From a bacterium (GTDB lineage Bacteria; UBA8248): a stretch of 64,000 nt of DNA. Positions 1 through 64,000 of this stretch are shown here, in pieces (the stretch's first letter is position 1; each line of letters begins with the position of its first letter). The stretch spans positions 32,001 through 96,000 of the forward strand of contig OZ241875.1 in assembly GCA_965203325.1 (NCBI GenBank), given 5' to 3'. A model generated the notes under the pieces. The model ran no database searches, had not been told where the DNA came from, and saw only the letters and a list, made by a program, of their open reading frames with translations. The position numbers and the translations under genes are program-made.

Positions 1-1107
1 GACATCATCGATTTCGGTATGGGGAACCCCGACCTCGCCACCCCGCCGCACATCGTGGAAAAACTCGTGGAAGCGGCGACGAACCCCAGAAATCATCGCT
101 ATAGCGCTTCGCGCGGCATCACCCGGCTGAGAGCGGCCATCGCCGATTGGTATGGCCGCCGCTACGATGTGAATATCGACCCCGAAGAGGAGTCCATCGT
201 CACCATCGGCGTGAAGGAGGGGCTCTCGCATCTGGCTTTGGCCATCACGAACCCGGGCGATTTGGTCATGGTGCCGAGCCCGACATACCCCATCCATACC
301 TACGCCATGGTGCTGGCGAACGGCAACGTGGTCCATGTGCCGCTCTCCCAGGGGGATGATTTCTTCGAAAACATGACCGACATCATCCGCCCGATATGGC
401 CGCGGCCGAAAATCCTCGTATTGAGTTTTCCGCACAACCCCACCACGGTTTGCGTGGACCTCGATTTTTTCGAAAAAGTCGTCGCCTTCGCGAAAGAATA
501 CAACCTCATCGTGGTCCATGATTTCGCCTATGCCGACTTAGGGTTCGACGGCTACGAGCCGCCCAGCATTTTGCAGGTGAAGGGAGCGAAGGATGTGAGC
601 GTGGAATTTTTCTCGCTCTCCAAGAGCTACTCCATGCCGGGATGGCGGATAGGCTTCGCCGTGGGGAACCGGGAGATCATCGGCGCACTCAGGCGCATCA
701 AGAGCTATCTCGATTACGGCGCGTTCCAGCCCATCCAGATTGCTTCCATCATCGCGCTCAACGGCTCCCAGGAGTGCGTCGAGGAGATCCGCCAGATTTA
801 TGAGAATCGCCGGGATGCGCTGTGCAACGGACTGGAGAGAATCGGCTGGCCCGTTCAGAAACCCAGAGGCACGATGTTCGTATGGGCGGAGATTCCTCAA
901 CAGTACAGGGAGATGGGTTCTCTGGAATTTTCGAAATTCCTGTTGAGGGAAACCGAGGTGGCCGTCTCGCCCGGCATTGGTTTCGGCGAGTTGGGCGACG
1001 GGCACGTCCGCTTCGCTCTCGTGGAGAATGAGCACCGGACACGTCAGGCGCTCAGAAATCTCCGTTCCCTGTTTCAGGAGAAAGCGCCCAGGCGAGCGGC
1101 GAGCTAG
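1..1107 (+). CDS. alaC: PLP-dependent class I/II aminotransferase (AlaC/YfdZ-like alanine transaminase), 5' truncated by window edge
   Basis: Frame open from base 1 ([11 protein letters not shown]); motifs [25 protein letters not shown] (PLP lysine); precedes hom. Confidence 0.85.
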
Positions 1108-1133
1108 TTCGCCGTCCGCGGGGTAAAGATGAC

Positions 1134-2462
1134 ATGACGAAAATTTGCGTCGGCATATTGGGTCTGGGCACGGTCGGAAGCGGTGTGGTGAACTTGCTCG
1201 ATGAGCAGCGGGAGTTGATCAAAAGGCGCCTCGGCGTGGAGGTGTGCGTCTCCAGAATTGCGGATCGCAGCGTTTTCACCAAGAAAAAGACGGCGCGCGG
1301 GGTGGCTCCCGAGAATATCGGGACGGATTTCGAAGCCGTCATCGACGCGCCCGAGGTGCACGTGATCGCGGAACTGATTGGCGGTACGGATGATGCCAGA
1401 CGCCACATCCTGCGGGCGATCGGCAAGAAAAAGCCGGTGGTGACCGCAAACAAGGCGGTGCTCGCGGTTCACGGGGAAGAGATATTCGCCGAGGCGGAGA
1501 AGGCGGGTTGCCCGCTGGGTTTCGAGGCGTCCGTCGCAGGCGGCATTCCGATTGTCAGAAACTTACGCGAGGCTTTCGCGGCGGATAGAATCGAGAGGCT
1601 CGCCGGTATCCTGAACGGCACGTGCAACTATATCCTGAGCCGCATGACGGAGGTAGGCGCGGATTTCGGCGAAACGCTCAAGAGCGCTCAGGAACTCGGC
1701 TATGCGGAAGCCGATCCGGCATTTGATATCGACGGCGTCGATGCCTCGCACAAGATAGCAATCCTGGCGAACCTGGCCTATGGCACGCCCGTGGATGTCG
1801 AGGAATATCACACCGAAGGGATACGCCACATCACTTCCGTCGACATCGACATCGCCAAGGAGCTCGGCTTCCGAATCAAGCTCATCGCCACGGCTCAGGA
1901 GAAAGACGGGAAACTCGATATCCGCGTTCATCCGATGATGCTTCCCGAAAGCCACCCCCTCTCGCAGGTGGGCGGGGTCTACAACGCGGTGGCGGTCGCG
2001 GGAGTGAATGCCGGGCCGCAGGTTTTCATCGGCAAAGGCGCGGGTTCAGAGGCGACGGCTTCCGCCGTCGTGGGCGATATCATCGAAGTGGCGAGGTGGC
2101 TGAAAAACGGTGGCGACTCGCGGATTCCCGCCGCCGCTTTTTTGCCGGATCAGCGCGCGCGCCTCGACATCCTGACGCCCCGGGAAATTTCGACACGCTT
2201 CTACGTTCGCTTTGCGGCTTTGGACAAGCCGGGGGTGTTGAGCCGTATCTCCGGCGTTTTCGGCGATCACGACATCAGCCTCGAAACCGTCGTCCAGAAG
2301 GGCCGCGCCGACGAAGACGGCTATGCCCGTCTGGTGTTGCTCACCCACAAGGCGACGGAGGAGAACATGCAAAACGCACTCGGGGTAATTTCCCGCCTCG
2401 ACGTGGTGCAGCCTTCTTACGCGCTCGTGCGTGTGGAATCGGACGGCATGGCGTTCATGTGA
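1134..2462 (+). CDS. hom: Homoserine dehydrogenase with C-terminal ACT domain
   Basis: GLGTVGSG, VVTANKA, FEASVAGGIP, GILNGTCNYIL, GYAEADP; ACT motif DKPGVLSRISGVFG. Confidence 0.95.
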   Translation: MTKICVGILGLGTVGSGVVNLLDEQRELIKRRLGVEVCVSRIADRSVFTKKKTARGVAPENIGTDFEAVIDAPEVHVIAELIGGTDDARRHILRAIGKKKPVVTANKAVLAVHGEEIFAEAEKAGCPLGFEASVAGGIPIVRNLREAFAADRIERLAGILNGTCNYILSRMTEVGADFGETLKSAQELGYAEADPAFDIDGVDASHKIAILANLAYGTPVDVEEYHTEGIRHITSVDIDIAKELGFRIKLIATAQEKDGKLDIRVHPMMLPESHPLSQVGGVYNAVAVAGVNAGPQVFIGKGAGSEATASAVVGDIIEVARWLKNGGDSRIPAAAFLPDQRARLDILTPREISTRFYVRFAALDKPGVLSRISGVFGDHDISLETVVQKGRADEDGYARLVLLTHKATEENMQNALGVISRLDVVQPSYALVRVESDGMAFM

Positions 2463-2487
2463 TCGAGCAGACAAGGGTTCATCCCTG

Positions 2488-3738
2488 ATGCGGAAAATCT
2501 TGATGGTTCTCGCACGCGGCCTGGCCGACAGGCCGGTGGCGGACTTTGGTGGTGAAACGCCTTTGCAGAGGGCGCGCACGCCTGGCTTGGATCGCCTGGC
2601 CAATATGGGATTTTCCGGCCTGTGGTCTCCAACGCCTGAAGATGCGTATCCTTCTCTGGATGGATTTCTCAAGAAATTTTACGGCTCCTCCGGGGCACTC
2701 TCTTCCGGCCTGATGATGGCCGCCGCTGCCGGCCATCTTCCGGAAACGGGAGAAGCCGTCTTCCGGCTCAATTTCGTGTGCTTGAAGCCCGGCGCTACGA
2801 GCGTCGTCATGCTCGACCCGACGGGCTTCGGCGTCACGGACGAGGAGAACCGCGAACTCATCGCTTACCTGGAGCGGCAGATGCCGCCGGATGAGGGGGA
2901 ATCCTTCCGCTACGAATCCCTGGGCGGCTGTGAGGCGCTTCTCTTTTACAAGCGTGCGGGCGCGCCGCTTCCGCAAGAATCTTTCCGTGGCTTCTCGCCC
3001 CCGTATGCGATTACCGGAAGCCCCATCGGAGACCATATGCCGGTAGCGGAGGCGGCCCGGCGCTTCGTTCATTTCGTCAACGATTCCCAGATGGTGCTCT
3101 CCACCCACTCAGGCTTGAGGGAAAAGGCGCAAACCCGCATGTTCGCTGCAAACTCCGTTTGGCTTTGGGGAGGCGGCCTCGCCGCAGAGGACGGGCGGAT
3201 GTCGGAAAAAACCGGAGGCAGGAGTTCCGCCCTGATAACAGACTCGCAACTCGCTAAGGGTTTTGCCAAACTAGGCGGCGCGGATGTATATGAGCCGGGG
3301 GAGGAGACGCCCGTTACGGTGAGCGAGGCGCTTTCGAGCCATGATTTCGTCTGCCTGATAGAGGATGCGGACGACGTGTCCCCCTGGCGCGAACCGGAGG
3401 AGAAAATCAAGGCCATCGAGAAGTTCGACGCCGGGCTCATCTCGCCCCTGTTGGGAAGGCTGAGCGAGCCTTGCCGCATACTCGTGGCGGTGGATCATGG
3501 ATTCAGCGTGGAATCCCAGGAATGGACTGCCGATGCCGTCCCGTTCGCCATCGCGGATTTCGATGGAGAGAATTTGACGCAGCCGAAGCGTCCGGGAGGG
3601 TTGGCCGCTCTTTGGGAGTTGATGCGTGGCGGAGAAGGAAAACAAAAAAATTCGGCCGTCGGTTTTTCCGAAGAACTCGGGGGAGCGGGGCGCGTCTATT
3701 CGCTGAATGCAGTGAAAAAGCGGTTGTTCGCCGGGTGA
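2488..3738 (+). CDS. ApgM / BPG-independent phosphoglycerate mutase-like protein (alkaline phosphatase superfamily), catalytic residues degenerate
   Basis: GETPLQRARTPGLDRLA, FRLNFV, ANSVWLWGGG, KIKAIEKFD, VDH..TADAVPF; ATG at 2488 preferred over 2431. Confidence 0.75.
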   Translation: MRKILMVLARGLADRPVADFGGETPLQRARTPGLDRLANMGFSGLWSPTPEDAYPSLDGFLKKFYGSSGALSSGLMMAAAAGHLPETGEAVFRLNFVCLKPGATSVVMLDPTGFGVTDEENRELIAYLERQMPPDEGESFRYESLGGCEALLFYKRAGAPLPQESFRGFSPPYAITGSPIGDHMPVAEAARRFVHFVNDSQMVLSTHSGLREKAQTRMFAANSVWLWGGGLAAEDGRMSEKTGGRSSALITDSQLAKGFAKLGGADVYEPGEETPVTVSEALSSHDFVCLIEDADDVSPWREPEEKIKAIEKFDAGLISPLLGRLSEPCRILVAVDHGFSVESQEWTADAVPFAIADFDGENLTQPKRPGGLAALWELMRGGEGKQKNSAVGFSEELGGAGRVYSLNAVKKRLFAG

Positions 3739-3748
3739 TGGGGATAAA

Positions 3749-4957
3749 ATGAGTCTGGTCGTAAAAAAATTCGGTGGTACCTCGGTCGCGAACCTGGAAA
3801 AGATTCGCGGCGTGGTCAAGCGAGTCTCGGGGGCGAGAAGTTCCTGGGAGCACATCATCGTCGTGGTGAGCGCGATGGCGGGGGAAACCGACAAGCTCAT
3901 CCGGTTCGCGCATGCGCTTTCGCCTCAGCCGGTGGGGCGGGAGATGGATTTGCTGCTCACCTCGGGGGAGCGCATTGCGAGTTCGCTTTTGGCCATCGCC
4001 CTCGATGCGGTTGGAATCCCGGCCATATCCCTGACGGGCGGGCAGGCGGGCATTCTGACGGAAGGCGACCATACCCGCGCCCGCGTGCGCTCCATCCGCC
4101 CGGCGAGGGTTGTAAAGGAACTCGAGGAGGGGAAGGTGGTCGTCGCCGCGGGCTTTCAGGGCGTCGATGCGTTCGATGAGGAGACGACGCTGGGGCGCGG
4201 GGGCTCCGACCTCACCGCCGTGGCCTTGGCTGCGGCGCTTGAAGCGGACCGCTGTGAGATTTATACCGATGTGGACGGGGTGTACACGGCCGACCCGCGC
4301 CTTGTGCCCGACGCGAAGCGCATGGAGCAGATATCGTTTGAGGAGATGATGGAACTCGCGTCCCTGGGCGCGAAAGTGCTGCAGGCGCGCTCTGTGGATC
4401 TGGCGGCGAAGTATGACCTGCCGCTCGTCGTCCGGTCCGCGTTTGATGAAGGAGAGGGAACGTTGATCATTCCAGAGTCGACGGGAATCGAGTCTCCCGC
4501 CGTTCGCGGCGTGAGCTGCGATTCGAAGCAATCGAAACTCACGATTAGCGCCGTGCCCGACAGGCCCGGCATCGCCGCCGCTCTCTTCGGCCGTTTGGCC
4601 GAGAAATCCATCATGGTGGACATGATCGTCCAGAACGTGAGTGAAAACGGCATGACGGACATCTCCATCACGGTGAACAGCGACATGGCGCAGCAAGCCG
4701 AGCAAATCATGGTGGAATCGAATGAATCCTTCGGCGGAGCCGCCATCTCCCGCGATGACGACATCGCGAAAGTCTCCGTCGTGGGCGTGGGCATGAAGAG
4801 CCAGGCCGGCGTGGCGGCGCGCGTTTTCTCCGCTTTGGCGAGAAGCCGCATCAACATCATGATGATCTCGACTTCCGAGATTTCCATATCCGTCGTGGTG
4901 GGCCAGGCGGACTCCGAGAATTCGGTGCGCGTCCTTCATAAGGAGTTTATCGGTTGA
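3749..4957 (+). CDS. lysC: Aspartate kinase
   Basis: [39 protein letters not shown]; two ACT domains. Confidence 0.96.
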
Positions 4958-5931
4958 GCGATGCGTTGACGTTTCAGGAAGTGATCATGGGGCTGGAGAA
5001 GTTCTGGTCGCAAAAAGGATGCGTCATCCAGCAGCCATACGACATCGAGGTGGGCGCGGGCACCATGAACCCGGCCACTTTTCTGCGCGCCCTCGGCCCC
5101 GAGCCCTGGAAGGTGGCCTACGTCGAGCCCAGCAGGAGGCCCACGGACGGCCGCTACGGTGAGAACCCGAACAGGCTGCAGCATTATTATCAATATCAGG
5201 TGATTCTGAAACCCTCGCCCATCGACGTGCAGGAGCAGTATCTCGAAAGTCTGGAGAGTTTGGGAATCGACCCGCTCGAGCACGATATCCGCTTCGTCGA
5301 AGACGACTGGGAATCCCCCAACCTGGGCGCTTGGGGTCTGGGCTGGGAGGTGTGGCTCGACGGTATGGAGGTCACGCAGTTCACGTATTTTCAACAGGCG
5401 GGCGGGCTGGACCTGGAAATGGTGTCCGCGGAATTGACTTATGGAATCGAGCGCATCGCCATGTACTTACAAGAGGTGGAAAGCGTGTATGACCTCATCT
5501 GGGCGCGGGATACCGATGACGGAGTCATCAAATACGCCGACGTGCACCATCAGACGGAAGTGGAGTTCAGCCATTACAATTTCGAGGAAGCGGACGTAAA
5601 AATCCATTTTGATATATTTGATAAATACGAGGCCGAAGGGTTGCGTCTCGTGGAGAAGGGCCTCACGTTTCCCGCCTACGATCACGCCCTCAAGTGTTCG
5701 CACACCTTCAATCTTCTGGATGCGCGAGGAGCCATCAGCGTGAGTGAGCGGGCGCGCTATATCGGCAGAATCAGAAAAATGGCGCGTGCGTGCGCCGAGA
5801 GCTATCTGAAATCCCGCTATGAGGCCGGTTTCCCTCTCATCAGGGACGAAGCGCAGCGAAAGGAACATCTCGATCTTTACGCCGCTCAATTCGATACGGA
5901 AGAAGCGAAGTCGAACGTGGGCGAGGAATAG
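4954..5931 (+). CDS. glyQ: Glycine--tRNA ligase alpha subunit
   Basis: [55 protein letters not shown]. Confidence 0.97.
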
Positions 5932-5942
5932 AGGGTTTCAGT

Positions 5943-8141
5943 TTGGGCAAAGAACTGCTTTTTGAAATCGGGACCGAGGAGATCCCCTCGACCTACATGC
6001 CGGGGATGATAGCTGCGCTCAAGGACCGGGCGGAGGCGGCGTTTGACGAGGCGCGCCTTGATTGCGAAGGTCTGGAGACGTTCGGGACGCCCAGAAGGCT
6101 CGTCTTGCATGTAGCCGATTTGGCGGAGCGCCAGAAACCGCTTCAAGAGGAGATACTGGGCCCGCCGGTGAAAAATGCGTTCGATGAAGACGGGAATCCG
6201 ACGAAAGCGGCTCTCGGCTTCGCCCGGACGAATGGGGTGGAGGTGTCCGAGCTCAAGCAGGTGGACACGCCCAAGGGCGCGCGCCTGATGTATTTCAGGG
6301 AAGACTTGGGGGATGAGGCCGGGACCGTGCTGGGGTCTTTGCTCTCGAAACTGGTTCAGGAATTGCCGTCTCCCAAATCCATGCGTTGGGGAGTGGGCAA
6401 GTTTTCTTTTGTTCGGCCCGTGCAATGGATTCTGGCCCTTTATGGGCAAGAATGCATCGATGGTCCTGCACCGGATGAGGATACATCGCTCCCGCTATTT
6501 TCTTCAGTCACGTACGGGCATAGGTTTCATCAGAATAAACAATTAAATATCAATAATTATCAGGAATATATTCATGTACTACATAAGAACATTGTGGAGC
6601 CTGTCGTCGATGACGGAAAGGGCGGCGGGCGGGTTCCCATGGTGCGAGCGGACGTCCTGGAGGTAGCCGGGTCCCTGGACGCCGAGCCGGCGGCGGACCC
6701 GGAGGCCGTGGAGCGTTTGGTGGAGAAGGTGGCGCATCTGGTGGAGTGGCCGTTTCCTGTGGCGTGCGGCTTCGATGAAAAATTTCTCGATCTCCCGGGT
6801 GAAGTCATCATCTCTACCCTGGAGGTGCACCAAAGATGTTTTGCGCTCAGGGAAAAGGGAGGGGAGAGGCTCATTCCTTCCTTCATCGGCGTGAGCAACA
6901 CCCATGCGAAGGACATGAGCGTCGTGCGGAAAGGATATGAACGCGTCGTGCGCGCGAGGTTGGAGGACGCGGAATTTTACTGGCGCCAGGACCTCGCGAC
7001 ACCCCTCGCCGAAATGGCGGAGGAGCTCAAGGGCGTGGTTTATCACCCGAGGCTGGGCACGAGTTGGGACAAGGTGGAGCGGTTCAGACGCCTGGGCGCG
7101 TGGCTTTGCGAAAAACTCGCGCCGGAAGACGGCGCGTTGGCGAAAACCGTGGACGAGGCGGCATATCTCTGCAAGGCGGATTTAACCAGCGGCATGGTGT
7201 ATGAATTCCCGGAGCTTCAGGGCGTCATGGGCCGGCGCTATGCCGAGCGCGAGGGCAGGAGCGAGGCGGTATCCCGCGCCATATATGAGCATTATCTCCC
7301 CAGAGGCGAGGGAGACGATCTCCCTGGAGACCGCGCAGGCGCCATCGTGGGGCTCGCAGACCGTATGGACACCATCGTCGGCATGTTGGGGTTGGGCTAC
7401 CTGCCAAGCGGCTCGGAAGACCCTTATGCGCTGAGGCGTGCGGCGAATGCCATTTTGCTCATTCTGGAGGAGCGGGGTTTCAGAATCTCACTGCCCGAAT
7501 GGGTGGAAGTCGCGAGCGAGCCTCTGGCGGATAAGTTCAAGGGAGATTCCGCCGAGGCGGCTGAAAGGATTCTGGGTTTTCTGCGCAACCGGGTGTCCGC
7601 CTATCTTTCGCGTGGCGGCGCGCGAGGCGATCTGGTGGAAGCGGTGCTCGCTGCGGGAGAGGATTCCGGCTGGCGTGACGTGCTGGACGCGCGGGCGCGG
7701 CTTCGCGCACTAGAGCGGCTGGCCTCGAGCGAAGAGACCTTCGAGCCGCTCACGACGACCTTCAAGCGGGTGAGCAACATCATCCGGCAGGCGAAAGAGG
7801 GCGGTGAGCATGATGAGGCGACCAGCCTGGATGAGCTTCTTCTCGTGGATGACGCCGAGAAGAAGCTGAACGCATCTTTGTGCGCGGTTTCAGAAACAGT
7901 AGAGAAAGCGTTGGCGAACGTGCAGGCAGGAGACGCCGCCTCTTTGGAGGAAGCTTATGTTTCGGCGAATACCTCCATTGCGGAAATTCGTCCGGTGGTG
8001 GATGATTTTTTCGACGAGGTGATGGTGATGGCCGAGGACGCCGCCTTGCGGAGAAACCGCCTTGCGCTGATGGCCGACGTCGGCGCGCTGTTTTCGGCGA
8101 ATGCGGATTTCACAAAAATTCAATTGAGGGCGACGAGATAA
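5943..8141 (+). CDS. glyS: Glycine--tRNA ligase beta subunit
   Basis: LLFEIGTEEIP, TPRRL, PKSMRWG, EFPELQGVMG, GSEDPYALRR, RRNRLAL. Confidence 0.96.
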   Translation: MGKELLFEIGTEEIPSTYMPGMIAALKDRAEAAFDEARLDCEGLETFGTPRRLVLHVADLAERQKPLQEEILGPPVKNAFDEDGNPTKAALGFARTNGVEVSELKQVDTPKGARLMYFREDLGDEAGTVLGSLLSKLVQELPSPKSMRWGVGKFSFVRPVQWILALYGQECIDGPAPDEDTSLPLFSSVTYGHRFHQNKQLNINNYQEYIHVLHKNIVEPVVDDGKGGGRVPMVRADVLEVAGSLDAEPAADPEAVERLVEKVAHLVEWPFPVACGFDEKFLDLPGEVIISTLEVHQRCFALREKGGERLIPSFIGVSNTHAKDMSVVRKGYERVVRARLEDAEFYWRQDLATPLAEMAEELKGVVYHPRLGTSWDKVERFRRLGAWLCEKLAPEDGALAKTVDEAAYLCKADLTSGMVYEFPELQGVMGRRYAEREGRSEAVSRAIYEHYLPRGEGDDLPGDRAGAIVGLADRMDTIVGMLGLGYLPSGSEDPYALRRAANAILLILEERGFRISLPEWVEVASEPLADKFKGDSAEAAERILGFLRNRVSAYLSRGGARGDLVEAVLAAGEDSGWRDVLDARARLRALERLASSEETFEPLTTTFKRVSNIIRQAKEGGEHDEATSLDELLLVDDAEKKLNASLCAVSETVEKALANVQAGDAASLEEAYVSANTSIAEIRPVVDDFFDEVMVMAEDAALRRNRLALMADVGALFSANADFTKIQLRATR

Positions 8142-8208
8142 TCGGAGTTGTTTTCAGCCACCCATATCTATTGTGCAGACGCGCGAGGGGCGCGGGAGGA
8201 TGCAGGTG

Positions 8209-10857
8209 ATGACGGAGAAGATGATTTATTCCTTTGGTGCCGGGCGAACCGACGGCAGCGCCGATATGCGTAATCTGCTGGGTGGCAAGGGCGCGAATCT
8301 CGCGGAGATGGCGAGTCTGGACATACCAGTGCCGCCGGGCTTTACCATCACCACGCAGGTTTGTGTCGATTACCTGAAAGAAAACGCGCTTCCCGGGGGC
8401 CTCTGGGAGGGCGTGAAGGAGCAGATGGCGCGTCTCGAAGAGGCGATGGGGGCGCAATTCGGCGGCGATGAGAATCCGCTTTTGGTGAGCGTGCGCTCGG
8501 GTGCGCGCGATTCGATGCCGGGCATGATGGATACCGTTCTGAATCTCGGGATGAACGACAAGACGGTCGCCGCCCTCGAGAAAAAATCGGGCAACCGGCG
8601 CTTCGCATACGACAGCTATCGCAGGTTCATCAACATGTTCGGCAACGTGGTTCTCGAAATGGAGCACCACGACTTCGAATCGAAGATCGAGGCCATGAAA
8701 CAGCGCAAAGGCGCCGGGTCCGATCTGGATCTGACGGCGGACGACCTGGTCGAACTGGTGAATGAATACGCCGCCCTTGTCGAAGAAAAAACGGGTGCGA
8801 GTTTCCCCCAGGACCCTTACGAGCAACTCCGGCTGGCCATCGAGGCGGTGTTCAAATCCTGGAACAACGATCGCGCCTTCACCTACCGCAGGCTGTATCA
8901 CATTCCCCATGACTGGGGCACCGCCGTGAACGTGCAGTGCATGGTGTACGGCAATATGGGGGAGGATTGCGGCACCGGGGTCGCTTTCTCGCGCAACCCC
9001 GCGACGGGCGAGGATGTCCTCTATGGCGAGATTCTCTTCAACGCCCAGGGTGAAGACGTGGTGGCCGGCATCCGGACGCCCGAGCCCATCGAAAGCCTCA
9101 AGGCGAAGATGCCCGAATGTTACGCCGAGTTTGAAGGCATCACCGAGAAGCTCGAAGCGCATTACAAAGACATGCAGGACATGGAGTTCACGATTCAGAA
9201 CGGGCGTCTTTTCATGCTCCAGACGAGAAACGGAAAGCGAACCGCGGCGGCGGCCGTGCGAATCGCCATCCAGTTGGTGAGGGAAGGCGTGATAGACAGG
9301 CGAACCGCTTTGAAAATGGTGGACCCCGACAGCCTGGATCAGTTGCTGCATCCGATGATCGACGCCGAGGGGGAATTGAAAGTAGTGGCCACGGGTCTGG
9401 CCGCGTCGCCCGGGGCCGCGGTGGGCCGGGTGGTCTTCACCGCGGCGGATGCGGTCGAGCGGGCAGAAGCGGGGGACCCCGTGATTCTCGTGCGCCAGGA
9501 GACGAGCCCCGAAGACATCAACGGGATGAACGTATCTCAGGGCATTCTTACGGCGCGGGGCGGACTCACCTCGCACGCGGCCGTCGTTGCGAGACAGATG
9601 GGGAAATGCTGCGTCACAGGGTGCAGCGCCTTGAACGTGAAGGCCGACGAGAAGGTGATCCTCGTGAACGGCGAGACGGTGTCGGAAGGTGATCATATTT
9701 CCTTGAACGGTACTACCGGAGAGGTGATTCTGGGTGAGGCGAAGCTCAAGCAGCCCGAGCTTTCGGGGGATTTCGCCACCCTGATGGAATGGGCGGACGA
9801 GCTCCGAACTTTGGGCGTTCGCGCCAACGCCGATACGGTGATGGATAGCGAGGCGGCCATCAAATTCGGCTGCGAGGGAATCGGCCTGTGCCGCACGGAG
9901 CACATGTTCTTCGAGGGAGAGCGCATCGACTACGTGCGCGCGATGATTCTGGCATCTACCGAGGAGGGGAGGCGGGATGCGCTTGATCACCTCCTGCCCA
10001 TGCAGCGCGAGGATTTCGTCGGCATCTTCGAGGTGATGAAAGAAAGGCCTGTGACGATCAGGCTGCTGGATCCGCCGCTTCACGAGTTCTTGCCCAAAAC
10101 GAAAGAAGACATGGAGCATGTGGCCAAGCTGCTGGGTGTGGACCCCGACGCGGTGCGCCATGCCACCGAGGCGACCGAAGAGCAGAATCCCATGCTGGGC
10201 CACCGGGGTTGTCGTCTGGTGGTCACCTATCCTGAAATCGCCGAAATGCAGGTGCGCGCCATCATCGAGGCGGCTTGCGAGATGAAATCGCGAGGCGTGG
10301 ACGTGTTGCCTGAAATCATGATTCCGCTCACCTCGGGCATAGGGGAATGGGAGTTCAATCGCGACATCGTGCACGACATCGCCGGAAAGGTGATTGAGGA
10401 AAAAGGCGTCACGCCCCGGTATCTCACGGGCACGATGATCGAAATTCCCAGGGCTTGCCTCCTGGCGGGAGAGATTGCCGACAGCGCGGAATTCTTCAGT
10501 TTCGGCACGAACGATCTGACGCAGTTGACCTATGGCTTGAGCCGTGACGACGCGGGCTGGTTCCTGCCCAAATACATCGAAAAAGAGCTGATTCCCAGAG
10601 ATCCGTTCGTGGCCGTCGACCGCGAGGGAGTGGGTGAGATGGTGCAAATCGGCATCGAGCGCGGCCGCGCGAGACGGGAGAATCTCGAGGTGGGCATCTG
10701 CGGGGAGCATGGCGGGGAACCCACCTCGGTCGAGTTTTGTCACATGATGAAAATGGATTACGTCTCTTGCGCGCCGTACCGGGCCCCGATCGCGAGGCTC
10801 GCCGCCGCTCAGGCGACCATCACGCACGGCTCATACCAGACTGTCGAAATCCATTGA
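8209..10857 (+). CDS. ppdK: Pyruvate, phosphate dikinase
   Basis: LGGKGANLAEM, VSVRSGA, GGLTSHAAVVAR (phospho-His), GIGLCRTEHMF, FSFGTNDLTQ, GICGEHGG; GGAGG SD at 8195-8199. Confidence 0.97.
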   Translation: MTEKMIYSFGAGRTDGSADMRNLLGGKGANLAEMASLDIPVPPGFTITTQVCVDYLKENALPGGLWEGVKEQMARLEEAMGAQFGGDENPLLVSVRSGARDSMPGMMDTVLNLGMNDKTVAALEKKSGNRRFAYDSYRRFINMFGNVVLEMEHHDFESKIEAMKQRKGAGSDLDLTADDLVELVNEYAALVEEKTGASFPQDPYEQLRLAIEAVFKSWNNDRAFTYRRLYHIPHDWGTAVNVQCMVYGNMGEDCGTGVAFSRNPATGEDVLYGEILFNAQGEDVVAGIRTPEPIESLKAKMPECYAEFEGITEKLEAHYKDMQDMEFTIQNGRLFMLQTRNGKRTAAAAVRIAIQLVREGVIDRRTALKMVDPDSLDQLLHPMIDAEGELKVVATGLAASPGAAVGRVVFTAADAVERAEAGDPVILVRQETSPEDINGMNVSQGILTARGGLTSHAAVVARQMGKCCVTGCSALNVKADEKVILVNGETVSEGDHISLNGTTGEVILGEAKLKQPELSGDFATLMEWADELRTLGVRANADTVMDSEAAIKFGCEGIGLCRTEHMFFEGERIDYVRAMILASTEEGRRDALDHLLPMQREDFVGIFEVMKERPVTIRLLDPPLHEFLPKTKEDMEHVAKLLGVDPDAVRHATEATEEQNPMLGHRGCRLVVTYPEIAEMQVRAIIEAACEMKSRGVDVLPEIMIPLTSGIGEWEFNRDIVHDIAGKVIEEKGVTPRYLTGTMIEIPRACLLAGEIADSAEFFSFGTNDLTQLTYGLSRDDAGWFLPKYIEKELIPRDPFVAVDREGVGEMVQIGIERGRARRENLEVGICGEHGGEPTSVEFCHMMKMDYVSCAPYRAPIARLAAAQATITHGSYQTVEIH

Positions 10858-10870
10858 GCAGGATTTCCCT

Positions 10871-12031
10871 TTGACGGTACACCTCTCCGCCGAGCGGAAA
10901 AACGAGTTGATGAGCCAGGCACTCTCTCTCGCGGGGCGCGCGGAGGGAATGACGAGCCCGAACCCGCTCGTCGGGGCCATTGTTCTTGACGCCGACGGAG
11001 AGATAGTGGGCCGGGGCTGGCACCAAAAGGCAGGGGAGCCGCACGCAGAAGTTCTGGCTCTTGAGGAAGCGGGCGGGCGGGCACGAGGCGGTATCTTGTT
11101 CGTCACGCTGGAGCCGTGTTCTCACCAGGGCAGAACGCCCCCTTGCGCGCCTGCTGTGGTGGAGGCGGGCGTCGCTCACGTCATCGCCGCTGTTCTGGAC
11201 CCGAATCCGCAAGTGCAGGGAAAGGGATTTGCGCACTTGCGCGCGCATGGGGTCGGGGTGGAGACCGGCATCATGGTCGAGGAGGCGGTACGCCTGAATG
11301 AAGTATATTTTCACTGGTGGCGGCGTGGTCGGCCTTTTCTGACGCTTAAGGCCGCGGCAAGTCTGGACGGCAAAATCGCCACCCGGAGCGGGCAGAGCAG
11401 GTGGATAACGGGCGAGGAGGCGAGAGACGCGGGCCATCAATTCAGGAACAAGGTGGATGCCATCCTGGTAGGCGTGGAGACAGTGCTGAAGGACAACCCG
11501 TTGCTCACCGCGCGGCCAGGCGGCGCCGAGGGCAAGCCGCTCATGAGAGTCGTGCTGGACTCGAAACTCAGGACGCCCGCCCATGCCCGCATACTCGCGC
11601 CCCGGTCGGGGAGTTCCACCATCCTCGCGGCTACGGACGCGGCGCCCCCGGCGAAGGAAGAGGCGCTGCGCGAGGCGGGTGCGGAAATCATTCGAGGGGA
11701 AGCGGACCCCGAAGGCCGGGTGTCGCTCGCTCCGCTTTTGGAGTTGTTGGGAAGCCGCGGCGTTCGCCATATCCTCGCCGAAGGCGGCGGGCGGGTGCAC
11801 GGTTCCTTCCTTCGGGAAGGCCTGGCGGATCGGCTCCTGTATTTTCTGGCGCCCCTGGTCGTGGGGGACCATGAGGCGCCGGGCGCGGTTTCAGGCCTTG
11901 ATGAAGAGAAATTGCAATCTCTGCCCGGGTTATTTAATGTAACACATGAAGTTATGGGGAGTGATTTGTTGATTCAAGGATATTTCAAAAGACCGATTTG
12001 GAAAGATGTTGAGGAGTGGACAGGTGTTTAG
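10871..12031 (+). CDS. ribD: Bifunctional riboflavin deaminase/reductase RibD
   Basis: PNPLVGA, PHAE, TLEPCSHQGRTPPC, SLDGKIA, EGGG; start may be 10910. Confidence 0.95.
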   Translation: MTVHLSAERKNELMSQALSLAGRAEGMTSPNPLVGAIVLDADGEIVGRGWHQKAGEPHAEVLALEEAGGRARGGILFVTLEPCSHQGRTPPCAPAVVEAGVAHVIAAVLDPNPQVQGKGFAHLRAHGVGVETGIMVEEAVRLNEVYFHWWRRGRPFLTLKAAASLDGKIATRSGQSRWITGEEARDAGHQFRNKVDAILVGVETVLKDNPLLTARPGGAEGKPLMRVVLDSKLRTPAHARILAPRSGSSTILAATDAAPPAKEEALREAGAEIIRGEADPEGRVSLAPLLELLGSRGVRHILAEGGGRVHGSFLREGLADRLLYFLAPLVVGDHEAPGAVSGLDEEKLQSLPGLFNVTHEVMGSDLLIQGYFKRPIWKDVEEWTGV

Positions 12032-12674
12032 CGGAATTGTTGAGGCCATCGGCGCGATTCGTGCATTGAAAAAAGACGCCAAAGGCGCGCGGATCACCAT
12101 CGAGGCGCCGGGCGTTTTGAGCGGCGTGCGGCTCGGCGATTCGATTGCGCTCAATGGCGCCTGCATAACGGTTGTTGATTTTGACGACAGGAAGTTTGAA
12201 GCCGATTTGTCCGTCGAGACGCTGAGGCGTACGAATCTGGGAGAGCTGGTTGTCGGCGACCGATGCAACCTGGAGCGCGCCATGGCGCTGGGAGAACGGC
12301 TTGGGGGGCATCTCGTGAGCGGTCATGTGGACGGCGTGGGCAGAATCAAGAGCAGAAAAAATGAGGGCGACTCGATTTGGCTCACATTCGAGGCTCCGGT
12401 GGAGGTGATGCGCTATGTCGTCTATAAAGGTTCTATAGCAGTCGATGGAATCAGCTTGACGGTGGCGGCGTGCGATGGGGAGACTTTTTCTGTGTCGATC
12501 ATCCCGCATACGAGCGAGCAGACGACGCTCACGGAGAAGGAAGACGGCGCCGCGGTGAACCTGGAGGCGGATTTGATCGGGAAATACGTGGAGAAGCTGC
12601 TCGCGCCCCACGCGGATTCGAGGTCTCGAGACGGCATCACGATGGAAAAGTTAAAGGAGCAAGGCTATGCCTGA
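12024..12674 (+). CDS. ribE: Riboflavin synthase (alpha chain)
   Basis: N-terminal MFSGIVE from GTG after GAGGAG; GDSIALNGACITV, GGHLVSGHVD, KGSIAVDGISLTV. Confidence 0.95.
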   Translation: MFSGIVEAIGAIRALKKDAKGARITIEAPGVLSGVRLGDSIALNGACITVVDFDDRKFEADLSVETLRRTNLGELVVGDRCNLERAMALGERLGGHLVSGHVDGVGRIKSRKNEGDSIWLTFEAPVEVMRYVVYKGSIAVDGISLTVAACDGETFSVSIIPHTSEQTTLTEKEDGAAVNLEADLIGKYVEKLLAPHADSRSRDGITMEKLKEQGYA

Positions 12675-13899
12675 GCCGGGGGAGGAAAGAAACTTCGACG
12701 AAAATCCTTTCTCGACGATTGAAGAGGCGATCGGCGATATTCGCGAAGGGCGCATCGTCGTCCTCGTGGATGATGAGGATCGTGAAAACGAGGGCGATTT
12801 CATCCTCGCGGCCGAGAAGGTGACTCCGGAAGTAATCAACTTCATGACGAAACACGCGCGCGGTTTGGTTTGTCTCGCGCTCACGCCCGAGAAAGTGGAA
12901 TCTCTGGGTCTGCCCATGATGGTGCCCAGCGGCGAAAACGGCTCCGCTTTCGGCACGGCTTTTACGGTTTCCATCGAGGCTCGTGAAGGCGTTACGACGG
13001 GCATCAGCGCTTTCGACAGGGCCCACACCATACAAACGGCGATACAGCAAGACGCCAGGCCGTCGGACCTGGTGACGCCCGGCCACGTTTTCCCGCTGCG
13101 GGCGCAGCCGGGGGGCGTACTCCGGCGAGCGGGCCACACGGAGGGCACGGTGGATCTGGCCCGCCTGGCCGGCCTGCAGCCCGCGGGTGTTCTTTGCGAG
13201 GTCTTGAATGAAGACGGCTCGATGGCGCGTCTGCCCAACCTGCGGAAGATAGCGAAAAAAAATAATCTCTCCCTCGTGACCATCAAGGATCTCATCGCTT
13301 ACCGCATGCGGCACGATCGTCTCGTGGAGCGTGTGGAGGAGGCTGAGATGCCGACGGCGTTCGGCACTTTCAAGGTATATGCGTACCACAATCAAAGCAG
13401 CGGCAGGATTCACGCCGCTTTGGTGATGGGCGAGTTGAACCCGGACGAACCCACCCATATTCGGGTGCAGCCGGTGAACGCCATCTGGGACTTGTTGGCG
13501 CTTTTGCGATCTGATTGCCCGGACAGGATCAGAAACGCGCTGGCCAAAATTCAGGAGGCGGGTAAGGGGGTGTTGGTTTTCTTGCAGCCCGATTCGATGG
13601 GAGAGGAATTTTCCAGGAAAGAGAAGGTTTCTCCCGGCCCGCGTGAAGTGGAGCAGAAAATCGGAATCAAGAGCGCGCCGCTCGAAGGGTTGCGCGATTA
13701 CGGCATAGGGGCCCAAATACTCGTCGATTTGGGTTTGCGGCGGATTCGGATCATGACGAACGATGAGCGCAGGATTGTGGCGCTCGAAGGTTATGGCCTC
13801 GAACTCGAAGACAGGGTGGCGGTGGACATGGAGCCACCCTTGCCGTCTTTGCAGAAGAAGAGGAAGGACGGCAGGGAATCCTACTTGCAGCGTCCGTAA
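12667..13899 (+). CDS. ribB: DHBP synthase RibB fused to a degenerate GTP cyclohydrolase II-like domain (RibBX type)
   Basis: DDEDRENEGD, TAFTVSIEA, PGHVFPL, RAGHTE; C-terminal RDYGIGAQILVDLG but Zn-binding Cys motif missing. Confidence 0.9.
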   Translation: MPEPGEERNFDENPFSTIEEAIGDIREGRIVVLVDDEDRENEGDFILAAEKVTPEVINFMTKHARGLVCLALTPEKVESLGLPMMVPSGENGSAFGTAFTVSIEAREGVTTGISAFDRAHTIQTAIQQDARPSDLVTPGHVFPLRAQPGGVLRRAGHTEGTVDLARLAGLQPAGVLCEVLNEDGSMARLPNLRKIAKKNNLSLVTIKDLIAYRMRHDRLVERVEEAEMPTAFGTFKVYAYHNQSSGRIHAALVMGELNPDEPTHIRVQPVNAIWDLLALLRSDCPDRIRNALAKIQEAGKGVLVFLQPDSMGEEFSRKEKVSPGPREVEQKIGIKSAPLEGLRDYGIGAQILVDLGLRRIRIMTNDERRIVALEGYGLELEDRVAVDMEPPLPSLQKKRKDGRESYLQRP

Positions 13900-13919
13900 C
13901 ATAGGGGTGTGGAGAGGAA

Positions 13920-14420
13920 ATGGATAATCCGGTGGCGGGTGATCTGAATGGACGGGGACTGCGGATCGGCCTCGTCTCGTCGCGTTTCAACGATTTCATC
14001 GTGACGCACCTCGTCCGGGGGGCCGAGACGGCTTTGCGGCAATGCGGCGTATCCGGGACCGATATTGCGCTCGTACAGGTGCCGGGTTCGTTCGAGCTTC
14101 CGGCGGCTGCGATGCGGATGGCGAAATCGCAGAAATATGACGCCATCGTATGCCTGGGCTGCGTGATACGGGGCGCAACGTCTCACTACGATCTGGTGTG
14201 CGCCGAGGCGACGAAGGGCATCGCCCAGGTGGGTACTCAGACGGGAGTGCCGACCATTTTCGCCGTCGTCACGACGGACACGATTGAGCAGGCCATCGAG
14301 CGCTCGGGAACGAAGATGGGAAACAAGGGATACGAGGGCGGGCTGGCGGCCGTGGAGATGGCGAACTTGTTTTCGAAAATGGATGCGGATGGGAACGACG
14401 CTCCCGAAGAGGGAAAGTGA
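13920..14420 (+). CDS. ribH: 6,7-dimethyl-8-ribityllumazine synthase
   Basis: [34 protein letters not shown]. Confidence 0.96.
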
Positions 14421-14833
14421 TGGTGGAGAACAGAAAGGCGGGGCGAGAGCTTGCGTTTCAAATCCTGTATCACACCGACCGCACCGGAAGTCTGACGCCG
14501 GAGGAGGTGGAGCGCTATTGGCGGTTGCATCCGGCGGATGAGAGTTCAAAAATGTTCGCCGACAGGTTGATGGCGCTCATTCTGGAGAAAGACCGGCAGA
14601 TTAACGATTTGCTCAACGAAGCGAGCGAGAGTTGGTCGCTTGAGCGCATGGATGCCGTATCGAGGAGCATATTGCGTTTGGGCGTTTGTGAAATGTACTT
14701 TGTTCTGGATATCCCGCCTGCGGTCACGATGGATGAAGCGATTCGCCTGGCCAAACGATACGGACCGGAAAATGCGCCCGGCTTCGTGAACGGTATTCTG
14801 GATCGCCTCTATCAAGAGAAAACGGCGGTATAA
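14417..14833 (+). CDS. nusB: Transcription antitermination factor NusB
   Basis: [37 protein letters not shown]; follows ribH. Confidence 0.92.
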
Positions 14834-14836
14834 GAG

Positions 14837-15391
14837 GTGATACGACTTCGCTTGTTTCCCCAGGGACTGCATGAGGTGAAAAGTTTTGCCGCCGTTTGCA
14901 TGTTCGCGGTGGAGCATTTTCCGTTTCAAGGGCGATTGCTGCAAATCGACCGCTTGCTGGAGAGCGAGGTGAGCGGTCTCATCGAGCAGGGCAAATTGAG
15001 CGGCGCCTGGGAGTCGCAAGCCATGTTTGCCTCGAAGGGGCGGCTCGCGCCTGAGTATGTGTTGTTCGCAGGTGTCGGCTCTATGGAAGACTTGACCCTC
15101 ACAAAGCTCTACCGGCATGCGAAGGATATTTTTGGAAGGATGATGAGGGCGTCGGCGAAGAATTTATCGATGCAGGTTTCCGGTTTCGCGCAGCTTCCCG
15201 ATGACTTCACTCCCGTGGCCACGGAGATTATGAACGGTGCGATACGAGGCGTCATCGGAAATCCCTGGGATGTCGATATTCTTGTTTGCGAACCAGATGA
15301 TGAGAAATATGACGAATTGATTATGCTGAGTGAGCAAATTGCTTTCAGCAGTGTGAAGAATCGTGAACTCTCCTTGGAGGTTTTGATTTGA
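14837..15391 (+). CDS. Hypothetical protein resembling the stand-alone N-terminal domain of M17 leucyl aminopeptidase
   Basis: LLQIDRLLESEVSGLIEQGKLSGAWE...YVLFAGVG pattern; in operon with a GAGG SD. Confidence 0.5.
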   Translation: MIRLRLFPQGLHEVKSFAAVCMFAVEHFPFQGRLLQIDRLLESEVSGLIEQGKLSGAWESQAMFASKGRLAPEYVLFAGVGSMEDLTLTKLYRHAKDIFGRMMRASAKNLSMQVSGFAQLPDDFTPVATEIMNGAIRGVIGNPWDVDILVCEPDDEKYDELIMLSEQIAFSSVKNRELSLEVLI

Positions 15392-15924
15392 GCGGGGCGC
15401 CTTTGAGGACAGTTCACGATATCCGTTTCGCTCTGTTGATATGCATTTTTCTGTCAGCGGGCTGCGGCTACGAACTCGAAGGGACCTTACGACCCAAGAA
15501 ACTCGAAGCAGTGCAGACCATTTCGATATCACCATTCCTGAACCATACGGACGAGCCGGGCCTTGGACGCGCCGTTACGAAAGCGATGAGAGGAAGGTTC
15601 CTGCGGGACGGCCGCCTCCGGGTTTCCGACTCTCCCGATGCGGACGTCGCTCTCGAAGGTGTTGTGCGCGAATATCGTCTCTCTCCAATCGGCTTCACCC
15701 AGGCTGACAGGGTTCAGCGATACCGCGTCGTGGTGCGCACGCGAATACGTCTGCACGACAAAGGGCGGAAGAAATTGCTCATCAATCAGGATTTGGAGTC
15801 TTATGCCGAATTCGCTGTTTCATCCTCAATAGCGCAAAGTGACATGAGCCGCTCGAACGCCCATCAACAGGCAGCCGACTCTTTATCGAAAGACGTCGTC
15901 AGCCTCGTGTTAGAGGGTTTTTAG
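15388..15924 (+). CDS. lptE: LPS assembly lipoprotein LptE-like
   Basis: Lipobox LSAGC followed by GY; FLNHT.EPGL; upstream of holA. Confidence 0.75.
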   Translation: MSGAPLRTVHDIRFALLICIFLSAGCGYELEGTLRPKKLEAVQTISISPFLNHTDEPGLGRAVTKAMRGRFLRDGRLRVSDSPDADVALEGVVREYRLSPIGFTQADRVQRYRVVVRTRIRLHDKGRKKLLINQDLESYAEFAVSSSIAQSDMSRSNAHQQAADSLSKDVVSLVLEGF

Positions 15925-15925
15925 A

Positions 15926-16969
15926 TTGGCCTCGGGCCGAAAAAAGCCGAAGAGTTCTCTGGCAGCGCTCTCCGATGTCCAAAACGCGCCGACGCAACCC
16001 GTATACCTTTTGGAAGGCAAAGACTCTTTTTTGCGGGATGAATACCTGCGCGTCATTCGACGCAAGGTTCTTGGCGACGGGCCGGATGATTTCACCCATG
16101 ACCGTTTCGACTGGGCCGAGGCCGATGCGCCCGCCATCATCACCATCGCCCAGACGATGCCGTTTATGGCGGAGAAGCGCCTCATTGAAATCCTCAATTT
16201 CACCAGGCCGGGCGAGAGAGATGAGTCCATCTTCCTCTCTTATCTCGAGAACCCATCCGCGTCCACGGTTCTGGTCTTTTGCGTGGAAAACGTCGACATG
16301 CGCACCACTTTCTTCCAGCGCCTGGTTAAGGCGAGCGCGCATTGTCGGGTGGATATCCTGGAGGGGGAGGAATTAAAGAAATGGCTTCACGGGCGCGCCG
16401 TGGAGTTGGGGTTCGAGTTGCGGCCGGAGGCCGCCGATATGTTGGTCGCTATGGTCAAACCCTCCATGATGAGGCTCAGCACCGAACTCGAGAAAATCGC
16501 TTCCTATTTGATGCCGGGAACGGTGGCCGGTGCGGAGGAGATTCGCGAAATCGTCGGCCACTCCAGAGAAGAATTGCTGTATAAGCTGGGTGATTCACTC
16601 AGCCAGGGGAGTTTGGGTGGAACCCTCGCTCTCTTGCGCCGGATGATGGAAACCGAACATCCCGTCGTTTTCATCGGGTTGTTGCGCAATTTGATTCGGC
16701 GTTGGACGATTTCAAAGTCCTTGATTAGAAGTGGCCGGGGCGCCCAGGGAATCTCTCAGACGCTGGGTCTGCAGCCCTTTGTGGCGAGGAGGCTCGAGAG
16801 TCAGGTGAGGGGATTGCGTTCCGCTTACTTGCGCGAGTTATACGGGAAGCTGCTTCAGGTGGACCGCAAGCTCAAGCGGACGAGCGACATGAAGGTCGCC
16901 CGTCAGACGCTGGAATTGTTTTTGGTGGATGTGCGATCCTCCAGAAGCGGGCCGCACAAGGTTGTTTAG
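15926..16969 (+). CDS. holA: DNA polymerase III delta subunit
   Basis: PVYLLEG, AQTMPFMAEKRL, ELEKI, QPFVA, LLQVDRKLK; converges on rpsT. Confidence 0.88.
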   Translation: MASGRKKPKSSLAALSDVQNAPTQPVYLLEGKDSFLRDEYLRVIRRKVLGDGPDDFTHDRFDWAEADAPAIITIAQTMPFMAEKRLIEILNFTRPGERDESIFLSYLENPSASTVLVFCVENVDMRTTFFQRLVKASAHCRVDILEGEELKKWLHGRAVELGFELRPEAADMLVAMVKPSMMRLSTELEKIASYLMPGTVAGAEEIREIVGHSREELLYKLGDSLSQGSLGGTLALLRRMMETEHPVVFIGLLRNLIRRWTISKSLIRSGRGAQGISQTLGLQPFVARRLESQVRGLRSAYLRELYGKLLQVDRKLKRTSDMKVARQTLELFLVDVRSSRSGPHKVV

Positions 16970-17227
16970 TTATTTCGAAGAGGCCGCATGAACCCGCTTG
17001 GCCAATCTTCCCGCGTGTCTCGACGCTGTTTTTTTGTGGATAATTCCTTTGGTGGCTGCGCGATCCAATTGCGACTGGGCTTTTCTCAGCAACTCTTCAG
17101 GGTTTTCTTCGCTATTCACCAGGACTTGTTTGATGGTATTGCGAAATTGAGTCCGAATAGCGCGGTTTCTGGCGCGGCGAACGATATTCTGGCGATTGCG
17201 CTTCTTGGCCGAACGAATATGTGGCAA
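16970..17227 (-). CDS. rpsT: 30S ribosomal protein S20
   Basis: MPHIRSAKKRNRQ, LDRAATKGIIHKKTASR. Confidence 0.96.
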   Translation of the reverse strand: MPHIRSAKKRNRQNIVRRARNRAIRTQFRNTIKQVLVNSEENPEELLRKAQSQLDRAATKGIIHKKTASRHAGRLAKRVHAASSK

Positions 17228-17266
17228 TTTGTTTCATTCTCCGTAAAGATGGTTGAAATGTCTCTC

Positions 17267-17318
17267 TTGAGGCTGTTCCGCAGCCCCGGTAAAATACCAC
17301 GGAACAAAGGGTTGTCAA
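17267..17318. promoter_or_regulatory. Candidate overlapping divergent sigma70 promoters for rpsT (-) and murJ (+)
   Basis: Minus: TTGACA (17318-17313)-N16-TATTTT; plus: TTGAGG (17267)-N17-TAAAAT (17290). Confidence 0.4.
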
Positions 17319-17345
17319 GCTCACCGCCCTGGTGTCAGGAACCCT

Positions 17346-19025
17346 GTGACCACGCCACCTGAATCCTCTAATCCGGGACGAGAAGAAAATACTTTTGCCG
17401 CTGCGCCGGCAGGGAATGGCGATTCCTCGCCGGAAGAGAGTATTTCCAGGTTTGCGGGTCCCGTCAGCCTGGCCACTCTCCTCAGTCGCGTTGCGGGTTT
17501 TTTCCGGGATTTGCTCATCGCCAAATTTTTTGGCGCCGCGATGATGGCCGATGCCTTTTTCGTCGCATTTGCGATTCCCAATCTTTTCAGGCGCATGTTC
17601 ATGGAAGGGGCTCTGAGCTCCTCGTTTCTTCCTGTTTACTCCGATGTGCGAGAGCAATCCGGGATCAAAGAAGCAAAAAAATTCGCCGGCGGCATGTTGG
17701 TGTTTCTCATCTTCGCGGGGAGTGCGGGTTGCGCGATAGGGATTTGGTTCGCTGACCCTTTGATGAGAGTGCTGGCGCCTGGTTTTTCGAGCAACCCGGA
17801 AAAACTGGATCTCGCGGCGCAACTCACCAGAATTATGTTTCCGTTCATTATTTTTATCGGCCTGTGGGCGGTCGCAGCCGGTATGTTGAACGCGGCGCGC
17901 CGCTTTTTCGTGCCCGCTTTCGCACCCGCGCTCCAGAACGTGGTTATCATCTTTGCTCTTTTGCTGGCGGATTTTTGGGCAAACAGGGCGGAAGCCATCC
18001 GCTGGCTCGCCTGGGCCGTCGTCATTGGCGGGGCGGCGCAATTTTTCTTCCAACTCCCCTTCATGGGGAAATTACGAATTTTACCGCTTCCCTCTATTCC
18101 TTGGAGGGTGGAGGGTGTCGGTCGATGTCTGGCGCTGATGGGGCCGGCGGCTCTAGGAGGTGTTGTTTTTCAGGTCAATGTTCTCGTTGACAGGTGGCTG
18201 GCTTCGTTCCTGGCGGAAGGCTCCATTTCTTATCTCTACTATGCGAACCGATTGGTTCAGCTCCCTCATGGCATATTGAGTCTCGCGGTGGTGTCCGCCG
18301 TTTTGCCGGTTTTGGCTGATTATGCGGCGCAAAACAGGGAAAATTCCGCATCTGGAGATTCCGAGCGGGGCGCCATGCTCGAGGCGGGGAGGTTGACCCT
18401 GTTCATCACCATTCCCTCTTCATTCGGCCTGATGGTTTTGGCCCACCCGATCATGGAGGTTATTTTCGAGCGGGGCGCCTTTACGCAAACCCATACCGCT
18501 GCGAGCGCAGCCGCGCTGCGGGCTTATGCGGCGGGGTTGATGTTTTTCGGGATCACGAGACTTTTGGCCGGGGTGTTTCACGCTCGATTGAACACGAGTT
18601 TTCCGGTGAAGTGCGCCAATATCGCTGTCCTCGCCAACGTGGCCCTCAGCGTCGCCCTGATGTTCCCTCTCGGGTTTATCGGCCTCGCGCTCGCCACGTC
18701 GTGCTCAAGCGCCTTAAACGCGGTGCTGTTACTGCGAGGCGTCATGCGCGAGTGGAGCGATTTTCCGAAAAGGGAGTTGGCTCATTCCCTGAGCAGGCTT
18801 CTGGGGCTTGGAATCTTGACGGGGGTTCTCGCATATTTCGTTCATCTTCAACTCGTTCATCTGCAATTGTGGGATGCGCAGCACTCGTCGGCCCTCAAAT
18901 TGGCGATGATGATGCTCGAGGTATCCATGGCCGCCTGCTTCTATATTTTCATGGCGAAAAAAATCGATGCTTCTTCGTATGAAACCTGGCGCCGTTTCAC
19001 TCGCCTCACATGGAGAAAATCCTGA
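17346..19025 (+). CDS. murJ: Lipid II flippase MurJ (MviN)
   Basis: LSRVAGFFRD, DAFFVAFAIPNLFRR, YYANRLVQLP, FERGAF. Confidence 0.94.
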   Translation: MTTPPESSNPGREENTFAAAPAGNGDSSPEESISRFAGPVSLATLLSRVAGFFRDLLIAKFFGAAMMADAFFVAFAIPNLFRRMFMEGALSSSFLPVYSDVREQSGIKEAKKFAGGMLVFLIFAGSAGCAIGIWFADPLMRVLAPGFSSNPEKLDLAAQLTRIMFPFIIFIGLWAVAAGMLNAARRFFVPAFAPALQNVVIIFALLLADFWANRAEAIRWLAWAVVIGGAAQFFFQLPFMGKLRILPLPSIPWRVEGVGRCLALMGPAALGGVVFQVNVLVDRWLASFLAEGSISYLYYANRLVQLPHGILSLAVVSAVLPVLADYAAQNRENSASGDSERGAMLEAGRLTLFITIPSSFGLMVLAHPIMEVIFERGAFTQTHTAASAAALRAYAAGLMFFGITRLLAGVFHARLNTSFPVKCANIAVLANVALSVALMFPLGFIGLALATSCSSALNAVLLLRGVMREWSDFPKRELAHSLSRLLGLGILTGVLAYFVHLQLVHLQLWDAQHSSALKLAMMMLEVSMAACFYIFMAKKIDASSYETWRRFTRLTWRKS

Positions 19026-19060
19026 GCAATGGGGAGCATGCGGTGAGGAAGGAAAAGTTT

Positions 19061-19996
19061 TTGACTGAAGAGCACGAAAAAAATAATCCGGTTTCGCTGG
19101 ATACGAGCCTGGTCGATATTTTAAGGACTTTCAGGGATTTCCTTCTTATCGAGCGCCGCCGTGCGGTGAACACCGTCGAGAGTTACGGGCGCGACGTCGA
19201 ATCGTTTTTCTGTTGGCTCCAGGAAAACGGGGACGTTTCACCGGCGAATTGGTCGAAGAACATCGTCATTGATTATCTCAAGGATAAGCGGGAGAAGGGG
19301 AAATCGGACACCACGCTGCGGCGGCACCTGGCGTCCATTCGCGCGCTCGCCAGATTGTTGGTTCGCGACGGGTACGCAAAGGAGGATTTTACGGCGGACA
19401 TTGCGCAACCTGCAAAATGGAAGCGTTTGCCCAAGACCCTTTCGCAAGAAGAGATGTCAAAGATTTTGCTGGCGCCTGACGGCAAAACACCGCAGGCGGT
19501 GCGGGACAAGGCGATGTTCGAGCTTTTGTACGCCACCGGCATGCGCGTCAGTGAGATCATTCGACTCAAACTCAACCAGATTGAACTTGAATCGGGTTTT
19601 TGCATTGTTCACGGAAAGGGAGATAAGTCCCGGCTTGTTCCCATAGGAGATGAAGCGAAAGATATGCTTGCGGATTATCTTGGCGCCGCTCGACAAAGTC
19701 TGCTACGCGCCCGGAAATCGGATTATGTATTTCTCACGGGCCGGGGAGGACCCATGACCCGGCAAGCTTTTTGGGCGCGGGTCAAGAGATGGGCCAAAGA
19801 AGCAGGCGTGGGCAAAAGCGTGAGTCCCCATGTGTTTCGACACAGCTTTGCAACTCATTTGCTCAATCACGGGGCCGATCTGCGGGCCGTTCAGGCGATG
19901 CTCGGGCATTCGGATATTTCCACCACCGAGGTCTACACGCATGTTGATAGGCAAAAACTGCGGGGACTCTTGGACAAGAGCCACCCGAGGGGGTAG
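19061..19996 (+). CDS. xerD: Tyrosine recombinase XerD
   Basis: NTVESYGRD, LYATGMRVSE, GKGDKSR, SPHVFRHSFATHLL, LGHSDISTTEVYTHV (full R-K-H-R-H-Y set); start 19061 TTG or 19010. Confidence 0.92.
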   Translation: MTEEHEKNNPVSLDTSLVDILRTFRDFLLIERRRAVNTVESYGRDVESFFCWLQENGDVSPANWSKNIVIDYLKDKREKGKSDTTLRRHLASIRALARLLVRDGYAKEDFTADIAQPAKWKRLPKTLSQEEMSKILLAPDGKTPQAVRDKAMFELLYATGMRVSEIIRLKLNQIELESGFCIVHGKGDKSRLVPIGDEAKDMLADYLGAARQSLLRARKSDYVFLTGRGGPMTRQAFWARVKRWAKEAGVGKSVSPHVFRHSFATHLLNHGADLRAVQAMLGHSDISTTEVYTHVDRQKLRGLLDKSHPRG

Positions 19997-20019
19997 GAAA
20001 TAAAAATAAAGTTCTTTTG

Positions 20020-20048
20020 TTGACGCCTGAAATTCTGGGGCGTACGAT
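20020..20048 (+). promoter_or_regulatory. Candidate sigma70 promoter of the phoH-HD-ybeY operon
   Basis: TTGACG-N17-TACGAT preceded by an A-rich UP-like tract. Confidence 0.55.
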
Positions 20049-20130
20049 CAAATGGCGCATGGAGCTTGGATTTTCTTTTCGAAAGACGACACATGCAAAT
20101 ACGGGGAGCCTGAATCTTTTGGCGACAAGG

Positions 20131-21075
20131 ATGGCTGCAAGCCCGCTGGCCGGGCCGGATAGGCTGGTTCATATCATTGGGAATCGGGATGAATCTCTCA
20201 AGGCCGTAGAGAGGGCGTTTGACGTAAAAATCAGACTTGCGTCAGAGGGGTTCGTCGTTGAAGGCCCGCCCGATGCCGCCGAGAAGGCCCGACTGTTCCT
20301 GGATGAGTTGACGGAATGCGTGGAGGAAGGATTTCGGTTCGATCCGTTGAACGTCAAGACGCTGGCTCAGGCCGTTGCGGTTGAGCAAGACGTTACGCTT
20401 CGTTCCCTGGTGACGAATCGGATATCGGTTTCATCGAAGAAACGATACGTCGTTCCCAAGGGCCCGGTCCAGAGTGAATACATCAGGGCGATTCGTGAAA
20501 AAGGGGTGACATTCGGAATCGGGCCGGCCGGAACGGGGAAAACCTATCTGGCCATGGCTTTGGCGGTTTCCGGATTACTGGAGAAGGCATACGCTCGTAT
20601 TGTGTTGACGAGGCCGGTTGTGGAGGCAGGCGAGAAGCTCGGGTTTTTACCTGGTGATTTGCAGGAGAAGGTGAACCCATATCTCAGGCCGCTGTTTGAC
20701 GCGCTGAACGATATGGTGGAATTCGAACGGGTGGAGCGTTTCATTCAAAGGGGTGAGATAGAGATAGCGCCGCTCGCATATATGAGGGGCCGTTCGCTGA
20801 ATGATTCTTTCATCATATTGGATGAAGCGCAGAACACGACGCCCGAGCAGATGAAAATGTTCCTCACCCGCCTCGGCACCCGGAGCAAAGCGGTCGTGAC
20901 GGGGGACATTACGCAAATCGATTTGCCCGAAACCTCCGGCTGCGGGCTGATTCACGCTCAAGACGTCTTGGGAGATTTAGAAGAGGTTTCTTTCGTCTAT
21001 TTCAGCGAACGAGATGTGGTTCGCACGCAATTGGTGAGAAAAATCGTTTCTGCATACGAGGCCCACAGTTTATAG
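20131..21075 (+). CDS. phoH: PhoH-like ATPase (YbeZ)
   Basis: GPAGTGKTYLA, RPVVEAGEKLGFLPGD, APLAYMRGRS, DEAQN, GDITQIDLP; start uncertain. Confidence 0.93.
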   Translation: MAASPLAGPDRLVHIIGNRDESLKAVERAFDVKIRLASEGFVVEGPPDAAEKARLFLDELTECVEEGFRFDPLNVKTLAQAVAVEQDVTLRSLVTNRISVSSKKRYVVPKGPVQSEYIRAIREKGVTFGIGPAGTGKTYLAMALAVSGLLEKAYARIVLTRPVVEAGEKLGFLPGDLQEKVNPYLRPLFDALNDMVEFERVERFIQRGEIEIAPLAYMRGRSLNDSFIILDEAQNTTPEQMKMFLTRLGTRSKAVVTGDITQIDLPETSGCGLIHAQDVLGDLEEVSFVYFSERDVVRTQLVRKIVSAYEAHSL

Positions 21076-21174
21076 GCGAGTTCTCCGAAGAGCGCTTGCA
21101 ATGCCGGGGGCGTTCACATATAGCCGATACGTCCACGATCCCTTCATAGCTGAAGGATTCTGGAGGTTGATCGC

Positions 21175-23664
21175 GTGATCCATCGAGCCGGCGTCGGGAA
21201 AACTGCCGGAAAACCCAAAAACATCTTTTTGCGTCTACTGGCGTCGGCGAGACGGTCGCTCGTGGATTGCGCCCTGGCGTTTGCCAACACGAGGGCTTAT
21301 CCATGGATTCTGGGCGGAACGCTCGCCGTTGTGCTCTCGTTTCTGCTCACAACCGATCTTTCGGCGCCACGCGTGTCTTTCGAGGTGGGCGATGTCGTTC
21401 CCAGGGACATTAAAGCTCCGCAAGATATGCGCGTGGTCGATCCCATCGCCACGAATGCGAAGCGCCAGGCAGCCAGAGAAAAAGTCCTGCCTCGTTACGA
21501 TATTGACACCCAACTTTCACAAGTTGTCCTTACCAGGTTGAATGGCGCATTTGAATCCATTCAACGGTCGGTAGACAAAGAACTTGAGAAAGTAAAAGCC
21601 GAGCAATTGAAGAAACGGGCCAAGCAGAAGAGCCGGACTATTTTCTCCGAGTCGGAAGCATATCGGGAAATGTACGCTACTCCCACATTCGTCAAGGCCG
21701 AGAGCGCCTTTCACAAGCTCGTGGGAGATAAGGTTCCGAAGGAATTGGCCGTTTGGTTGAGAAACGAGAGGTTCGCGAACTGGATTCGGGAAGATATCTC
21801 CAAATTGTTGAAGGCGGCGTATGCGCATCAAATCGTGAGTGACAAGCAATTATACGCCACCCATGCGGCGAAAGGGATTACGGCGCGTGACATTAGGACA
21901 GGGAATCGCGTTTCCGTCAGCCGGTCTGTGAATCCCCTGGAGCTAAGGCAGGTAGATACATTACTCAAACAAGAAGCTCGAAAAATACTTCCCCAACAAA
22001 TGCCTCAGAAAGTCGGGGCTTTGCTAATTGCTCAAACCTTGAAAATGATTCGACCGACGCTGACATTCAACAACAGGGCGACACTTGAGAGCAGAGAAAA
22101 GGTTGCAGCCTCCGTCCCCCCTGTTTCCGAGGTGCTCAAGCAAGGGGAGATGATCGTTCGCGAGGGAGAACGTTTGAGCGAAGGACAAATTGTAAAACTC
22201 AAGAGTTTGCAGAAAATCTACCGACAAAGTCATGTGATAGGCAATTTCACCGGCACGGCTTTGGTGGTTTTCATTCTCCTCATTCTGGCATGGGTTTGTG
22301 TGCAGAAATACGATGTGAGTTTTTTGTCATCGCAAAAAAACGTCACACTTTTTGTAATACTGCTTTTGAGCCAAGCCGTTTTGCTGAAATTGGGCATTCT
22401 CTTTAGCGAAGTGTTGCATGAAACTTTCCGGGGGATCCCACTCCACTCGTTTTACTATATCATTCCATTTTGCTCCGCTTCTCTTCTTGCCGCCGTTTTG
22501 CTGGGACGCTCATCGGCGGTATTGATGGCAGTTTTCTCCGCCGTTCTGACCGGACTGATTTTGCCGAATCACATCAATTTCAGCCTCGTCGCCCTCGGCG
22601 GCGGCGTGCTGGCGGCCATCCGATGGAAAGAATATCGGCGCAGGACTTCCGTGCTCATCGTGGCGTTCATCCTGGGTTTGTTGGGCGCTGCGCTCGCCCT
22701 GGGTTTCAATATGCAAGAGGGTTTCAGCGCCGCAATCACGCAGTGGACGGATATTCCCATCGCCTTGCTCGGCGGCCTTTCGAACGTCATCATCGTCGCG
22801 GGGGCCATGCCCCTGCTCGAGTCGATTTTCAAACTCACGACCGATATGCGTCTTCTGGAGTTGGCCGACCAGAATCACCCGCTATTGAGAAAGATGGTCG
22901 TCAGCGCGCCGGGCACCTATCACCACAGCCTTCTTGTAGGCAACCTGGCGGAGGAGGCGTCCGAGGCGATCGGCGCGAACCCGCTTCTGACCCGTGTAGG
23001 TGCGTATTTCCACGATATCGGCAAGATGATGAAACCGGAATATTTCATCGAAAACCAGGGGCGGGAAAACCGTCACGATAGACTGAAGCCCAACATGAGT
23101 GCGCTCATCCTGGTCAGCCATGTAAAAGAGGGAGTGGAACTCGCCAAAAGCCATCAACTGCCCAAAGAGATTATCGATTTGATTCAGCAACATCATGGCA
23201 CATCCTTGATTCGGTTCTTTTACGAGAAAGCGAAGAAGGAAAATGGGGATAGCGTGACAGAAGAGTTTTTCCGCTACCCGGGGCCAAGACCTCAGACGAG
23301 AGAGGCGGGCATCCTGATGCTGGCTGATATGGTGGAGGCATCGTCGCACTCGCTTTCGGATCATTCTCATGGGCGCCTCACCGCTTTGGTAGATAGAATT
23401 GTCCAGAGTGCTTTTGCAGAGGGGCAATTGGACAATTGCAGCCTCACGCTCAGGGATTTGAGCAACATTCAAAACGCCTTCATGCGTGTTTTGGTTGGTA
23501 TTCATCATCACCGGATTCATTATCCAGGGCAGGAAGACGCTCCTAAGAAAGGAGCTGCGAATGGAAGTCCTCATCAAAAACCAGCAAAAGCTGTTCGCGC
23601 TGGATCACAAAGCGCTGAAGCAACGTTTGGAAGTCATACGGAAAGCTCTCCGGTCCGGAGATGA
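21175..23664 (+). CDS. 7TM-HD membrane phosphohydrolase (PgpH-like, putative cyclic-di-AMP phosphodiesterase)
   Basis: N-terminal TM, large extracytoplasmic domain, several TMs, then APGTYHHS, YFHDIGK, YFIENQ, QHHGT, FRYPGPRPQ, MLADMVEA. Confidence 0.88.
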   Translation: MIHRAGVGKTAGKPKNIFLRLLASARRSLVDCALAFANTRAYPWILGGTLAVVLSFLLTTDLSAPRVSFEVGDVVPRDIKAPQDMRVVDPIATNAKRQAAREKVLPRYDIDTQLSQVVLTRLNGAFESIQRSVDKELEKVKAEQLKKRAKQKSRTIFSESEAYREMYATPTFVKAESAFHKLVGDKVPKELAVWLRNERFANWIREDISKLLKAAYAHQIVSDKQLYATHAAKGITARDIRTGNRVSVSRSVNPLELRQVDTLLKQEARKILPQQMPQKVGALLIAQTLKMIRPTLTFNNRATLESREKVAASVPPVSEVLKQGEMIVREGERLSEGQIVKLKSLQKIYRQSHVIGNFTGTALVVFILLILAWVCVQKYDVSFLSSQKNVTLFVILLLSQAVLLKLGILFSEVLHETFRGIPLHSFYYIIPFCSASLLAAVLLGRSSAVLMAVFSAVLTGLILPNHINFSLVALGGGVLAAIRWKEYRRRTSVLIVAFILGLLGAALALGFNMQEGFSAAITQWTDIPIALLGGLSNVIIVAGAMPLLESIFKLTTDMRLLELADQNHPLLRKMVVSAPGTYHHSLLVGNLAEEASEAIGANPLLTRVGAYFHDIGKMMKPEYFIENQGRENRHDRLKPNMSALILVSHVKEGVELAKSHQLPKEIIDLIQQHHGTSLIRFFYEKAKKENGDSVTEEFFRYPGPRPQTREAGILMLADMVEASSHSLSDHSHGRLTALVDRIVQSAFAEGQLDNCSLTLRDLSNIQNAFMRVLVGIHHHRIHYPGQEDAPKKGAANGSPHQKPAKAVRAGSQSAEATFGSHTESSPVRR

Positions 23665-24043
23665 CGGGTTCAGCGTCGTATTCATTCGAGACGAGGAGAT
23701 GCGGGCGTTAAATTCTCGATATCGGCGGGAAGATGAAACAACGGATGTCTTGGCTTTCCCGCCGGCTGATTTCTTTCCGTTCGTGGGTGAACAAAAAGGG
23801 GAAGAGACATTTTTAGGAGAAGTGGTCATCTGCGTGGATGAGGTGCTTCGCCAGGCGGAGGCCGAGGCGGTGGATTACGGAGTCTTGGCGGAGCGTCTGC
23901 TCGTACATGGCTTTCTGCACCTCAAGGGGTATGACCATTACACGGAGTCTGAATCTGCGCGCATGGGTGAGGAAGAAAAAAGAGTAGCCTTTCTGCTTGA
24001 CGGAGGATGGCTCTATCGGCAAAAGCGAGAAAATGGCGAATAG
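23561..24043 (+). CDS. ybeY: rRNA maturation endoribonuclease YbeY
   Basis: LNSRYR, TDVLAFP, HGFLHLKGYDH; AAGGAG SD before ATG 23561. Confidence 0.92.
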   Translation: MEVLIKNQQKLFALDHKALKQRLEVIRKALRSGDDGFSVVFIRDEEMRALNSRYRREDETTDVLAFPPADFFPFVGEQKGEETFLGEVVICVDEVLRQAEAEAVDYGVLAERLLVHGFLHLKGYDHYTESESARMGEEEKRVAFLLDGGWLYRQKRENGE

Positions 24044-24223
24044 ATAACTGGGGGTGCATAGCACAGGAATTTTGCGTCAATCGCACATTGTTTCTCGTTG
24101 GAGAGAACTTAATCTCTTGCCCGTTCTCGTTGGGGTGAGGGTGATTTCCGGGAATTCAGAAACGGCCTGCAATCGAATCCGCCCCGATTTTGAAATCTGA
24201 AACCTGATGGACTTGGTAGTGAT

Positions 24224-24622
24224 ATGGGTAGCCTTCGACTCATCATCGGCTTGATTTTGGCATTGGCGATATCGAGCTTCGGCGTCATCAACATGAAGCC
24301 GGTGACCGTTGCCTATTATCAGGGCAGCGTCAACTTGCCTCTTTTTTATGTTCTGTTGGCCGTGTTTGTATGCGGGTTCATGGTGGCATGGTTTGGCGGG
24401 GCATTGGACAGATTGAAGTTCAGGAGTCAGATAGGAAAATTAAAGCGGGAAGTCAAGACGCTGGAGAATAATCTGGATGAGGCGCGGGAGCAAAGCGGCA
24501 AGCTTCTTACGATGGGAAATACGCAAATCGATGAATCCGTCACCGCACGTGATGAGCCCACGTCAAAAACGGATTCGAAGTCTCAGATCAGCCTGTCCCC
24601 CCGCGAATCGAAGGCGGAATAG
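24224..24622 (+). CDS. LapA (DUF1049)-family membrane protein
   Basis: Two TM helices separated by N..PVTV, LPL..VLL, then coiled coil. Confidence 0.65.
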   Translation: MGSLRLIIGLILALAISSFGVINMKPVTVAYYQGSVNLPLFYVLLAVFVCGFMVAWFGGALDRLKFRSQIGKLKREVKTLENNLDEAREQSGKLLTMGNTQIDESVTARDEPTSKTDSKSQISLSPRESKAE

Positions 24623-24624
24623 GC

Positions 24625-27309
24625 ATGTCCCCTCCTAAAGGCACCCTGCAAGCCAGGAAAGAAAAAAATACATCCGGCAAAAGTAACCCTGGCCCTTCTC
24701 CTGCGATGCGCCAATATCTGGAAATGAAAAGACGCTACCCGGACGCGATACTGTTTTTCCAGTTGGGTGATTTTTTCGAAATGTTCTATGAAGACGCGAA
24801 ACTCGGGGCGAAAGTGTTGGAACTCGCGTTAACATCGCGCCAGAGTGATGACAAGGGACCTATCCCGATGTGTGGTGTGCCTTGTCATTCGGCCTCCTCC
24901 TATTGTGGGCGATTGCTGGAAGCGGGCTACAAAGTCGCCATATGTGAGCAGGTGGAAGACGCAAGAGAAAGTAAGGGAGTTGTAAAACGTGAGGTAACTC
25001 GAGTCCTGACCCCAGGCACTTCGATTGCCGACCTCGAGTTGCTTGATAGCAAGGAATCTCAATACTTGGCGGGGATCACCGTATCGGCCAGAGAAGGAGA
25101 GACGCTTTGGGGAATGGCATGGCTCGATAGTTCGACCGGTGAGTTTTGTGCAACGCAGGTGGAAGGCGATGCTGCCGAGACGCTGATTTATAATCAATTG
25201 GAGAGGCTCTCTCCTCGCGAACTTATTTTCCCGGATGCATTTTCCCCTCCAGATGGGTTGAAAAACAAAATTGATGAGCTAAGCATTCATGTTGAAAAAA
25301 GACCGGACGCCACTTTTTGTGAGTCACTTGATGCCAAAAGCCTGGGTCCCGCATTTGCGGATGAAGCGAATGTTCTGGCGTATCCGGTAGCAGCAGATTC
25401 CGCCGTAGGTGTTTTAACGTATCTCAAAGAAAACCAGCCTGGAGATTTTCCCCATCTCAAGCCTGTCTTTTTCTCTAGACTCTCAGACTCCATGATTCTC
25501 GATACAGCCACGTTGCGAAATTTGGAAATTACCCGTTCGGCAGTGGATCGGGGGAAACGGGGCACTCTGTTCGGTTTGCTGGATGAAACGTCAACGGGTA
25601 TGGGGGGACGGCTGCTGAAAAAATGGGTGCTTTCACCATTGATTCAAAAAAAAGCCATCGAATATCGCGCCGAATCAGTAGAAGAACTCGTGAACAATTC
25701 CGAAATCCTGAATAGACTCAAAAAAACCCTTGAACCTATTCAAGATATCGAGCGGCTTCTCGGACGCGTGGGTTCTCAGACTGCGAATGCCCGAGATATA
25801 GCTGGCCTGGGCGGATCTTTGGCCATATTGCCGGAAGTTTATGAGGCGCTCGAAGGGATGGCTTCTGAATTGTTTTGTTCCGTCCGGTCGGGCTGGGATT
25901 CACTCGAGGACGTAGCGTTGGAACTGAAGAACGCGATTGTAGATGACCCGCCCGTTTCCATTCGAGAAGGTGGAATATTTCGAACTGATTACGACCCGGA
26001 ACTTGCCCGCCTGAGAAAGGCGCAGCAGGAGGGTGATTCGTGGCTCAAGAATTACGAAAGCGGGGAAAAAGAACGAACGGGGCTGCCTCTGAAAATCGGG
26101 TTCAACCGCGTTTTTGGATATTATCTGGAGATTCCCAAACGCTTCAGTGAGCAGGCGCCGATGGAATATACGCGCAAGCAGACCCTCGTTTCTGCCGAGC
26201 GATACATCACTTCCGAGTTGAAAAAGATGGAAGAAGACCTACTCGGCGCGGAGGAAAAAGCCCATCACCTCGAGTTCATGCTTTTCGGGCGCTTAAGAAC
26301 GCAAATATCTCAACACGCCAAGCGAATACTTGCCGCCGCCGAGAGGATAGCGATTCTGGATGCCGTTTTGTCCATGGCACTCGTTGCGCGCAAATTCGGA
26401 TATGTCAGACCCCGAATTATGGATTCTACCGATCTGGAAATCATGGAGGGGAGGCATCCCGTCATAGAGGCGGAGAATCCTGGTCTCTCTTTCGTGCCGA
26501 ACGATTTGTCGATCCGTGACGACCGCCGAATACTCATTATCACAGGGCCGAATATGGCCGGTAAATCCACTTACCTGCGCCAAACGGCACTCATCATTCT
26601 AATGGCGCAGATTGGCAGTTTCGTACCAGCCAAGAGCGCGAAAATCGGTTTGGTTGACAGGGTGTTCACTCGCGTTGGTGCGCATGACCGACTTTTGGAG
26701 GGGCAAAGCACCTTCATGGTGGAGATGGTGGAAACGGCCACCATATTAAGAGAGTCGACCCGGAAGAGTTTCATCGTCCTGGACGAGGTCGGGCGAGGTA
26801 CGAGCACCTATGATGGCGTCAGCATTGCATGGTCAATTGTTGAGTATCTTCATAACAAGGTCCAGCACAGGGCGAGGACTTTGTTTGCGACCCATTATCA
26901 TGAGTTGGCCGAACTCTCAAAAGAGCTCGCTTGCGTGAAAAACTTGACGGTCGAGGTCCGGGAGTGGGGCGATGAAATCGTTTTCTTGCGAAAAGTAACC
27001 GATGGCAGTTGCGATAGAAGCTACGGCATTCAGGTAGGCAGGCTGGCGGGACTTCCGGAAGAGGTTATCGACCGAGCCAAGACGTTGCTCTCCAGATTTG
27101 AGAGTACGGAGACGACCTCTCGTTCCAGCGACGAAAAATCCAATCTGGAAAATCGCTGGGACAATGGGCAATTGCCTTTGTTTTCAGGAACAGAATCGAA
27201 AATTGAAAATTTGTTGAAAAGCATCGATCCGGATTCCATGACACCTCGCCAAGCTCTCGAAACCCTGTATGAACTCAGGGAAATCATGGCAAACGTTGAG
27301 CAGCGATAA
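24625..27309 (+). CDS. mutS: DNA mismatch repair protein MutS
   Basis: GDFFEMFYEDA, PMCGVP, ITGPNMAGKSTYLRQ, STFMVEM, DEVGRGTST, ATHYHEL, SYGIQV. Confidence 0.97.
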   Translation: MSPPKGTLQARKEKNTSGKSNPGPSPAMRQYLEMKRRYPDAILFFQLGDFFEMFYEDAKLGAKVLELALTSRQSDDKGPIPMCGVPCHSASSYCGRLLEAGYKVAICEQVEDARESKGVVKREVTRVLTPGTSIADLELLDSKESQYLAGITVSAREGETLWGMAWLDSSTGEFCATQVEGDAAETLIYNQLERLSPRELIFPDAFSPPDGLKNKIDELSIHVEKRPDATFCESLDAKSLGPAFADEANVLAYPVAADSAVGVLTYLKENQPGDFPHLKPVFFSRLSDSMILDTATLRNLEITRSAVDRGKRGTLFGLLDETSTGMGGRLLKKWVLSPLIQKKAIEYRAESVEELVNNSEILNRLKKTLEPIQDIERLLGRVGSQTANARDIAGLGGSLAILPEVYEALEGMASELFCSVRSGWDSLEDVALELKNAIVDDPPVSIREGGIFRTDYDPELARLRKAQQEGDSWLKNYESGEKERTGLPLKIGFNRVFGYYLEIPKRFSEQAPMEYTRKQTLVSAERYITSELKKMEEDLLGAEEKAHHLEFMLFGRLRTQISQHAKRILAAAERIAILDAVLSMALVARKFGYVRPRIMDSTDLEIMEGRHPVIEAENPGLSFVPNDLSIRDDRRILIITGPNMAGKSTYLRQTALIILMAQIGSFVPAKSAKIGLVDRVFTRVGAHDRLLEGQSTFMVEMVETATILRESTRKSFIVLDEVGRGTSTYDGVSIAWSIVEYLHNKVQHRARTLFATHYHELAELSKELACVKNLTVEVREWGDEIVFLRKVTDGSCDRSYGIQVGRLAGLPEEVIDRAKTLLSRFESTETTSRSSDEKSNLENRWDNGQLPLFSGTESKIENLLKSIDPDSMTPRQALETLYELREIMANVEQR

Positions 27310-27436
27310 CAGCAGGGCCAGGTCGCAGCGCATAATCCGGAAGTGCTTCACGGACATGAAGCCAGGGAAGTCAAACAAGGTATTGAGAGCTTTTTTCATA
27401 TGCGATAGCATTGAATTTCAAGGCCAAGGGGAGCAT

Positions 27437-28042
27437 ATGTTATCTAACGCCCGGAAAACATTTGTTCTTAGGAAACTTGCCATAGCCATCTGTATGATTT
27501 TCGCTTTGGCGGGACCGGCGATTTCCGCAACAGATAGCCAAGATGGAATTCGGATAAAAGATATTATTGTTATCAAGAAGAATGGGCGGTTGCTTGTTTT
27601 TGGTTCTCTTTTGGGTGCATTTTCGCCGAAATTGTTGGAAGCTATTCATAGCGGTGTAACGACGAAGTTCATCTTTGACGTAAGTCTCTTGCGCACTCGC
27701 AAGCTGATTTATGATTTGGAAGTCACCTCGCGGCAATTACATCACCAAGTGAAATATAGCGCCTTGAAAAAAACATACACTTTTCATCTCAAAGAAGGGG
27801 AAAAAGAGATCGAGAGAAAAGTGACGAAAAGCCAAGGCGAAATGACGGACTGGATGCGCGAGCTGAATGGCGCGCCCATTGTCCCTGGCAAGGTCTTGCC
27901 CCCAAATAGTCGATACTATGTCAAAATCAGAGCGCGGATGAATCATGTTGATTTTGTTTTTCCCTTTAATTACTTGCTTGCTTTTTGGGGGAAGCAGTCT
28001 GATTGGAGCTATTCCCAGACATTTAGTTCTGAAGGAATGTGA
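27437..28042 (+). CDS. Exported DUF4390-like protein
   Basis: Signal peptide; EAIHSGV..F.F.V.L pattern; position upstream of ntrY; GGAG SD. Confidence 0.65.
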   Translation: MLSNARKTFVLRKLAIAICMIFALAGPAISATDSQDGIRIKDIIVIKKNGRLLVFGSLLGAFSPKLLEAIHSGVTTKFIFDVSLLRTRKLIYDLEVTSRQLHHQVKYSALKKTYTFHLKEGEKEIERKVTKSQGEMTDWMRELNGAPIVPGKVLPPNSRYYVKIRARMNHVDFVFPFNYLLAFWGKQSDWSYSQTFSSEGM

Positions 28043-28045
28043 ATT

Positions 28046-30307
28046 GTGCATCCAACGCGACTGAATCAGGAGATCTCTTCGCGCCGACGAAGAACACTTC
28101 TGCGATCCTTCATCGCTTTGATCATCATTGCGACTCTTTCGTTTACGGCTTGGATTTACTTCAAAGAGCTTGAGCCGGAAGTCCCACTGTTAAACAATGT
28201 TGTCGTATTTGCGCTAGTGAATCTGAGCATCATTCTGCTCATGGTGGTTATTCTCCTGGTAGCAAAGCACTTGGTGCGTCTTTACTACGAGGGGAGAACG
28301 GGTGCCGGTCGTTCACGCTTGCAATTAAAACTCGTATTGGCGTTTGTCGGATTTACGCTCATCCCTGTAGTGGCTCTTTTCGTGGTGGCCAGCGGTTTGA
28401 TTAACCAAAGTTTTAATGCTTTGTTCAACATGAACGTGGAGAGAGCGCTCAAAGGCTCTTTCGAGGTGGCTCAAACGTATTATCGCGAGGTGGAGCGAAA
28501 CACGCTGTTCAGCGCGAGTCGCCTTGCGCTGACGTTGGAGAAGACACGACCTGATATAATAACGAACTCCAAGGCGGCTGAAAAAACATTGGAGGCCGAG
28601 AGAAAGAACTTGGGGGTGGATTTCATCCAACTCTACGATAGGGAGCGGAAGGAGATCGTATCGGTCAGGCGCCCGGGGTTGGCGCAAGCCACAACGTTTT
28701 CGCCACTGGTGGGATACGTAGATCAAGTGATTGATGGGGAGTCGCGCTCAAGTATAGAGAATTGGGAAAAAGGAGATGTCATCTATGGCGTGGCGCCTTT
28801 GAAGAGTCAAAAAAAAGTGGTGGGGTTTATCGTCGTATCCAAATACGTGCCTGATCGACTTGTGGCGAAGATCAGAGGCATATCGGACTCCTTTGTGAAC
28901 TATAAAGAGTTGGAACTGTCCAAGAATCCAATCAAAGCAAACTACATCATTACTTTCTTGGTGGTTACTTTGCTCATTCTCTTTGCGGCCATCTGGTTCG
29001 GCTTCTACCTCGCTCGAGGGATTACGGTTCCCATTGAGAAATTGGCGGAAGCTACAAGGGCGGTGTCGGATGGCGACCTCGAACATCGCGTGGATGCGCA
29101 GGCAGATGGCGAAGTGGGGATTTTGGTCAACGCATTTAACAGCATGACGGAGGAATTGTTGGCCAACAAGGAAAAAATCGAAGAATCTTCTGAAATCTTG
29201 AGCCGTTCCAACCTGGAAATCGACAGAAGACGCAGGTATATGGAAGCGATGCTCGAAAATATCGGAGCGGGTGTAATATCAATCAATCGCCGAGGGCGCG
29301 TTACTATCCTCAACAAAGCAGCCGGGGAGTTGCTGAGGATTGAACCGCAGAATGCCGTAGGGCAAATGTTCAGCGAGGTTTTCGAAAGCACACATCTTGA
29401 GCCTGTTCGTCAGTTGATGCGCTCTATGCGAGCCCGAGAACACCAAAGCGCTTCGGAGCAAGTGGAGGTCATGATTGATGGCCGTGTGCTGACACTACGC
29501 GCGAGCTTGACTCTGCTGAAGAGCGCAGATGGCGGCAGACTTGGTGCCGTCATTGTGTTTGATGATATGACGGCTTTGATACGGGCTCAAAAAGTGGCCG
29601 CATGGCAGGAAGTGGCCCGTGGCATCGCGCACGAGATCAAAAATCCACTTACGCCGATTCAACTTTCTGCTCAGAGAATGAGACGAAAATTTGATAATGA
29701 GGCCTATGATTTTACCGAAGTATTTGAATCTTGCACGGATACTATTATCAATCAGGTAACAAGCCTGATTGATATGGTGGATGAATTCAGCCGATTCGCT
29801 CGCATGCCGGAGCCGAGATTGAGGCTCTGCGGGTTTGTCCCCCTCATTGAGGATGTTGCAAATTTATATCGTGGCAGGAAGGGGGATGTGAAATTTTCGA
29901 TTCATATCGATGTTGGGAATGCTGCTGTCATGGCGGATCCCGAGCAGTTGCAGCGCGTGTTTATCAATTTATTGGAAAATGCCTTTGAATCCCACGATGT
30001 CGAGGGCGAGATTGATTTGCAAGCGTGGAGTGATAAAGACAGAAATATGATAGTTGTTGAAGTTGCCGACCAGGGGCAAGGTATATCGGAAGATGTGAAA
30101 GGCCATATATTCTCGCCTTACTTTTCGACAAAGGATAGAGGCACCGGGTTGGGCTTGGCTATATGTCACCGCATTGTGGCGGATCACAATGGAACAATAG
30201 GCGTGCGAGATAACCATCCGTCTGGTTCCATTTTTCGCGTAACGTTGCCACTGGCGCCTGCTGTGGACATCACGCCCGAAAAGCAAAGGACGGCTTCCAT
30301 TGGATAA
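28046..30307 (+). CDS. ntrY: NtrY-like PAS/HAMP sensor histidine kinase
   Basis: 4 TMs, HAMP, PAS, AWQEVARGIAHEIKNPLTPIQLSAQR (H-box), NLLENA, DQGQG, GTGLGL. Confidence 0.9.
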   Translation: MHPTRLNQEISSRRRRTLLRSFIALIIIATLSFTAWIYFKELEPEVPLLNNVVVFALVNLSIILLMVVILLVAKHLVRLYYEGRTGAGRSRLQLKLVLAFVGFTLIPVVALFVVASGLINQSFNALFNMNVERALKGSFEVAQTYYREVERNTLFSASRLALTLEKTRPDIITNSKAAEKTLEAERKNLGVDFIQLYDRERKEIVSVRRPGLAQATTFSPLVGYVDQVIDGESRSSIENWEKGDVIYGVAPLKSQKKVVGFIVVSKYVPDRLVAKIRGISDSFVNYKELELSKNPIKANYIITFLVVTLLILFAAIWFGFYLARGITVPIEKLAEATRAVSDGDLEHRVDAQADGEVGILVNAFNSMTEELLANKEKIEESSEILSRSNLEIDRRRRYMEAMLENIGAGVISINRRGRVTILNKAAGELLRIEPQNAVGQMFSEVFESTHLEPVRQLMRSMRAREHQSASEQVEVMIDGRVLTLRASLTLLKSADGGRLGAVIVFDDMTALIRAQKVAAWQEVARGIAHEIKNPLTPIQLSAQRMRRKFDNEAYDFTEVFESCTDTIINQVTSLIDMVDEFSRFARMPEPRLRLCGFVPLIEDVANLYRGRKGDVKFSIHIDVGNAAVMADPEQLQRVFINLLENAFESHDVEGEIDLQAWSDKDRNMIVVEVADQGQGISEDVKGHIFSPYFSTKDRGTGLGLAICHRIVADHNGTIGVRDNHPSGSIFRVTLPLAPAVDITPEKQRTASIG

Positions 30308-32432
30308 GGGCCATGTGCTTATCGTCGATGATGAGCGTGAAATACTCGTGAGCCTGGAAGATGTCTTGCTGGATGAAGGGTATCGCGTAGAACGGGCCGA
30401 GTCCGGAGAAACTGCTCTTCAGTTGGTCCGGACCGAAGCTCCCGATGTGGTTCTGGTTGATGTGTGGATGCCCGGCATTGATGGAATCAAGACTTTACAA
30501 GCAGTGAAAGAGTCCAACGCAGATATCGAAGTCGTCCTGATGTCGGGCCACGGCAATATTGAGACCGCAGTGGCCGCAACAAAGTCAGGCGCTTTTAATT
30601 TCATTGAAAAACCTCTATCCATTGATACGGTTTTGCGCATAGTCGATTCCGCCGTTCAAGCGCGAAGGGCCAAGGATATTAAGGCGAATAATGTTGGCGA
30701 CGTGATACTTGACGGTGCCAGCAAGCATGTTCAGAGGGTTCGAAGGGCAATCAGGAGAGCGGCGAAAGATATTGGGCCCTTGCTGATTGCAGGTGAAAGG
30801 GGAACCGGCAAGCGTTTTGTCGCAAGGGCGATCCACGAGAACGGCGCCGGAAAAGAAGAAGGCTTTCGGCCTGTTCATTGCCGTTCGCTGTTTCCAATGG
30901 CGGAGATAGGCGAATGGGAAGATGCCCTGGAGCGGCTGGTGCCCGATACCTTTCAAGGGACTATATATCTGGATGGTCTGGAACAGTTGCCCATGGCGGG
31001 GCGTGAAAAATTTCTTGTTCAATTTCTTGAGCGCATAGAGGATTCAAAGCGTTTAATCGTATCCGTTGATTACATAGGAACCCCAAAGGATAAGGCTTAC
31101 GTGCAAGCCTTATCTGATAAAATTGGCGCGGATGTAATACACTTGCCCCCTTTGCGCGAACGCAAAGGGGATATTTTGCCGTTAGCAAACAGATTCTTGA
31201 GTGAATGCGTTGAAGTTGGCGGGCATGAAAAGGAATTTCCTGAGGATGTCATTGCGGTTCTGGAAGACTATGACTGGCCGGGCAATATTGCTGAACTAAA
31301 AGGTGCAGTGACCAAAGCGGCATCCACATCGCAAGGATCGGAGATTCACATCGACCACTTGCCGGACACGATACGCGAGACTTCTGATTTCGAGGTGAGC
31401 ACCTCAAAAAATGATACCCCGTCCAATTTTAATGTGGCCAGAACGCAGTGGGAGAGACAGTACCTCGCCTTCCATCTGGAGGAGCACGGTTGGGATATCA
31501 ATAAGACCGCCAAGGCGGTGGGCATGACGAAACCTGCTTTAATGCGAAAAATTAAAACATACAATATAGAGCCCATATTGCCGGCGTCGACGACGCTAAG
31601 GGAATCAAATCAGAGGAGCATTTCGAAAAGTGTCGTATTGTATGGCCGGGGGCTTCACTCAGGGCTGAAAACCGGATTGATCATCGAGCCTCTGCCACCG
31701 GGGAGCGGGATACAATTCGGCAACCTGACAAGCCCCGATACTGTGAGGGCGAGTGTCGATTTCGTGGATGGCACCAACCATGCGACAAACTTGCGCAATG
31801 GGACTGTGACTGCTCGAACGATTGAGCATCTCATGAGCGCGCTGCACGCATACAAGATAAGCAATATACTCATCAAAATGAGTGAGGAAGTGCCCGTCAT
31901 GGATGGGTCGGCAGTGGAGTTTTGTCGCTTGCTTGAAGAAGCAGGCATTGAAGATCAGAAAGAAAAACGCGAGGACTTGTGGATTGATAAGGCATATGAG
32001 GTAGGTGAACCGAATGACGGAAAGGGCTACGTTCGTATCGAGCCGGCGGATTCTTTTTCGGTTTCATACCTTATTGATTATCCTAAACCGATTGGGAAGC
32101 AAACCTACGTGTATGAGCACAAGAATGCATTGGGTTTTCAGGAAGAAATCGCACCGGCCCGTACCTTTGGTTTTGTCAATGAGTTGGAGTCGCTCGAAAA
32201 AATGGGCTTGGCCGAGGGAGGTCGTTGGGATAACGTAATTCTCGTGGACAAAGCACGCGTTGTGAATACCCGATTGCGATTTCCCAATGAGTTCGTTCGC
32301 CATAAAATTCTTGACGTGATCGGAGATCTGTATTTAACCGGTCGTCCTGTCCGAGGAAAAGTAACTGCTGAGAGAAGTGGACACCGGCATAATGTAGCTT
32401 TGGTCAAGAAATTGATGGAAGTCCATGGCTGA
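30300..32432 (+). CDS. lpxC: Fusion: NtrX-like response regulator (REC, degenerate sigma54 AAA+, Fis-type HTH) + UDP-3-O-acyl-GlcNAc deacetylase LpxC
   Basis: REC: LIVDDE, LVDVWMP, FIEKP; GERGTGK, LPPLRER, YDWPGNIAEL; HTH; from ~31611 QRSI..GRGLHSG, TIEHLMSAL, VPVMDGSA, IAPARTFGF, RHKILDVIGDL, SGH. Confidence 0.92.
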   Translation: MDKGHVLIVDDEREILVSLEDVLLDEGYRVERAESGETALQLVRTEAPDVVLVDVWMPGIDGIKTLQAVKESNADIEVVLMSGHGNIETAVAATKSGAFNFIEKPLSIDTVLRIVDSAVQARRAKDIKANNVGDVILDGASKHVQRVRRAIRRAAKDIGPLLIAGERGTGKRFVARAIHENGAGKEEGFRPVHCRSLFPMAEIGEWEDALERLVPDTFQGTIYLDGLEQLPMAGREKFLVQFLERIEDSKRLIVSVDYIGTPKDKAYVQALSDKIGADVIHLPPLRERKGDILPLANRFLSECVEVGGHEKEFPEDVIAVLEDYDWPGNIAELKGAVTKAASTSQGSEIHIDHLPDTIRETSDFEVSTSKNDTPSNFNVARTQWERQYLAFHLEEHGWDINKTAKAVGMTKPALMRKIKTYNIEPILPASTTLRESNQRSISKSVVLYGRGLHSGLKTGLIIEPLPPGSGIQFGNLTSPDTVRASVDFVDGTNHATNLRNGTVTARTIEHLMSALHAYKISNILIKMSEEVPVMDGSAVEFCRLLEEAGIEDQKEKREDLWIDKAYEVGEPNDGKGYVRIEPADSFSVSYLIDYPKPIGKQTYVYEHKNALGFQEEIAPARTFGFVNELESLEKMGLAEGGRWDNVILVDKARVVNTRLRFPNEFVRHKILDVIGDLYLTGRPVRGKVTAERSGHRHNVALVKKLMEVHG

Positions 32433-32483
32433 TTTTGAGTACATCCCGAACGATTCCGCCTGCTAAATCATGGAACATCACTT

Positions 32484-33539
32484 TTGAATGAGGATCGTCT
32501 GACATACCGCGATGCGGGCGTCGATATCGAGTTGGGCGAGGGTTTCGTTCAGGCTATCGCCCAAATTGTAAAATCCACCCATTCTAACCAAAGTGGCCGT
32601 ATTCTGAAGGGGACGACGGATTTTGCAGATTTGTTCCGTCTGGGCGGGGAATATGAAGATCCTGTACTAGTTTCAGGCACCGACGGCGTCGGCACGAAAT
32701 TGCTCTTGGCCCAAGAGTTCGAGCGTCATGATTCCATAGGGGTCGACTTGGTGGCCATGTGCGTCAACGATATCCTAACCATGGGGGCAGAACCGCTTTT
32801 TTTTCTTGACTACATTGCGACGGGCAAGATTGATCAGAGCGTATTGAAGACAGTCGTATCCGGAATTGCGCGAGGATGCCGGGAAGCAGGATGCGCCCTC
32901 CTCGGGGGTGAGACCGCCGAGATGCCTGATATGTACCAGTCGGGCGTGTATGATCTCGCCGGATTCGCCGTGGGAGTGGTTGAGCGTGAAAACCTCGACA
33001 ATAGAACGCCTGTAAAAGCAGGTGATGTTATTGCAGCTCTTCCTTCTTCAGGAATTCATAGCAACGGATATTCCTTGGTGCGAAAAATATTTAATTCAAA
33101 AGAAACACGGGATGCGACGGCGCAAAAGCTAGGCGCTCCCATTGAAGATGTTTTATTGGAGCCGACCCGGATTTACGCCAAAGGGGCCCATTCCGTTCGA
33201 AGAGAAGAGGGAATTAGCGGCATCGCGCACATCACTGGAGGCGGAATTCCGGGAAACGTAAACCGTGTCATGCCAGATGAATTGCAGGCTAAATTTTATC
33301 CTGAAAAATGGGTGGCGCCCGAGATATTCTCATTGATCCAAGAATTCGGCCCGGTTGAGAGCGCGGAGATGTATCATACTTTCAACATGGGCTTGGGTTT
33401 TGTCTTTCTCGTGAGATCGGAGCGAGCCGAGTCTTTGCTCGGATGTTTGAAAAATGCGGGAGAACAAGCCATGGTTGTTGGCGAAGTCGCCAATAAACCG
33501 AAGGGCGGCCAATCCGTCGTCATTGAGGGCGTATTTTAG
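32484..33539 (+). CDS. purM: Phosphoribosylformylglycinamidine cyclo-ligase
   Basis: YRDAGVDI, GTDGVGTK, DLVAMCVND, GGETAEMP, SGIHSNGYSL, TFNMGLG. Confidence 0.96.
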   Translation: MNEDRLTYRDAGVDIELGEGFVQAIAQIVKSTHSNQSGRILKGTTDFADLFRLGGEYEDPVLVSGTDGVGTKLLLAQEFERHDSIGVDLVAMCVNDILTMGAEPLFFLDYIATGKIDQSVLKTVVSGIARGCREAGCALLGGETAEMPDMYQSGVYDLAGFAVGVVERENLDNRTPVKAGDVIAALPSSGIHSNGYSLVRKIFNSKETRDATAQKLGAPIEDVLLEPTRIYAKGAHSVRREEGISGIAHITGGGIPGNVNRVMPDELQAKFYPEKWVAPEIFSLIQEFGPVESAEMYHTFNMGLGFVFLVRSERAESLLGCLKNAGEQAMVVGEVANKPKGGQSVVIEGVF

Positions 33540-34192
33540 TGCATTCAGGAACACGATTACGTGTGGGTGTTTTGGCTTCGGGTCGTGGGTCCAACTTGCA
33601 AGCTCTTATTGATGCCGCGCGGAACGCGAATTTCCCGGCGGAAGTTGTATTGGTGCTGAGCGACAGAAAAAATGCGTATGCGCTCGAGCGCGCCTCGATG
33701 GCCGGTATACGGACCAGACATCTGGCGCCGAAGGAGGAGGGTTTTTATCGGAAGATGGGCGATGAGATTGAAAATTACGGAATCGATCTCGTCTGTTGCG
33801 CTGGTTTCATGCGCATTTTACCGCCGGAGTTTGTCAACCGTTTCTCAGGAAGAATCATCAACATTCATCCCTCGCTTCTGCCGAGTTTCCCTGGTCTGCA
33901 TGCACAAAGAAAAGCCTTGGATGCCGGTGTGAGAGTGACCGGCTGCACGGTCCACTTTGTGGACGAGGGAGTGGATACGGGACCGATTATTTTGCAGGCC
34001 GCCGTACCGGTTCTGCCCCGTGACGATGAAGAAACCCTTTCGGAGAGGATTCTCGCTTATGAGCACCGCATCTACCCACTGGCGGTGCGACTCATCGCCG
34101 AGGGGAGCGTTCGTTGGGTTGATGGTGTTGCGGAATACATGGGCGACGCTTTTCTGGATGGCGGAGGTTTCATCTCACCTATTTCGGAGTAG
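33539..34192 (+). CDS. purN: Phosphoribosylglycinamide formyltransferase
   Basis: SGRGSNLQAL, AGFMRIL, INIHPSLLPSFPG, GCTVHFVDEGVDTGPII. Confidence 0.96.
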   Translation: MHSGTRLRVGVLASGRGSNLQALIDAARNANFPAEVVLVLSDRKNAYALERASMAGIRTRHLAPKEEGFYRKMGDEIENYGIDLVCCAGFMRILPPEFVNRFSGRIINIHPSLLPSFPGLHAQRKALDAGVRVTGCTVHFVDEGVDTGPIILQAAVPVLPRDDEETLSERILAYEHRIYPLAVRLIAEGSVRWVDGVAEYMGDAFLDGGGFISPISE

Positions 34193-34215
34193 TCATTCAT
34201 AAAGGATTAAGAGTT

Positions 34216-34944
34216 TTGCGCAAATTGAGTTTTTTCATACTGGTATTCGGTTTTTCGTTTTTCGCATTTTCGCAAGAGTACGCTCTCGCCGCGTCTATGG
34301 CGGAAGAATCGCGTCCAAAGGCGGAGAAAATAATCACCGAACTTCAGAAAAAATATGACACACTTGAATCTCTGCAAGCCTCATTCGAGCAGAAAAATGA
34401 ATTGAAGTCCCTCGGGCGAACGACCAAGTCGAGCGGAACCCTGTTGTGGAAGAAGCCCGGCAGACTGCGCATGGAGTACGTTACGCCTGAAAAGCAGCTT
34501 TTGGTTTCCGATGGCCGCACGTTTTGGCTCTACACCGCTCGCTTCAAGCAGGTGATGGTTTCCGAAGCCGGGGGCTTGGGGTTTGGCGCCACTCCTTTGT
34601 TATTTTTGTCAGGAAAGGGGAATTTGAAAAAGAATTTTCATGTAACTGTGGAAGAGGTTGGAATTGCCGAACGAAGCGGGGGGATTTGGAGGGCCGGTCA
34701 GCCCCATCGCATTCGCATGGAGCCGAAGGCTGCGAGCGCCTCGTTTCGTCGAATGTGGATCGAAGTGGAGCCTGAAAATTTTAGAATCCTCACTCTGGTT
34801 TATATTGATAACATCGGTAACAAAAGCCATCTGCGGTTTTCAAATATCAAAGAAAACGTCAGAATCAAAGCAGAGGAATTTCGATTCACCGTGCCGCCGA
34901 ACGTCGAAGTTCTGCAAATGCCGTCTCACAGTGGCCAGCGATAA
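34216..34944 (+). CDS. lolA: Outer-membrane lipoprotein carrier LolA
   Basis: Signal peptide; ASFEQ, KKPGRLRMEY..PEKQLLVSDG, FRFTVPPNVEV. Confidence 0.85.
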   Translation: MRKLSFFILVFGFSFFAFSQEYALAASMAEESRPKAEKIITELQKKYDTLESLQASFEQKNELKSLGRTTKSSGTLLWKKPGRLRMEYVTPEKQLLVSDGRTFWLYTARFKQVMVSEAGGLGFGATPLLFLSGKGNLKKNFHVTVEEVGIAERSGGIWRAGQPHRIRMEPKAASASFRRMWIEVEPENFRILTLVYIDNIGNKSHLRFSNIKENVRIKAEEFRFTVPPNVEVLQMPSHSGQR

Positions 34945-34959
34945 AGGATTCTTTCGAGA

Positions 34960-36159
34960 ATGGTGATGCAAGTCATAAACTGGGTGATGGGTTTTGGGCA
35001 GACGATTTTCTGGGCCGTACTGGTTCTCGGATTGCTCATCTTTATCCATGAACTGGGCCATCATCTCGTCGCGAAATGGCTCAAAATCGGTGTTTCCACG
35101 TTTTCCTTGGGCTTCGGGCGCCGCATCTGGGGTTTTCAGCGGGGAGAGACTGAATATCGCGTGTCCCTGATCCCCTTGGGCGGTTATGTGAAGCTCGTGG
35201 GAGAAGACCCCGAAGCACAACCTGATAATCCCGATATTCCCAAAGAACCGGATGAGCCGGAGAAATCATTCTACTTGCGGCCTGTGAGTCACCGATTGGC
35301 TGTGATTTCGGCGGGGCCTTTGTTTAATGTCGCCTTGGCGATACTCCTCAGTTGGGGGTTGCACCTTGGAGGTATTCCCGTCCCCGGAACGTGGGTCGGC
35401 GGTGTTTTGCCCGATACGCCTGCACAAAAGGCGACCCTTCAAGCAGGCGATCACATCGTTGCCATCGACGGGAAGAGGATTCAGAAATGGTCCGAGCTTG
35501 TCGAAATCATACGAAGAAACGCCGACAATAAACTCGTTTTGACGGTGGAACGCGGCCGCAAATCCTTTGAAACGGCGATCATTCCGACATCGAAGAGCGC
35601 GACGGGCAAGGAGTTGGGTTATGGCCGAATCGGTATCAGTATCGGTCAAGGCACTTACACAGAGCGTTTCGGCTTTTTTGAGTCCCTGGGGAAGGGATTC
35701 GAGCAGAATTACCGCATCGCCAGCTTAACGGTCATTACGCTGTATTCGATGCTGACGAAGACCATTCCGGCGGACATTGGCGGCCCGATTCGTATTTCTG
35801 TGGTGGCCGCGGAGCAGGCGCAACGCGGGTTCCGCTATCTCATCATGTTTACGATTTTACTCAGCATTAACCTGGCGATTTTGAACTTGTTGCCAATCCC
35901 GGTTCTCGATGGCGGGCATATTTTTTTCTTGCTTATCGAAGCCTTGCGTGGCAAACCTATCAGCCTCAGGGTCCGAGAGGTGGCCATGCAGGTCGGCACC
36001 GTTCTTCTCATCGGTTTGATGATCTTTGCTACCTACAAGGACAGCGTGTATTATCTTTTTGGGAGGGACTCGGCAACAATAACGAAAAAAGAAGAGCAAA
36101 AGGGAAAAGGTAGGAGTTCAATGAAATTATCTCCTGAAAGCCAGAAAGGCGGCAAATAG
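34960..36159 (+). CDS. rseP: RIP metalloprotease RseP (site-2 protease with PDZ)
   Basis: IHELGH, IPLGGYVKL, AGPLFN, PDZ, NLLPIPVLDGGH. Confidence 0.94.
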   Translation: MVMQVINWVMGFGQTIFWAVLVLGLLIFIHELGHHLVAKWLKIGVSTFSLGFGRRIWGFQRGETEYRVSLIPLGGYVKLVGEDPEAQPDNPDIPKEPDEPEKSFYLRPVSHRLAVISAGPLFNVALAILLSWGLHLGGIPVPGTWVGGVLPDTPAQKATLQAGDHIVAIDGKRIQKWSELVEIIRRNADNKLVLTVERGRKSFETAIIPTSKSATGKELGYGRIGISIGQGTYTERFGFFESLGKGFEQNYRIASLTVITLYSMLTKTIPADIGGPIRISVVAAEQAQRGFRYLIMFTILLSINLAILNLLPIPVLDGGHIFFLLIEALRGKPISLRVREVAMQVGTVLLIGLMIFATYKDSVYYLFGRDSATITKKEEQKGKGRSSMKLSPESQKGGK

Positions 36160-36170
36160 GGATTTTGACC

Positions 36171-37415
36171 ATGTTTGAGCCATTTACGGACGACGTGTTT
36201 TACACGAAACCCATACCGGGAGTCGGCCTGCCCCCCAAAGAGCAGGCCGGCACCACTCTGCCGATGGTTGAAGCGGATACAACCGGCGAAGCGTTGCCTT
36301 GTGCGGATCCGTCGTTGTTCCCCCTGAATCGACGAGAAAGCTCCCAGGTCGAAGTGCGGGGCGTCAAAATCGGTGGTGGCGCTCCCATCGTCGTGCAATC
36401 GATGTGCAACACCTACACGCACGATGTGGAGGCAACCATAGCTCAAATCGAACGCCTGGAAGCCGCCGGGTGTGAAATTGTACGTTTGGCCGTTCCTGAC
36501 GAAAAATCGGCCAATGCGCTCTATGAGATCAGAAAACGCACCGAGATGCCCTTGGTGGCGGATATCCATTTCGATTATCGCTACGCCTTGATGGCGGCGG
36601 ATGCGGGGATAGATTGCTTGCGCATCAACCCCGGCAACATCAATGGAGAGGAACGGGTGAGTGAGGTGGTCGCCGCGGCGAAAGGCCACGGCCTGCCCAT
36701 TCGCGTGGGTGTGAACGCCGGTTCTTTAGAAAAGCATCTGCTCGATCGTTTTGGTGGCGCAACCCCCGAAGCTATGGTGGAAAGTGGTTTGCGTCATGTC
36801 GCCATGCTGGAGAAGCGGAACTTTTATGACACGAAAATCTCCCTGAAAGCTTCCGATGTCGCGAGGGCGGTGAAAGCCTATCGGTTGATGGCGAAACGCG
36901 TCGAGTATCCTCTTCATCTCGGCATCACGGAGAGTGGAAGCCTACAGACGGGCAGCATAAAAAGCGCTGTCGGCCTGGGCATTCTGCTCTCAGAAGGTAT
37001 TGGCGACACCATTCGCGTTTCCTTGGCCGCAGACCCGGTGGAGGAAGTGCGCGTGGGCTACGAAATTCTGAAAAGCCTCAAGTTGCGCCAAAAGGGCGTG
37101 AATGTTGTCGCATGTCCATCATGCGGGCGTGTCCAGATTGACGTGGATAAGCTCACCATGGAGATAGAACAAGAGCTGGCCCACATCAATGCTCCCATCA
37201 CGGTGGCCGTCATGGGTTGTGAGGTGAACGGTCCCGGAGAGGCGAAAGACGCAGACATCGGCGTGGCCGGCGGCCACAAACGAGCTCTGATTTTCATGAA
37301 AGGTGAAAAATCGGGCTTGGTGTCCTATGAGGATATCAAGAAAAATTTGGTTGAGCGTGTAGAGCAACTTGCAGAGCAATATGAGCGAGGTCAATTCGAG
37401 ATAGCTCACTCCTGA
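36171..37415 (+). CDS. ispG: (E)-4-hydroxy-3-methylbut-2-enyl-diphosphate synthase
   Basis: VVQSM, PLVADIHF, RINPGN, RVGVNAGSL, PLHLGITE, CPSCGR, MGCEVNGPGE. Confidence 0.96.
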   Translation: MFEPFTDDVFYTKPIPGVGLPPKEQAGTTLPMVEADTTGEALPCADPSLFPLNRRESSQVEVRGVKIGGGAPIVVQSMCNTYTHDVEATIAQIERLEAAGCEIVRLAVPDEKSANALYEIRKRTEMPLVADIHFDYRYALMAADAGIDCLRINPGNINGEERVSEVVAAAKGHGLPIRVGVNAGSLEKHLLDRFGGATPEAMVESGLRHVAMLEKRNFYDTKISLKASDVARAVKAYRLMAKRVEYPLHLGITESGSLQTGSIKSAVGLGILLSEGIGDTIRVSLAADPVEEVRVGYEILKSLKLRQKGVNVVACPSCGRVQIDVDKLTMEIEQELAHINAPITVAVMGCEVNGPGEAKDADIGVAGGHKRALIFMKGEKSGLVSYEDIKKNLVERVEQLAEQYERGQFEIAHS

Positions 37416-37428
37416 GAAAATCTGATTC

Positions 37429-39141
37429 ATGCGATTCTCACGAGGGTTTTTACCCACATTAAAAGAAGCGCCCGCTGATGCGGAAGTCGTCAGCCATAAA
37501 CTTATGGTGCGGTCGGGCATGATTCGTCGCTTGGCGGCCGGGGTATACACGCTTTTGCCCCTCGGCGTGCGCGTGCAGCGCAAAGTCGAACAGATTTTGC
37601 GCGAGGAGTTGAATCGTGCAGGCGCACAAGAGGTTTTCCTGCCAACGCTGAATCCCGCAGAGCTTTGGCGAAAAACGGGACGGTGGGAAGTGTACGGCAA
37701 AGAATTGCTCCGCCTGAAAGATCGCCATGAGCGTGATTTTTGTCTGGGACCCACACACGAGGAGGTAATCACCGATCTGGTGGCGCGCGAAGTGAGGAGT
37801 TATCGGGAACTGCCTCTCAACCTGTATCAGATTCAAACGAAATTCAGAGATGAGATAAGGCCCCGCTTCGGCGTCATGCGAGGGCGGGAGTTTACGATGA
37901 AGGACGGCTACAGCTTTGATCGAGACGAGGCGGGCGCGGAGCAAAGCTATGAAGAAATGGTGCAAGCCTATACCCGGATATTTCGGCGCTGTGGTTTGAA
38001 GTTCAGCGCTGTGGAAGCGGATTCAGGTGCTATTGGCGGGAGTTTTTCGCATGAGTTCATGGTCATGGCTGATACAGGTGAGGAAGCGATTACCGTTTGT
38101 GATACGTGCGGGTACGCAGCGAACGTCGAAAAATCGCCGGTATCTTTGAAGTTGCCCAAGAGCGAAGAAAGCGAACTTGAAAAAGTTCATACTCCTGGCG
38201 CCCATACGATAGAGGAGGTTGCCGAGTTTTTTTCTTTGCCTCCATATCGCATGGTGAAAACTCTTTTGTATGTTGCGGATGGTGAGCCGGTGGCGGCAAT
38301 GATTCCAGGCCACAGGGATTTGAATGAAATCAAACTGAAGAATGCGCTTGATGCGGTGGATATAGAGCTTGCTGATGCCGAGACGGTAGAGGAGCTCACC
38401 AATTCCGAAGTGGGTTTCGCAGGCCCTGTAGGCTTGTCGAATGTCCGACTCGTCGCTGATTACGCCATTGAAAATAGAGGCGGACTCATTTTCGGGGCGA
38501 ATCAAACAGACTATCACTACACGGGCGCGCGCGAGGGTCGTGATTTTGAGGCAAGTGAATTTGCAGACCTTACCGTTGCCCAGGAGGGAGATGCTTGTCC
38601 CAGTTGTGAAGCGGAACTCAGCATCAGACGCGGGATCGAAGTGGGGCATGTCTTCAAACTGGGTTGTAAGTATTCCGAATCCCTGGATGCTACCTATCAG
38701 GATGAGAGCGGCGAGACGCACACCATCGTCATGGGTTGTTACGGCATTGGCGTGGGTCGCACCGTGGCCGCAGCCATAGAGCAGAACCATGATGAGGACG
38801 GCATTATCTGGCCGACTCCCATCGCTCCATATCATGTGGACATCATTCCGGTGAGAGTGGATGATGAAACCATGAAAGTTTGCGATGGCATATACGATTC
38901 GCTCGAGTCCGCAGGGCTGGATGTCGCGCTTGATGACAGGGATGAGCGCCCGGGCGTGAAATTCAAGGATGCCGACCTTATCGGTTTTCCCTACAAGATA
39001 GTCGTCGGACCAAAGGGGCTCAAGGAAGGCAAAATCGAGTTGAAATCGAGGAAAACAGGGGATACACAATTTGTGGCGATAAACGAGGCTGCATCTTTTC
39101 TCAAAAATCTGATTTCCGAAGAAATGGATTCCGTCGGATAA
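37429..39141 (+). CDS. proS: Proline--tRNA ligase (with INS editing domain)
   Basis: LGPTHEE, FRDEIRPRFGVMRGREF, GIEVGHVFKLG, MGCYGIG, PGVKFKDADLIG. Confidence 0.97.
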   Translation: MRFSRGFLPTLKEAPADAEVVSHKLMVRSGMIRRLAAGVYTLLPLGVRVQRKVEQILREELNRAGAQEVFLPTLNPAELWRKTGRWEVYGKELLRLKDRHERDFCLGPTHEEVITDLVAREVRSYRELPLNLYQIQTKFRDEIRPRFGVMRGREFTMKDGYSFDRDEAGAEQSYEEMVQAYTRIFRRCGLKFSAVEADSGAIGGSFSHEFMVMADTGEEAITVCDTCGYAANVEKSPVSLKLPKSEESELEKVHTPGAHTIEEVAEFFSLPPYRMVKTLLYVADGEPVAAMIPGHRDLNEIKLKNALDAVDIELADAETVEELTNSEVGFAGPVGLSNVRLVADYAIENRGGLIFGANQTDYHYTGAREGRDFEASEFADLTVAQEGDACPSCEAELSIRRGIEVGHVFKLGCKYSESLDATYQDESGETHTIVMGCYGIGVGRTVAAAIEQNHDEDGIIWPTPIAPYHVDIIPVRVDDETMKVCDGIYDSLESAGLDVALDDRDERPGVKFKDADLIGFPYKIVVGPKGLKEGKIELKSRKTGDTQFVAINEAASFLKNLISEEMDSVG

Positions 39142-39244
39142 TTTTGAGGTTCTCGGATTCTTCTTCGAAAAGATTTTTGGATTTCCTTATCAAACGTTGG
39201 TCGGGTCCGGGGTTTAGGGCGAGGGAAAAGCAAAAATAGAAAAC

Positions 39245-39274
39245 TTGACGTTTTCGGGCCCGTGCATTTATATT
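39245..39274 (+). promoter_or_regulatory. Candidate sigma70 promoter for the small ORFs/tRNA/tilS
   Basis: TTGACG-N18-TATATT with upstream A-tract. Confidence 0.45.
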
Positions 39275-39317
39275 CTGCTCCTGTAGCGAGGCGAGTTTTG
39301 GAAGGAGATAGTCGAGC

Positions 39318-39509
39318 GTGGCCTACCAGGGAGTTCGCGAGTGTGCAGTTTGCGCTTGGCGAGAGGGTTGCCGCCTGAAGTATCGCAATGAACCGAACGG
39401 AGCGATTTTTTGTCCGGAATTTTCTCCGGATTTGAGGATACAACAAACCGAATCGAGGGAAATGCCGCCTTCGCCCGAAGGCCTGGAACGGGGAGCAAAT
39501 GACAAATGA
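39318..39509 (+). CDS. Small Cys-rich hypothetical protein (CxxCAWRxxC...C)
   Basis: AAGGAG SD, GTG start, four Cys; stop overlaps next ATG (ATGA). Confidence 0.65.
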   Translation: MAYQGVRECAVCAWREGCRLKYRNEPNGAIFCPEFSPDLRIQQTESREMPPSPEGLERGANDK

Positions 39510-39661
39510 GACGTGAAATCGAGATTCTTATTTTGCTCTTTTTGGGGTACCTGTGCTTGATGGTAGGCTTTCGCATGGAAGACATTGGCATACAGGTTTT
39601 TTGCTATATTCTCTCGGCCATGTTTTTTTTCGCCATATTCCGACCCAAGCAGTCTCCCTGA
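39506..39661 (+). CDS. 51-aa two-TM membrane microprotein (not in ORF track)
   Basis: Translated by hand: MRREIEILILLFLGYLCLMVGFRMEDIGIQVFCYILSAMFFFAIFRPKQSP; ATGA coupling and upstream GGGAG. Confidence 0.55.
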   Translation: MRREIEILILLFLGYLCLMVGFRMEDIGIQVFCYILSAMFFFAIFRPKQSP

Positions 39662-39674
39662 CGGGGGGCATTCT

Positions 39675-39751
39675 GGCGGCGTAGCTCAACCGGTTAGAGC
39701 ATACGGCTCATATCCGTAGTGTTGGGGGTTCAAGTCCCTCCGCCGCTACCA
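39675..39751 (+). tRNA. tRNA with CAT anticodon, most likely elongator tRNA-Met
   Basis: Acceptor GGCGGCG/CGCCGCT, D-arm GCTC/GAGC, anticodon arm TACGG-CTCATAT-CCGTA, T-loop TTCAAGT, encoded CCA; lacks initiator C1:A72 and GGG:CCC. Confidence 0.93.
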
Positions 39752-39779
39752 TTCCTCGCCACCAGGGGAGGAACTCCCG

Positions 39780-41267
39780 ATGACCTCGGACACCTCGCAA
39801 ACAAATCCACTTAAAATAAAAAAACGATTTGAAGCCAAGGTGAGAAAAGGCCTCCAGAAATCGGCTTATGCGGCCGAGTCTGCCCCTTTGATGGTCGGTT
39901 TTTCCGGTGGCGCAGATTCCACGGCTCTTTTGTTGTCCTTGAAGTCGATCCTGCCGGAATCACAACTCCTGTGTGCCGTTCATATCGAACATGGACTCCG
40001 TGGCGGTCTTTCAAAAAAAGATGCGGAGCATGCTGAGCAGGTGTGCTTGCGACACGATATCGATTTTCGTTGTGAGCACGTTCATGTGTCTCGAACAGCG
40101 CAACTGGGTCTTGAAGGAGCTGCCCGCGAATCAAGGCGCTCGGCCTTCCTGGCGATTGGGAGGGAGATAGGCTCCGATACCATTGCGTTGGCCCACAACA
40201 GGGATGATCAAGCCGAAACCGTGCTCATGCGTTTGTTTGAAGGGGCAGGCGTCAGGGGGATGGGAGGCATAAAGTGGAGGACCCCGCTTTCGTCGAAAGG
40301 AGAAGATGCGTTCCACATCATCCGGCCTTTACTGGATTTGTCGCGTGAAGAGATTTTGGAGTACTTGGAGATACTGGGCATCTCCTGGGTCGAGGATGAA
40401 ACGAACCTGGACGAGAGTCGCCTCAGAAATCGGATACGCAAAAAAATTATGCCGATGGTTCGGGAGCACTTGGGGGATGCGGCCATTAGCGGAATCGCCA
40501 AGAGTGCGGAGATATCGGCCCCGCTTGTTTTCCTGATGGATGAGATGTCCAAGGAATTGACGGTGAAATTCATCCATAAAGACAACGGGAAACTCGTTGT
40601 TTCTCCTTTAGGGGCAGTGAAGGAACTCGCTCAATCGCTTAGAGCGGAGGTTTGGCGTGCGGCACTTGCAATGCTCAGAGGCGAATCGCCCGCCCAAACC
40701 GGCAGACGCGCTCTCCGGGAATGGATTGAAGGCCTGGACCGCCTGGCAATGGGAGATAAACCCTCGGGTGTGTTGAGTTTGCCGGGCGACCTGGAAGCGA
40801 GAAAGGAATATGACCGCCTTATCTTCGGGAGTTCCCTTGTTGATTCGAAGTTGCTTGAGGAGAAAAAACTGCGGGTTCCAGGAAAGACGGTTCATCATTC
40901 ACTAGGCCTTGCGATAGAAGCGTCATGTCATTTTACACATCGTTCAAACGGCGCATGGGAGGTGTGTCTCGACCTGGAAAAGCTGGGGGCGGATGCCTGT
41001 ATCCGAACCCGGCGTGATGGAGATCGGTTCCATCCATTGGGACGAACAAAAGCGAAGAAACTCAAGGATTACCTCATAAAGCGGAAAATACCGAAATCCG
41101 TAAGGAATCGAATACCTCTCCTGGCCGTAGGAGATAAGGTGGCATGGATCATAGGTCATCAGGTTTCAGCGGAATTCGTGCTTGATGGGAATGAGAAGAG
41201 GGGGGTTACCCTTAAAGCGTTGCTGGAGAATAAAGACAGTAAGCTCTTAAGTTCTTTGGGTTATTGA
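39780..41267 (+). CDS. tilS: tRNA(Ile)-lysidine synthase
   Basis: SGGADS PP-loop, HGLR, AHNRDDQAETVLMRL, IRPLL, RNRIR, C-terminal GDRF..KLKD. Confidence 0.94.
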   Translation: MTSDTSQTNPLKIKKRFEAKVRKGLQKSAYAAESAPLMVGFSGGADSTALLLSLKSILPESQLLCAVHIEHGLRGGLSKKDAEHAEQVCLRHDIDFRCEHVHVSRTAQLGLEGAARESRRSAFLAIGREIGSDTIALAHNRDDQAETVLMRLFEGAGVRGMGGIKWRTPLSSKGEDAFHIIRPLLDLSREEILEYLEILGISWVEDETNLDESRLRNRIRKKIMPMVREHLGDAAISGIAKSAEISAPLVFLMDEMSKELTVKFIHKDNGKLVVSPLGAVKELAQSLRAEVWRAALAMLRGESPAQTGRRALREWIEGLDRLAMGDKPSGVLSLPGDLEARKEYDRLIFGSSLVDSKLLEEKKLRVPGKTVHHSLGLAIEASCHFTHRSNGAWEVCLDLEKLGADACIRTRRDGDRFHPLGRTKAKKLKDYLIKRKIPKSVRNRIPLLAVGDKVAWIIGHQVSAEFVLDGNEKRGVTLKALLENKDSKLLSSLGY

Positions 41268-41358
41268 TTTGGAGTTTAGCTCGTAGACGGATGGGAAAAA
41301 TCCTGATAACGTGTTTTCAGGGTATAGAGAGCCGCTTACGCGAAAAAAGGAAGGCATT

Positions 41359-43278
41359 TTGAATCAATTTTACAAGAATTTGGCGCTTTGGCTGATTATC
41401 GGGTTGATAATGGTTGGTTTGTTTCAAGCCTTCAATAGCCCGCGCTCAACCGACCGAACGGTTGTCTACAGCGATTTCCTGCAAGCGGTATCTGATGGAC
41501 AGGTGACCGAAGTGATCGTCCAGGGAGACAATATTCGGGGTCGCTACCTGAGCGGTAGGTCCTTTCACACCCACGCTCCCAAAGACCCGAAGCTGATCGA
41601 CACACTTAGAGCCAAGGGCGTTCGCATCACGGCGCAGCCCGTAGAACAAAACTCCTGGTATATGAACATGCTGTTGAGTTGGCTGCCTATGCTGGTGATG
41701 CTGGGCGTTTGGATTTTCTTCATGCGCCAGATGCAAATGGGCGGCTCCAAAGCGCTGTCGTTCGGAAAAAGCAAAGCGCGAATGATGCCCGAATCCGCGA
41801 AGAAAAAAATTACGTTCGCAGATGTGGCCGGCATCGAGGAAGCCAAGGAAGAACTTGAAGAACTCGTTGATTTTCTCCGCGACCCGCAGAAGTTCACGCG
41901 CCTGGGCGCACGTATTCCCAAGGGTGTCCTCATGGTTGGTCCTCCGGGCACGGGCAAAACCTTGCTGGCGCGGGCCATCGCGGGCGAAGCGGACGTGCCG
42001 TTTTTCTCGATAAGCGGGTCGAGTTTTGTGGAGATGTTTGTCGGAGTCGGGGCGTCGAGAGTCCGGGATTTGTTCGAGCAGGGCAAAGCAAATGCGCCTT
42101 GCATCATTTTCATCGATGAGATTGATGCCGTCGGGCGACACAGAGGCGCCGGCCTGGGGGGTGGTCACGATGAGCGTGAGCAAACGCTCAATCAACTTCT
42201 CGTCGAGATGGATGGTTTTGAGTCGAATGACGGGGTCATCCTGATGGCAGCGACGAACCGGCCGGACGTGCTGGACCCGGCTCTGCTCAGGCCTGGCCGC
42301 TTTGACCGCCAGATTGTCGTTTCCTTGCCCGATATTAAAGGGCGCTTGGCCATTTTGAAGGTGCATGCCGTAAAAGTGCCGCTCGATGAATCCGTCGATT
42401 TGAGTCTCATAGCACGCGGAACCCCGCGATTTGCGGGCGCTGACTTGGCGAATCTTTTGAACGAATCCGCACTTCTCGCGGCGCGCCGGGGAAAACAGTC
42501 CGTGGAAAATGAAGACTTGATGGAAGCGAAGGATAAAGTCTTGATGGGCAAGGAGCGGCGCAGCATGGCGCTCAGTGAAAAAGAGAAGAAAAACACGGCC
42601 TACCACGAAGCGGGGCACGCCCTTGTTTCATTACTGATACCCGGGACGGACCCGGTAGAGAAGGTGACGATCATCCCGCGTGGTTTTTCGTTGGGAAGTA
42701 CATGGTCCTCTCCTCTTGAAGATCGTTACAGCAACGACAAGACATTTTTGACGAACCAGCTTGCCTGCCTGATGGGTGGACGTGCGGCGGAGATGCTGGT
42801 CTTTGAAGAATTGACGACAGGGGCGAAAGCCGATATCCAGACGGCGACCGACTTGGCGCGAAGCATGGTTTGTGAATGGGGGATGAGCGAAAAACTCGGC
42901 CCCTTGGCATATGGAAAAAAACATGAGCAAATCTTTTTGGGCCGTGAAATCTCCCAGCACAGGGATTATAGCGACCAGGTGGCCTTGGAAATTGATAACG
43001 AAGTGAAGGATATGGTCTCGTCGAGTTATGAGAGAGCGTATAAGCTACTCGAGGAAAATCGGGACAAGCTCGATTTGCTCGCCAATGCGCTACTCGAGTA
43101 TGAAACCATCGATCTCAAAGACATCGAGTCTTTGATGGAAACCGGGGAGATTTCCAGGAGTCGCAAGCGAAAAGACGGGGTTGGTGAAGGAAAGACCCCT
43201 GTCTCTTCTGAACCGGAGGAAAAACCTCGAGAGGATCCGCAAGGGTCACCGACGGACCTGGCGCCCGGCCAAGCCTAG
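41359..43278 (+). CDS. ftsH: ATP-dependent zinc metalloprotease FtsH
   Basis: Two TMs, [30 protein letters not shown]. Confidence 0.97.
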
Positions 43279-43391
43279 TTTCTCCTTAAATTTCAATTTA
43301 TGATAGAGCATAGGAGTGCCACTGAATTTCGGCATTTGGGAGACGAACGTCCAAATAGCATCGTGTTGCAGGTGTGGTGTTGAGGGATGAG

Positions 43392-44120
43392 ATGGCCAAG
43401 CTTTGTGTGAATGTGGACCACGTTGCCACCATCCGTGAAGCGCGGAAGACGAACGAACCCGACCCGGTGGCGGCCGCGCTTATTGCTGAGCGTGCGGGTG
43501 CGATAGGCATCACCATTCACCTGCGTGAAGACAGGAGGCATATACAGGACAGGGATTTGAAATTGATGCGCCAAGTGGTTCGAGGCAAGCTCAACCTGGA
43601 GATGGCGCCTGTACCCGAGATGCAGGGCATCGCACTTGATGTGAAGCCGGAACAAGTCACCTTGGTTCCGGAGCGACGTGAAGAGATAACGACCGAGGGC
43701 GGCTTGGACGTGGCAGGCAACATCGAGCAAATAGCCGGCTTGATGAAGCCGTTGCGAGAAGCGGGGCTTCTCTTGAGTCTTTTTATCGACCCGCATCCCG
43801 AGCAGATTGAAGCCGCCAAGGAGTTAAACGCAGATTTCGTGGAATTGAACACGGCGGCATATTCTGAAGCCAAAGGGCAGGTGTCCCAGAAAGAAGAGTT
43901 GACATCACTCCGCAATGCTTCTTTACAGACCCACGGACTCGGCATTGGGGTACACGCCGGCCACGGCCTTACTTATCTCAATGTGGAAGCCGTGGCCTCT
44001 CTGCCCCACCTGCAGGAACTGAATATTGGACACAGCATTGTCTCGCATTCTGTTTTTGTCGGCTTTGAGAGAGCTGTGCGCGAGATGTCGGATATCATCG
44101 AGCGAGCAGGCCCCGCCTGA
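43392..44120 (+). CDS. pdxJ: Pyridoxine 5'-phosphate synthase
   Basis: [49 protein letters not shown]. Confidence 0.96.
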
Positions 44121-44122
44121 AC

Positions 44123-45697
44123 ATGCCGATTCCCGTCGTTACAGCCCAGGAAATGTCGAATATCGACAATCGGGCGATTCAAGAATATGGAATTCCCTCC
44201 ACGTGCCTGATGGAAACGGCAGGCGCAAAATCCGCCCAAAATATATGGGAAACATATGGCAGAAATGATTTCCGTGTCCTGATTGTTTGCGGGAAAGGGA
44301 ACAACGGCGGGGATGGCTTCGTCATTGCCAGGCATTTGTTCAATGCCGGGGCCGATGTTGATGTCGCGATTTTGTTCCCGCGGAATGAAGCCAAAGGTGA
44401 CCCAGCCGTTTTCTTGAAGTCTCTTGAAAAGATGAAAATTTCCATCATCGAAGTGGAGGAGGAAAATACCTCACGTTTCGAAGCTTTGATGAAAAATGCG
44501 GACCTGATAGTAGATGCCATTCTGGGAACCGGGTTTCAGCCGCCTGCCCGTGGCCTTCCGGAGAAAGTGATCCGCATCCTTTCCGCTAACGAGACCCCGA
44601 TAATAGCTATCGATATACCATCCGGGCTCGACGGCACTACAGGTGGGGCCGAACTTCCTTATATCCATGCGAAAACCACCTTGGCGCTGGGCGGTCTCAA
44701 GCGGGGACATCTTCTCATGCCGGCCGCTGAGCATGTGGGTGAGGTGATATCTCTTGATATCGGGATTCCGAACGAGTGTCTGAAAGAAGAAAACATTTTA
44801 CTCCACGTCACGGAACCTTCCGACGTAGCTGCGAATTTGCCTGAAAGACGCCCCGATGCGCATAAAGGGGATGCCGGCCATCTTTTGTTGATAGCCGGCG
44901 CGCCCGGTATGTCGGGAGCCGCATTGATGACGGCCATGTCGGCCCTTCGCACGGGCGCAGGCCGGGTAACGCTTGCGGTGCCTGAAAGTATTTCTCCTCT
45001 GGTGGAGAGCAGATACCCGGAAGTCATGACGTTGTCTTTGCCGGCCACCGAGTCTGGAGCTGTTGATGCTTCGGCGTTCGATTTTCTCGTTGAACGTTCA
45101 GAAGACATGAGTGCTTTGGTGATAGGACCCGGGCTTCTGACGAACCCGAGAACGATTGAGCTTGTCCATTTACTCATCCAACACATTGGCGCACCCGTCG
45201 TCCTCGATGCCGATGCCCTGAATGCGCTTGCTCAGGATTTGACTATCTTGGACGGCAGACTCGCTCAACTGATCCTGACGCCACACCCTGGAGAAATGGC
45301 GAGGCTCCTTGGGATCTCGACGAGAGAAGTACAAGAAGACCGCATTACACACGCAAGCTCTTTTGCCTCACAGCATCATCTTGACATCGCCTTAAAGGGC
45401 TGGGGAACAATTGTCGCCACATCGGACGGGGAAATCTGGTACAACCCCACCGGAAATTCCAATATGGCCACCGCAGGCAGTGGAGACATATTGGCGGGCG
45501 TTATTGGCGCTTTCCTCGCCCAGGGGCTTTCCCGAAAATGGTCTTTGATATGCGGGGTTTATTTGCATGGCTTATCTGGTGAATTGGCATCCTTGGAAGT
45601 GGGCGGGCTCGGAATCACGGCAACCGATATTTTGCAAGCCCTTCCCAAGGCGAGAAGAGAAGTGTTCATGGAAGTAGGAGATTCTGAAACTGCTTGA
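44123..45697 (+). CDS. nnr: Bifunctional NAD(P)H-hydrate epimerase/dehydratase
   Basis: GKGNNGGDG, DAILGTG, DIPSG, HKGDAG, DADALN, TPHPGEM, ATAGSGD. Confidence 0.94.
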   Translation: MPIPVVTAQEMSNIDNRAIQEYGIPSTCLMETAGAKSAQNIWETYGRNDFRVLIVCGKGNNGGDGFVIARHLFNAGADVDVAILFPRNEAKGDPAVFLKSLEKMKISIIEVEEENTSRFEALMKNADLIVDAILGTGFQPPARGLPEKVIRILSANETPIIAIDIPSGLDGTTGGAELPYIHAKTTLALGGLKRGHLLMPAAEHVGEVISLDIGIPNECLKEENILLHVTEPSDVAANLPERRPDAHKGDAGHLLLIAGAPGMSGAALMTAMSALRTGAGRVTLAVPESISPLVESRYPEVMTLSLPATESGAVDASAFDFLVERSEDMSALVIGPGLLTNPRTIELVHLLIQHIGAPVVLDADALNALAQDLTILDGRLAQLILTPHPGEMARLLGISTREVQEDRITHASSFASQHHLDIALKGWGTIVATSDGEIWYNPTGNSNMATAGSGDILAGVIGAFLAQGLSRKWSLICGVYLHGLSGELASLEVGGLGITATDILQALPKARREVFMEVGDSETA

Positions 45698-45710
45698 ATT
45701 CCCCTTTGAG

Positions 45711-46124
45711 ATGCGAAGTGATTCGTTAGAGCAAACGGTCGAACTGGGTGCTCGCTTGGCTGAAGTATCGAGACCCGGCGAGGTCGTTTTGCTCGATGGT
45801 GACTTAGGCGCAGGGAAAACTGCATTCGCAAAGGGTTTTATCGCATCGATGCCGGGGGGAGAAGGACAGACCATCAGAAGCCCCACGTTTGTCTATATTC
45901 ACCACTATCCAACCTTGCCGCCTACCCACCACATCGATTTGTACCGGCTTCCAAAAGGTTCAGACCTCATGGAAATAGGTTTGTGGGATCATATAGGTGA
46001 GAGCGATATTGTATTGATCGAGTGGCCTAACCATGTGGAGAAATGGCGTTTCCCTGTATCGACACACGTGAAGTTTGAGGTTGTGGGAGATGGAAGTCGG
46101 CACCTGTACTTTTTCCGGCCGTGA
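45711..46124 (+). CDS. tsaE: t6A biosynthesis ATPase TsaE
   Basis: GDLGAGKT, SPTF, HIDLYRL, IEW. Confidence 0.93.
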   Translation: MRSDSLEQTVELGARLAEVSRPGEVVLLDGDLGAGKTAFAKGFIASMPGGEGQTIRSPTFVYIHHYPTLPPTHHIDLYRLPKGSDLMEIGLWDHIGESDIVLIEWPNHVEKWRFPVSTHVKFEVVGDGSRHLYFFRP

Positions 46125-46168
46125 GATATTTCTTCTTTACAAAGAAACGAAAGGGTGGCACTCTTACA

Positions 46169-46184
46169 GGGCATTGTTTTTGCT
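46169..46184 (+). promoter_or_regulatory. Candidate sigma54 (-24/-12) promoter upstream of lptC-lptA-lptB-rpoN
   Basis: GGGCATTGTTTTTGCT: GG-N10-GC with TTGC. Confidence 0.4.
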
Positions 46185-46313
46185 TATCTTCTTGATGTAA
46201 CAGATGTGAACGGTACGAGAAAATAAATTTCATGGTTCTGGAGGGATGAGTTTCTTATCGCAGATATGACATGTGCTGTCGTTGAATACCGCCTGTGCTT
46301 CAGAAGGTTTGCG

Positions 46314-46925
46314 ATGCTTTTCCGTAAGATGCTGAGAACGGTATTGCTGGGCTTTCTGCTCGTGATGGGCGGTACGATTGCCTATTTCATCTTGGGCTCT
46401 GCAAATCATCAACTCAATTTAGGGGGAATTTCGCTCACAGACTCGGATGCGGACTTTAGCATAGATAAAATGCATGTCGTCCAAAACACAAAAGGTGTCA
46501 GGGAATGGGAGTTGTGGGCCGACTCCGCCAAGGTGTACCGCCAAAAAGGCTTCACCATTCTCAAGAACCTGAAGCTTCGGTTTTATCCGAAAGAAGGTGA
46601 GCCTGCGCACGTGACTGCTCAAGAGGGAACCATGCAGAATGAGAGTCGGAACATTCGAATCAGCGGCAATGTCACCATCTTGGCTTCTAATGGCGTTTCG
46701 ATGAAAACGGATTCTTTGTATTTTCGCTCAAAAGAGAAACGCATTGATTCGGATTCGCGGGTTTTGATGGAAGGGGCTCGTTTTCGTCTGGTCGGTACCG
46801 GGCTACAGGGGCGAACCGATACTGGGAAATACAAACTGAAGGAGAAAGTGAGCGCTACGATATACGGTGCGAGCGAGTATTCCCTCAAGGAGGAAAGAGG
46901 AAATAAGCTAACTCGCGCCAACTAA
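46314..46925 (+). CDS. lptC: LPS export periplasmic protein LptC
   Basis: Single N-terminal TM, WELWADSA, beta-jellyroll-like pattern, upstream of lptAB. Confidence 0.8.
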   Translation: MLFRKMLRTVLLGFLLVMGGTIAYFILGSANHQLNLGGISLTDSDADFSIDKMHVVQNTKGVREWELWADSAKVYRQKGFTILKNLKLRFYPKEGEPAHVTAQEGTMQNESRNIRISGNVTILASNGVSMKTDSLYFRSKEKRIDSDSRVLMEGARFRLVGTGLQGRTDTGKYKLKEKVSATIYGASEYSLKEERGNKLTRAN

Positions 46926-46962
46926 AGGGGCACATACGGCCAATCCCTGTTGGAGGGCTGTT

Positions 46963-47556
46963 TTGAAACCGAAAAACTACCGCCTGAAACGTCTTACCCT
47001 CATTGGCCTGGGAATATGCTTAGGCTTTTTGGTGTGGGGCAATACTAACTTATCCGCCCAGGAAAAAACCAAGAAAAGTCACTTAAACCGCAAGGCGCAG
47101 ATCCACATTGTCTCCGATAAAATGGAAGTAAACAGTCGGAAGAATCTCATCGTGTTCATCGGGAATGTGGAAGCGAACCAGGGGAAGATGAGACTAAAGG
47201 CGAATCGCCTCGAAATATATACGCTGGAAAACAGACAATTCGGCTCGAAGCGAAGGCCAACTCCCAAGGACAGGGCAGGGGAAATCGATAAAATCGTGGC
47301 CATTGGAAACGTAGAGATGGATCAGGCAAAACGAAGGTTCGCCACTGCTGCCCGGCTCGAATATCAAGAATCCACCGGCATCGCCGTTTTGACGGGAAAC
47401 CCTCGCGTATGGGAAGGCAAAAATCGCTTAGTCGGCGCTGAAATAAAGTTGAATTTGAAAGAAGACAAAACGATAGTTCATGGTTCGAAGCGCCAAAGAG
47501 TCAGCGTTACCCTATTTCCTTCCAGCGAGACACCCCGCCGCAAAAAATCAAACTAG
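46963..47556 (+). CDS. lptA: LPS transport periplasmic protein LptA
   Basis: Signal peptide, [35 protein letters not shown]. Confidence 0.85.
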
Positions 47557-47560
47557 ACTC

Positions 47561-48325
47561 ATGTCAACCCGAACCGATGGCACTGCTGTACGCGGTGAAG
47601 GCGCTGTTTCCGTTCACGCCACCAAGTTAACAAAAAGCTATTCCGGTCGAACGGTTGTCTCCGGCGTGGAGTTCGAAGTGCATCCTGGCGAAATCGTCGG
47701 TTTGCTTGGACCAAACGGGGCCGGTAAGACGACGATATTTTATATGATTGTCGGACTGATCGCTCCGGATGCGGGAAAAATTTTCTTGAATGGCAGGGAA
47801 ATCACCGGCCAGCCCATGCATATGCGCGCCAAGAGGGGAATCAGCTATCTTCCTCAGGAAGCGTCTGTGTTTCGCCGCCTTTCGGTAAGGCAAAACATCA
47901 TGGCGGTGCTTGAATTGGTTTTGCGTGCTCCGGACCAGCGCGAGCGGCGATTAAACGAGATTCTAGAGGACTTGGATATCCAGCACATTCAATCCTTGAA
48001 GGGATATGCTCTCTCCGGCGGTGAACGGAGGCGTGTAGAAATTGCCCGGGCATTGGCCACTGATCCCGCTTTTATGCTCCTTGATGAGCCTTTCGCCGGC
48101 ATTGACCCCATCGTGGTTCACGACATTCAGGAGATAGTGACGGGCTTAAAGGCTCGTGGAATTGGAGTCATCATTACAGACCACAACGTGCGCGAGGCCC
48201 TTCAGATATCCGACAGGGCGTACATCATCAATGAGGGGCGTATACTGGAGTCCGGTACCCCGGAAGAAATTGCCGTAAGCGATAAAGCCCGGAATGTTTA
48301 TCTGGGCGAAAAATTTCGTTTTTGA
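47561..48325 (+). CDS. lptB: LPS export ABC ATPase LptB
   Basis: [52 protein letters not shown]. Confidence 0.96.
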
Positions 48326-48341
48326 GGTGAGGGAAATCCAC

Positions 48342-49784
48342 GTGGCCTTGCAACATAAGATGGCAATGAGGGCGGAGCAGCGTCTCGTCATGACCGCCAT
48401 GATGCGGCAGGCGATTGGCCTTTTGCCGCTGAGCCGCATGGAAATGCAGCAAGCCGTTCAGCAGGAAATGTTGAATAATCCCTTGTTGGAAGAAATTCAG
48501 GATGAAGAAAAAGAAGTAGTTGACGGTGAGATGCCGGAATTGAGAATCGATGTCCCCGAGAATCAAAACGATGAAAGAGGTGAGGTGGAGATTGATTGGG
48601 AAAACATCGCGCAGGACAATCTTGATGATTTCTCGCCTTCAGCCCCCGTTGATGATTTTCCCTCTTATGAGCAGACCTTGGCGCGACCCGATACGTTGTA
48701 TGAACACCTGGAGTGGCAATTGAGTCTTTCGGTGGTTCCTGAACCGATAGCAAGGATTGCCGGGCAAATTATCTGGAATGTAAATGAGGAGGGTTATCTC
48801 GAGGCCGACGTGGAAGAGTTGGCAGCCAACGCGGGCCTTGGGTCTCGCGAAGCTCATAGGGCGTTGGCCTTGGTGCAGGGTTTCAATCCGCCCGGCGTTG
48901 CTGCGAGAACACTTCAAGAATGCCTTCTCATACAGTTGAAAAATAATGAATTGTCAATGAGCGACAATAGTTCTATCGTGGATTTGGCGAGAGTCCTGGT
49001 GCGAAAGAATATGGAGAAGATAGGTGAGCCTCCATATGCGAAACTCGCCAAGGCCAACGACGTCGATGTGGAAGACATTGTTCAGGCCGTCGACCTCATT
49101 CGGAGCCTCGACCCGCGTCCAGGGTTGCGTTTTTCCGATCGAAGAGTGGAGATAGTGGTCCCGGATGTGAGCGTCGCCAAAAGAGGAGATGAATATGAGG
49201 TGACACTCAATGACGATGACTTGCCACTCCTGCACGTCAACTCTAAATATGCGGCCATGGCGGTCGACAAAGCGGGAATCTCGCCCGACACGCGGAAGTA
49301 TCTGGAGGAAAAGTTAAGGGCAGCTGCCTGGTTTGTGAAAAGTATAGAGCAAAGAAAACGGACGATTCTGAAAGTTTGCCGAAGCATTGTGCGCTTCCAG
49401 AAAGATTTTCTGGATTATGGCGTGAGTCATATAAAGCCCCTCATCTTGAGGGATGTGGCGCAAGATATCGGGATGCACGAATCGACCGTGAGTCGTGTTA
49501 CGACGGACAAGTATATGGATACCCCGCAGGGTGTTTTAAGCTTTAAGTATTTTTTTCACAGTGGGTTGGAATCAAGTGCGGGGGAGAGTGCCTCTTCCGT
49601 GGCCGTAAAGGAAATCATCAAGAAAATGGTGGCGCAGGAAAACCCTGAGAAGCCGCTCACCGACCAGCAAATTTCGGATAGGCTCAAGCAGGACAACGTG
49701 GCGATAGCAAGGCGAACGGTGACGAAATACCGTAAGGAGCTCCGCATCTCGCCCACCAGCAAAAGACGCAAAATACGTCAATAA
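48342..49784 (+). CDS. rpoN: RNA polymerase sigma-54 factor
   Basis: NPLLE, ARTLQECL, HESTVSR, RpoN box ARRTVTKYR. Confidence 0.96.
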   Translation: MALQHKMAMRAEQRLVMTAMMRQAIGLLPLSRMEMQQAVQQEMLNNPLLEEIQDEEKEVVDGEMPELRIDVPENQNDERGEVEIDWENIAQDNLDDFSPSAPVDDFPSYEQTLARPDTLYEHLEWQLSLSVVPEPIARIAGQIIWNVNEEGYLEADVEELAANAGLGSREAHRALALVQGFNPPGVAARTLQECLLIQLKNNELSMSDNSSIVDLARVLVRKNMEKIGEPPYAKLAKANDVDVEDIVQAVDLIRSLDPRPGLRFSDRRVEIVVPDVSVAKRGDEYEVTLNDDDLPLLHVNSKYAAMAVDKAGISPDTRKYLEEKLRAAAWFVKSIEQRKRTILKVCRSIVRFQKDFLDYGVSHIKPLILRDVAQDIGMHESTVSRVTTDKYMDTPQGVLSFKYFFHSGLESSAGESASSVAVKEIIKKMVAQENPEKPLTDQQISDRLKQDNVAIARRTVTKYRKELRISPTSKRRKIRQ

Positions 49785-50038
49785 CATCTAAGCGCGGTTT
49801 GCTCATGGGCATATAATTCTCACCTGCGTACCCTGTGGTTCGCAGGGGCGACTCAGGAAGATCCCCGGGTCCGTGGTTTATCTGAAAAAAAGAAAAATAT
49901 TTGTTATTATTCGCATAGGTGGACGTTCCATTTTCTGGTGTGCAGCATGGCGTCTCAATGGTTTCGTATCGGAGATTTAGTTGGATCTCCCAGAACGGAC
50001 ATTGAAGCCCTTGGGTGTGTAGAGCATCGAGGAACATA

Positions 50039-50977
50039 ATGAGCAAGCTCTCGGTATCTCAATTGTATGCAGATCTGCGGGAAGAGCTGAAGCTCTCCGT
50101 AGTTTCGGGCGAGTCCGGCATGAGCCGCCAGATCAATCATACGCACTTTCAAAAAAATGGTTTGCCACTCGCCGGTTTTCTGAAAGCCGTACATCCCGAC
50201 AGGGTTCAGGTATGGGGCAGCACGGAGGTTCGTTTTCTCGAGGACCTCGATGAGGAGAGGCGGATCGAGGCCGTGCGCAAATATTTTCGCCTGCCCTTGT
50301 GCGCGGTGCTGGTCACAGGTGGGAAAGATATCTTCCCGAGCATCCGGGAAGCGTCTGATGAGTCCAACGTGCCGATTATCATCTCGGGATTGCCCGGCAA
50401 GGAATTGATGCCGAGATTGTCGGGATATCTCGAGGAGCACCTCTCTCTTCATGCGCGGCTGCACGGCGTCCTCGTTGATTTGTACGGTGTGGGGGTGCTC
50501 ATTCAAGGCAAGAGCGGTATCGGGAAAAGCGAATGCGCTCTTCATTTGGTCACGCGGGGGCACCGGCTCGTCGCCGATGACGTGGTGGACATCCAGTTGC
50601 GTGGGAATGAGTTAGTCGGAAAAAGCACCGAATTGCTCAAACACCATATAGAGGTGAGGGGACTTGGAATACTGAACCTGAAAGACCTTTTCGGCGTCGT
50701 GGCGATTCGATACGAAAAAAATGTCGAGATGATCGTCGAGTTGATTCCCTTGACCCCGGATTTGCCTTTCGAGCGTCTGGGAATCGACATCGAGACCCAA
50801 AATATCCTGGACAAGTGCCTGCCGCACGTGAAAATACCCGTTGCTCCCGGGAGGAATATCCCCACGCTCATTGAGGTGGCGGCCAGGAACCTGTTGCTGC
50901 AAAGAATGGGTTATTTCTCCGCGGAGGAGTTCAGTCGCACACTTTCCGCTCAAATTGCTCTCGGGACGACGAGTTAG
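50039..50977 (+). CDS. hprK: HPr kinase/phosphorylase
   Basis: HGVLVD, GKSGIGKSE, GHRLVADD, EVRGLGI, PGRN..IEVAARN. Confidence 0.95.
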   Translation: MSKLSVSQLYADLREELKLSVVSGESGMSRQINHTHFQKNGLPLAGFLKAVHPDRVQVWGSTEVRFLEDLDEERRIEAVRKYFRLPLCAVLVTGGKDIFPSIREASDESNVPIIISGLPGKELMPRLSGYLEEHLSLHARLHGVLVDLYGVGVLIQGKSGIGKSECALHLVTRGHRLVADDVVDIQLRGNELVGKSTELLKHHIEVRGLGILNLKDLFGVVAIRYEKNVEMIVELIPLTPDLPFERLGIDIETQNILDKCLPHVKIPVAPGRNIPTLIEVAARNLLLQRMGYFSAEEFSRTLSAQIALGTTS

Positions 50978-51008
50978 CCGGGAAGAGGGAAAGAAGAGGT
51001 TTCACCGC

Positions 51009-51431
51009 ATGATTGGTTTGGTGATCGTCGGCCATGGAGACTATCCGGATGCGCTGTTGAGTGCGGCCGAGTCCGTCTTGTCCGGAGCAGCCCAAATGAA
51101 AGCCCTTTCCCTGCGGCCTGACGCCGATCCCGCCGGATTCACGGAAAAAATCGAAAAGGCGGTCATGGAGGTGGATGCGGGCGAGGGCGTGATTATCATG
51201 ACGGATATGATGGGAGGCGCTCCTACGAATGCGGCGCTCGCAATGCTGAACCATTCCGGGGTAGAGGTTGTGACGGGAGTGAATTTGCCGATGCTCTTGA
51301 AATTGTCATTTATCAAGGGAAAGACCGTCTCCGAAGCGGCGCGTTTTCTGGTGGAGTACGGGAGGCGGAATCTGGCCCAGCCGAGCGAAATGATCAATTC
51401 CGTGAAACAACGCCCAGCCAAGGAGGAATAA
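51009..51431 (+). CDS. PTS EIIA component, mannose/fructose family
   Basis: MIGLVIVGHG, TDMMGGAPTN, EVVTGVNLPML. Confidence 0.9.
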   Translation: MIGLVIVGHGDYPDALLSAAESVLSGAAQMKALSLRPDADPAGFTEKIEKAVMEVDAGEGVIIMTDMMGGAPTNAALAMLNHSGVEVVTGVNLPMLLKLSFIKGKTVSEAARFLVEYGRRNLAQPSEMINSVKQRPAKEE

Positions 51432-51440
51432 ACGCCCATC

Positions 51441-51710
51441 ATGGCGGAACAAAGAGTCAGCATCAGCAATCAAATGGGGCTTCACGCCAGAGCAGCGGCC
51501 AAATTCGTGAGACTGTCGAGTACATTCGAGAGCGAAATTCTTGTTCGGTTCCGCGATATGGAAGTGGACGGAAAGAGCATTATGGGTGTCATGATGCTTG
51601 CCGCGACCCCCGGCTCGGAGCTCCTGATAAGCGCGTGTGGTTCAGATGAAAATGCCGCCGTTGCGGAATTGGCGGATATGGTTCGAACCGGCTTTGGAGA
51701 AATTGCATAG
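51441..51710 (+). CDS. ptsH: Phosphocarrier protein HPr
   Basis: GLHARAA (His15), GKSIMG (Ser46). Confidence 0.95.
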   Translation: MAEQRVSISNQMGLHARAAAKFVRLSSTFESEILVRFRDMEVDGKSIMGVMMLAATPGSELLISACGSDENAAVAELADMVRTGFGEIA

Positions 51711-51776
51711 GGTTTCGTGTTGCCACGCGGGAGATTGAAAGGCCATGTATTCATACAGACTCTACAAAAAGATGTT

Positions 51777-51789
51777 TAACTTATTGATA
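51777..51789. promoter_or_regulatory. IHF-consensus-like site in the AT-rich ptsH-metK spacer
   Basis: TAACTTATTGATA matches TAA-N4-TTGATW. Confidence 0.35.
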
Positions 51790-52007
51790 GATATATGATT
51801 AAAAAAACTAACCCGAACGATAGTTTTCGCCTGTCCGCCCCGCATTCAGAAGCTTTCTCACAGGCAGTTTGACGAAAAAACAACATTTTTCCCGCGCGCT
51901 TCCGTCTAAATTCAAGAAATGATAAAAGACGCCGGAAAACACATCCAGTATAGTGAGGCGTTCTATTGGATTTGATGACAACCTCCAATTTCTGTAGGAG
52001 ATTTTAG

Positions 52008-53186
52008 ATGGGTTCCAATCATGGGGGAAATTACATTTTCACTTCTGAATCCGTCTCGGAAGGGCATCCCGACAAAATGGCCGACCAGATAAGCGATTCC
52101 GTTTTAGACGCCATTTTTCGTGAAGACCCCGACGGCCGCGTTGCTTGTGAAACGCTTATCACGACGGGAATCGTATTCGTAGCCGGCGAGATTACCACGG
52201 CGGCAAATTACGATGCGCGTGAAATTGCGCGCGAGACGATTCGACACATCGGCTACGACAATTCGGCATACGGATTTGATTGCAATACATGTTCGGTCGT
52301 TACGGCGATTGATAGACAGTCGCCCAACATCGATCAAGGGGTCTCGGAGGGACAAGGTCTTTTCCATGAACAAGGGGCGGGCGATCAGGGGATGATGTTT
52401 GGATTCGCCTGCCGGGAATCCGAAGAATTGATGCCTCTGCCCATCATGTTGGCCCACAAGCTGGTTCGCAGGACCACGGACATGAGGCGAAAAGGGGTCT
52501 TGGACTACCTCCGCCCCGACAGCAAAAGCCAGGTATCCATTCGCTATGAAGGTGACGAACCCGTGGCTATCGACAATGTCGTCATTTCTGCTCAGCATTC
52601 CGAGGACGTCAGTCTCGAACAGATACGTGAAGACATCATTCGTGAAGTTATACGCCCCGTCCTCCCGGAAAACATGACGACACAAAACACCGAATTTTAT
52701 GTGAACCCGACCGGGCTTTTCGTCATTGGGGGACCCATGTGTGACACGGGACTCACGGGTCGAAAGATTATCGTGGACACATACGGCGGATACAGCAGGC
52801 ACGGCGGCGGCGCATTTTCCGGCAAAGACCCCTCGAAGGTGGATCGCTCAGCCGCCTATATGGGGAGATACATCGCCAAAAATATCGTTGCTGCGGGGCT
52901 CGCGGATAAAGCGGAAGTGCAACTCGCCTACGCCATCGGCGTGGCGGACCCCGTTTCCGTTTTGGTTGAGGATTTCGGGACGGGCCACGTAGATTCAAAT
53001 CTCCTCTCGGGGGCCGTCCGCGAAGTATTCGGCCTCAAGCCCAGAGAAATTATCGACCACCTCGACTTGCGCCGCCCCATCTTCAAGAACACGGCGGCTT
53101 ATGGACACTTTGGCCGGAGTGAACCTGAGTTCACCTGGGAGAAAACGGACAAGACATCCGATCTGAAGACCGCTGTCGGGGCGTAG
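52008..53186 (+). CDS. metK: S-adenosylmethionine synthetase
   Basis: [45 protein letters not shown]. Confidence 0.97.
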
Positions 53187-53239
53187 AATTCAGTGAGGCC
53201 GAACGACCGGTTTTAATCGCGGGAAATTTTGGAGAGTAA

Positions 53240-54496
<1,257 letters not shown>

Positions 54497-54541
54497 AGTT
54501 TCTCCGCATCCGATACGCCGCCCGCCACGGGAGAGTTTTCT

Positions 54542-55834
54542 GTGGCTGGAAATTTATTCGCCGCGTCACGCCAGAAAAAAAAGACAAAACGGCTGTTGGG
54601 GAATTCATTTCTCATCCTTGGTTTTTTTCTCGTTTTCTGGGCACAAGAGGGGGGGAACGCCTTTGGCGCGCGGGGATTGGACGCAAGAGTTCTCGGAGTT
54701 CGGGAATTCTCCACCCCGGATTATGCGCGGATAGTCTTCATTTTGAACCGCAAAACGTTTGATTTCAAATCGGGCATCTTGAAAAAGCCCACGCGGATTT
54801 TTATTGACATCCCTCGCGGGCGCATCGAGCGGAACGCTCGAATTCCGAAATTTTCTCCAGGAAGCAGCATCGTCTCTCGCCTCAGGTTCGGCAACCCGAG
54901 GAAAGGCAGGCTGCGCCTCGTGATTGATATAGCGAAAAAACATGATGCCAAATACCGAATTTTCACCCTCTCGAATCCGCAACGCATCGTGGTTGACGTA
55001 TGGGCCAAAAGCACGAGCATCCTGAAACACCCCCAAAGGGGAGGGCGCAAGCGCCCGAAACCCGGCAAGTCCCCCCGCGCGCTCAAGACGCCCCCGCGCC
55101 GGAAAAAGCTGACTCGCCGCGAGATGAATCTCGTTCAAAGATTTCGCCACGGTCTGGGTAGAATCGTCCTGGACCCAGGACATGGAGGCAAGGACCCGGG
55201 CGCCATCGGTTTATCCGGTTTGAGAGAAAAACGAGTTGCCCTCGACATCGCACTTAGAACCAGGCGGGTGTTGAGGCGTATCTTGCCCGGTAACAGGGTC
55301 TATCTCACTCGAACGACTGACAGATACATTTCCCTGTCTCGTAGAACATCGTTCGCCAATGAACATGATGCGGACATATTCATCTCGATTCATGCGAACA
55401 GCGCGCATTCGCGGCGCATCCACGGAATCGAAACCTATCTGCTGAGCGAGGCGTCATCGGCCAGAGCGCTCAGGTTGGCAGCCAGAGAAAGCGGGACGAC
55501 CCTGGAACGCATGAGCGATTTGCAAAAAATCCTGAATGATCTGGGATTGAGGTCGAAAGTCACGGAGTCTCAACAACTGGCCCGGCGGGTTCAGCAAGCG
55601 ATGCTCTCTCGTCTGAGGCCCGGTTATCGCGGAATCCGCGATCTGGGTGTCAAGCGTGGGCCGTTCTATGTGCTGCTCGGCGCCCGGATGCCGAGCATAC
55701 TGGTCGAGGTCGCCTTCATCTCGAATCAACGGGAAGCGCGGCGGATGAGAAGCTCCAAATACCGTCAGGCGCTTGCGGAAGGAATTGCAAGAGGTATCAT
55801 GCAGTTTGTGCGCCGGCCCCCGAGGAGCCGATAA
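54542..55834 (+). CDS. N-acetylmuramoyl-L-alanine amidase (AMIN + Amidase_3, AmiC-like)
   Basis: Signal/TM; PTRIFID, PQRIVVD; DPGHGGKDPG, EK, ISIHANS, PFYVL, LVEVAFISN. Confidence 0.9.
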   Translation: MAGNLFAASRQKKKTKRLLGNSFLILGFFLVFWAQEGGNAFGARGLDARVLGVREFSTPDYARIVFILNRKTFDFKSGILKKPTRIFIDIPRGRIERNARIPKFSPGSSIVSRLRFGNPRKGRLRLVIDIAKKHDAKYRIFTLSNPQRIVVDVWAKSTSILKHPQRGGRKRPKPGKSPRALKTPPRRKKLTRREMNLVQRFRHGLGRIVLDPGHGGKDPGAIGLSGLREKRVALDIALRTRRVLRRILPGNRVYLTRTTDRYISLSRRTSFANEHDADIFISIHANSAHSRRIHGIETYLLSEASSARALRLAARESGTTLERMSDLQKILNDLGLRSKVTESQQLARRVQQAMLSRLRPGYRGIRDLGVKRGPFYVLLGARMPSILVEVAFISNQREARRMRSSKYRQALAEGIARGIMQFVRRPPRSR

Positions 55835-55880
55835 AAGCGCCTTGAGACGCTAAATCCCGCATTTTTCTGGAAACGCTTCC

Positions 55881-57248
55881 ATGCCTTCTCTCGTATTCGT
55901 AATCGTAGGGCGACCGAATGTGGGGAAATCTACGTTCTTCAATCGTCTCACCGGCAGACGGGACGCCATTGTCCGTGCGGAACCGGGAGTGACCCGGGAC
56001 AGGCGCTACGGCGAGGGGGAATGGGAAGGCAGTAAATTTCTCGCCGTCGATACGGGCGGCATTGCCGCATTGGAAAGCGACCCTTTTTTGCCGAAAATTC
56101 AGGAACAGACGGCAGCCGCCATCGCGGAGAGTGATGTGGTTTTATTTCTTGTCGATGGAATCGAGGGCCTCCTTCCCGGGGATCACGAAATCGCGCAAAT
56201 GCTCCGCGTCTCGAAGAAACCGGTGCTGCTCATCCTGAATAAATCAGATTCCAAGCGCGCACGAGAGGCGGAATGGGATTTTTACCAACTGGGCCTTGGG
56301 GATGTTTGGCCCGTTTCGGCGGAGCATGGTTCAGGCGTGTCCGAGGTGATGGATGAGGCGGTTCGCGTCGCTTCGGGTGAGCTTGGAAGCGAAGAGACTG
56401 GGGATACGGATGAGCATCGGGTCGCCGTCGTCGGCCGCCCGAATGTGGGGAAATCCTCTTTCGTGAATCAACTCCTGGGAAGCGAACGCTCTCTGGTGAG
56501 TCCAGTCCCGGGCACAACACGAGACCCGGTGGATTCCCTGTGTTTGAGAGAGGGAAAATCTTACCGTCTCGTGGATACAGCCGGCATCAGGAGAAGAGGA
56601 AAGATCGGAAAGCGCCAGGTCGAGGCGGTGAGCATGATTATGGCCTATCGAAGCATCGAACGCGCACAGATCGCTTTGCTGCTCATCGACGCGACCGAAG
56701 GTCCGAAAACGATGGATGCGCAGATAGCCCGCCACATCAAAGAATCCGGCCGCGCCTGCGCGATTTTGTTGAATAAATGGGACCTTGTCGAGAAGGAAAG
56801 CAAGACGTTCGATGAGACAGTGCGCGAAATCAGGGACAAACTGGTTCACATCCAATTCGCGCCGGTTCTCTCCGTCTCCGCTTTGACGGGGCAGAGGTGC
56901 GAGCGGGTATTCGACGTAACAGACAAGATTCTTGAGTCTCATTTCAGGCGTGTGCCCACCGGACAATTGAACCGGGCAATCGCGGAAATCGTTAATGCGC
57001 ACCCCCCGCCCACAGTTTCGGGAGGGCGGCGTCCCAAAGTGTATTACGCTACGCAAAGCGGCGTTTCTCCGCCTCATGTCATTCTCTTCGCAAGTCTCGC
57101 AAGCCAAATCCCTGTGGAGCAATATGGGAGGTACGTGGAAAACAGGTTGAGAGAGCGCTTTGATTTTGAGGGTACGCCGCTCAGGGTGAGCTTCCGCCAA
57201 AGAGGGGCGAGCACCCCGCGAAGACGAAGGGGAAAAGCAAGGCGATAA
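55881..57248 (+). CDS. der: Ribosome biogenesis GTPase Der (EngA)
   Basis: Two GRPNVGKS P-loops, DTGG/DTAG, NKSD/NKWD, KH-like C-terminus. Confidence 0.96.
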   Translation: MPSLVFVIVGRPNVGKSTFFNRLTGRRDAIVRAEPGVTRDRRYGEGEWEGSKFLAVDTGGIAALESDPFLPKIQEQTAAAIAESDVVLFLVDGIEGLLPGDHEIAQMLRVSKKPVLLILNKSDSKRAREAEWDFYQLGLGDVWPVSAEHGSGVSEVMDEAVRVASGELGSEETGDTDEHRVAVVGRPNVGKSSFVNQLLGSERSLVSPVPGTTRDPVDSLCLREGKSYRLVDTAGIRRRGKIGKRQVEAVSMIMAYRSIERAQIALLLIDATEGPKTMDAQIARHIKESGRACAILLNKWDLVEKESKTFDETVREIRDKLVHIQFAPVLSVSALTGQRCERVFDVTDKILESHFRRVPTGQLNRAIAEIVNAHPPPTVSGGRRPKVYYATQSGVSPPHVILFASLASQIPVEQYGRYVENRLRERFDFEGTPLRVSFRQRGASTPRRRRGKARR

Positions 57249-57337
57249 CTTCAAGAATTTTCGAGAGTTTGGCGCAAGCGCACAACCTTATAGTTCATAC
57301 CCAGCTTTAATGATGCCCCGCAAGTAATTCAATCTGA

Positions 57338-57366
57338 TTGACAAAACGAACCTTGGATGGCACGAT
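57338..57366 (+). promoter_or_regulatory. Candidate sigma70 promoter for the EF-G paralogue
   Basis: TTGACA-N17-CACGAT with TG extension; weak -10. Confidence 0.3.
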
Positions 57367-57465
57367 TTGAGGCATATTTATTTTCGTATTCATCACCGAG
57401 TCGGGCGCGAGGCTCTTTCTAAACGTCGCGTTGCCAAAGGACTGATATCAGAGGAGTTGAGGTAA

Positions 57466-59553
57466 ATGGCGGCGCACGAAACAGACAAAATTCGAAACGT
57501 AGCTTTCGTGGGGGAGGGAGGAAACGGGAAAACTTCCCTTGTGGAGGCCTGCCTTTTCACCGCTGGAAGTACGGACAGGCAGGGAAAGGTAGATGCAGGC
57601 AACACGATACTTGACTCGGAACCCGAAGAAGTGAAAAGAAACTCCTCCATCCTGGGCGCGGTGGCCTACGCCGATTGGAACAGGCATCGTATCAATCTTC
57701 TCGACACACCCGGATATTCGAATTTCATATCGGATACCGTCGCAGCCATTTGCGCATGTGACAACGCCGTCGTCGTGCTGAATTCTCATTCAGAACCCAA
57801 GGTGATTACCGAAAAAGTTTTGGGTTGGGCCGAGGAAGAAGGCTTGTGTCAATTCATATTTCTGAACCAGATGGATCATGAACAAGCCGATTTGAGCCGC
57901 GCGATGGAATTTGCGGAAAAGACGATTGATAAACGTCTTGTGGTATTGCAGGTGCCGATGAACCCGGGCGCCGGTTTCAATGGGGTTGTCGATCTCATCT
58001 CGGGCAAAGCTTTCACCTATCAAGTCGAGGGGAATGGAAAGGGTGTGGAGAGCGATATTCCCGCAGAACTGGCCGATGCCTGCGAAGAGTATCGCGGGCA
58101 ACTCATCGAGTTCGCGGCAGAGGCCAATGAAGAGGTTCTCGAGAAGTATCTGGAAGGAGAGGAGCTTTCGCCGGATGAGATCGTCCAGGGATTGCGCCAG
58201 GGGATTCATGAAGGTTCCTTTATGCCGGTTTTGTGTGGTTGCGGATTGAAAAACATAGGCACGGACCTGTTACTCCAGGCTATAGAGGAGTTCGGCGCCT
58301 CGCCCTCGGCGCGTGAATTCAAAGCGAATAACGCGAATGGCGAGGAAGTGAGCATCAAAGCGGACTCAGGCGAACCTTTCCGCGCCCTGGTGTTCAAAAC
58401 GGTAGTAGATGCTTTCGCAGGCAAGTTGAATTATTTCCGGGTGGTCTCGGGCGAGGTTTCTTCCGACACCGCCGTTCTGAACACCACGCAATCGGAGAAA
58501 GAGAGAATCGGTTCCTTGCTCTTCATCCAGGGCAAAGGACAGTCTCCCGTCTCCGACAAACTGGTGCCGGGAGATATCGCCGCGCTCGCCAAGCTGAAAA
58601 CCACGAGAACCGGGGATACGCTCTGCGACGATGCCGGCGCCGTCGTGTTCGAACCCATCAGCTTCCCCTCGCCCGTCATCTCCTATGCCGTGGAGCCCAA
58701 GAGCAAGGGTGATGAGGAAAAACTCAGCACGGCTCTCGCGCGTTTGCGCGATGAAGACCCGGCACTCACCGTCAGCCGTGATTCCCAAACGAAAGAGATG
58801 CTTCTCTCGGGCCTGGGCGTTCTGCACATTGAGGTGATAGTCGAGCGCATCAAGCGCAAATATGGCGTGGAAGTGGAGATGAAGACTCCGCGCGTGCCCT
58901 ACAAGGAAACGATTAAGGGCAGAACCAAGGTGCAGGGCCGCTACAAGAAACAAACCGGTGGGCGAGGACAGTTTGGAGACACCTGGCTTGAGATCGAGCC
59001 GCTACAGCGTGGCGGCGGGTTCGAGTTCGTGGATAAAATCGTGGGTGGCGCGATTCCCAAGACGTTCATTCCGGCCGTGGAAAAGGGGATCGTGGAAGCG
59101 ATGGATGCTGGAACCCTGGCGGGCTATCCCGTGACGGATCTGAAAATCACGCTTTATGACGGCAGTTTTCACAACGTCGACAGTTCCGAAATGGCCTTCA
59201 AGATTGCCGGCTCTCTTGGATTCAAGAAAGGGGTTCAGGAATGCAGGCCGACTCTTCTCGAGCCGATTATGAACATGCAAATCGTTGTGCCGGAAGAATA
59301 TATGGGCGACATCATCGGCGACATGAATTCACGCAGGGGCAGGGTGCTCGGCATGGACCCGGGCATCAGTGGCAAGCAGGTCATCAAATCTCAAGTTCCC
59401 ATGGCGGAGGTGTTGAACTATGCGCCCGCGCTGCGCTCGCTGACCGCAGATCGGGGTGATTTCTCGATGGAATTTTCTCACTATGAGGAAGTGCCGGGGC
59501 AAATTTCCGAGAAAATCATATCTGAAGCGGCGACTGCCCGTGAGAGCGAGTAA
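57466..59553 (+). CDS. fusA2: Elongation factor G paralogue (EF-G2 type)
   Basis: GEGGNGKT, DTPGY, KKQTGGRGQFG, GSFHNVDSSEMAF, LLEPIM; not beside rpsL/rpsG/tuf. Confidence 0.88.
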   Translation: MAAHETDKIRNVAFVGEGGNGKTSLVEACLFTAGSTDRQGKVDAGNTILDSEPEEVKRNSSILGAVAYADWNRHRINLLDTPGYSNFISDTVAAICACDNAVVVLNSHSEPKVITEKVLGWAEEEGLCQFIFLNQMDHEQADLSRAMEFAEKTIDKRLVVLQVPMNPGAGFNGVVDLISGKAFTYQVEGNGKGVESDIPAELADACEEYRGQLIEFAAEANEEVLEKYLEGEELSPDEIVQGLRQGIHEGSFMPVLCGCGLKNIGTDLLLQAIEEFGASPSAREFKANNANGEEVSIKADSGEPFRALVFKTVVDAFAGKLNYFRVVSGEVSSDTAVLNTTQSEKERIGSLLFIQGKGQSPVSDKLVPGDIAALAKLKTTRTGDTLCDDAGAVVFEPISFPSPVISYAVEPKSKGDEEKLSTALARLRDEDPALTVSRDSQTKEMLLSGLGVLHIEVIVERIKRKYGVEVEMKTPRVPYKETIKGRTKVQGRYKKQTGGRGQFGDTWLEIEPLQRGGGFEFVDKIVGGAIPKTFIPAVEKGIVEAMDAGTLAGYPVTDLKITLYDGSFHNVDSSEMAFKIAGSLGFKKGVQECRPTLLEPIMNMQIVVPEEYMGDIIGDMNSRRGRVLGMDPGISGKQVIKSQVPMAEVLNYAPALRSLTADRGDFSMEFSHYEEVPGQISEKIISEAATARESE

Positions 59554-59586
59554 TTCGCATATATATAGAGGTAGAGGGTTCTTATC

Positions 59587-60816
59587 ATGGCGAGAAAAGG
59601 GGTGAATCTTCTCGAAGGCGATGATGAGGAAAGGGAAGGGGACTCGGACGGGGACTCCGGGGACGACGGAGGAAATTACGAGCGCCGAAGAGGCGGTTTC
59701 GTCGACGTCTTGATGGTCATCCTGTTCGTGTGTGTCATGCTGGGGGGAGTGGCTTGGGCGGGGTATCAATTTTGGTGGCTTCCCAAAGTGAAAAAAGAGG
59801 CGCAACTCGAAAAAGCCCGTATGAAGCAAGAACAGCAAAGAAAAATGCTTTTGGCGAACAGGCAAGGTGCGCAACGAGTTCCCGAACGGGTTCCTCCGGC
59901 GGCGGCGCCGCCGCAAAGAGCTATGGGTGCAACAGGTCGAAGGGTACAGCCTAACCGCCCCACACCTCCGCAGTCGGCTGAAAAAAAGGCGATGCCACGA
60001 AAATCCCCTCCCCGAAGCCCGGCTGAAAAGGCACCGCCCGCCACTTCTGCAGCGATGAAAAAAACCGCCACTCCGCCGAAGATGAAAGACAAGCCGAGGC
60101 GCGAGCCGGCGATGGTCATTCAAATCCCCGAGAAGAAGACTTCGGTTCCTAAAACCGGGCCCGCTCGCTCGATTCTCCGCAAAAAACAGGTTGCCGAGAA
60201 GAAGCCGGAAGCGCCGAAAGCGAAAATTCAAAGTGCACCAAGCGCCCGAAAGTCGACTCGGGGTTTTTACTATAGCGTTCAGGTGGCTTCCTGCAGGACC
60301 GAGCGTTGTGCGGACTCGTTTTCAAAACGCTTGAAGAGCAAGGGGTTTTCCGCCTTCAGGGTGGCAAGCACAAGCCGCGCGACCACCAGAAGCCGTGCGA
60401 CAAGCACAAGCCGTGCGAGGCGTCGCAGTGGTCAGCAGATCACAGAGGTGCGCCTCGGTTCGTTTTCGAGTCTGTCTAAGGCCCGGGCCCTTGCGAGCAG
60501 GGCGAAGAAGAACAAGATCGAGGCCAGGGTATACCGCTCCGATAAGCATTGGAGGGTGGCGGCAGGAAGGTTCAGGAATCTGGAAGATGCGGCCCTTCTT
60601 CTGGACCGCGCGGAAGATGCCGGATTTCGCGGTGAGCTCGCCTCCCGGCTTCAAAATGGGAGGACTTCCCGGCCTCAAAGTGGAAAGACGAGGAAGCTGT
60701 ACAGGATACGAACCGGGAAATTCGAAACCCTCCGTAAGGCGATGGCGTTCAGGAAGAAAATCCGCCTTGCCGGGTTTTCCGATGCCATTGTAGTTCGCCG
60801 CAGATCGAGAAAATAG
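59587..60816 (+). CDS. Bitopic SPOR-domain protein (FtsN/DedD-like architecture)
   Basis: Acidic N-tail, one TM, Pro/Lys/Ala-rich linker, SPOR half-repeats [29 protein letters not shown]. Confidence 0.8.
60364..60418 (+). repeat. Short imperfect in-frame direct repeat
   Basis: caagcacaagccgcgcga and caagcacaagccgtgcga with an intervening agccgtgcga; encodes [17 protein letters not shown]. Confidence 0.6.
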
Positions 60817-60826
60817 GGAGTTGACC

Positions 60827-61249
60827 ATGGCCCAGAACGCCCAGAATCAACACATACCCGACAAGTTGTTTTTCAAGATCGGTGAAGTGGCGGAATTGAC
60901 GGGTACAAAGCCCCATGTGCTGCGTTATTGGGAGAGTGAATTCCGAATGCTCCGCCCGGCGAAAGGGGATTCCGGGCAACGCATATATCGCCGGAAAGAC
61001 GTGGAACTCGTTTTCTCGATCAAGCAATTGTTGTACGAAGAGAACTTCACCATTGCCGGAGCCAAGAAACAGCTTCAAAAACAAAGAGCAGCGAGAGCTG
61101 AAGCAAACAAGGCGAAAAAACCTGCTGAAGACAAGCCGGACACTACTCCTGTGTTGCCGTTTGAAAGTTCCGGCCGGGAAAACCTCGATCTGACGTGGGT
61201 TCGCAAAGAACTCAGGGAAATACTAGGGATACTTGATAAGGGCCGTTGA
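60827..61249 (+). CDS. MerR-family HTH regulator
   Basis: [38 protein letters not shown]. Confidence 0.88.
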
Positions 61250-61302
61250 GACTCGCCTGGATTTGATTTGCTGATTCTGCCGGTCTGCATTTCCAGAAGC
61301 TA

Positions 61303-61331
61303 TTGACGGCTCAGCCCGTTCCGCTTATTGT
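61303..61331 (+). promoter_or_regulatory. Candidate sigma70 promoter upstream of the TPR gene
   Basis: TTGACG-N17-TATTGT. Confidence 0.5.
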
Positions 61332-61466
61332 GCCGCCCGCTCAATTCTAAACACGGAAATCGCGCCAGAGGCAATGAACGTAGTGAGCCGATAAGAGAAT
61401 TGTCCATATGTTCCGATAGAGCCGGTGGCGCTGGTCCGGAGCTCAACACTAAAGGATCATGGTTAG

Positions 61467-62141
61467 ATGGCCAGAACTTTCAGAAAAGAAATCCGGCAGC
61501 CCGACGCGTTGCAAACCCATGGAAGAAAAGCAGTTCTTTGGTTTGTAGAGAATCAAAAGTATTTCTACCTGGGGCTTGGCGTTGTTATTTTGGTGGCGGC
61601 CGTTTTTGTGGGCTACCGCATGTGGGATGAGCGCGCGCGCGAAAAAGCGTTCCTGGCTTATGGCTTGGCCAATATCGCTTCTCTGGATAGCAAGAGCGGC
61701 GAAGCGGTGGAAACCGCCTTCCAAAAGGTGGCCGACGACTACCCGCGTTCGCGTCCGGGTCTTCTGGCGCGCTTGCGACTCGCGGCCCTGCTGCGCGAGA
61801 GGAAACAATATCAAGGCGCGCGGGCGCAATATGAGCTTGTGGCGAAGAGCAGCGTATCCTCAGAGACCGACAAGGAATTGGCGAAGCGCGGAATCGCCTC
61901 CGTATTGATGCTTGAGGGAGCCTGCGCGGAAGCCGTCCCGATATGGAAGTCGATTCTTGAAAAAGGGAGTCTTTTCACGTCCGAAGATCTGTATATCTCG
62001 ATTGCCGATTGTCAGGAGAAGCTTGGACGATTCGAGGATGCGCGCAAGACTTATGAAGAGTTGAGCAAAAAGCACCCGGAGAGTCCGTTTCTGACAGAAC
62101 GAATCCGTGCGAAGTTGGGCGGCGAAAAGCCCGTCAAATAA
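61467..62141 (+). CDS. Membrane-anchored TPR protein (YfgM-like)
   Basis: RKEIRQPD, N-terminal TM, V.DDYP.S..G.LA.L.LA, EDARKTYEEL..HPES. Confidence 0.75.
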   Translation: MARTFRKEIRQPDALQTHGRKAVLWFVENQKYFYLGLGVVILVAAVFVGYRMWDERAREKAFLAYGLANIASLDSKSGEAVETAFQKVADDYPRSRPGLLARLRLAALLRERKQYQGARAQYELVAKSSVSSETDKELAKRGIASVLMLEGACAEAVPIWKSILEKGSLFTSEDLYISIADCQEKLGRFEDARKTYEELSKKHPESPFLTERIRAKLGGEKPVK

Positions 62142-62171
62142 AGTCCATTCCGAAAATTCACTGCATACCGC

Positions 62172-62199
62172 AATGTCGATAAGATATGTTATGTAAAAT
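62172..62199 (+). other. dif-like XerC/XerD recombination site (C arm left, D arm right)
   Basis: AATGTCGATAA-GATATG-TTATGTAAAAT; 11-6-11 layout; D arm 10/11 identical to E. coli TTATGTTAAAT. Confidence 0.75.
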
Positions 62200-62242
62200 T
62201 ATATCCCGGGCCGTTGCCTGCGCTTTCGTCTGACTCCCCTGC

Positions 62243-63481
62243 GTGATAGACTGGGCCATGAAGCCACCCGCTCAAGGAAAACCCCTTGCCGTTCGTGGAC
62301 ATCCCGTGGATGAAGGCGCCCTTCGCCAGATTGAGTGCTGTCTCGCCGATGATGAAGCGCGGGCAGGCGCTTTGTGCGCCGACCACCACCTGGGATATTC
62401 CATGCCCATCGGCGGCATTATCGCCTACGAGAATGCCGTATCGCCGAGCGGTGTGGGCTATGACATCGCTTGCGGGAACAAGGCCGTCAAAACGGACCTG
62501 AAGGCCTCGGACGTGCGCCCTGAACTATCTGGCATCATGGACGAGATATTTCGCGACCTCGAATTCGGCATGGGCCGGAAAAATCCCGAACCTGTCGACG
62601 ACCCGCTTTTCGATGATCCCGCGTGGAAGTTGTCGCCCGAATTCGAGGATTTGAAACCGCTAGCGCGCTCGCAGTTGGGCACCATCGGCGCGGGCAATCA
62701 CTATGTCGATTTATTCGTCGAAGAGGCGAACGACGCGCTTTGGGTCGGGATTCACTTCGGCTCGAGAGGCTTTGGCCACAAAACATGCACCGGATTCTTG
62801 AATCTGGCGAAAAACCGCAAATTCGGCGCCCCTCCTGCCCGTGAGGAGATGCACTCTCCAGCCACCGTCTTTTCTCTCGCCTCCCCCTTGGGAGAAGACT
62901 ATTTCGCCGCCATGAAACTGGCCGGGCGCTACGCCTATGCCGGAAGGGATTATGTCGGGGCCCGGGTACTGGACATCCTAGGAGCCCGCTCAGAATGGGA
63001 AGTGCACAACCACCACAATTTCGCGTGGGAGGAAGAGCACGACGGTGTGCGCTGTATCGTGGTTCGCAAGGGCGCCACGCCGGCCTGGCCGGGCCAGAAA
63101 TGTTTTATCGGCGGGAGCATGGGAGATCTCTCCGTCATCGCCGAAGGCGTGGAGACGCCGGGGTCGAAATCTCTGCTCTACTCCACGGTTCATGGTGCGG
63201 GCCGTGTAATGAGTAGAACCAAGGCGGCCGGGCGAAAAAGATGGCGCAAGGGCCGTCTGATCCGCAAGGGCGGCGCTATCACGCGCGAGAAAATGAACGA
63301 GTGGGTCGAGGACATCGGCGTCGTGCTTCGCGGAGCGGATACGGACGAGGCGCCACAGGCGTACAAACGACTTGAAGAAGTATTGAAACTCCATGACGAC
63401 GCACTTCGCATTTTGCACGTGCTCAGGCCCATTGGAGTGGCGATGGCGGGCCCCGATGTCCAGGATGAATTCAGGGACTAG
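62243..63481 (+). CDS. rtcB: RtcB-family 3'-phosphate/5'-OH RNA ligase
   Basis: ADHHLGY, GYDIACG, GTIGAGNHY, HFGSRG, HHN, RKGATPA, GSMG, HGAGR, DEAPQAYK; start 62243 GTG or 62258 ATG. Confidence 0.93.
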   Translation: MIDWAMKPPAQGKPLAVRGHPVDEGALRQIECCLADDEARAGALCADHHLGYSMPIGGIIAYENAVSPSGVGYDIACGNKAVKTDLKASDVRPELSGIMDEIFRDLEFGMGRKNPEPVDDPLFDDPAWKLSPEFEDLKPLARSQLGTIGAGNHYVDLFVEEANDALWVGIHFGSRGFGHKTCTGFLNLAKNRKFGAPPAREEMHSPATVFSLASPLGEDYFAAMKLAGRYAYAGRDYVGARVLDILGARSEWEVHNHHNFAWEEEHDGVRCIVVRKGATPAWPGQKCFIGGSMGDLSVIAEGVETPGSKSLLYSTVHGAGRVMSRTKAAGRKRWRKGRLIRKGGAITREKMNEWVEDIGVVLRGADTDEAPQAYKRLEEVLKLHDDALRILHVLRPIGVAMAGPDVQDEFRD

Positions 63482-63489
63482 CTTGGGGT

Positions 63490-63517
63490 CTATACCATAA
63501 TGCAATTTATCAAGTTC
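63490..63517 (-). other. Second dif-like site, inverted relative to the first
   Basis: Minus strand GAACTTGATAA-ATTGCA-TTATGGTATAG; same GATAA-N6-TTATG core; D arm 8/11 to E. coli. Confidence 0.5.
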
Positions 63518-63622
63518 TACATCATAAATATCTATAAATAATTTATTTGAAGGTTTTTCATCATGTTCCTGCAAACGCGAATTCCGAAAGACACACTTCC
63601 CGGTTGAATGCCTTGTTTATTA

Positions 63623-64000
63623 TCACGAAAAAACCGGGTCGGTCCGGCCCTCCACGTCGAGTTCGAATCCCGCGTCATGTATCATTCGATGGGCCACGGC
63701 CGACTCCTGGCCGGATGTGGTGAGGTAGCCGTCCACGAAAATCGAGTTGGCGGTATAGAGGGCCAGAGGCTGCAATTCCCTGAGTTGGACTTCCCTTCCC
63801 CCGGCGACGCGAATTTCAGAGCGGGGGTTGTAGAAGCGCATCAGGCAGAGCAGCTTGAGGCAGAAGATCGGCCCGAGTAACGGCCTACCTTCGAGCGGCG
63901 TGCCGCCGATCGGATTGAGGAAGTTTACCGGTATGGATTCGGGCGCGAGCGTGCTCAACGCCTCACACACGTCGATGATGTCCTCAGCGCTCTCCCCTTG
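63623..64000 (-). CDS. bioB: Biotin synthase, C-terminal part (5' beyond window)
   Basis: GES.EDIID, PESIPVNFLNPIGGTPL, IRVAGGRE, ANSIFVDGYLTTSGQ. Confidence 0.9.
   Translation of the reverse strand, partial: QGESAEDIIDVCEALSTLAPESIPVNFLNPIGGTPLEGRPLLGPIFCLKLLCLMRFYNPRSEIRVAGGREVQLRELQPLALYTANSIFVDGYLTTSGQESAVAHRMIHDAGFELDVEGRTDPVFS

Follow-up and report, generated by a model that had tools for sequence, protein, structure and literature searches.

The window analysed here, a stretch of 64,000 nucleotides, carries a gene in which an NtrX-like response regulator and a complete LpxC are joined in one reading frame. As its domains and gene order indicate, the product serves a DUF4390-NtrY-NtrX three-component system as response regulator and carries, at its C-terminal end, the only LpxC of the cell. 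The first-pass annotation had read one uninterrupted ORF of 710 amino acids with a receiver, an AAA+-like domain, an HTH and a full LpxC, and the ORF list, Pfam and TIGR00325 agree with this. The gene (30300..32432, + strand) starts with TTG, about 9 nucleotides downstream of an AAGGA, and has no stop codon inside its 710-residue frame; GTG at 30315, as in the 705-residue database entries, is an alternative start. According to Pfam and NCBIfam, the protein consists of a receiver (REC) domain (30315..30641, residues 6–114; Response_reg PF00072, E = 3e-28, 98.6 bits against a cut-off of 30.2), a degenerate AAA+ module with lid (30714..31394, residues 139–365), a Fis-type helix-turn-helix (31446..31562, residues 383–421; HTH_8, 23.4 bits against a cut-off of 22), a variable linker delimited by alignment and model (31563..31610, residues 422–437) and a complete LpxC domain (31611..32417, residues 438–706), all on the + strand. 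The AAA+ module is recognized by a partial Sigma54_activat match (residues 139–240, profile positions 3–115 of 168, E = 2e-10) and an AAA_lid_14 match (residues 286–365). Contigs from four other studies span the junction with no gaps, stop or indel. Chance does not produce an open frame of 710 residues in which four domains match in order and which is shared by more than 150 other genomes; the fusion is a genuine single gene and not an artefact.

The whole LpxC domain is matched, both by PF03331 (280.5 bits, cut-off 27; profile positions 1–267 of 268, E = 2e-83) and by TIGR00325 (lpxC; 240.3 bits, cut-off 187.25). The motifs that the annotation had listed, TIEH (E509–H510), HKILD (H668..D672) and SGH (H695), are intact. 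Residues E509, H510, T622, H668, K669, D672, D676 and H695 coincide with the P. aeruginosa LpxC motifs in the alignment and do not vary among 106 family sequences; they presumably correspond to the zinc and catalytic residues E78, H79, T191, H238, K239, D242, D246 and H265 of the E. coli enzyme. The annotation had asked whether this is the sole lpxC, and a profile search of the genome gave a single PF03331 match, the LpxC domain of the fusion; LpxA and LpxB were both found in the same genome. Being the only LpxC, with all of its catalytic residues invariant, the domain should be the working enzyme, and this indirect evidence makes it the predicted deacetylase of UDP-3-O-acyl-GlcNAc. Standalone LpxCs, such as those of E. 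coli, P. aeruginosa and A. aeolicus, are under the control of FtsH/LapB proteolysis, MurA binding or Lon. The fusion differs from them in its additional N-terminal regulator of 437 residues, in the absence of a C-terminal tail (the protein stops 4 residues past the LpxC domain) and in its phylogenetic position: all 100 fused LpxC domains sampled group together in a single clade (SH-aLRT 100), separated from 31 standalone LpxCs by a stem of 0.58 changes per site, in a tree built by a quick method that warns on long branches and with outgroups picked by similarity. The fused clade has 11 clade-specific residues, including K526, where 77% of the standalone LpxCs have E, and R642, where 94% have S. 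We take R642 and L648 to align to positions lining the acyl-chain passage of LpxC, and some clade-specific residues, such as these two, may reflect the substrate rather than a contact with the receiver.

The remainder of the protein resembles NtrX. Residues 5–421 align end to end with Brucella NtrX (5m7n/5m7o/5m7p; E = 4.5e-52), including its HTH (5m7n), and NtrX is the top NCBIfam model both for these residues and for the REC domain alone. NtrX shares the layout of REC, AAA+ without GAFTGA and Fis-type HTH, as well as the position after ntrY, whereas the complete LpxC on the C-terminus is a feature of the fusion only. Since the NtrX equivalog model NF051870 gives 247 bits against a cut-off of 600, the N-terminal part is NtrX-like or NtrX-derived but no NtrX equivalog. 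The receiver has the motifs described in the annotation (DD at 10–11, D54 in LVDVWMP, S82 and K104-P105); D10, D11, D54 and K104 are invariant in the 106 family sequences, and in one alignment each of 28 sequences has S or T at position 82. The AAA+-like domain named in the annotation is present; it is catalytically decayed and no active ATPase. It keeps Walker A (GERGTGK) in the window, but Walker B reads D-G, not D-E; the Walker B DE is kept in only four of the 89 long forms, the arginine-finger motif in none of them, and the GAFTGA loop is absent from all 22 long forms of the 28-sequence alignment. The module thus lacks the three marks of bEBPs (GAFTGA, Walker B DE and arginine fingers), and it has lost the Walker B Glu and the arginine fingers where Brucella NtrX keeps LDE and FREDLFHRL. 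The HTH is kept in all 22 of these long forms. Pairwise identity is 0.60 for REC and 0.63 for LpxC, far above the 0.33 of AAA+, 0.45 of the lid, 0.42 of the HTH and 0.20 of the linkers.

Directly upstream lie two genes on the + strand. The first (27269..28042 as the longest ORF) matches DUF4390, as the annotation had proposed (PF14334, E = 4e-26, residues 92–246), and is PlrP-like. Its start may lie near 27434, at a Met further into the ORF that precedes hydrophobic residues resembling a signal peptide by eye (MLSNARKTFVLRKLAIAICMIFALAGPAISA), and its protein is probably periplasmic. The second (28046..30307) encodes an NtrY-type sensor histidine kinase of 753 amino acids with NtrY_N, HAMP, PAS, HisKA and HATPase_c domains (Pfam), and its last 8 nucleotides are shared with the beginning of the fusion ORF, in line with the overlap first noted. 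This order, DUF4390 directly 5' of an NtrY-type kinase and its regulator, is that of PlrP-PlrS-PlrR, the NtrY/NtrX (PlrS/PlrR) system with PlrP in Bordetella, in which the genes likewise overlap. DUF4390/PlrP is described as the periplasmic third component of NtrYX systems in a paper (PMC13001219) whose survey of DUF4390, in its accessible text, is within Proteobacteria and contains no occurrence of LpxC; unlike the NtrYX/PlrSR systems compared, the fusion is found outside Proteobacteria. The envelope genes named earlier as neighbours were all recognized by Pfam: LptE (15388-15924), a LapA domain (24224-24622), LolA (34216-34944), FtsH (41311-43278, 9 kb downstream of the fusion), LptC (46266-46925), LptA (46963-47556) and an LptB-like ABC ATPase (47480-48325). 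From LptE to the LptB-like gene they are scattered over about 33 kb and do not form one operon with the fusion.

The host of the window is a marine bacterium. Relatives do not have separate genes, and the fusion is under selection: it is kept in Nitrospinota, where 33 of 51 genomes have the full-length form and 10 more a short REC-LpxC form, and in a second GTDB phylum, where 113 of 120 genomes gave matches, 57 of them in one full-length alignment. The family also exists in parts of Nitrospirota, Binatota, Acidobacteriota and Thermodesulfobacteriota, and across several phyla it takes three forms, namely REC-AAA+-HTH-LpxC, REC-HTH-LpxC (514 aa, at locus L096) and REC-LpxC (422–505 aa). The long or short state switches 5–6 times on the LpxC tree, and at least three of the switches are forced by starred branches. 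NtrX is the top-scoring model for the receivers of all five short forms tested. DUF4390 and NtrY genes precede the reduced forms at three loci (L024, L096 and L097) and NtrY alone at two (L035 and L037), and in two further genomes (G008 and G023) the neighbouring ORFs, compared without a Pfam scan, have the same order and sizes. Among the 17 annotated loci outside the window, an NtrY kinase lies directly 5' of the fusion in six; the other 11 have none adjoining it, which counts against control by NtrY. Variants without AAA+ and HTH keep LpxC, the kinase and a phospho-acceptor site that never varies; DNA binding can therefore be dispensed with, and these sequences show the middle module to be dispensable in nature; as the short forms have lost both modules, LpxC is the only possible output of their receivers. 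NtrX proteins without AAA+, parallel to the REC-HTH-LpxC form, are already known in beta-proteobacteria (PMC13001219, accessible text).

The reading that we prefer, and to which we give an even chance, is that NtrY sets the phosphorylation of the receiver and thereby directly controls the fused LpxC. The kinase/phosphatase balance of NtrY, probably adjusted on the periplasmic side together with the DUF4390 protein, would determine the level of phosphorylation at Asp54, and the tethered LpxC would respond directly to the state of the receiver. Docking and undocking, or dimerization driven by the receiver, are the likeliest means, as in response regulators of the CheB or PleD type, so that lipid A flux would be matched to an envelope signal. 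The AAA+ module would be a remnant, dead as an ATPase but perhaps still able to bind nucleotide, and the HTH may still serve DNA binding and autoregulation without being the essential output. From sequence comparison we infer all three of these steps: phosphorylation of Asp54, NtrY as the donor and an effect on LpxC activity. There is real comparative support for the annotation's suggestion of a kinase that adjusts LPS synthesis by way of the fused enzyme, with the correction that the phosphorylated part would be the receiver and not the enzyme domain. Enzymatic response regulators, such as CheB (REC-methylesterase), PleD/WspR (REC-GGDEF) and RpfG (REC-HD-GYP), likewise have an N-terminal receiver, a flexible linker and a catalytic domain, and are likely the working analogy, above all for the REC-LpxC forms, although their catalytic folds and pathways are unrelated to LpxC. 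In CheB, the receiver lies against the catalytic domain and blocks it until phosphorylated. The AF2 model of a short form (pTM 0.78, with LpxC constituting 64% of the residues) hints at a receiver packed on LpxC, since on our reading of how pTM is defined such a value implies a moderately confident placement of the two; this is a bound drawn from a single number. The long-form model (pTM 0.46) does not fix the arrangement of the domains. The REC-LpxC linkers of the short forms (31–65 aa) are long, unconserved and modelled as disordered, and rigid helical coupling is thus ruled out; linkers of this kind would also be the look expected of a passive tether.

Such a tether is the essence of the alternative to which we give a minor but real share: a passive "Rosetta-stone" fusion, in which neighbouring co-expressed genes were joined, LpxC is a constitutive passenger and phosphorylation controls only the DNA binding of NtrX, a transcription factor for envelope genes and perhaps for its own operon. 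The flexible, unconserved linkers, the low long-form pTM and the HTH retained throughout the long forms fit this view, as does the transcriptional nature of the known control of lpxC by NtrYX and by DVU2934 (PMC7240162 and PMC3333781, accessible parts; review PMC12444477). However, forms without HTH and AAA+ keep an invariant receiver, and often NtrY, in several phyla and after at least three independent changes of form; one would expect a receiver without output to decay, but REC equals LpxC in conservation, and it is the HTH that evolves faster than REC. A somewhat smaller share goes to control of LpxC amount, the receiver exposing or hiding a degradation signal or recruiting FtsH or Lon in an RssB-like manner, a mechanism that would stand in for the enterobacterial C-terminal degron/LapB route. 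LpxC regulation is mostly proteolytic in the bacteria studied, according to the accessible text of the review (PMC12444477); the fused LpxC has no C-terminal tail, the disordered, basic linkers could be protease entry sites, ftsH lies downstream, and, as a weak point, a short, unspecific model gave no LapB zinc-ribbon match in the genome. Against it, ftsH is outside the fusion operon, and no shared degron is visible because the linker sequences are unconserved.

Enzyme domains act as ligand sensors in some regulators, and the HTH directly precedes LpxC, so that the wiring might be reversed, with the occupancy of LpxC by substrate or product modulating the DNA binding of NtrX and lipid A precursors feeding back to transcription. 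We consider this improbable; a sole LpxC with invariant catalytic residues should be the working enzyme, and the short forms lack a DNA-binding domain that could be regulated. Least probable of all, and very much so, is a fusion at the DNA level only, in which an internal start or cleavage of the linker releases a free LpxC and the joining has no regulatory meaning. It would draw on the ATG at residue 409, preceded by aaggcgg, and on the modelled disorder of the linker (pLDDT < 50 at residues 427–433). Against it, Met409 and Met414 are unconserved outside the genus, the linker (residues 422–437, pairwise identity 0.20) has no conserved Met in the family alignment, no promoter-like site lies on the + strand 5' of the LpxC domain (all such sites being at chance level, 10 against 6.9 expected), and in at least two phyla the reading frame has stayed open over a very long period.

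Two-component systems are connected with LpxC in other bacteria as well. In R. sphaeroides, loss of NtrYX raises lpxC mRNA 8.8-fold and increases LPS (PMC7240162), and lpxC is the single target of the D. vulgaris response regulator DVU2934 (PMC3333781). Unlike in the fusion, according to the accessible parts of these papers, regulator and lpxC are encoded by separate genes and it is the mRNA that is controlled, and an NtrX site upstream of lpxC is absent in R. sphaeroides (PMC7240162). LpxC also occurs in a conserved two-function polypeptide as LpxC-FabZ in Bacteroidota, Chlorobi and Verrucomicrobia (PMC3087551, accessible text), and the corresponding NCBIfam model NF009667 matches the fusion too; there a metabolic enzyme is joined at the C-terminus, whereas in NtrX-LpxC a signalling protein is joined at the N-terminus. 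The annotation knew of no characterized example, and our literature searches aimed at the fusion concur: they found no description of an NtrX-LpxC fusion and no lipid A biosynthetic enzyme as the output of a response regulator, public sources label the fusion as LpxC or NtrX only, and a term search of a 2025 review of lipid A regulation (PMC12444477) found none of the terms "fusion", "fused" and "response regulator".

A lipid A commitment step fused to a response regulator beside its kinase suggests an undescribed direct switch on outer-membrane synthesis. In a broader form, which we hold at slightly less than even confidence, the committed step of LPS synthesis would be a response-regulator output in whole phyla of non-proteobacterial diderms (Nitrospinota and the second GTDB phylum) and in parts of the other four, with a DUF4390-NtrY sensor facing the periplasm and switching LpxC on or off after translation, via Asp phosphorylation of the fused receiver, in place of the protease control known from Proteobacteria. 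If this is true, envelope and LPS homeostasis would belong to the ancient core functions of the NtrYX family.

The analysis confirmed that the organism's sole LpxC is fused to an NtrX-type response regulator, and that this fusion is real, ancient and phylum-wide. The fusion ORF (30300..32432, + strand) starts with a TTG codon and encodes 710 amino acids without an internal stop, just as the first-pass annotation had described it. Pfam recognized a Response_reg domain (residues 6-114), a partial Sigma54_activat domain (139-240), AAA_lid_14 (286-365), HTH_8 (383-421) and a complete LpxC domain (438-706), and the protein ends four residues past the last of these. TIGR00325 (lpxC, NCBIfam) scored above its cut-off, and the top NCBIfam match for residues 5-421 was the NtrX model NF051870, at 247 bits versus a cut-off of 600. 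The annotated neighbors were likewise recovered by ORFs and Pfam: the last 8 nt of an NtrY-type kinase gene (28046..30307; NtrY_N, HAMP, PAS, HisKA and HATPase_c) overlap the start of the fusion, and a DUF4390 gene (27269..28042) lies upstream of the kinase gene. A promoter and terminator scan of 27000-34300 stayed at chance level (10 promoters versus 6.9 expected, and six terminators versus 7.2) and yielded no operon boundaries.

The genus includes 22 further genomes; in 19 of them the fusion is full length and occupies a single open frame (69-98% identity), and the remaining three show truncation at a contig end (G002), a short form consisting of receiver and LpxC only (G008), and two aligned pieces within one 662-aa frame (G015). 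Among the 51 genomes of the phylum Nitrospinota, 49 have a match at E <= 1e-60, namely 33 full-length, 10 short and six cut or divergent forms; the two genomes without a match are 91% and 93% complete. Separate genes in the relatives together with a stop or indel at the junction had been named earlier as refuting the fusion. The relatives were found fused, and contigs assembled from the runs of four other studies, aligned to 30000-33000, showed no indel or joint at the junction: a contig of 15,391 nt (X10) covers the whole interval with 49 substitutions and no gaps, one of 7,431 nt (X3) covers 30000-32935 with 15 substitutions and no gaps, and a third (X6) bridges 31159-32182. An assembly or frameshift artefact was therefore rejected, because relatives keep one frame and independent contigs cross the junction without gaps. 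Sequence nearly identical to 30000-33000 occurs in 20 public runs from nine studies, mostly labelled sponge metagenome and marine metagenome, and the organism appears to be sponge-associated.

LpxC of P. aeruginosa aligns across the full length of the fused domain, with the TIEH, ARTFGF, HKILDxIGD and SGH motifs in place, and E509, H510, T622, H668, K669, D672, D676 and H695 (numbering of the 710-aa protein) are invariant in a 106-member family alignment. PF03331 has a single match in the genome, which answers the question of whether this is the only lpxC, and LpxA and LpxB are encoded in the same genome; this argues that the fused LpxC is the working enzyme of the cell. Eleven residues, e.g., K526 and R642, are specific to the fused LpxC clade. 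Two of the clade-specific residues align to positions that we take to belong to the acyl-chain passage, so such residues need not be receiver contacts.

The receiver is equally intact: the acidic pair D10/D11, the phospho-acceptor D54 and K104 are invariant across the 106-member alignment, and residue 82 is always S or T in a smaller alignment of 28 sequences. NtrX of Brucella abortus (5m7n) aligns end to end with residues 5-421 (E = 4.5e-52). Walker A is retained in 88 of the 89 long forms (receiver, AAA+, HTH and LpxC), the Asp-Glu of Walker B in only four of the 89 (it is Asp-Gly in the present protein) and the arginine-finger motif in none of them; the GAFTGA loop is absent from the AAA+ module of the long forms examined. 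Unlike this decayed module, Brucella NtrX retains LDE and FREDLFHRL. An active sigma-54 activator was rejected on these three losses, and the decayed motifs suggest that the module is probably not an ATPase, although it may bind nucleotide.

All of the envelope genes that the first-pass annotation had listed (LptE, LapA domain, LolA, FtsH, LptC, LptA and LptB) were found in the window, which also holds MurJ, RseP and RpoN, and the envelope genes are spread across about 33 kb. The classical lptC-lptA-lptB-rpoN cluster occupies 46266-50977, with hprK slightly further downstream; sigma-54 is thus present in the genome, although the fused regulator lacks the loop that contacts it. A solitary LapA-domain gene (24224-24622) sits immediately upstream of mutS without an adjoining lapB, and the LapB zinc ribbon PF18073 had no match in the genome, a weak negative given that this unspecific, 28-position model also responds in Gram-positive controls. 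Near lptE, four consecutive ORFs (12637-15417, - strand; 421, 222, 190 and 102 aa) and one of 905 aa (8110-10827, - strand) went unmatched in Pfam at E <= 1e-5. Downstream of phoH lies the gene of an uncharacterised but otherwise unremarkable signalling protein of 829 aa (21175-23664), a 7TM receptor that carries an HD hydrolase domain on its intracellular side (7TMR-HDED, 7TM-7TMR_HD and HD).

Long forms of 700-750 aa turned up in database searches by the hundred, under the labels Nitrospinae/Nitrospinota, Tectomicrobia, Thermodesulfobacteriota or Schekmanbacteria. Short forms of 415-469 aa, also abundant, carry the labels Nitrospirota, Deltaproteobacteria or Binatia; both domains were present in all 120 best hits of the short-form search. 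The only names that the sources give to these proteins are 'LpxC' and 'NtrX'. Named genome records added Thermodesulfovibrionia, Binataceae, Thermoanaerobaculia, Holophagales, Terriglobia and Desulfomonile as carriers. A second GTDB phylum, to which genome G036 belongs, has a match in 113 of 120 genomes, 57 as one full-length alignment, and most of the others have their LpxC match within frames of 460-750 aa. This phylum harbors a medium form, REC-HTH_8-LpxC, of 514 aa without AAA+ (locus L096, 2651-4195, in G058; also in G059-G061), which parallels the AAA+-less NtrX/PlrR of beta-proteobacteria, and a short form of 447 aa (locus L097), each directly behind DUF4390 and NtrY genes. Outside the window, an NtrY-type kinase lies immediately upstream in six of the 17 Pfam-annotated fusion loci (L022, L024, L035, L037, L096 and L097) and in the other 11 it does not. 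G008 and G023 have a short form in the same slot as the window gene, as judged by the order and sizes of neighboring ORFs alone. On a Thermoanaerobaculia contig (L025), the REC-LpxC gene (2023-3363) is closely followed by a 299-aa ORF (3717-4616) with a weak partial LpxC match (profile 181-244 of 268, E = 8e-11), perhaps a second copy in decay.

A tree of 131 LpxC domains (IQ-TREE quick search, LG+G4) was built from 172 collected sequences, omitting 41 long forms from P0055-P0119 and sampling database short forms 1 in 4. All 100 fused domains (54 long and 46 short) lie on one side of a branch of length 0.58 (SH-aLRT 100), and all 31 standalone LpxCs lie across it; the outgroups were picked by similarity and the program gave a long-branch warning. 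Five to six changes between long and short states are placed on the tree, at least three of them forced by the starred branches, gain and loss being indistinguishable on an unrooted tree. Nitrospinota itself contains a short form embedded among long ones (support 100) and a separate short group whose sister is a long form (support 99). These two deletions differ in their junctions, and one retains an HTH tail. NtrX was the best-scoring model for the receivers of all five short forms tested. Because short-form receivers score as NtrX, the DUF4390-NtrY context is shared and a REC-HTH-LpxC intermediate exists, the simplest history would start from an ancestral fusion of NtrX to LpxC, from which the middle module was lost repeatedly. 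A pre-fusion state, with unfused ntrX and lpxC as neighbors, was not found at the three candidate loci: L025 is another short fusion, and L039 (Nitrospira) and L048 (Acidobacteriaceae) have NarL-type regulators upstream. In these two MAGs, standalone lpxC genes (311 aa, L039:4905-7947; 310 aa, L048:5977-8905) lie directly downstream of NarL-type (REC+GerE) genes accompanied by a HisKA_3 kinase or a REC-Hpt protein, which may be a second, unrelated two-component wiring to lpxC, or coincidence.

Across the 89 long forms, pairwise identity averages 0.60 in REC and 0.63 in LpxC, above that of AAA+ (0.33), lid (0.45), HTH (0.42) and linkers (0.20), which leaves kinase, receiver and LpxC as the conserved core. 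In an AF2 model of the window protein (106 sequences) each domain folds well (mean pLDDT 82.6), but pTM is 0.46 and confidence is low in the linkers at 130-135, 362-375 and 427-433. For a 429-aa short form (95 sequences), pLDDT was 84.3 and pTM 0.78, and the linker at 121-150 was modelled as disordered. Since pTM is a mean of terms none of which exceeds 1, and LpxC makes up 64% of this chain, the receiver should contribute to the score, which hints that the model places it relative to LpxC with some confidence. A complex prediction with LpxC (432-710) and REC (1-125) as separate chains scored 0.06 versus a mark of 0.32, and was counted neither for nor against binding.

Full-text searches of the open papers in PMC and bioRxiv turned up no description of the fusion, in agreement with the earlier remark that no characterised example was known. 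In the relevant passages of a 2025 JBC review on lipid A regulation, NtrYX figures only as a transcriptional regulator of lpxC (PMC12444477). In R. sphaeroides, loss of ntrYX raised lpxC mRNA 8.8-fold and increased LPS, with no NtrX site at lpxC (Lemmer et al. 2020, PMC7240162); lpxC was the single target of the D. vulgaris response regulator DVU2934 (Rajeev et al. 2011, PMC3333781). The 2026 J Bacteriol paper on PlrP, in which LpxC is not mentioned, describes DUF4390 as a component of the periplasm by which the phosphatase activity of PlrS is held in check (PMC13001219).

We propose that NtrY and the DUF4390 protein would set the phosphorylation state of the receiver, which would directly control the tethered LpxC, most likely through CheB-like docking or a dimerisation switch. 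The main argument is comparative: the receiver of a short form could control nothing but LpxC. We put this direct control at about an even chance, and the idea that a kinase may tune LpxC, raised in the first-pass annotation, is well supported by the comparison. In a close variant, which we regard as rather unlikely, phosphorylation would act on the stability of LpxC rather than its activity. A passive fusion serving only co-expression is slightly more plausible than that variant, yet still unlikely; it agrees with the flexibility of the linkers and with precedents at the level of transcription, but leaves unexplained the intact receivers without any DNA-binding domain. That the LpxC domain acts as a sensor is improbable, as it is the sole LpxC of the genome and its catalytic residues are invariant, and separate expression of LpxC from an internal start is the least probable, as no Met is conserved in the linker and the promoter scan stayed at chance level.

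LpxC catalyses an essential, flux-controlling step of lipid A synthesis and is a long-standing antibiotic target. To our knowledge, the balance of its activity is understood only for a few Proteobacteria, through FtsH/LapB or Lon proteolysis and MurA activation. What is new here is the output, LpxC, of a putative enzymatic response regulator, a class that is itself known. In whole phyla, the gene architecture itself points to a candidate regulator, kinase and periplasmic co-sensor for LpxC, so that LPS regulation in non-proteobacterial diderms becomes directly testable, and the long, medium and short forms constitute a natural domain-deletion experiment. The fusion is also a clue to what NtrYX senses and to why it affects the envelope in Proteobacteria.

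Follow-up and report, generated by a model that had tools for sequence, protein, structure and literature searches.

An rtcB gene beside the chromosomal dif site of an uncultured Nitrospinota bacterium, and a probable dif look-alike at its far end

Introduction

Does an RNA ligase gene, rtcB, that lies between two inverted sequences resembling dif, the XerC/XerD recombination site, belong to a mobile Xer module, or does it simply sit beside the chromosome's own dif? The first-pass annotation of this locus had proposed the former, namely, that rtcB was captured as, or can be inverted or mobilized as, a Xer cassette. The window (the whole stretch of 64,000 bp that was analyzed) comprises bases 32,001 to 96,000 of the closed 4,392,711-bp genome (60.4% GC) of an uncultured Nitrospinota bacterium, hereafter G000; coordinates refer to the window unless they are given as genome positions. 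Our analysis points with good confidence to an ordinary chromosomal dif, an AT-rich look-alike, and a resident rtcB rather than to a Xer module.

A dif site at the replication terminus

The left 28-mer (62172 to 62199, plus strand) reads AATGTCGATAA-GATATG-TTATGTAAAAT and consists of an XerC arm (62172 to 62182), a 6-bp central region (62183 to 62188), and an XerD arm (62189 to 62199). The two 11-bp arms, whose inner parts are GATAA and TTATG, show partial dyad symmetry about the center, and the site ends 43 bp ahead of the GTG start of the RtcB open reading frame; sequence, coordinates, and gap are exactly as first reported. We scanned the genome with a log-odds dif matrix built from the homologous sites of 28 relatives, with G000 excluded. 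The left site was the single top match in the 4.39-Mb genome, at 52.4 bits over its full length and 40.6 bits over the arms, versus about 19 bits for the runner-up. A score so far above chance, obtained in the kind of genome-wide background scan that the first-pass annotation had suggested, bears out its view that the left site is probably a real Xer target. The runner-up itself, at genome position 3,518,850, lies far from the terminus in a 46%-GC stretch, looks promoter-like by eye, and was treated as a chance match.

The 22-bp core of the site, GATAAGATATRTTATGTAAAAT, was found with at most 2 mismatches in 42 of 51 Nitrospinota genomes and in 39 of the 41 other members of the family, while a reversed-pattern control gave 0 matches. 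It is single copy in 41 of the 42 genomes that carry it, the exception being a fragmented assembly (G044) with two copies. Across the family, dif varies in its outer XerC arm, whereas its XerD arm and central region hardly change, and the site is perfect or almost so in every rtcB-bearing genome compared at the locus. Elsewhere in G000, the 11-bp XerD arm recurs exactly at just one place, genome position 298,062 (plus strand), 204 kb from dif and without an XerC arm.

The left site is also where a dif would be expected. Cumulative GC skew, calculated for G000 only, is lowest near 2.30 Mb and highest along a plateau from 94 to 106 kb, and the left 28-mer, at genome position 94,172, falls on that plateau. 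The dnaA gene (TIGR00362, 530 bits) is at genome position 2,314,511, on the skew minimum, which splits the circle into 50.5% and 49.5% as measured from the left site. The suggestion that the locus might be at the terminus is thus supported by both the skew maximum and the position opposite dnaA. GC content is 49 to 55% over the terminus-proximal positions 14000 to 52000 of the window, compared with 60% genome-wide. The xerD gene reported at about 19 kb is present (19127 to 19990 within an open reading frame at 19010 to 19996, plus strand; TIGR02225, 348.1 bits, over the cutoff). The best match of the XerC model in G000 is an XerC-like gene at genome position 402,591, with 320.8 bits, just below the cutoff of 335.15, and FtsK is encoded as well (FtsK_SpoIIIE, 230 bits).

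Published criteria for dif prediction are a 28-bp length, partial dyad symmetry, occurrence in one copy, and location at the skew shift point, as set out in the relevant part of PMC3025954. Since the left 28-mer has all four properties, we call it dif, and it appears to be the genuine, single chromosomal dif of this Nitrospinota bacterium, predicted from its sequence to recombine. FtsK is described in PMC5357621 as reaching dif at septation and activating XerD, whereby dimers are resolved. By analogy with this established mechanism, XerC and XerD would bind the two arms of the site, and FtsK, located at the septum, would activate both recombinases on the two sister copies of dif once replication is over, resolving chromosome dimers.

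As a separate observation on the recombinase complement of G000, the XerD model has 35 matches in all, and tyrosine-recombinase genes occur in many adjacent pairs across the genome (for example, at genome positions 737,593/738,797, 972,048/973,315, 1,220,685/1,221,593, 3,279,105/3,280,340, and 3,831,271/3,832,491). These pairs look like repeated multirecombinase mobile elements.

Gene order and history of rtcB

The rtcB gene (62243 to 63481, plus strand) is a 412-amino-acid open reading frame with a GTG start (Pfam RtcB, E = 4.2e-66) on the XerD-arm side of dif. Its conserved neighbors are, to the left of dif, a TPR_21-domain gene (61467 to 62141, plus strand; Pfam TPR_21, E = 1.4e-14) and, to the right, the converging 3' end of bioB (63623 to 64000 and running past the window, minus strand; Pfam BATS, E = 1.1e-22), which is intact as a full open reading frame of 381 amino acids (locus L001). 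Upstream of dif lie EF-G-like, SPOR, MerR, and TPR_21 genes. No integrase, rtcR, or rtcA was found among the neighbors scanned (EF-G-like, SPOR, MerR, TPR_21, and the BioB C terminus), as the first-pass annotation had noted for this segment.

Within the genus, 22 genomes gave the locus, and one (G021, 87% complete) gave no match. The order TPR-dif-rtcB-bioB, in a single orientation, was found in 15 of the 22 loci, one of which (G020) has a frameshifted rtcB. In that genome the gene (L021, 1482 to 2718) lies in two frames, split at about residue 317, which may reflect an incipient pseudogene or an assembly error. Six genomes (G003, G005, G006, G008, G015, and G019) have TPR-dif-bioB without rtcB, so that the predicted single-site alleles do exist in relatives, and in the remaining genome (G002) the contig stops just past dif. 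Among eight loci from five other genera, six have TPR-dif-rtcB on one strand, one has dif-rtcB, and one is on a contig too short to tell. The TPR gene is upstream of dif in every one of the 22 loci of the genus, as well as in six loci of other genera. Place and orientation of rtcB relative to dif are constant in all 22 rtcB-bearing loci, which span six genera, and the gene is never inverted. Contigs assembled from four of the 24 sequencing runs (X19, X20, X21, and X1), which drop rare variants, contained no rearrangement joints, and the entire stretch is covered without change by one X19 contig, its probable source.

The distance from dif to rtcB in the other genera is 195 to 284 bp in four loci and 1.5 to 2.5 kb in three. 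In the two inserts scanned from these three long-gap loci, the extra DNA is a pair of glyoxalase-family genes. In genus g17, these are two tandem glyoxalase/VOC genes (PF00903) between dif and rtcB, whose strand is opposite that of TPR and rtcB; the gene pairs are at 1872 to 3320 of L044 (G041) and at 5406 to 6345 of L038 (G043). One further genome, G008 of the study genus, has on the XerC-arm side, between TPR and dif, an A/C-rich insert of 590 bp that contains direct repeats (L016, about 1700 to 2259) and was seen in this genome alone. The same locus carries a second dif-like site beyond bioB, AATTATGATAT-GAAACC-TTATGGAAAAC (L016, 3516 to 3543, plus strand), in direct orientation and about 1.25 kb from dif. 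At 20.5 bits over the arms, this site outscores every non-dif site in G000; it overlaps the apparent start of the next gene, as read from the sequence by eye, and is missing from the related genomes G006 and G001.

We compared RtcB phylogeny with a flank tree made from MerR, TPR, and the last 146 amino acids of BioB (510 columns; outgroup G043). The two trees have their supported clades in common, that is, G000 and G012 joined by G016, G010 with G011, G007 with G022, and G001 as basal, and the RtcB tree recovers the genus as monophyletic against the other genera. Mapped on the flank tree, the state of rtcB changed at least three times, while the gene was kept in all 14 scored members of the crown clade. 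Traces of the gene are left in two of the six genomes without it: the G005 spacer still encodes RtcB residues 78 to 113 (44% identity, E = 1e-5), and the rtcB leader and start region are kept in G003 and G005, with local scores of 28 and 22, respectively, against a shuffle maximum of 14 to 15. A search for remnants in G006, G008, G015, and G019 found nothing above shuffles; loss in these genomes was deduced from the tree and from the other genera. Where it can be told (G003 and G005), the rtcB-less alleles look like products of decay or deletion.

These results indicate that rtcB is an old, vertically inherited resident of the locus and, as far as sequence comparison can tell, not a mobile cassette. 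The proposal that it is a captured, invertible, or mobilizable Xer cassette is contradicted by its fixed place and orientation, by the congruent trees, and by the background score of the right site described below, and the phylogenetic check that the first-pass annotation had suggested came out against capture. Since the address of dif between the TPR gene and rtcB would have been retained from before the family's genera split, we regard rtcB as an ordinary vertically inherited neighbor, later deleted or decayed, we presume, in several species; both rtcB and the TPR gene would be bystanders flanking dif. The other Nitrospinota families that we searched have a different RtcB of about 500 amino acids, ~40% identical over part of its length, so that an ancient acquisition of rtcB at the base of the family is possible; no second site is left from any such event.

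The dif-like sequence downstream of rtcB

The right 28-mer (63490 to 63517, minus strand) begins 8 bp past the rtcB stop codon and reads GAACTTGATAA-ATTGCA-TTATGGTATAG on the minus strand. The two 28-mers are inverted, and their XerD-like arms point toward rtcB; in sequence, spacing, and geometry, the original description of this site was exact. It has the inner core GATAA-N6-TTATG in common with dif and nothing more. The central regions, GATATG and ATTGCA, already described as different, are identical at only 1 of 6 positions. The inner XerC arm, GATAA, is an exact match, whereas the XerD arm is the weaker half: 7 of its 11 positions agree with the arm that is invariant in the family, and 4 do not.

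With the matrix described above, the right site scores 5.3 bits over the arms, versus 40.6 for dif, and -11.0 bits over the full length; it had been called the weaker match, and it is so by a wide margin. Its score is equaled at 99 (arms) and 614 (full) positions in G000, and uniform placement of these would put 0.07 and 0.42 such positions, respectively, within 1.5 kb of dif. Shuffles of its own spacer reach the score in 6.5% (arms) and 36% (full) of cases; among 141-bp windows of equal AT richness, 11 of 92 reach it as well. With 5 occurrences in G000 when both strands are counted (2 of the 5 being those that flank rtcB), the exact core GATAA-N6-TTATG is rarer, and 0.06% of 20,000 shuffled versions of the 141-bp spacer contain it, but this core was defined post hoc from these two very sites. 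Whether the right site beats chance is equivocal. Judged by its sequence, it scores at background for AT-rich DNA and does not appear to be credible as a complete Xer site.

The spacer between rtcB and bioB (63482 to 63622; 141 bp, 33% GC) lies between convergent genes and is fast-evolving and genus specific. Directly after the rtcB stop codon, a homologous block can be recognized in 9 of the 15 rtcB-bearing species of the genus, but the strict core is found in 2 of the 15, G000 and G012, the latter being 95% identical to G000. At the position of CATAA, G010, G011, and G004 have CTTAA, and G013, G017, G018, and G020 have other letters; the XerD-like arm drifts freely within the block, which is shortened by 3 to 4 bp in the sister species G016 (by eye). 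The best inverted-orientation dif scores across the 15 spacers range from -13 to 6.3 bits, and sequence divergence is faster in the block than in the coding DNA beside it. In the other genera there is no such AT-rich block (the rtcB-bioB gap of G043 is 54 bp and GC rich), nor was a dif-like site found after rtcB in the seven other-genera loci that retain this DNA. Taken as a Xer site, the right 28-mer thus fails on its background score, its XerD arm, its central region, and its conservation. A right site at background and a vertically inherited rtcB without a conserved right flank are together the outcome that the first-pass annotation itself had named as speaking against its reading.

Searches for other signals in this region were likewise negative. 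An Rfam scan of 61900 to 64000 with E values up to 10 gave three subthreshold noise matches only. A promoter and terminator scan found no promoter-like sites and two terminator-like sites inside rtcB, which is the number expected from shuffles. No small open reading frame in the rtcB-bioB spacer is conserved over the 15 species. We also considered the spacer as a repeat or as the end of a mobile element and rejected this, as it has no second copy in G000.

Alternative explanations

Several explanations would assign the right site a role, and they draw on partly overlapping evidence. Were rtcB a D-type module between two inverted XerC/XerD sites, captured and open to inversion or exchange, then the inverted geometry with internal XerD-like arms, the shared core, the terminus location in a genome with xerD, and the varying presence of rtcB among congeners would all be as expected. 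Such a module is hard to reconcile with a right site at background whose core occurs in 2 of 15 species, with the constancy of rtcB across 22 loci in six genera, or with congruent RtcB and flank trees; losses, too, leave rtcB fragments rather than clean site-to-site junctions, and the inversions and deletions reported in the part of PMC13141974 dealing with such events used identical or near-identical spacers, whereas the two here agree at 1 of 6 positions. We give this explanation almost no credence. The same holds for the idea that the right site binds XerD alone, in the manner of the Bacillus subtilis XDS sites that unload SMC at the terminus. Sites of this kind are known (described in part of PMC11894783), and this one is at the terminus, 1.3 kb from dif, but the XerD-like arm is precisely its weaker half, with 4 of 11 positions mismatched, and the site is absent from the sister species. 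Moreover, of 17 genome-wide matches to the XerD arm with at most 1 mismatch, none besides dif is within 200 kb, and matches with at most 2 mismatches number 40 in the first 200-kb bin versus 21 to 40 in others, with no clustering at the terminus; a XerD-only site here is thus barely conceivable.

An older event would leave a fainter signal, and the AT-rich spacer with its core might be what decay has left of a second site, one that belonged to an ancient Xer-exploiting element, or to a dif duplication, by which DNA was imported next to dif. The zone beside dif is indeed plastic, as seen in the two glyoxalase-family genes of g17, the repeat-rich 590-bp insert of G008, and the several losses of rtcB; the AT-rich spacer is genus specific, and the family's 412-amino-acid RtcB differs from that of other Nitrospinota families (about 40% identity). 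Integration at dif, however, yields direct repeats, whereas this site is inverted, its central region is not homologous to that of dif, the spacer is single copy in the genome, and the seven loci of other genera show no dif-like site. Because the core letters are confined to two close species, with CTTAA in three others and different letters in four more, the likeness to dif looks derived rather than ancestral, and we consider a relic very unlikely. The homologous block after the stop in 9 of 15 species makes some function of the block conceivable, for instance as a 3' element, or as a binding site used by a regulator or a nucleoid protein, that resembles dif by coincidence, and a second AT-rich motif about 15 to 20 bp further on (by eye) could be read in the same way. 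An element of this kind is nevertheless unlikely, given that the block diverges faster than the coding DNA on either side, is missing from other genera, and has no Rfam match above noise, promoter or terminator consensus, or conserved small open reading frame.

An ordinary chromosomal dif with an AT-rich look-alike and a resident rtcB is, by contrast, highly probable. Against it stand the rarity of the exact core (2 of its 5 copies in the genome flank rtcB, and 0.06% of spacer shuffles produce it) and the fact that a divergent XerD arm can occur in known attachment sites of elements that exploit Xer, as noted in the part of PMC5357621 on such elements. Under this preferred explanation, the resemblance of the right 28-mer to dif is fortuitous or near-neutral, in an AT-rich, fast-evolving spacer; the 28-mer would have no role in dimer resolution and would not be expected to recombine with dif. 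More speculatively, a base change from CTTAA to CATAA in the lineage of G000 and G012 may have created an inverted dif core 1.3 kb from dif that XerC, for which GATAA is exact, could occasionally synapse with dif, flipping rtcB or breaking the terminus, and the XerD-arm side of dif may more broadly be a hotspot of Xer-associated gene gain and loss, with rtcB lost about three times or more and glyoxalase genes inserted in one genus. We think this highly improbable.

Significance and comparison with known Xer systems

The dif/XerCD system is textbook knowledge, to which the Nitrospinota dif described here is an addition. Our literature search found no paper treating Nitrospinota together with a dif site and none joining rtcB, a dif site, and XerD. 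For a family of Nitrospinota that are uncultured and mostly associated with sponges, the results locate the replication terminus and identify the dif sequence (core GATAAGATATRTTATGTAAAAT), and they show that dif has a stable gene address there. The core could serve as a single-copy terminus marker for closing and orienting assembled genomes of the group. The locus is also a worked example of how a main dif and an AT-rich look-alike can mimic a dif module. Beyond annotation, we attach little importance to it.

The closest resemblance in geometry is to the pdif/dif modules of Acinetobacter, chromosomal ones included (described in parts of PMC13141974, PMC6449649, and PMC12907356), in which a single gene lies between inverted 11-6-11 sites in the same D-module arrangement. 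The Acinetobacter plasmid and chromosomal modules covered in PMC13141974 are bounded by complete, inversely oriented sites. Here, the geometry is present, but we found neither complete sites nor matching centers, no second context, no inversion, and no sites traveling with their cargo; the right site is incomplete and unconserved, and the left site is the main dif rather than an additional one. Integrative mobile elements exploiting Xer (IMEX), such as the CTX, VGJ, and TLC phages and the gonococcal genetic island, resemble this locus in having DNA beside dif and a second site with a degenerate XerD arm, but the section of PMC5357621 on these elements describes them as bounded by directly oriented sites, which have the XerC arm and the central region in common with dif. 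In G000 the sites are inverted, their central regions agree at a single position, and rtcB is vertically inherited. The XDS sites at which XerD unloads SMC in B. subtilis (from the part of PMC11894783 that concerns them) offer a likeness in that a partial dif-like site is near dif at the terminus, but in G000 the XerD half is poor (7 of 11), XerD arms are not clustered at the terminus, and the site is not conserved. The left site, in turn, matches the dif/XerC-XerD/FtsK system of dimer resolution known from E. coli, B. subtilis, and most bacteria (as outlined in parts of PMC5357621 and PMC3025954), with the same 28-bp 11-6-11 layout and partial dyad symmetry, a single copy placed opposite the origin, where the skew shifts, and genes for an XerC-like protein, XerD, and FtsK in the genome. 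It differs from known dif sites in its lineage only, that of uncultured Nitrospinota known mostly from sponge metagenomes, where dif keeps its fixed address between the TPR gene and rtcB across six genera.
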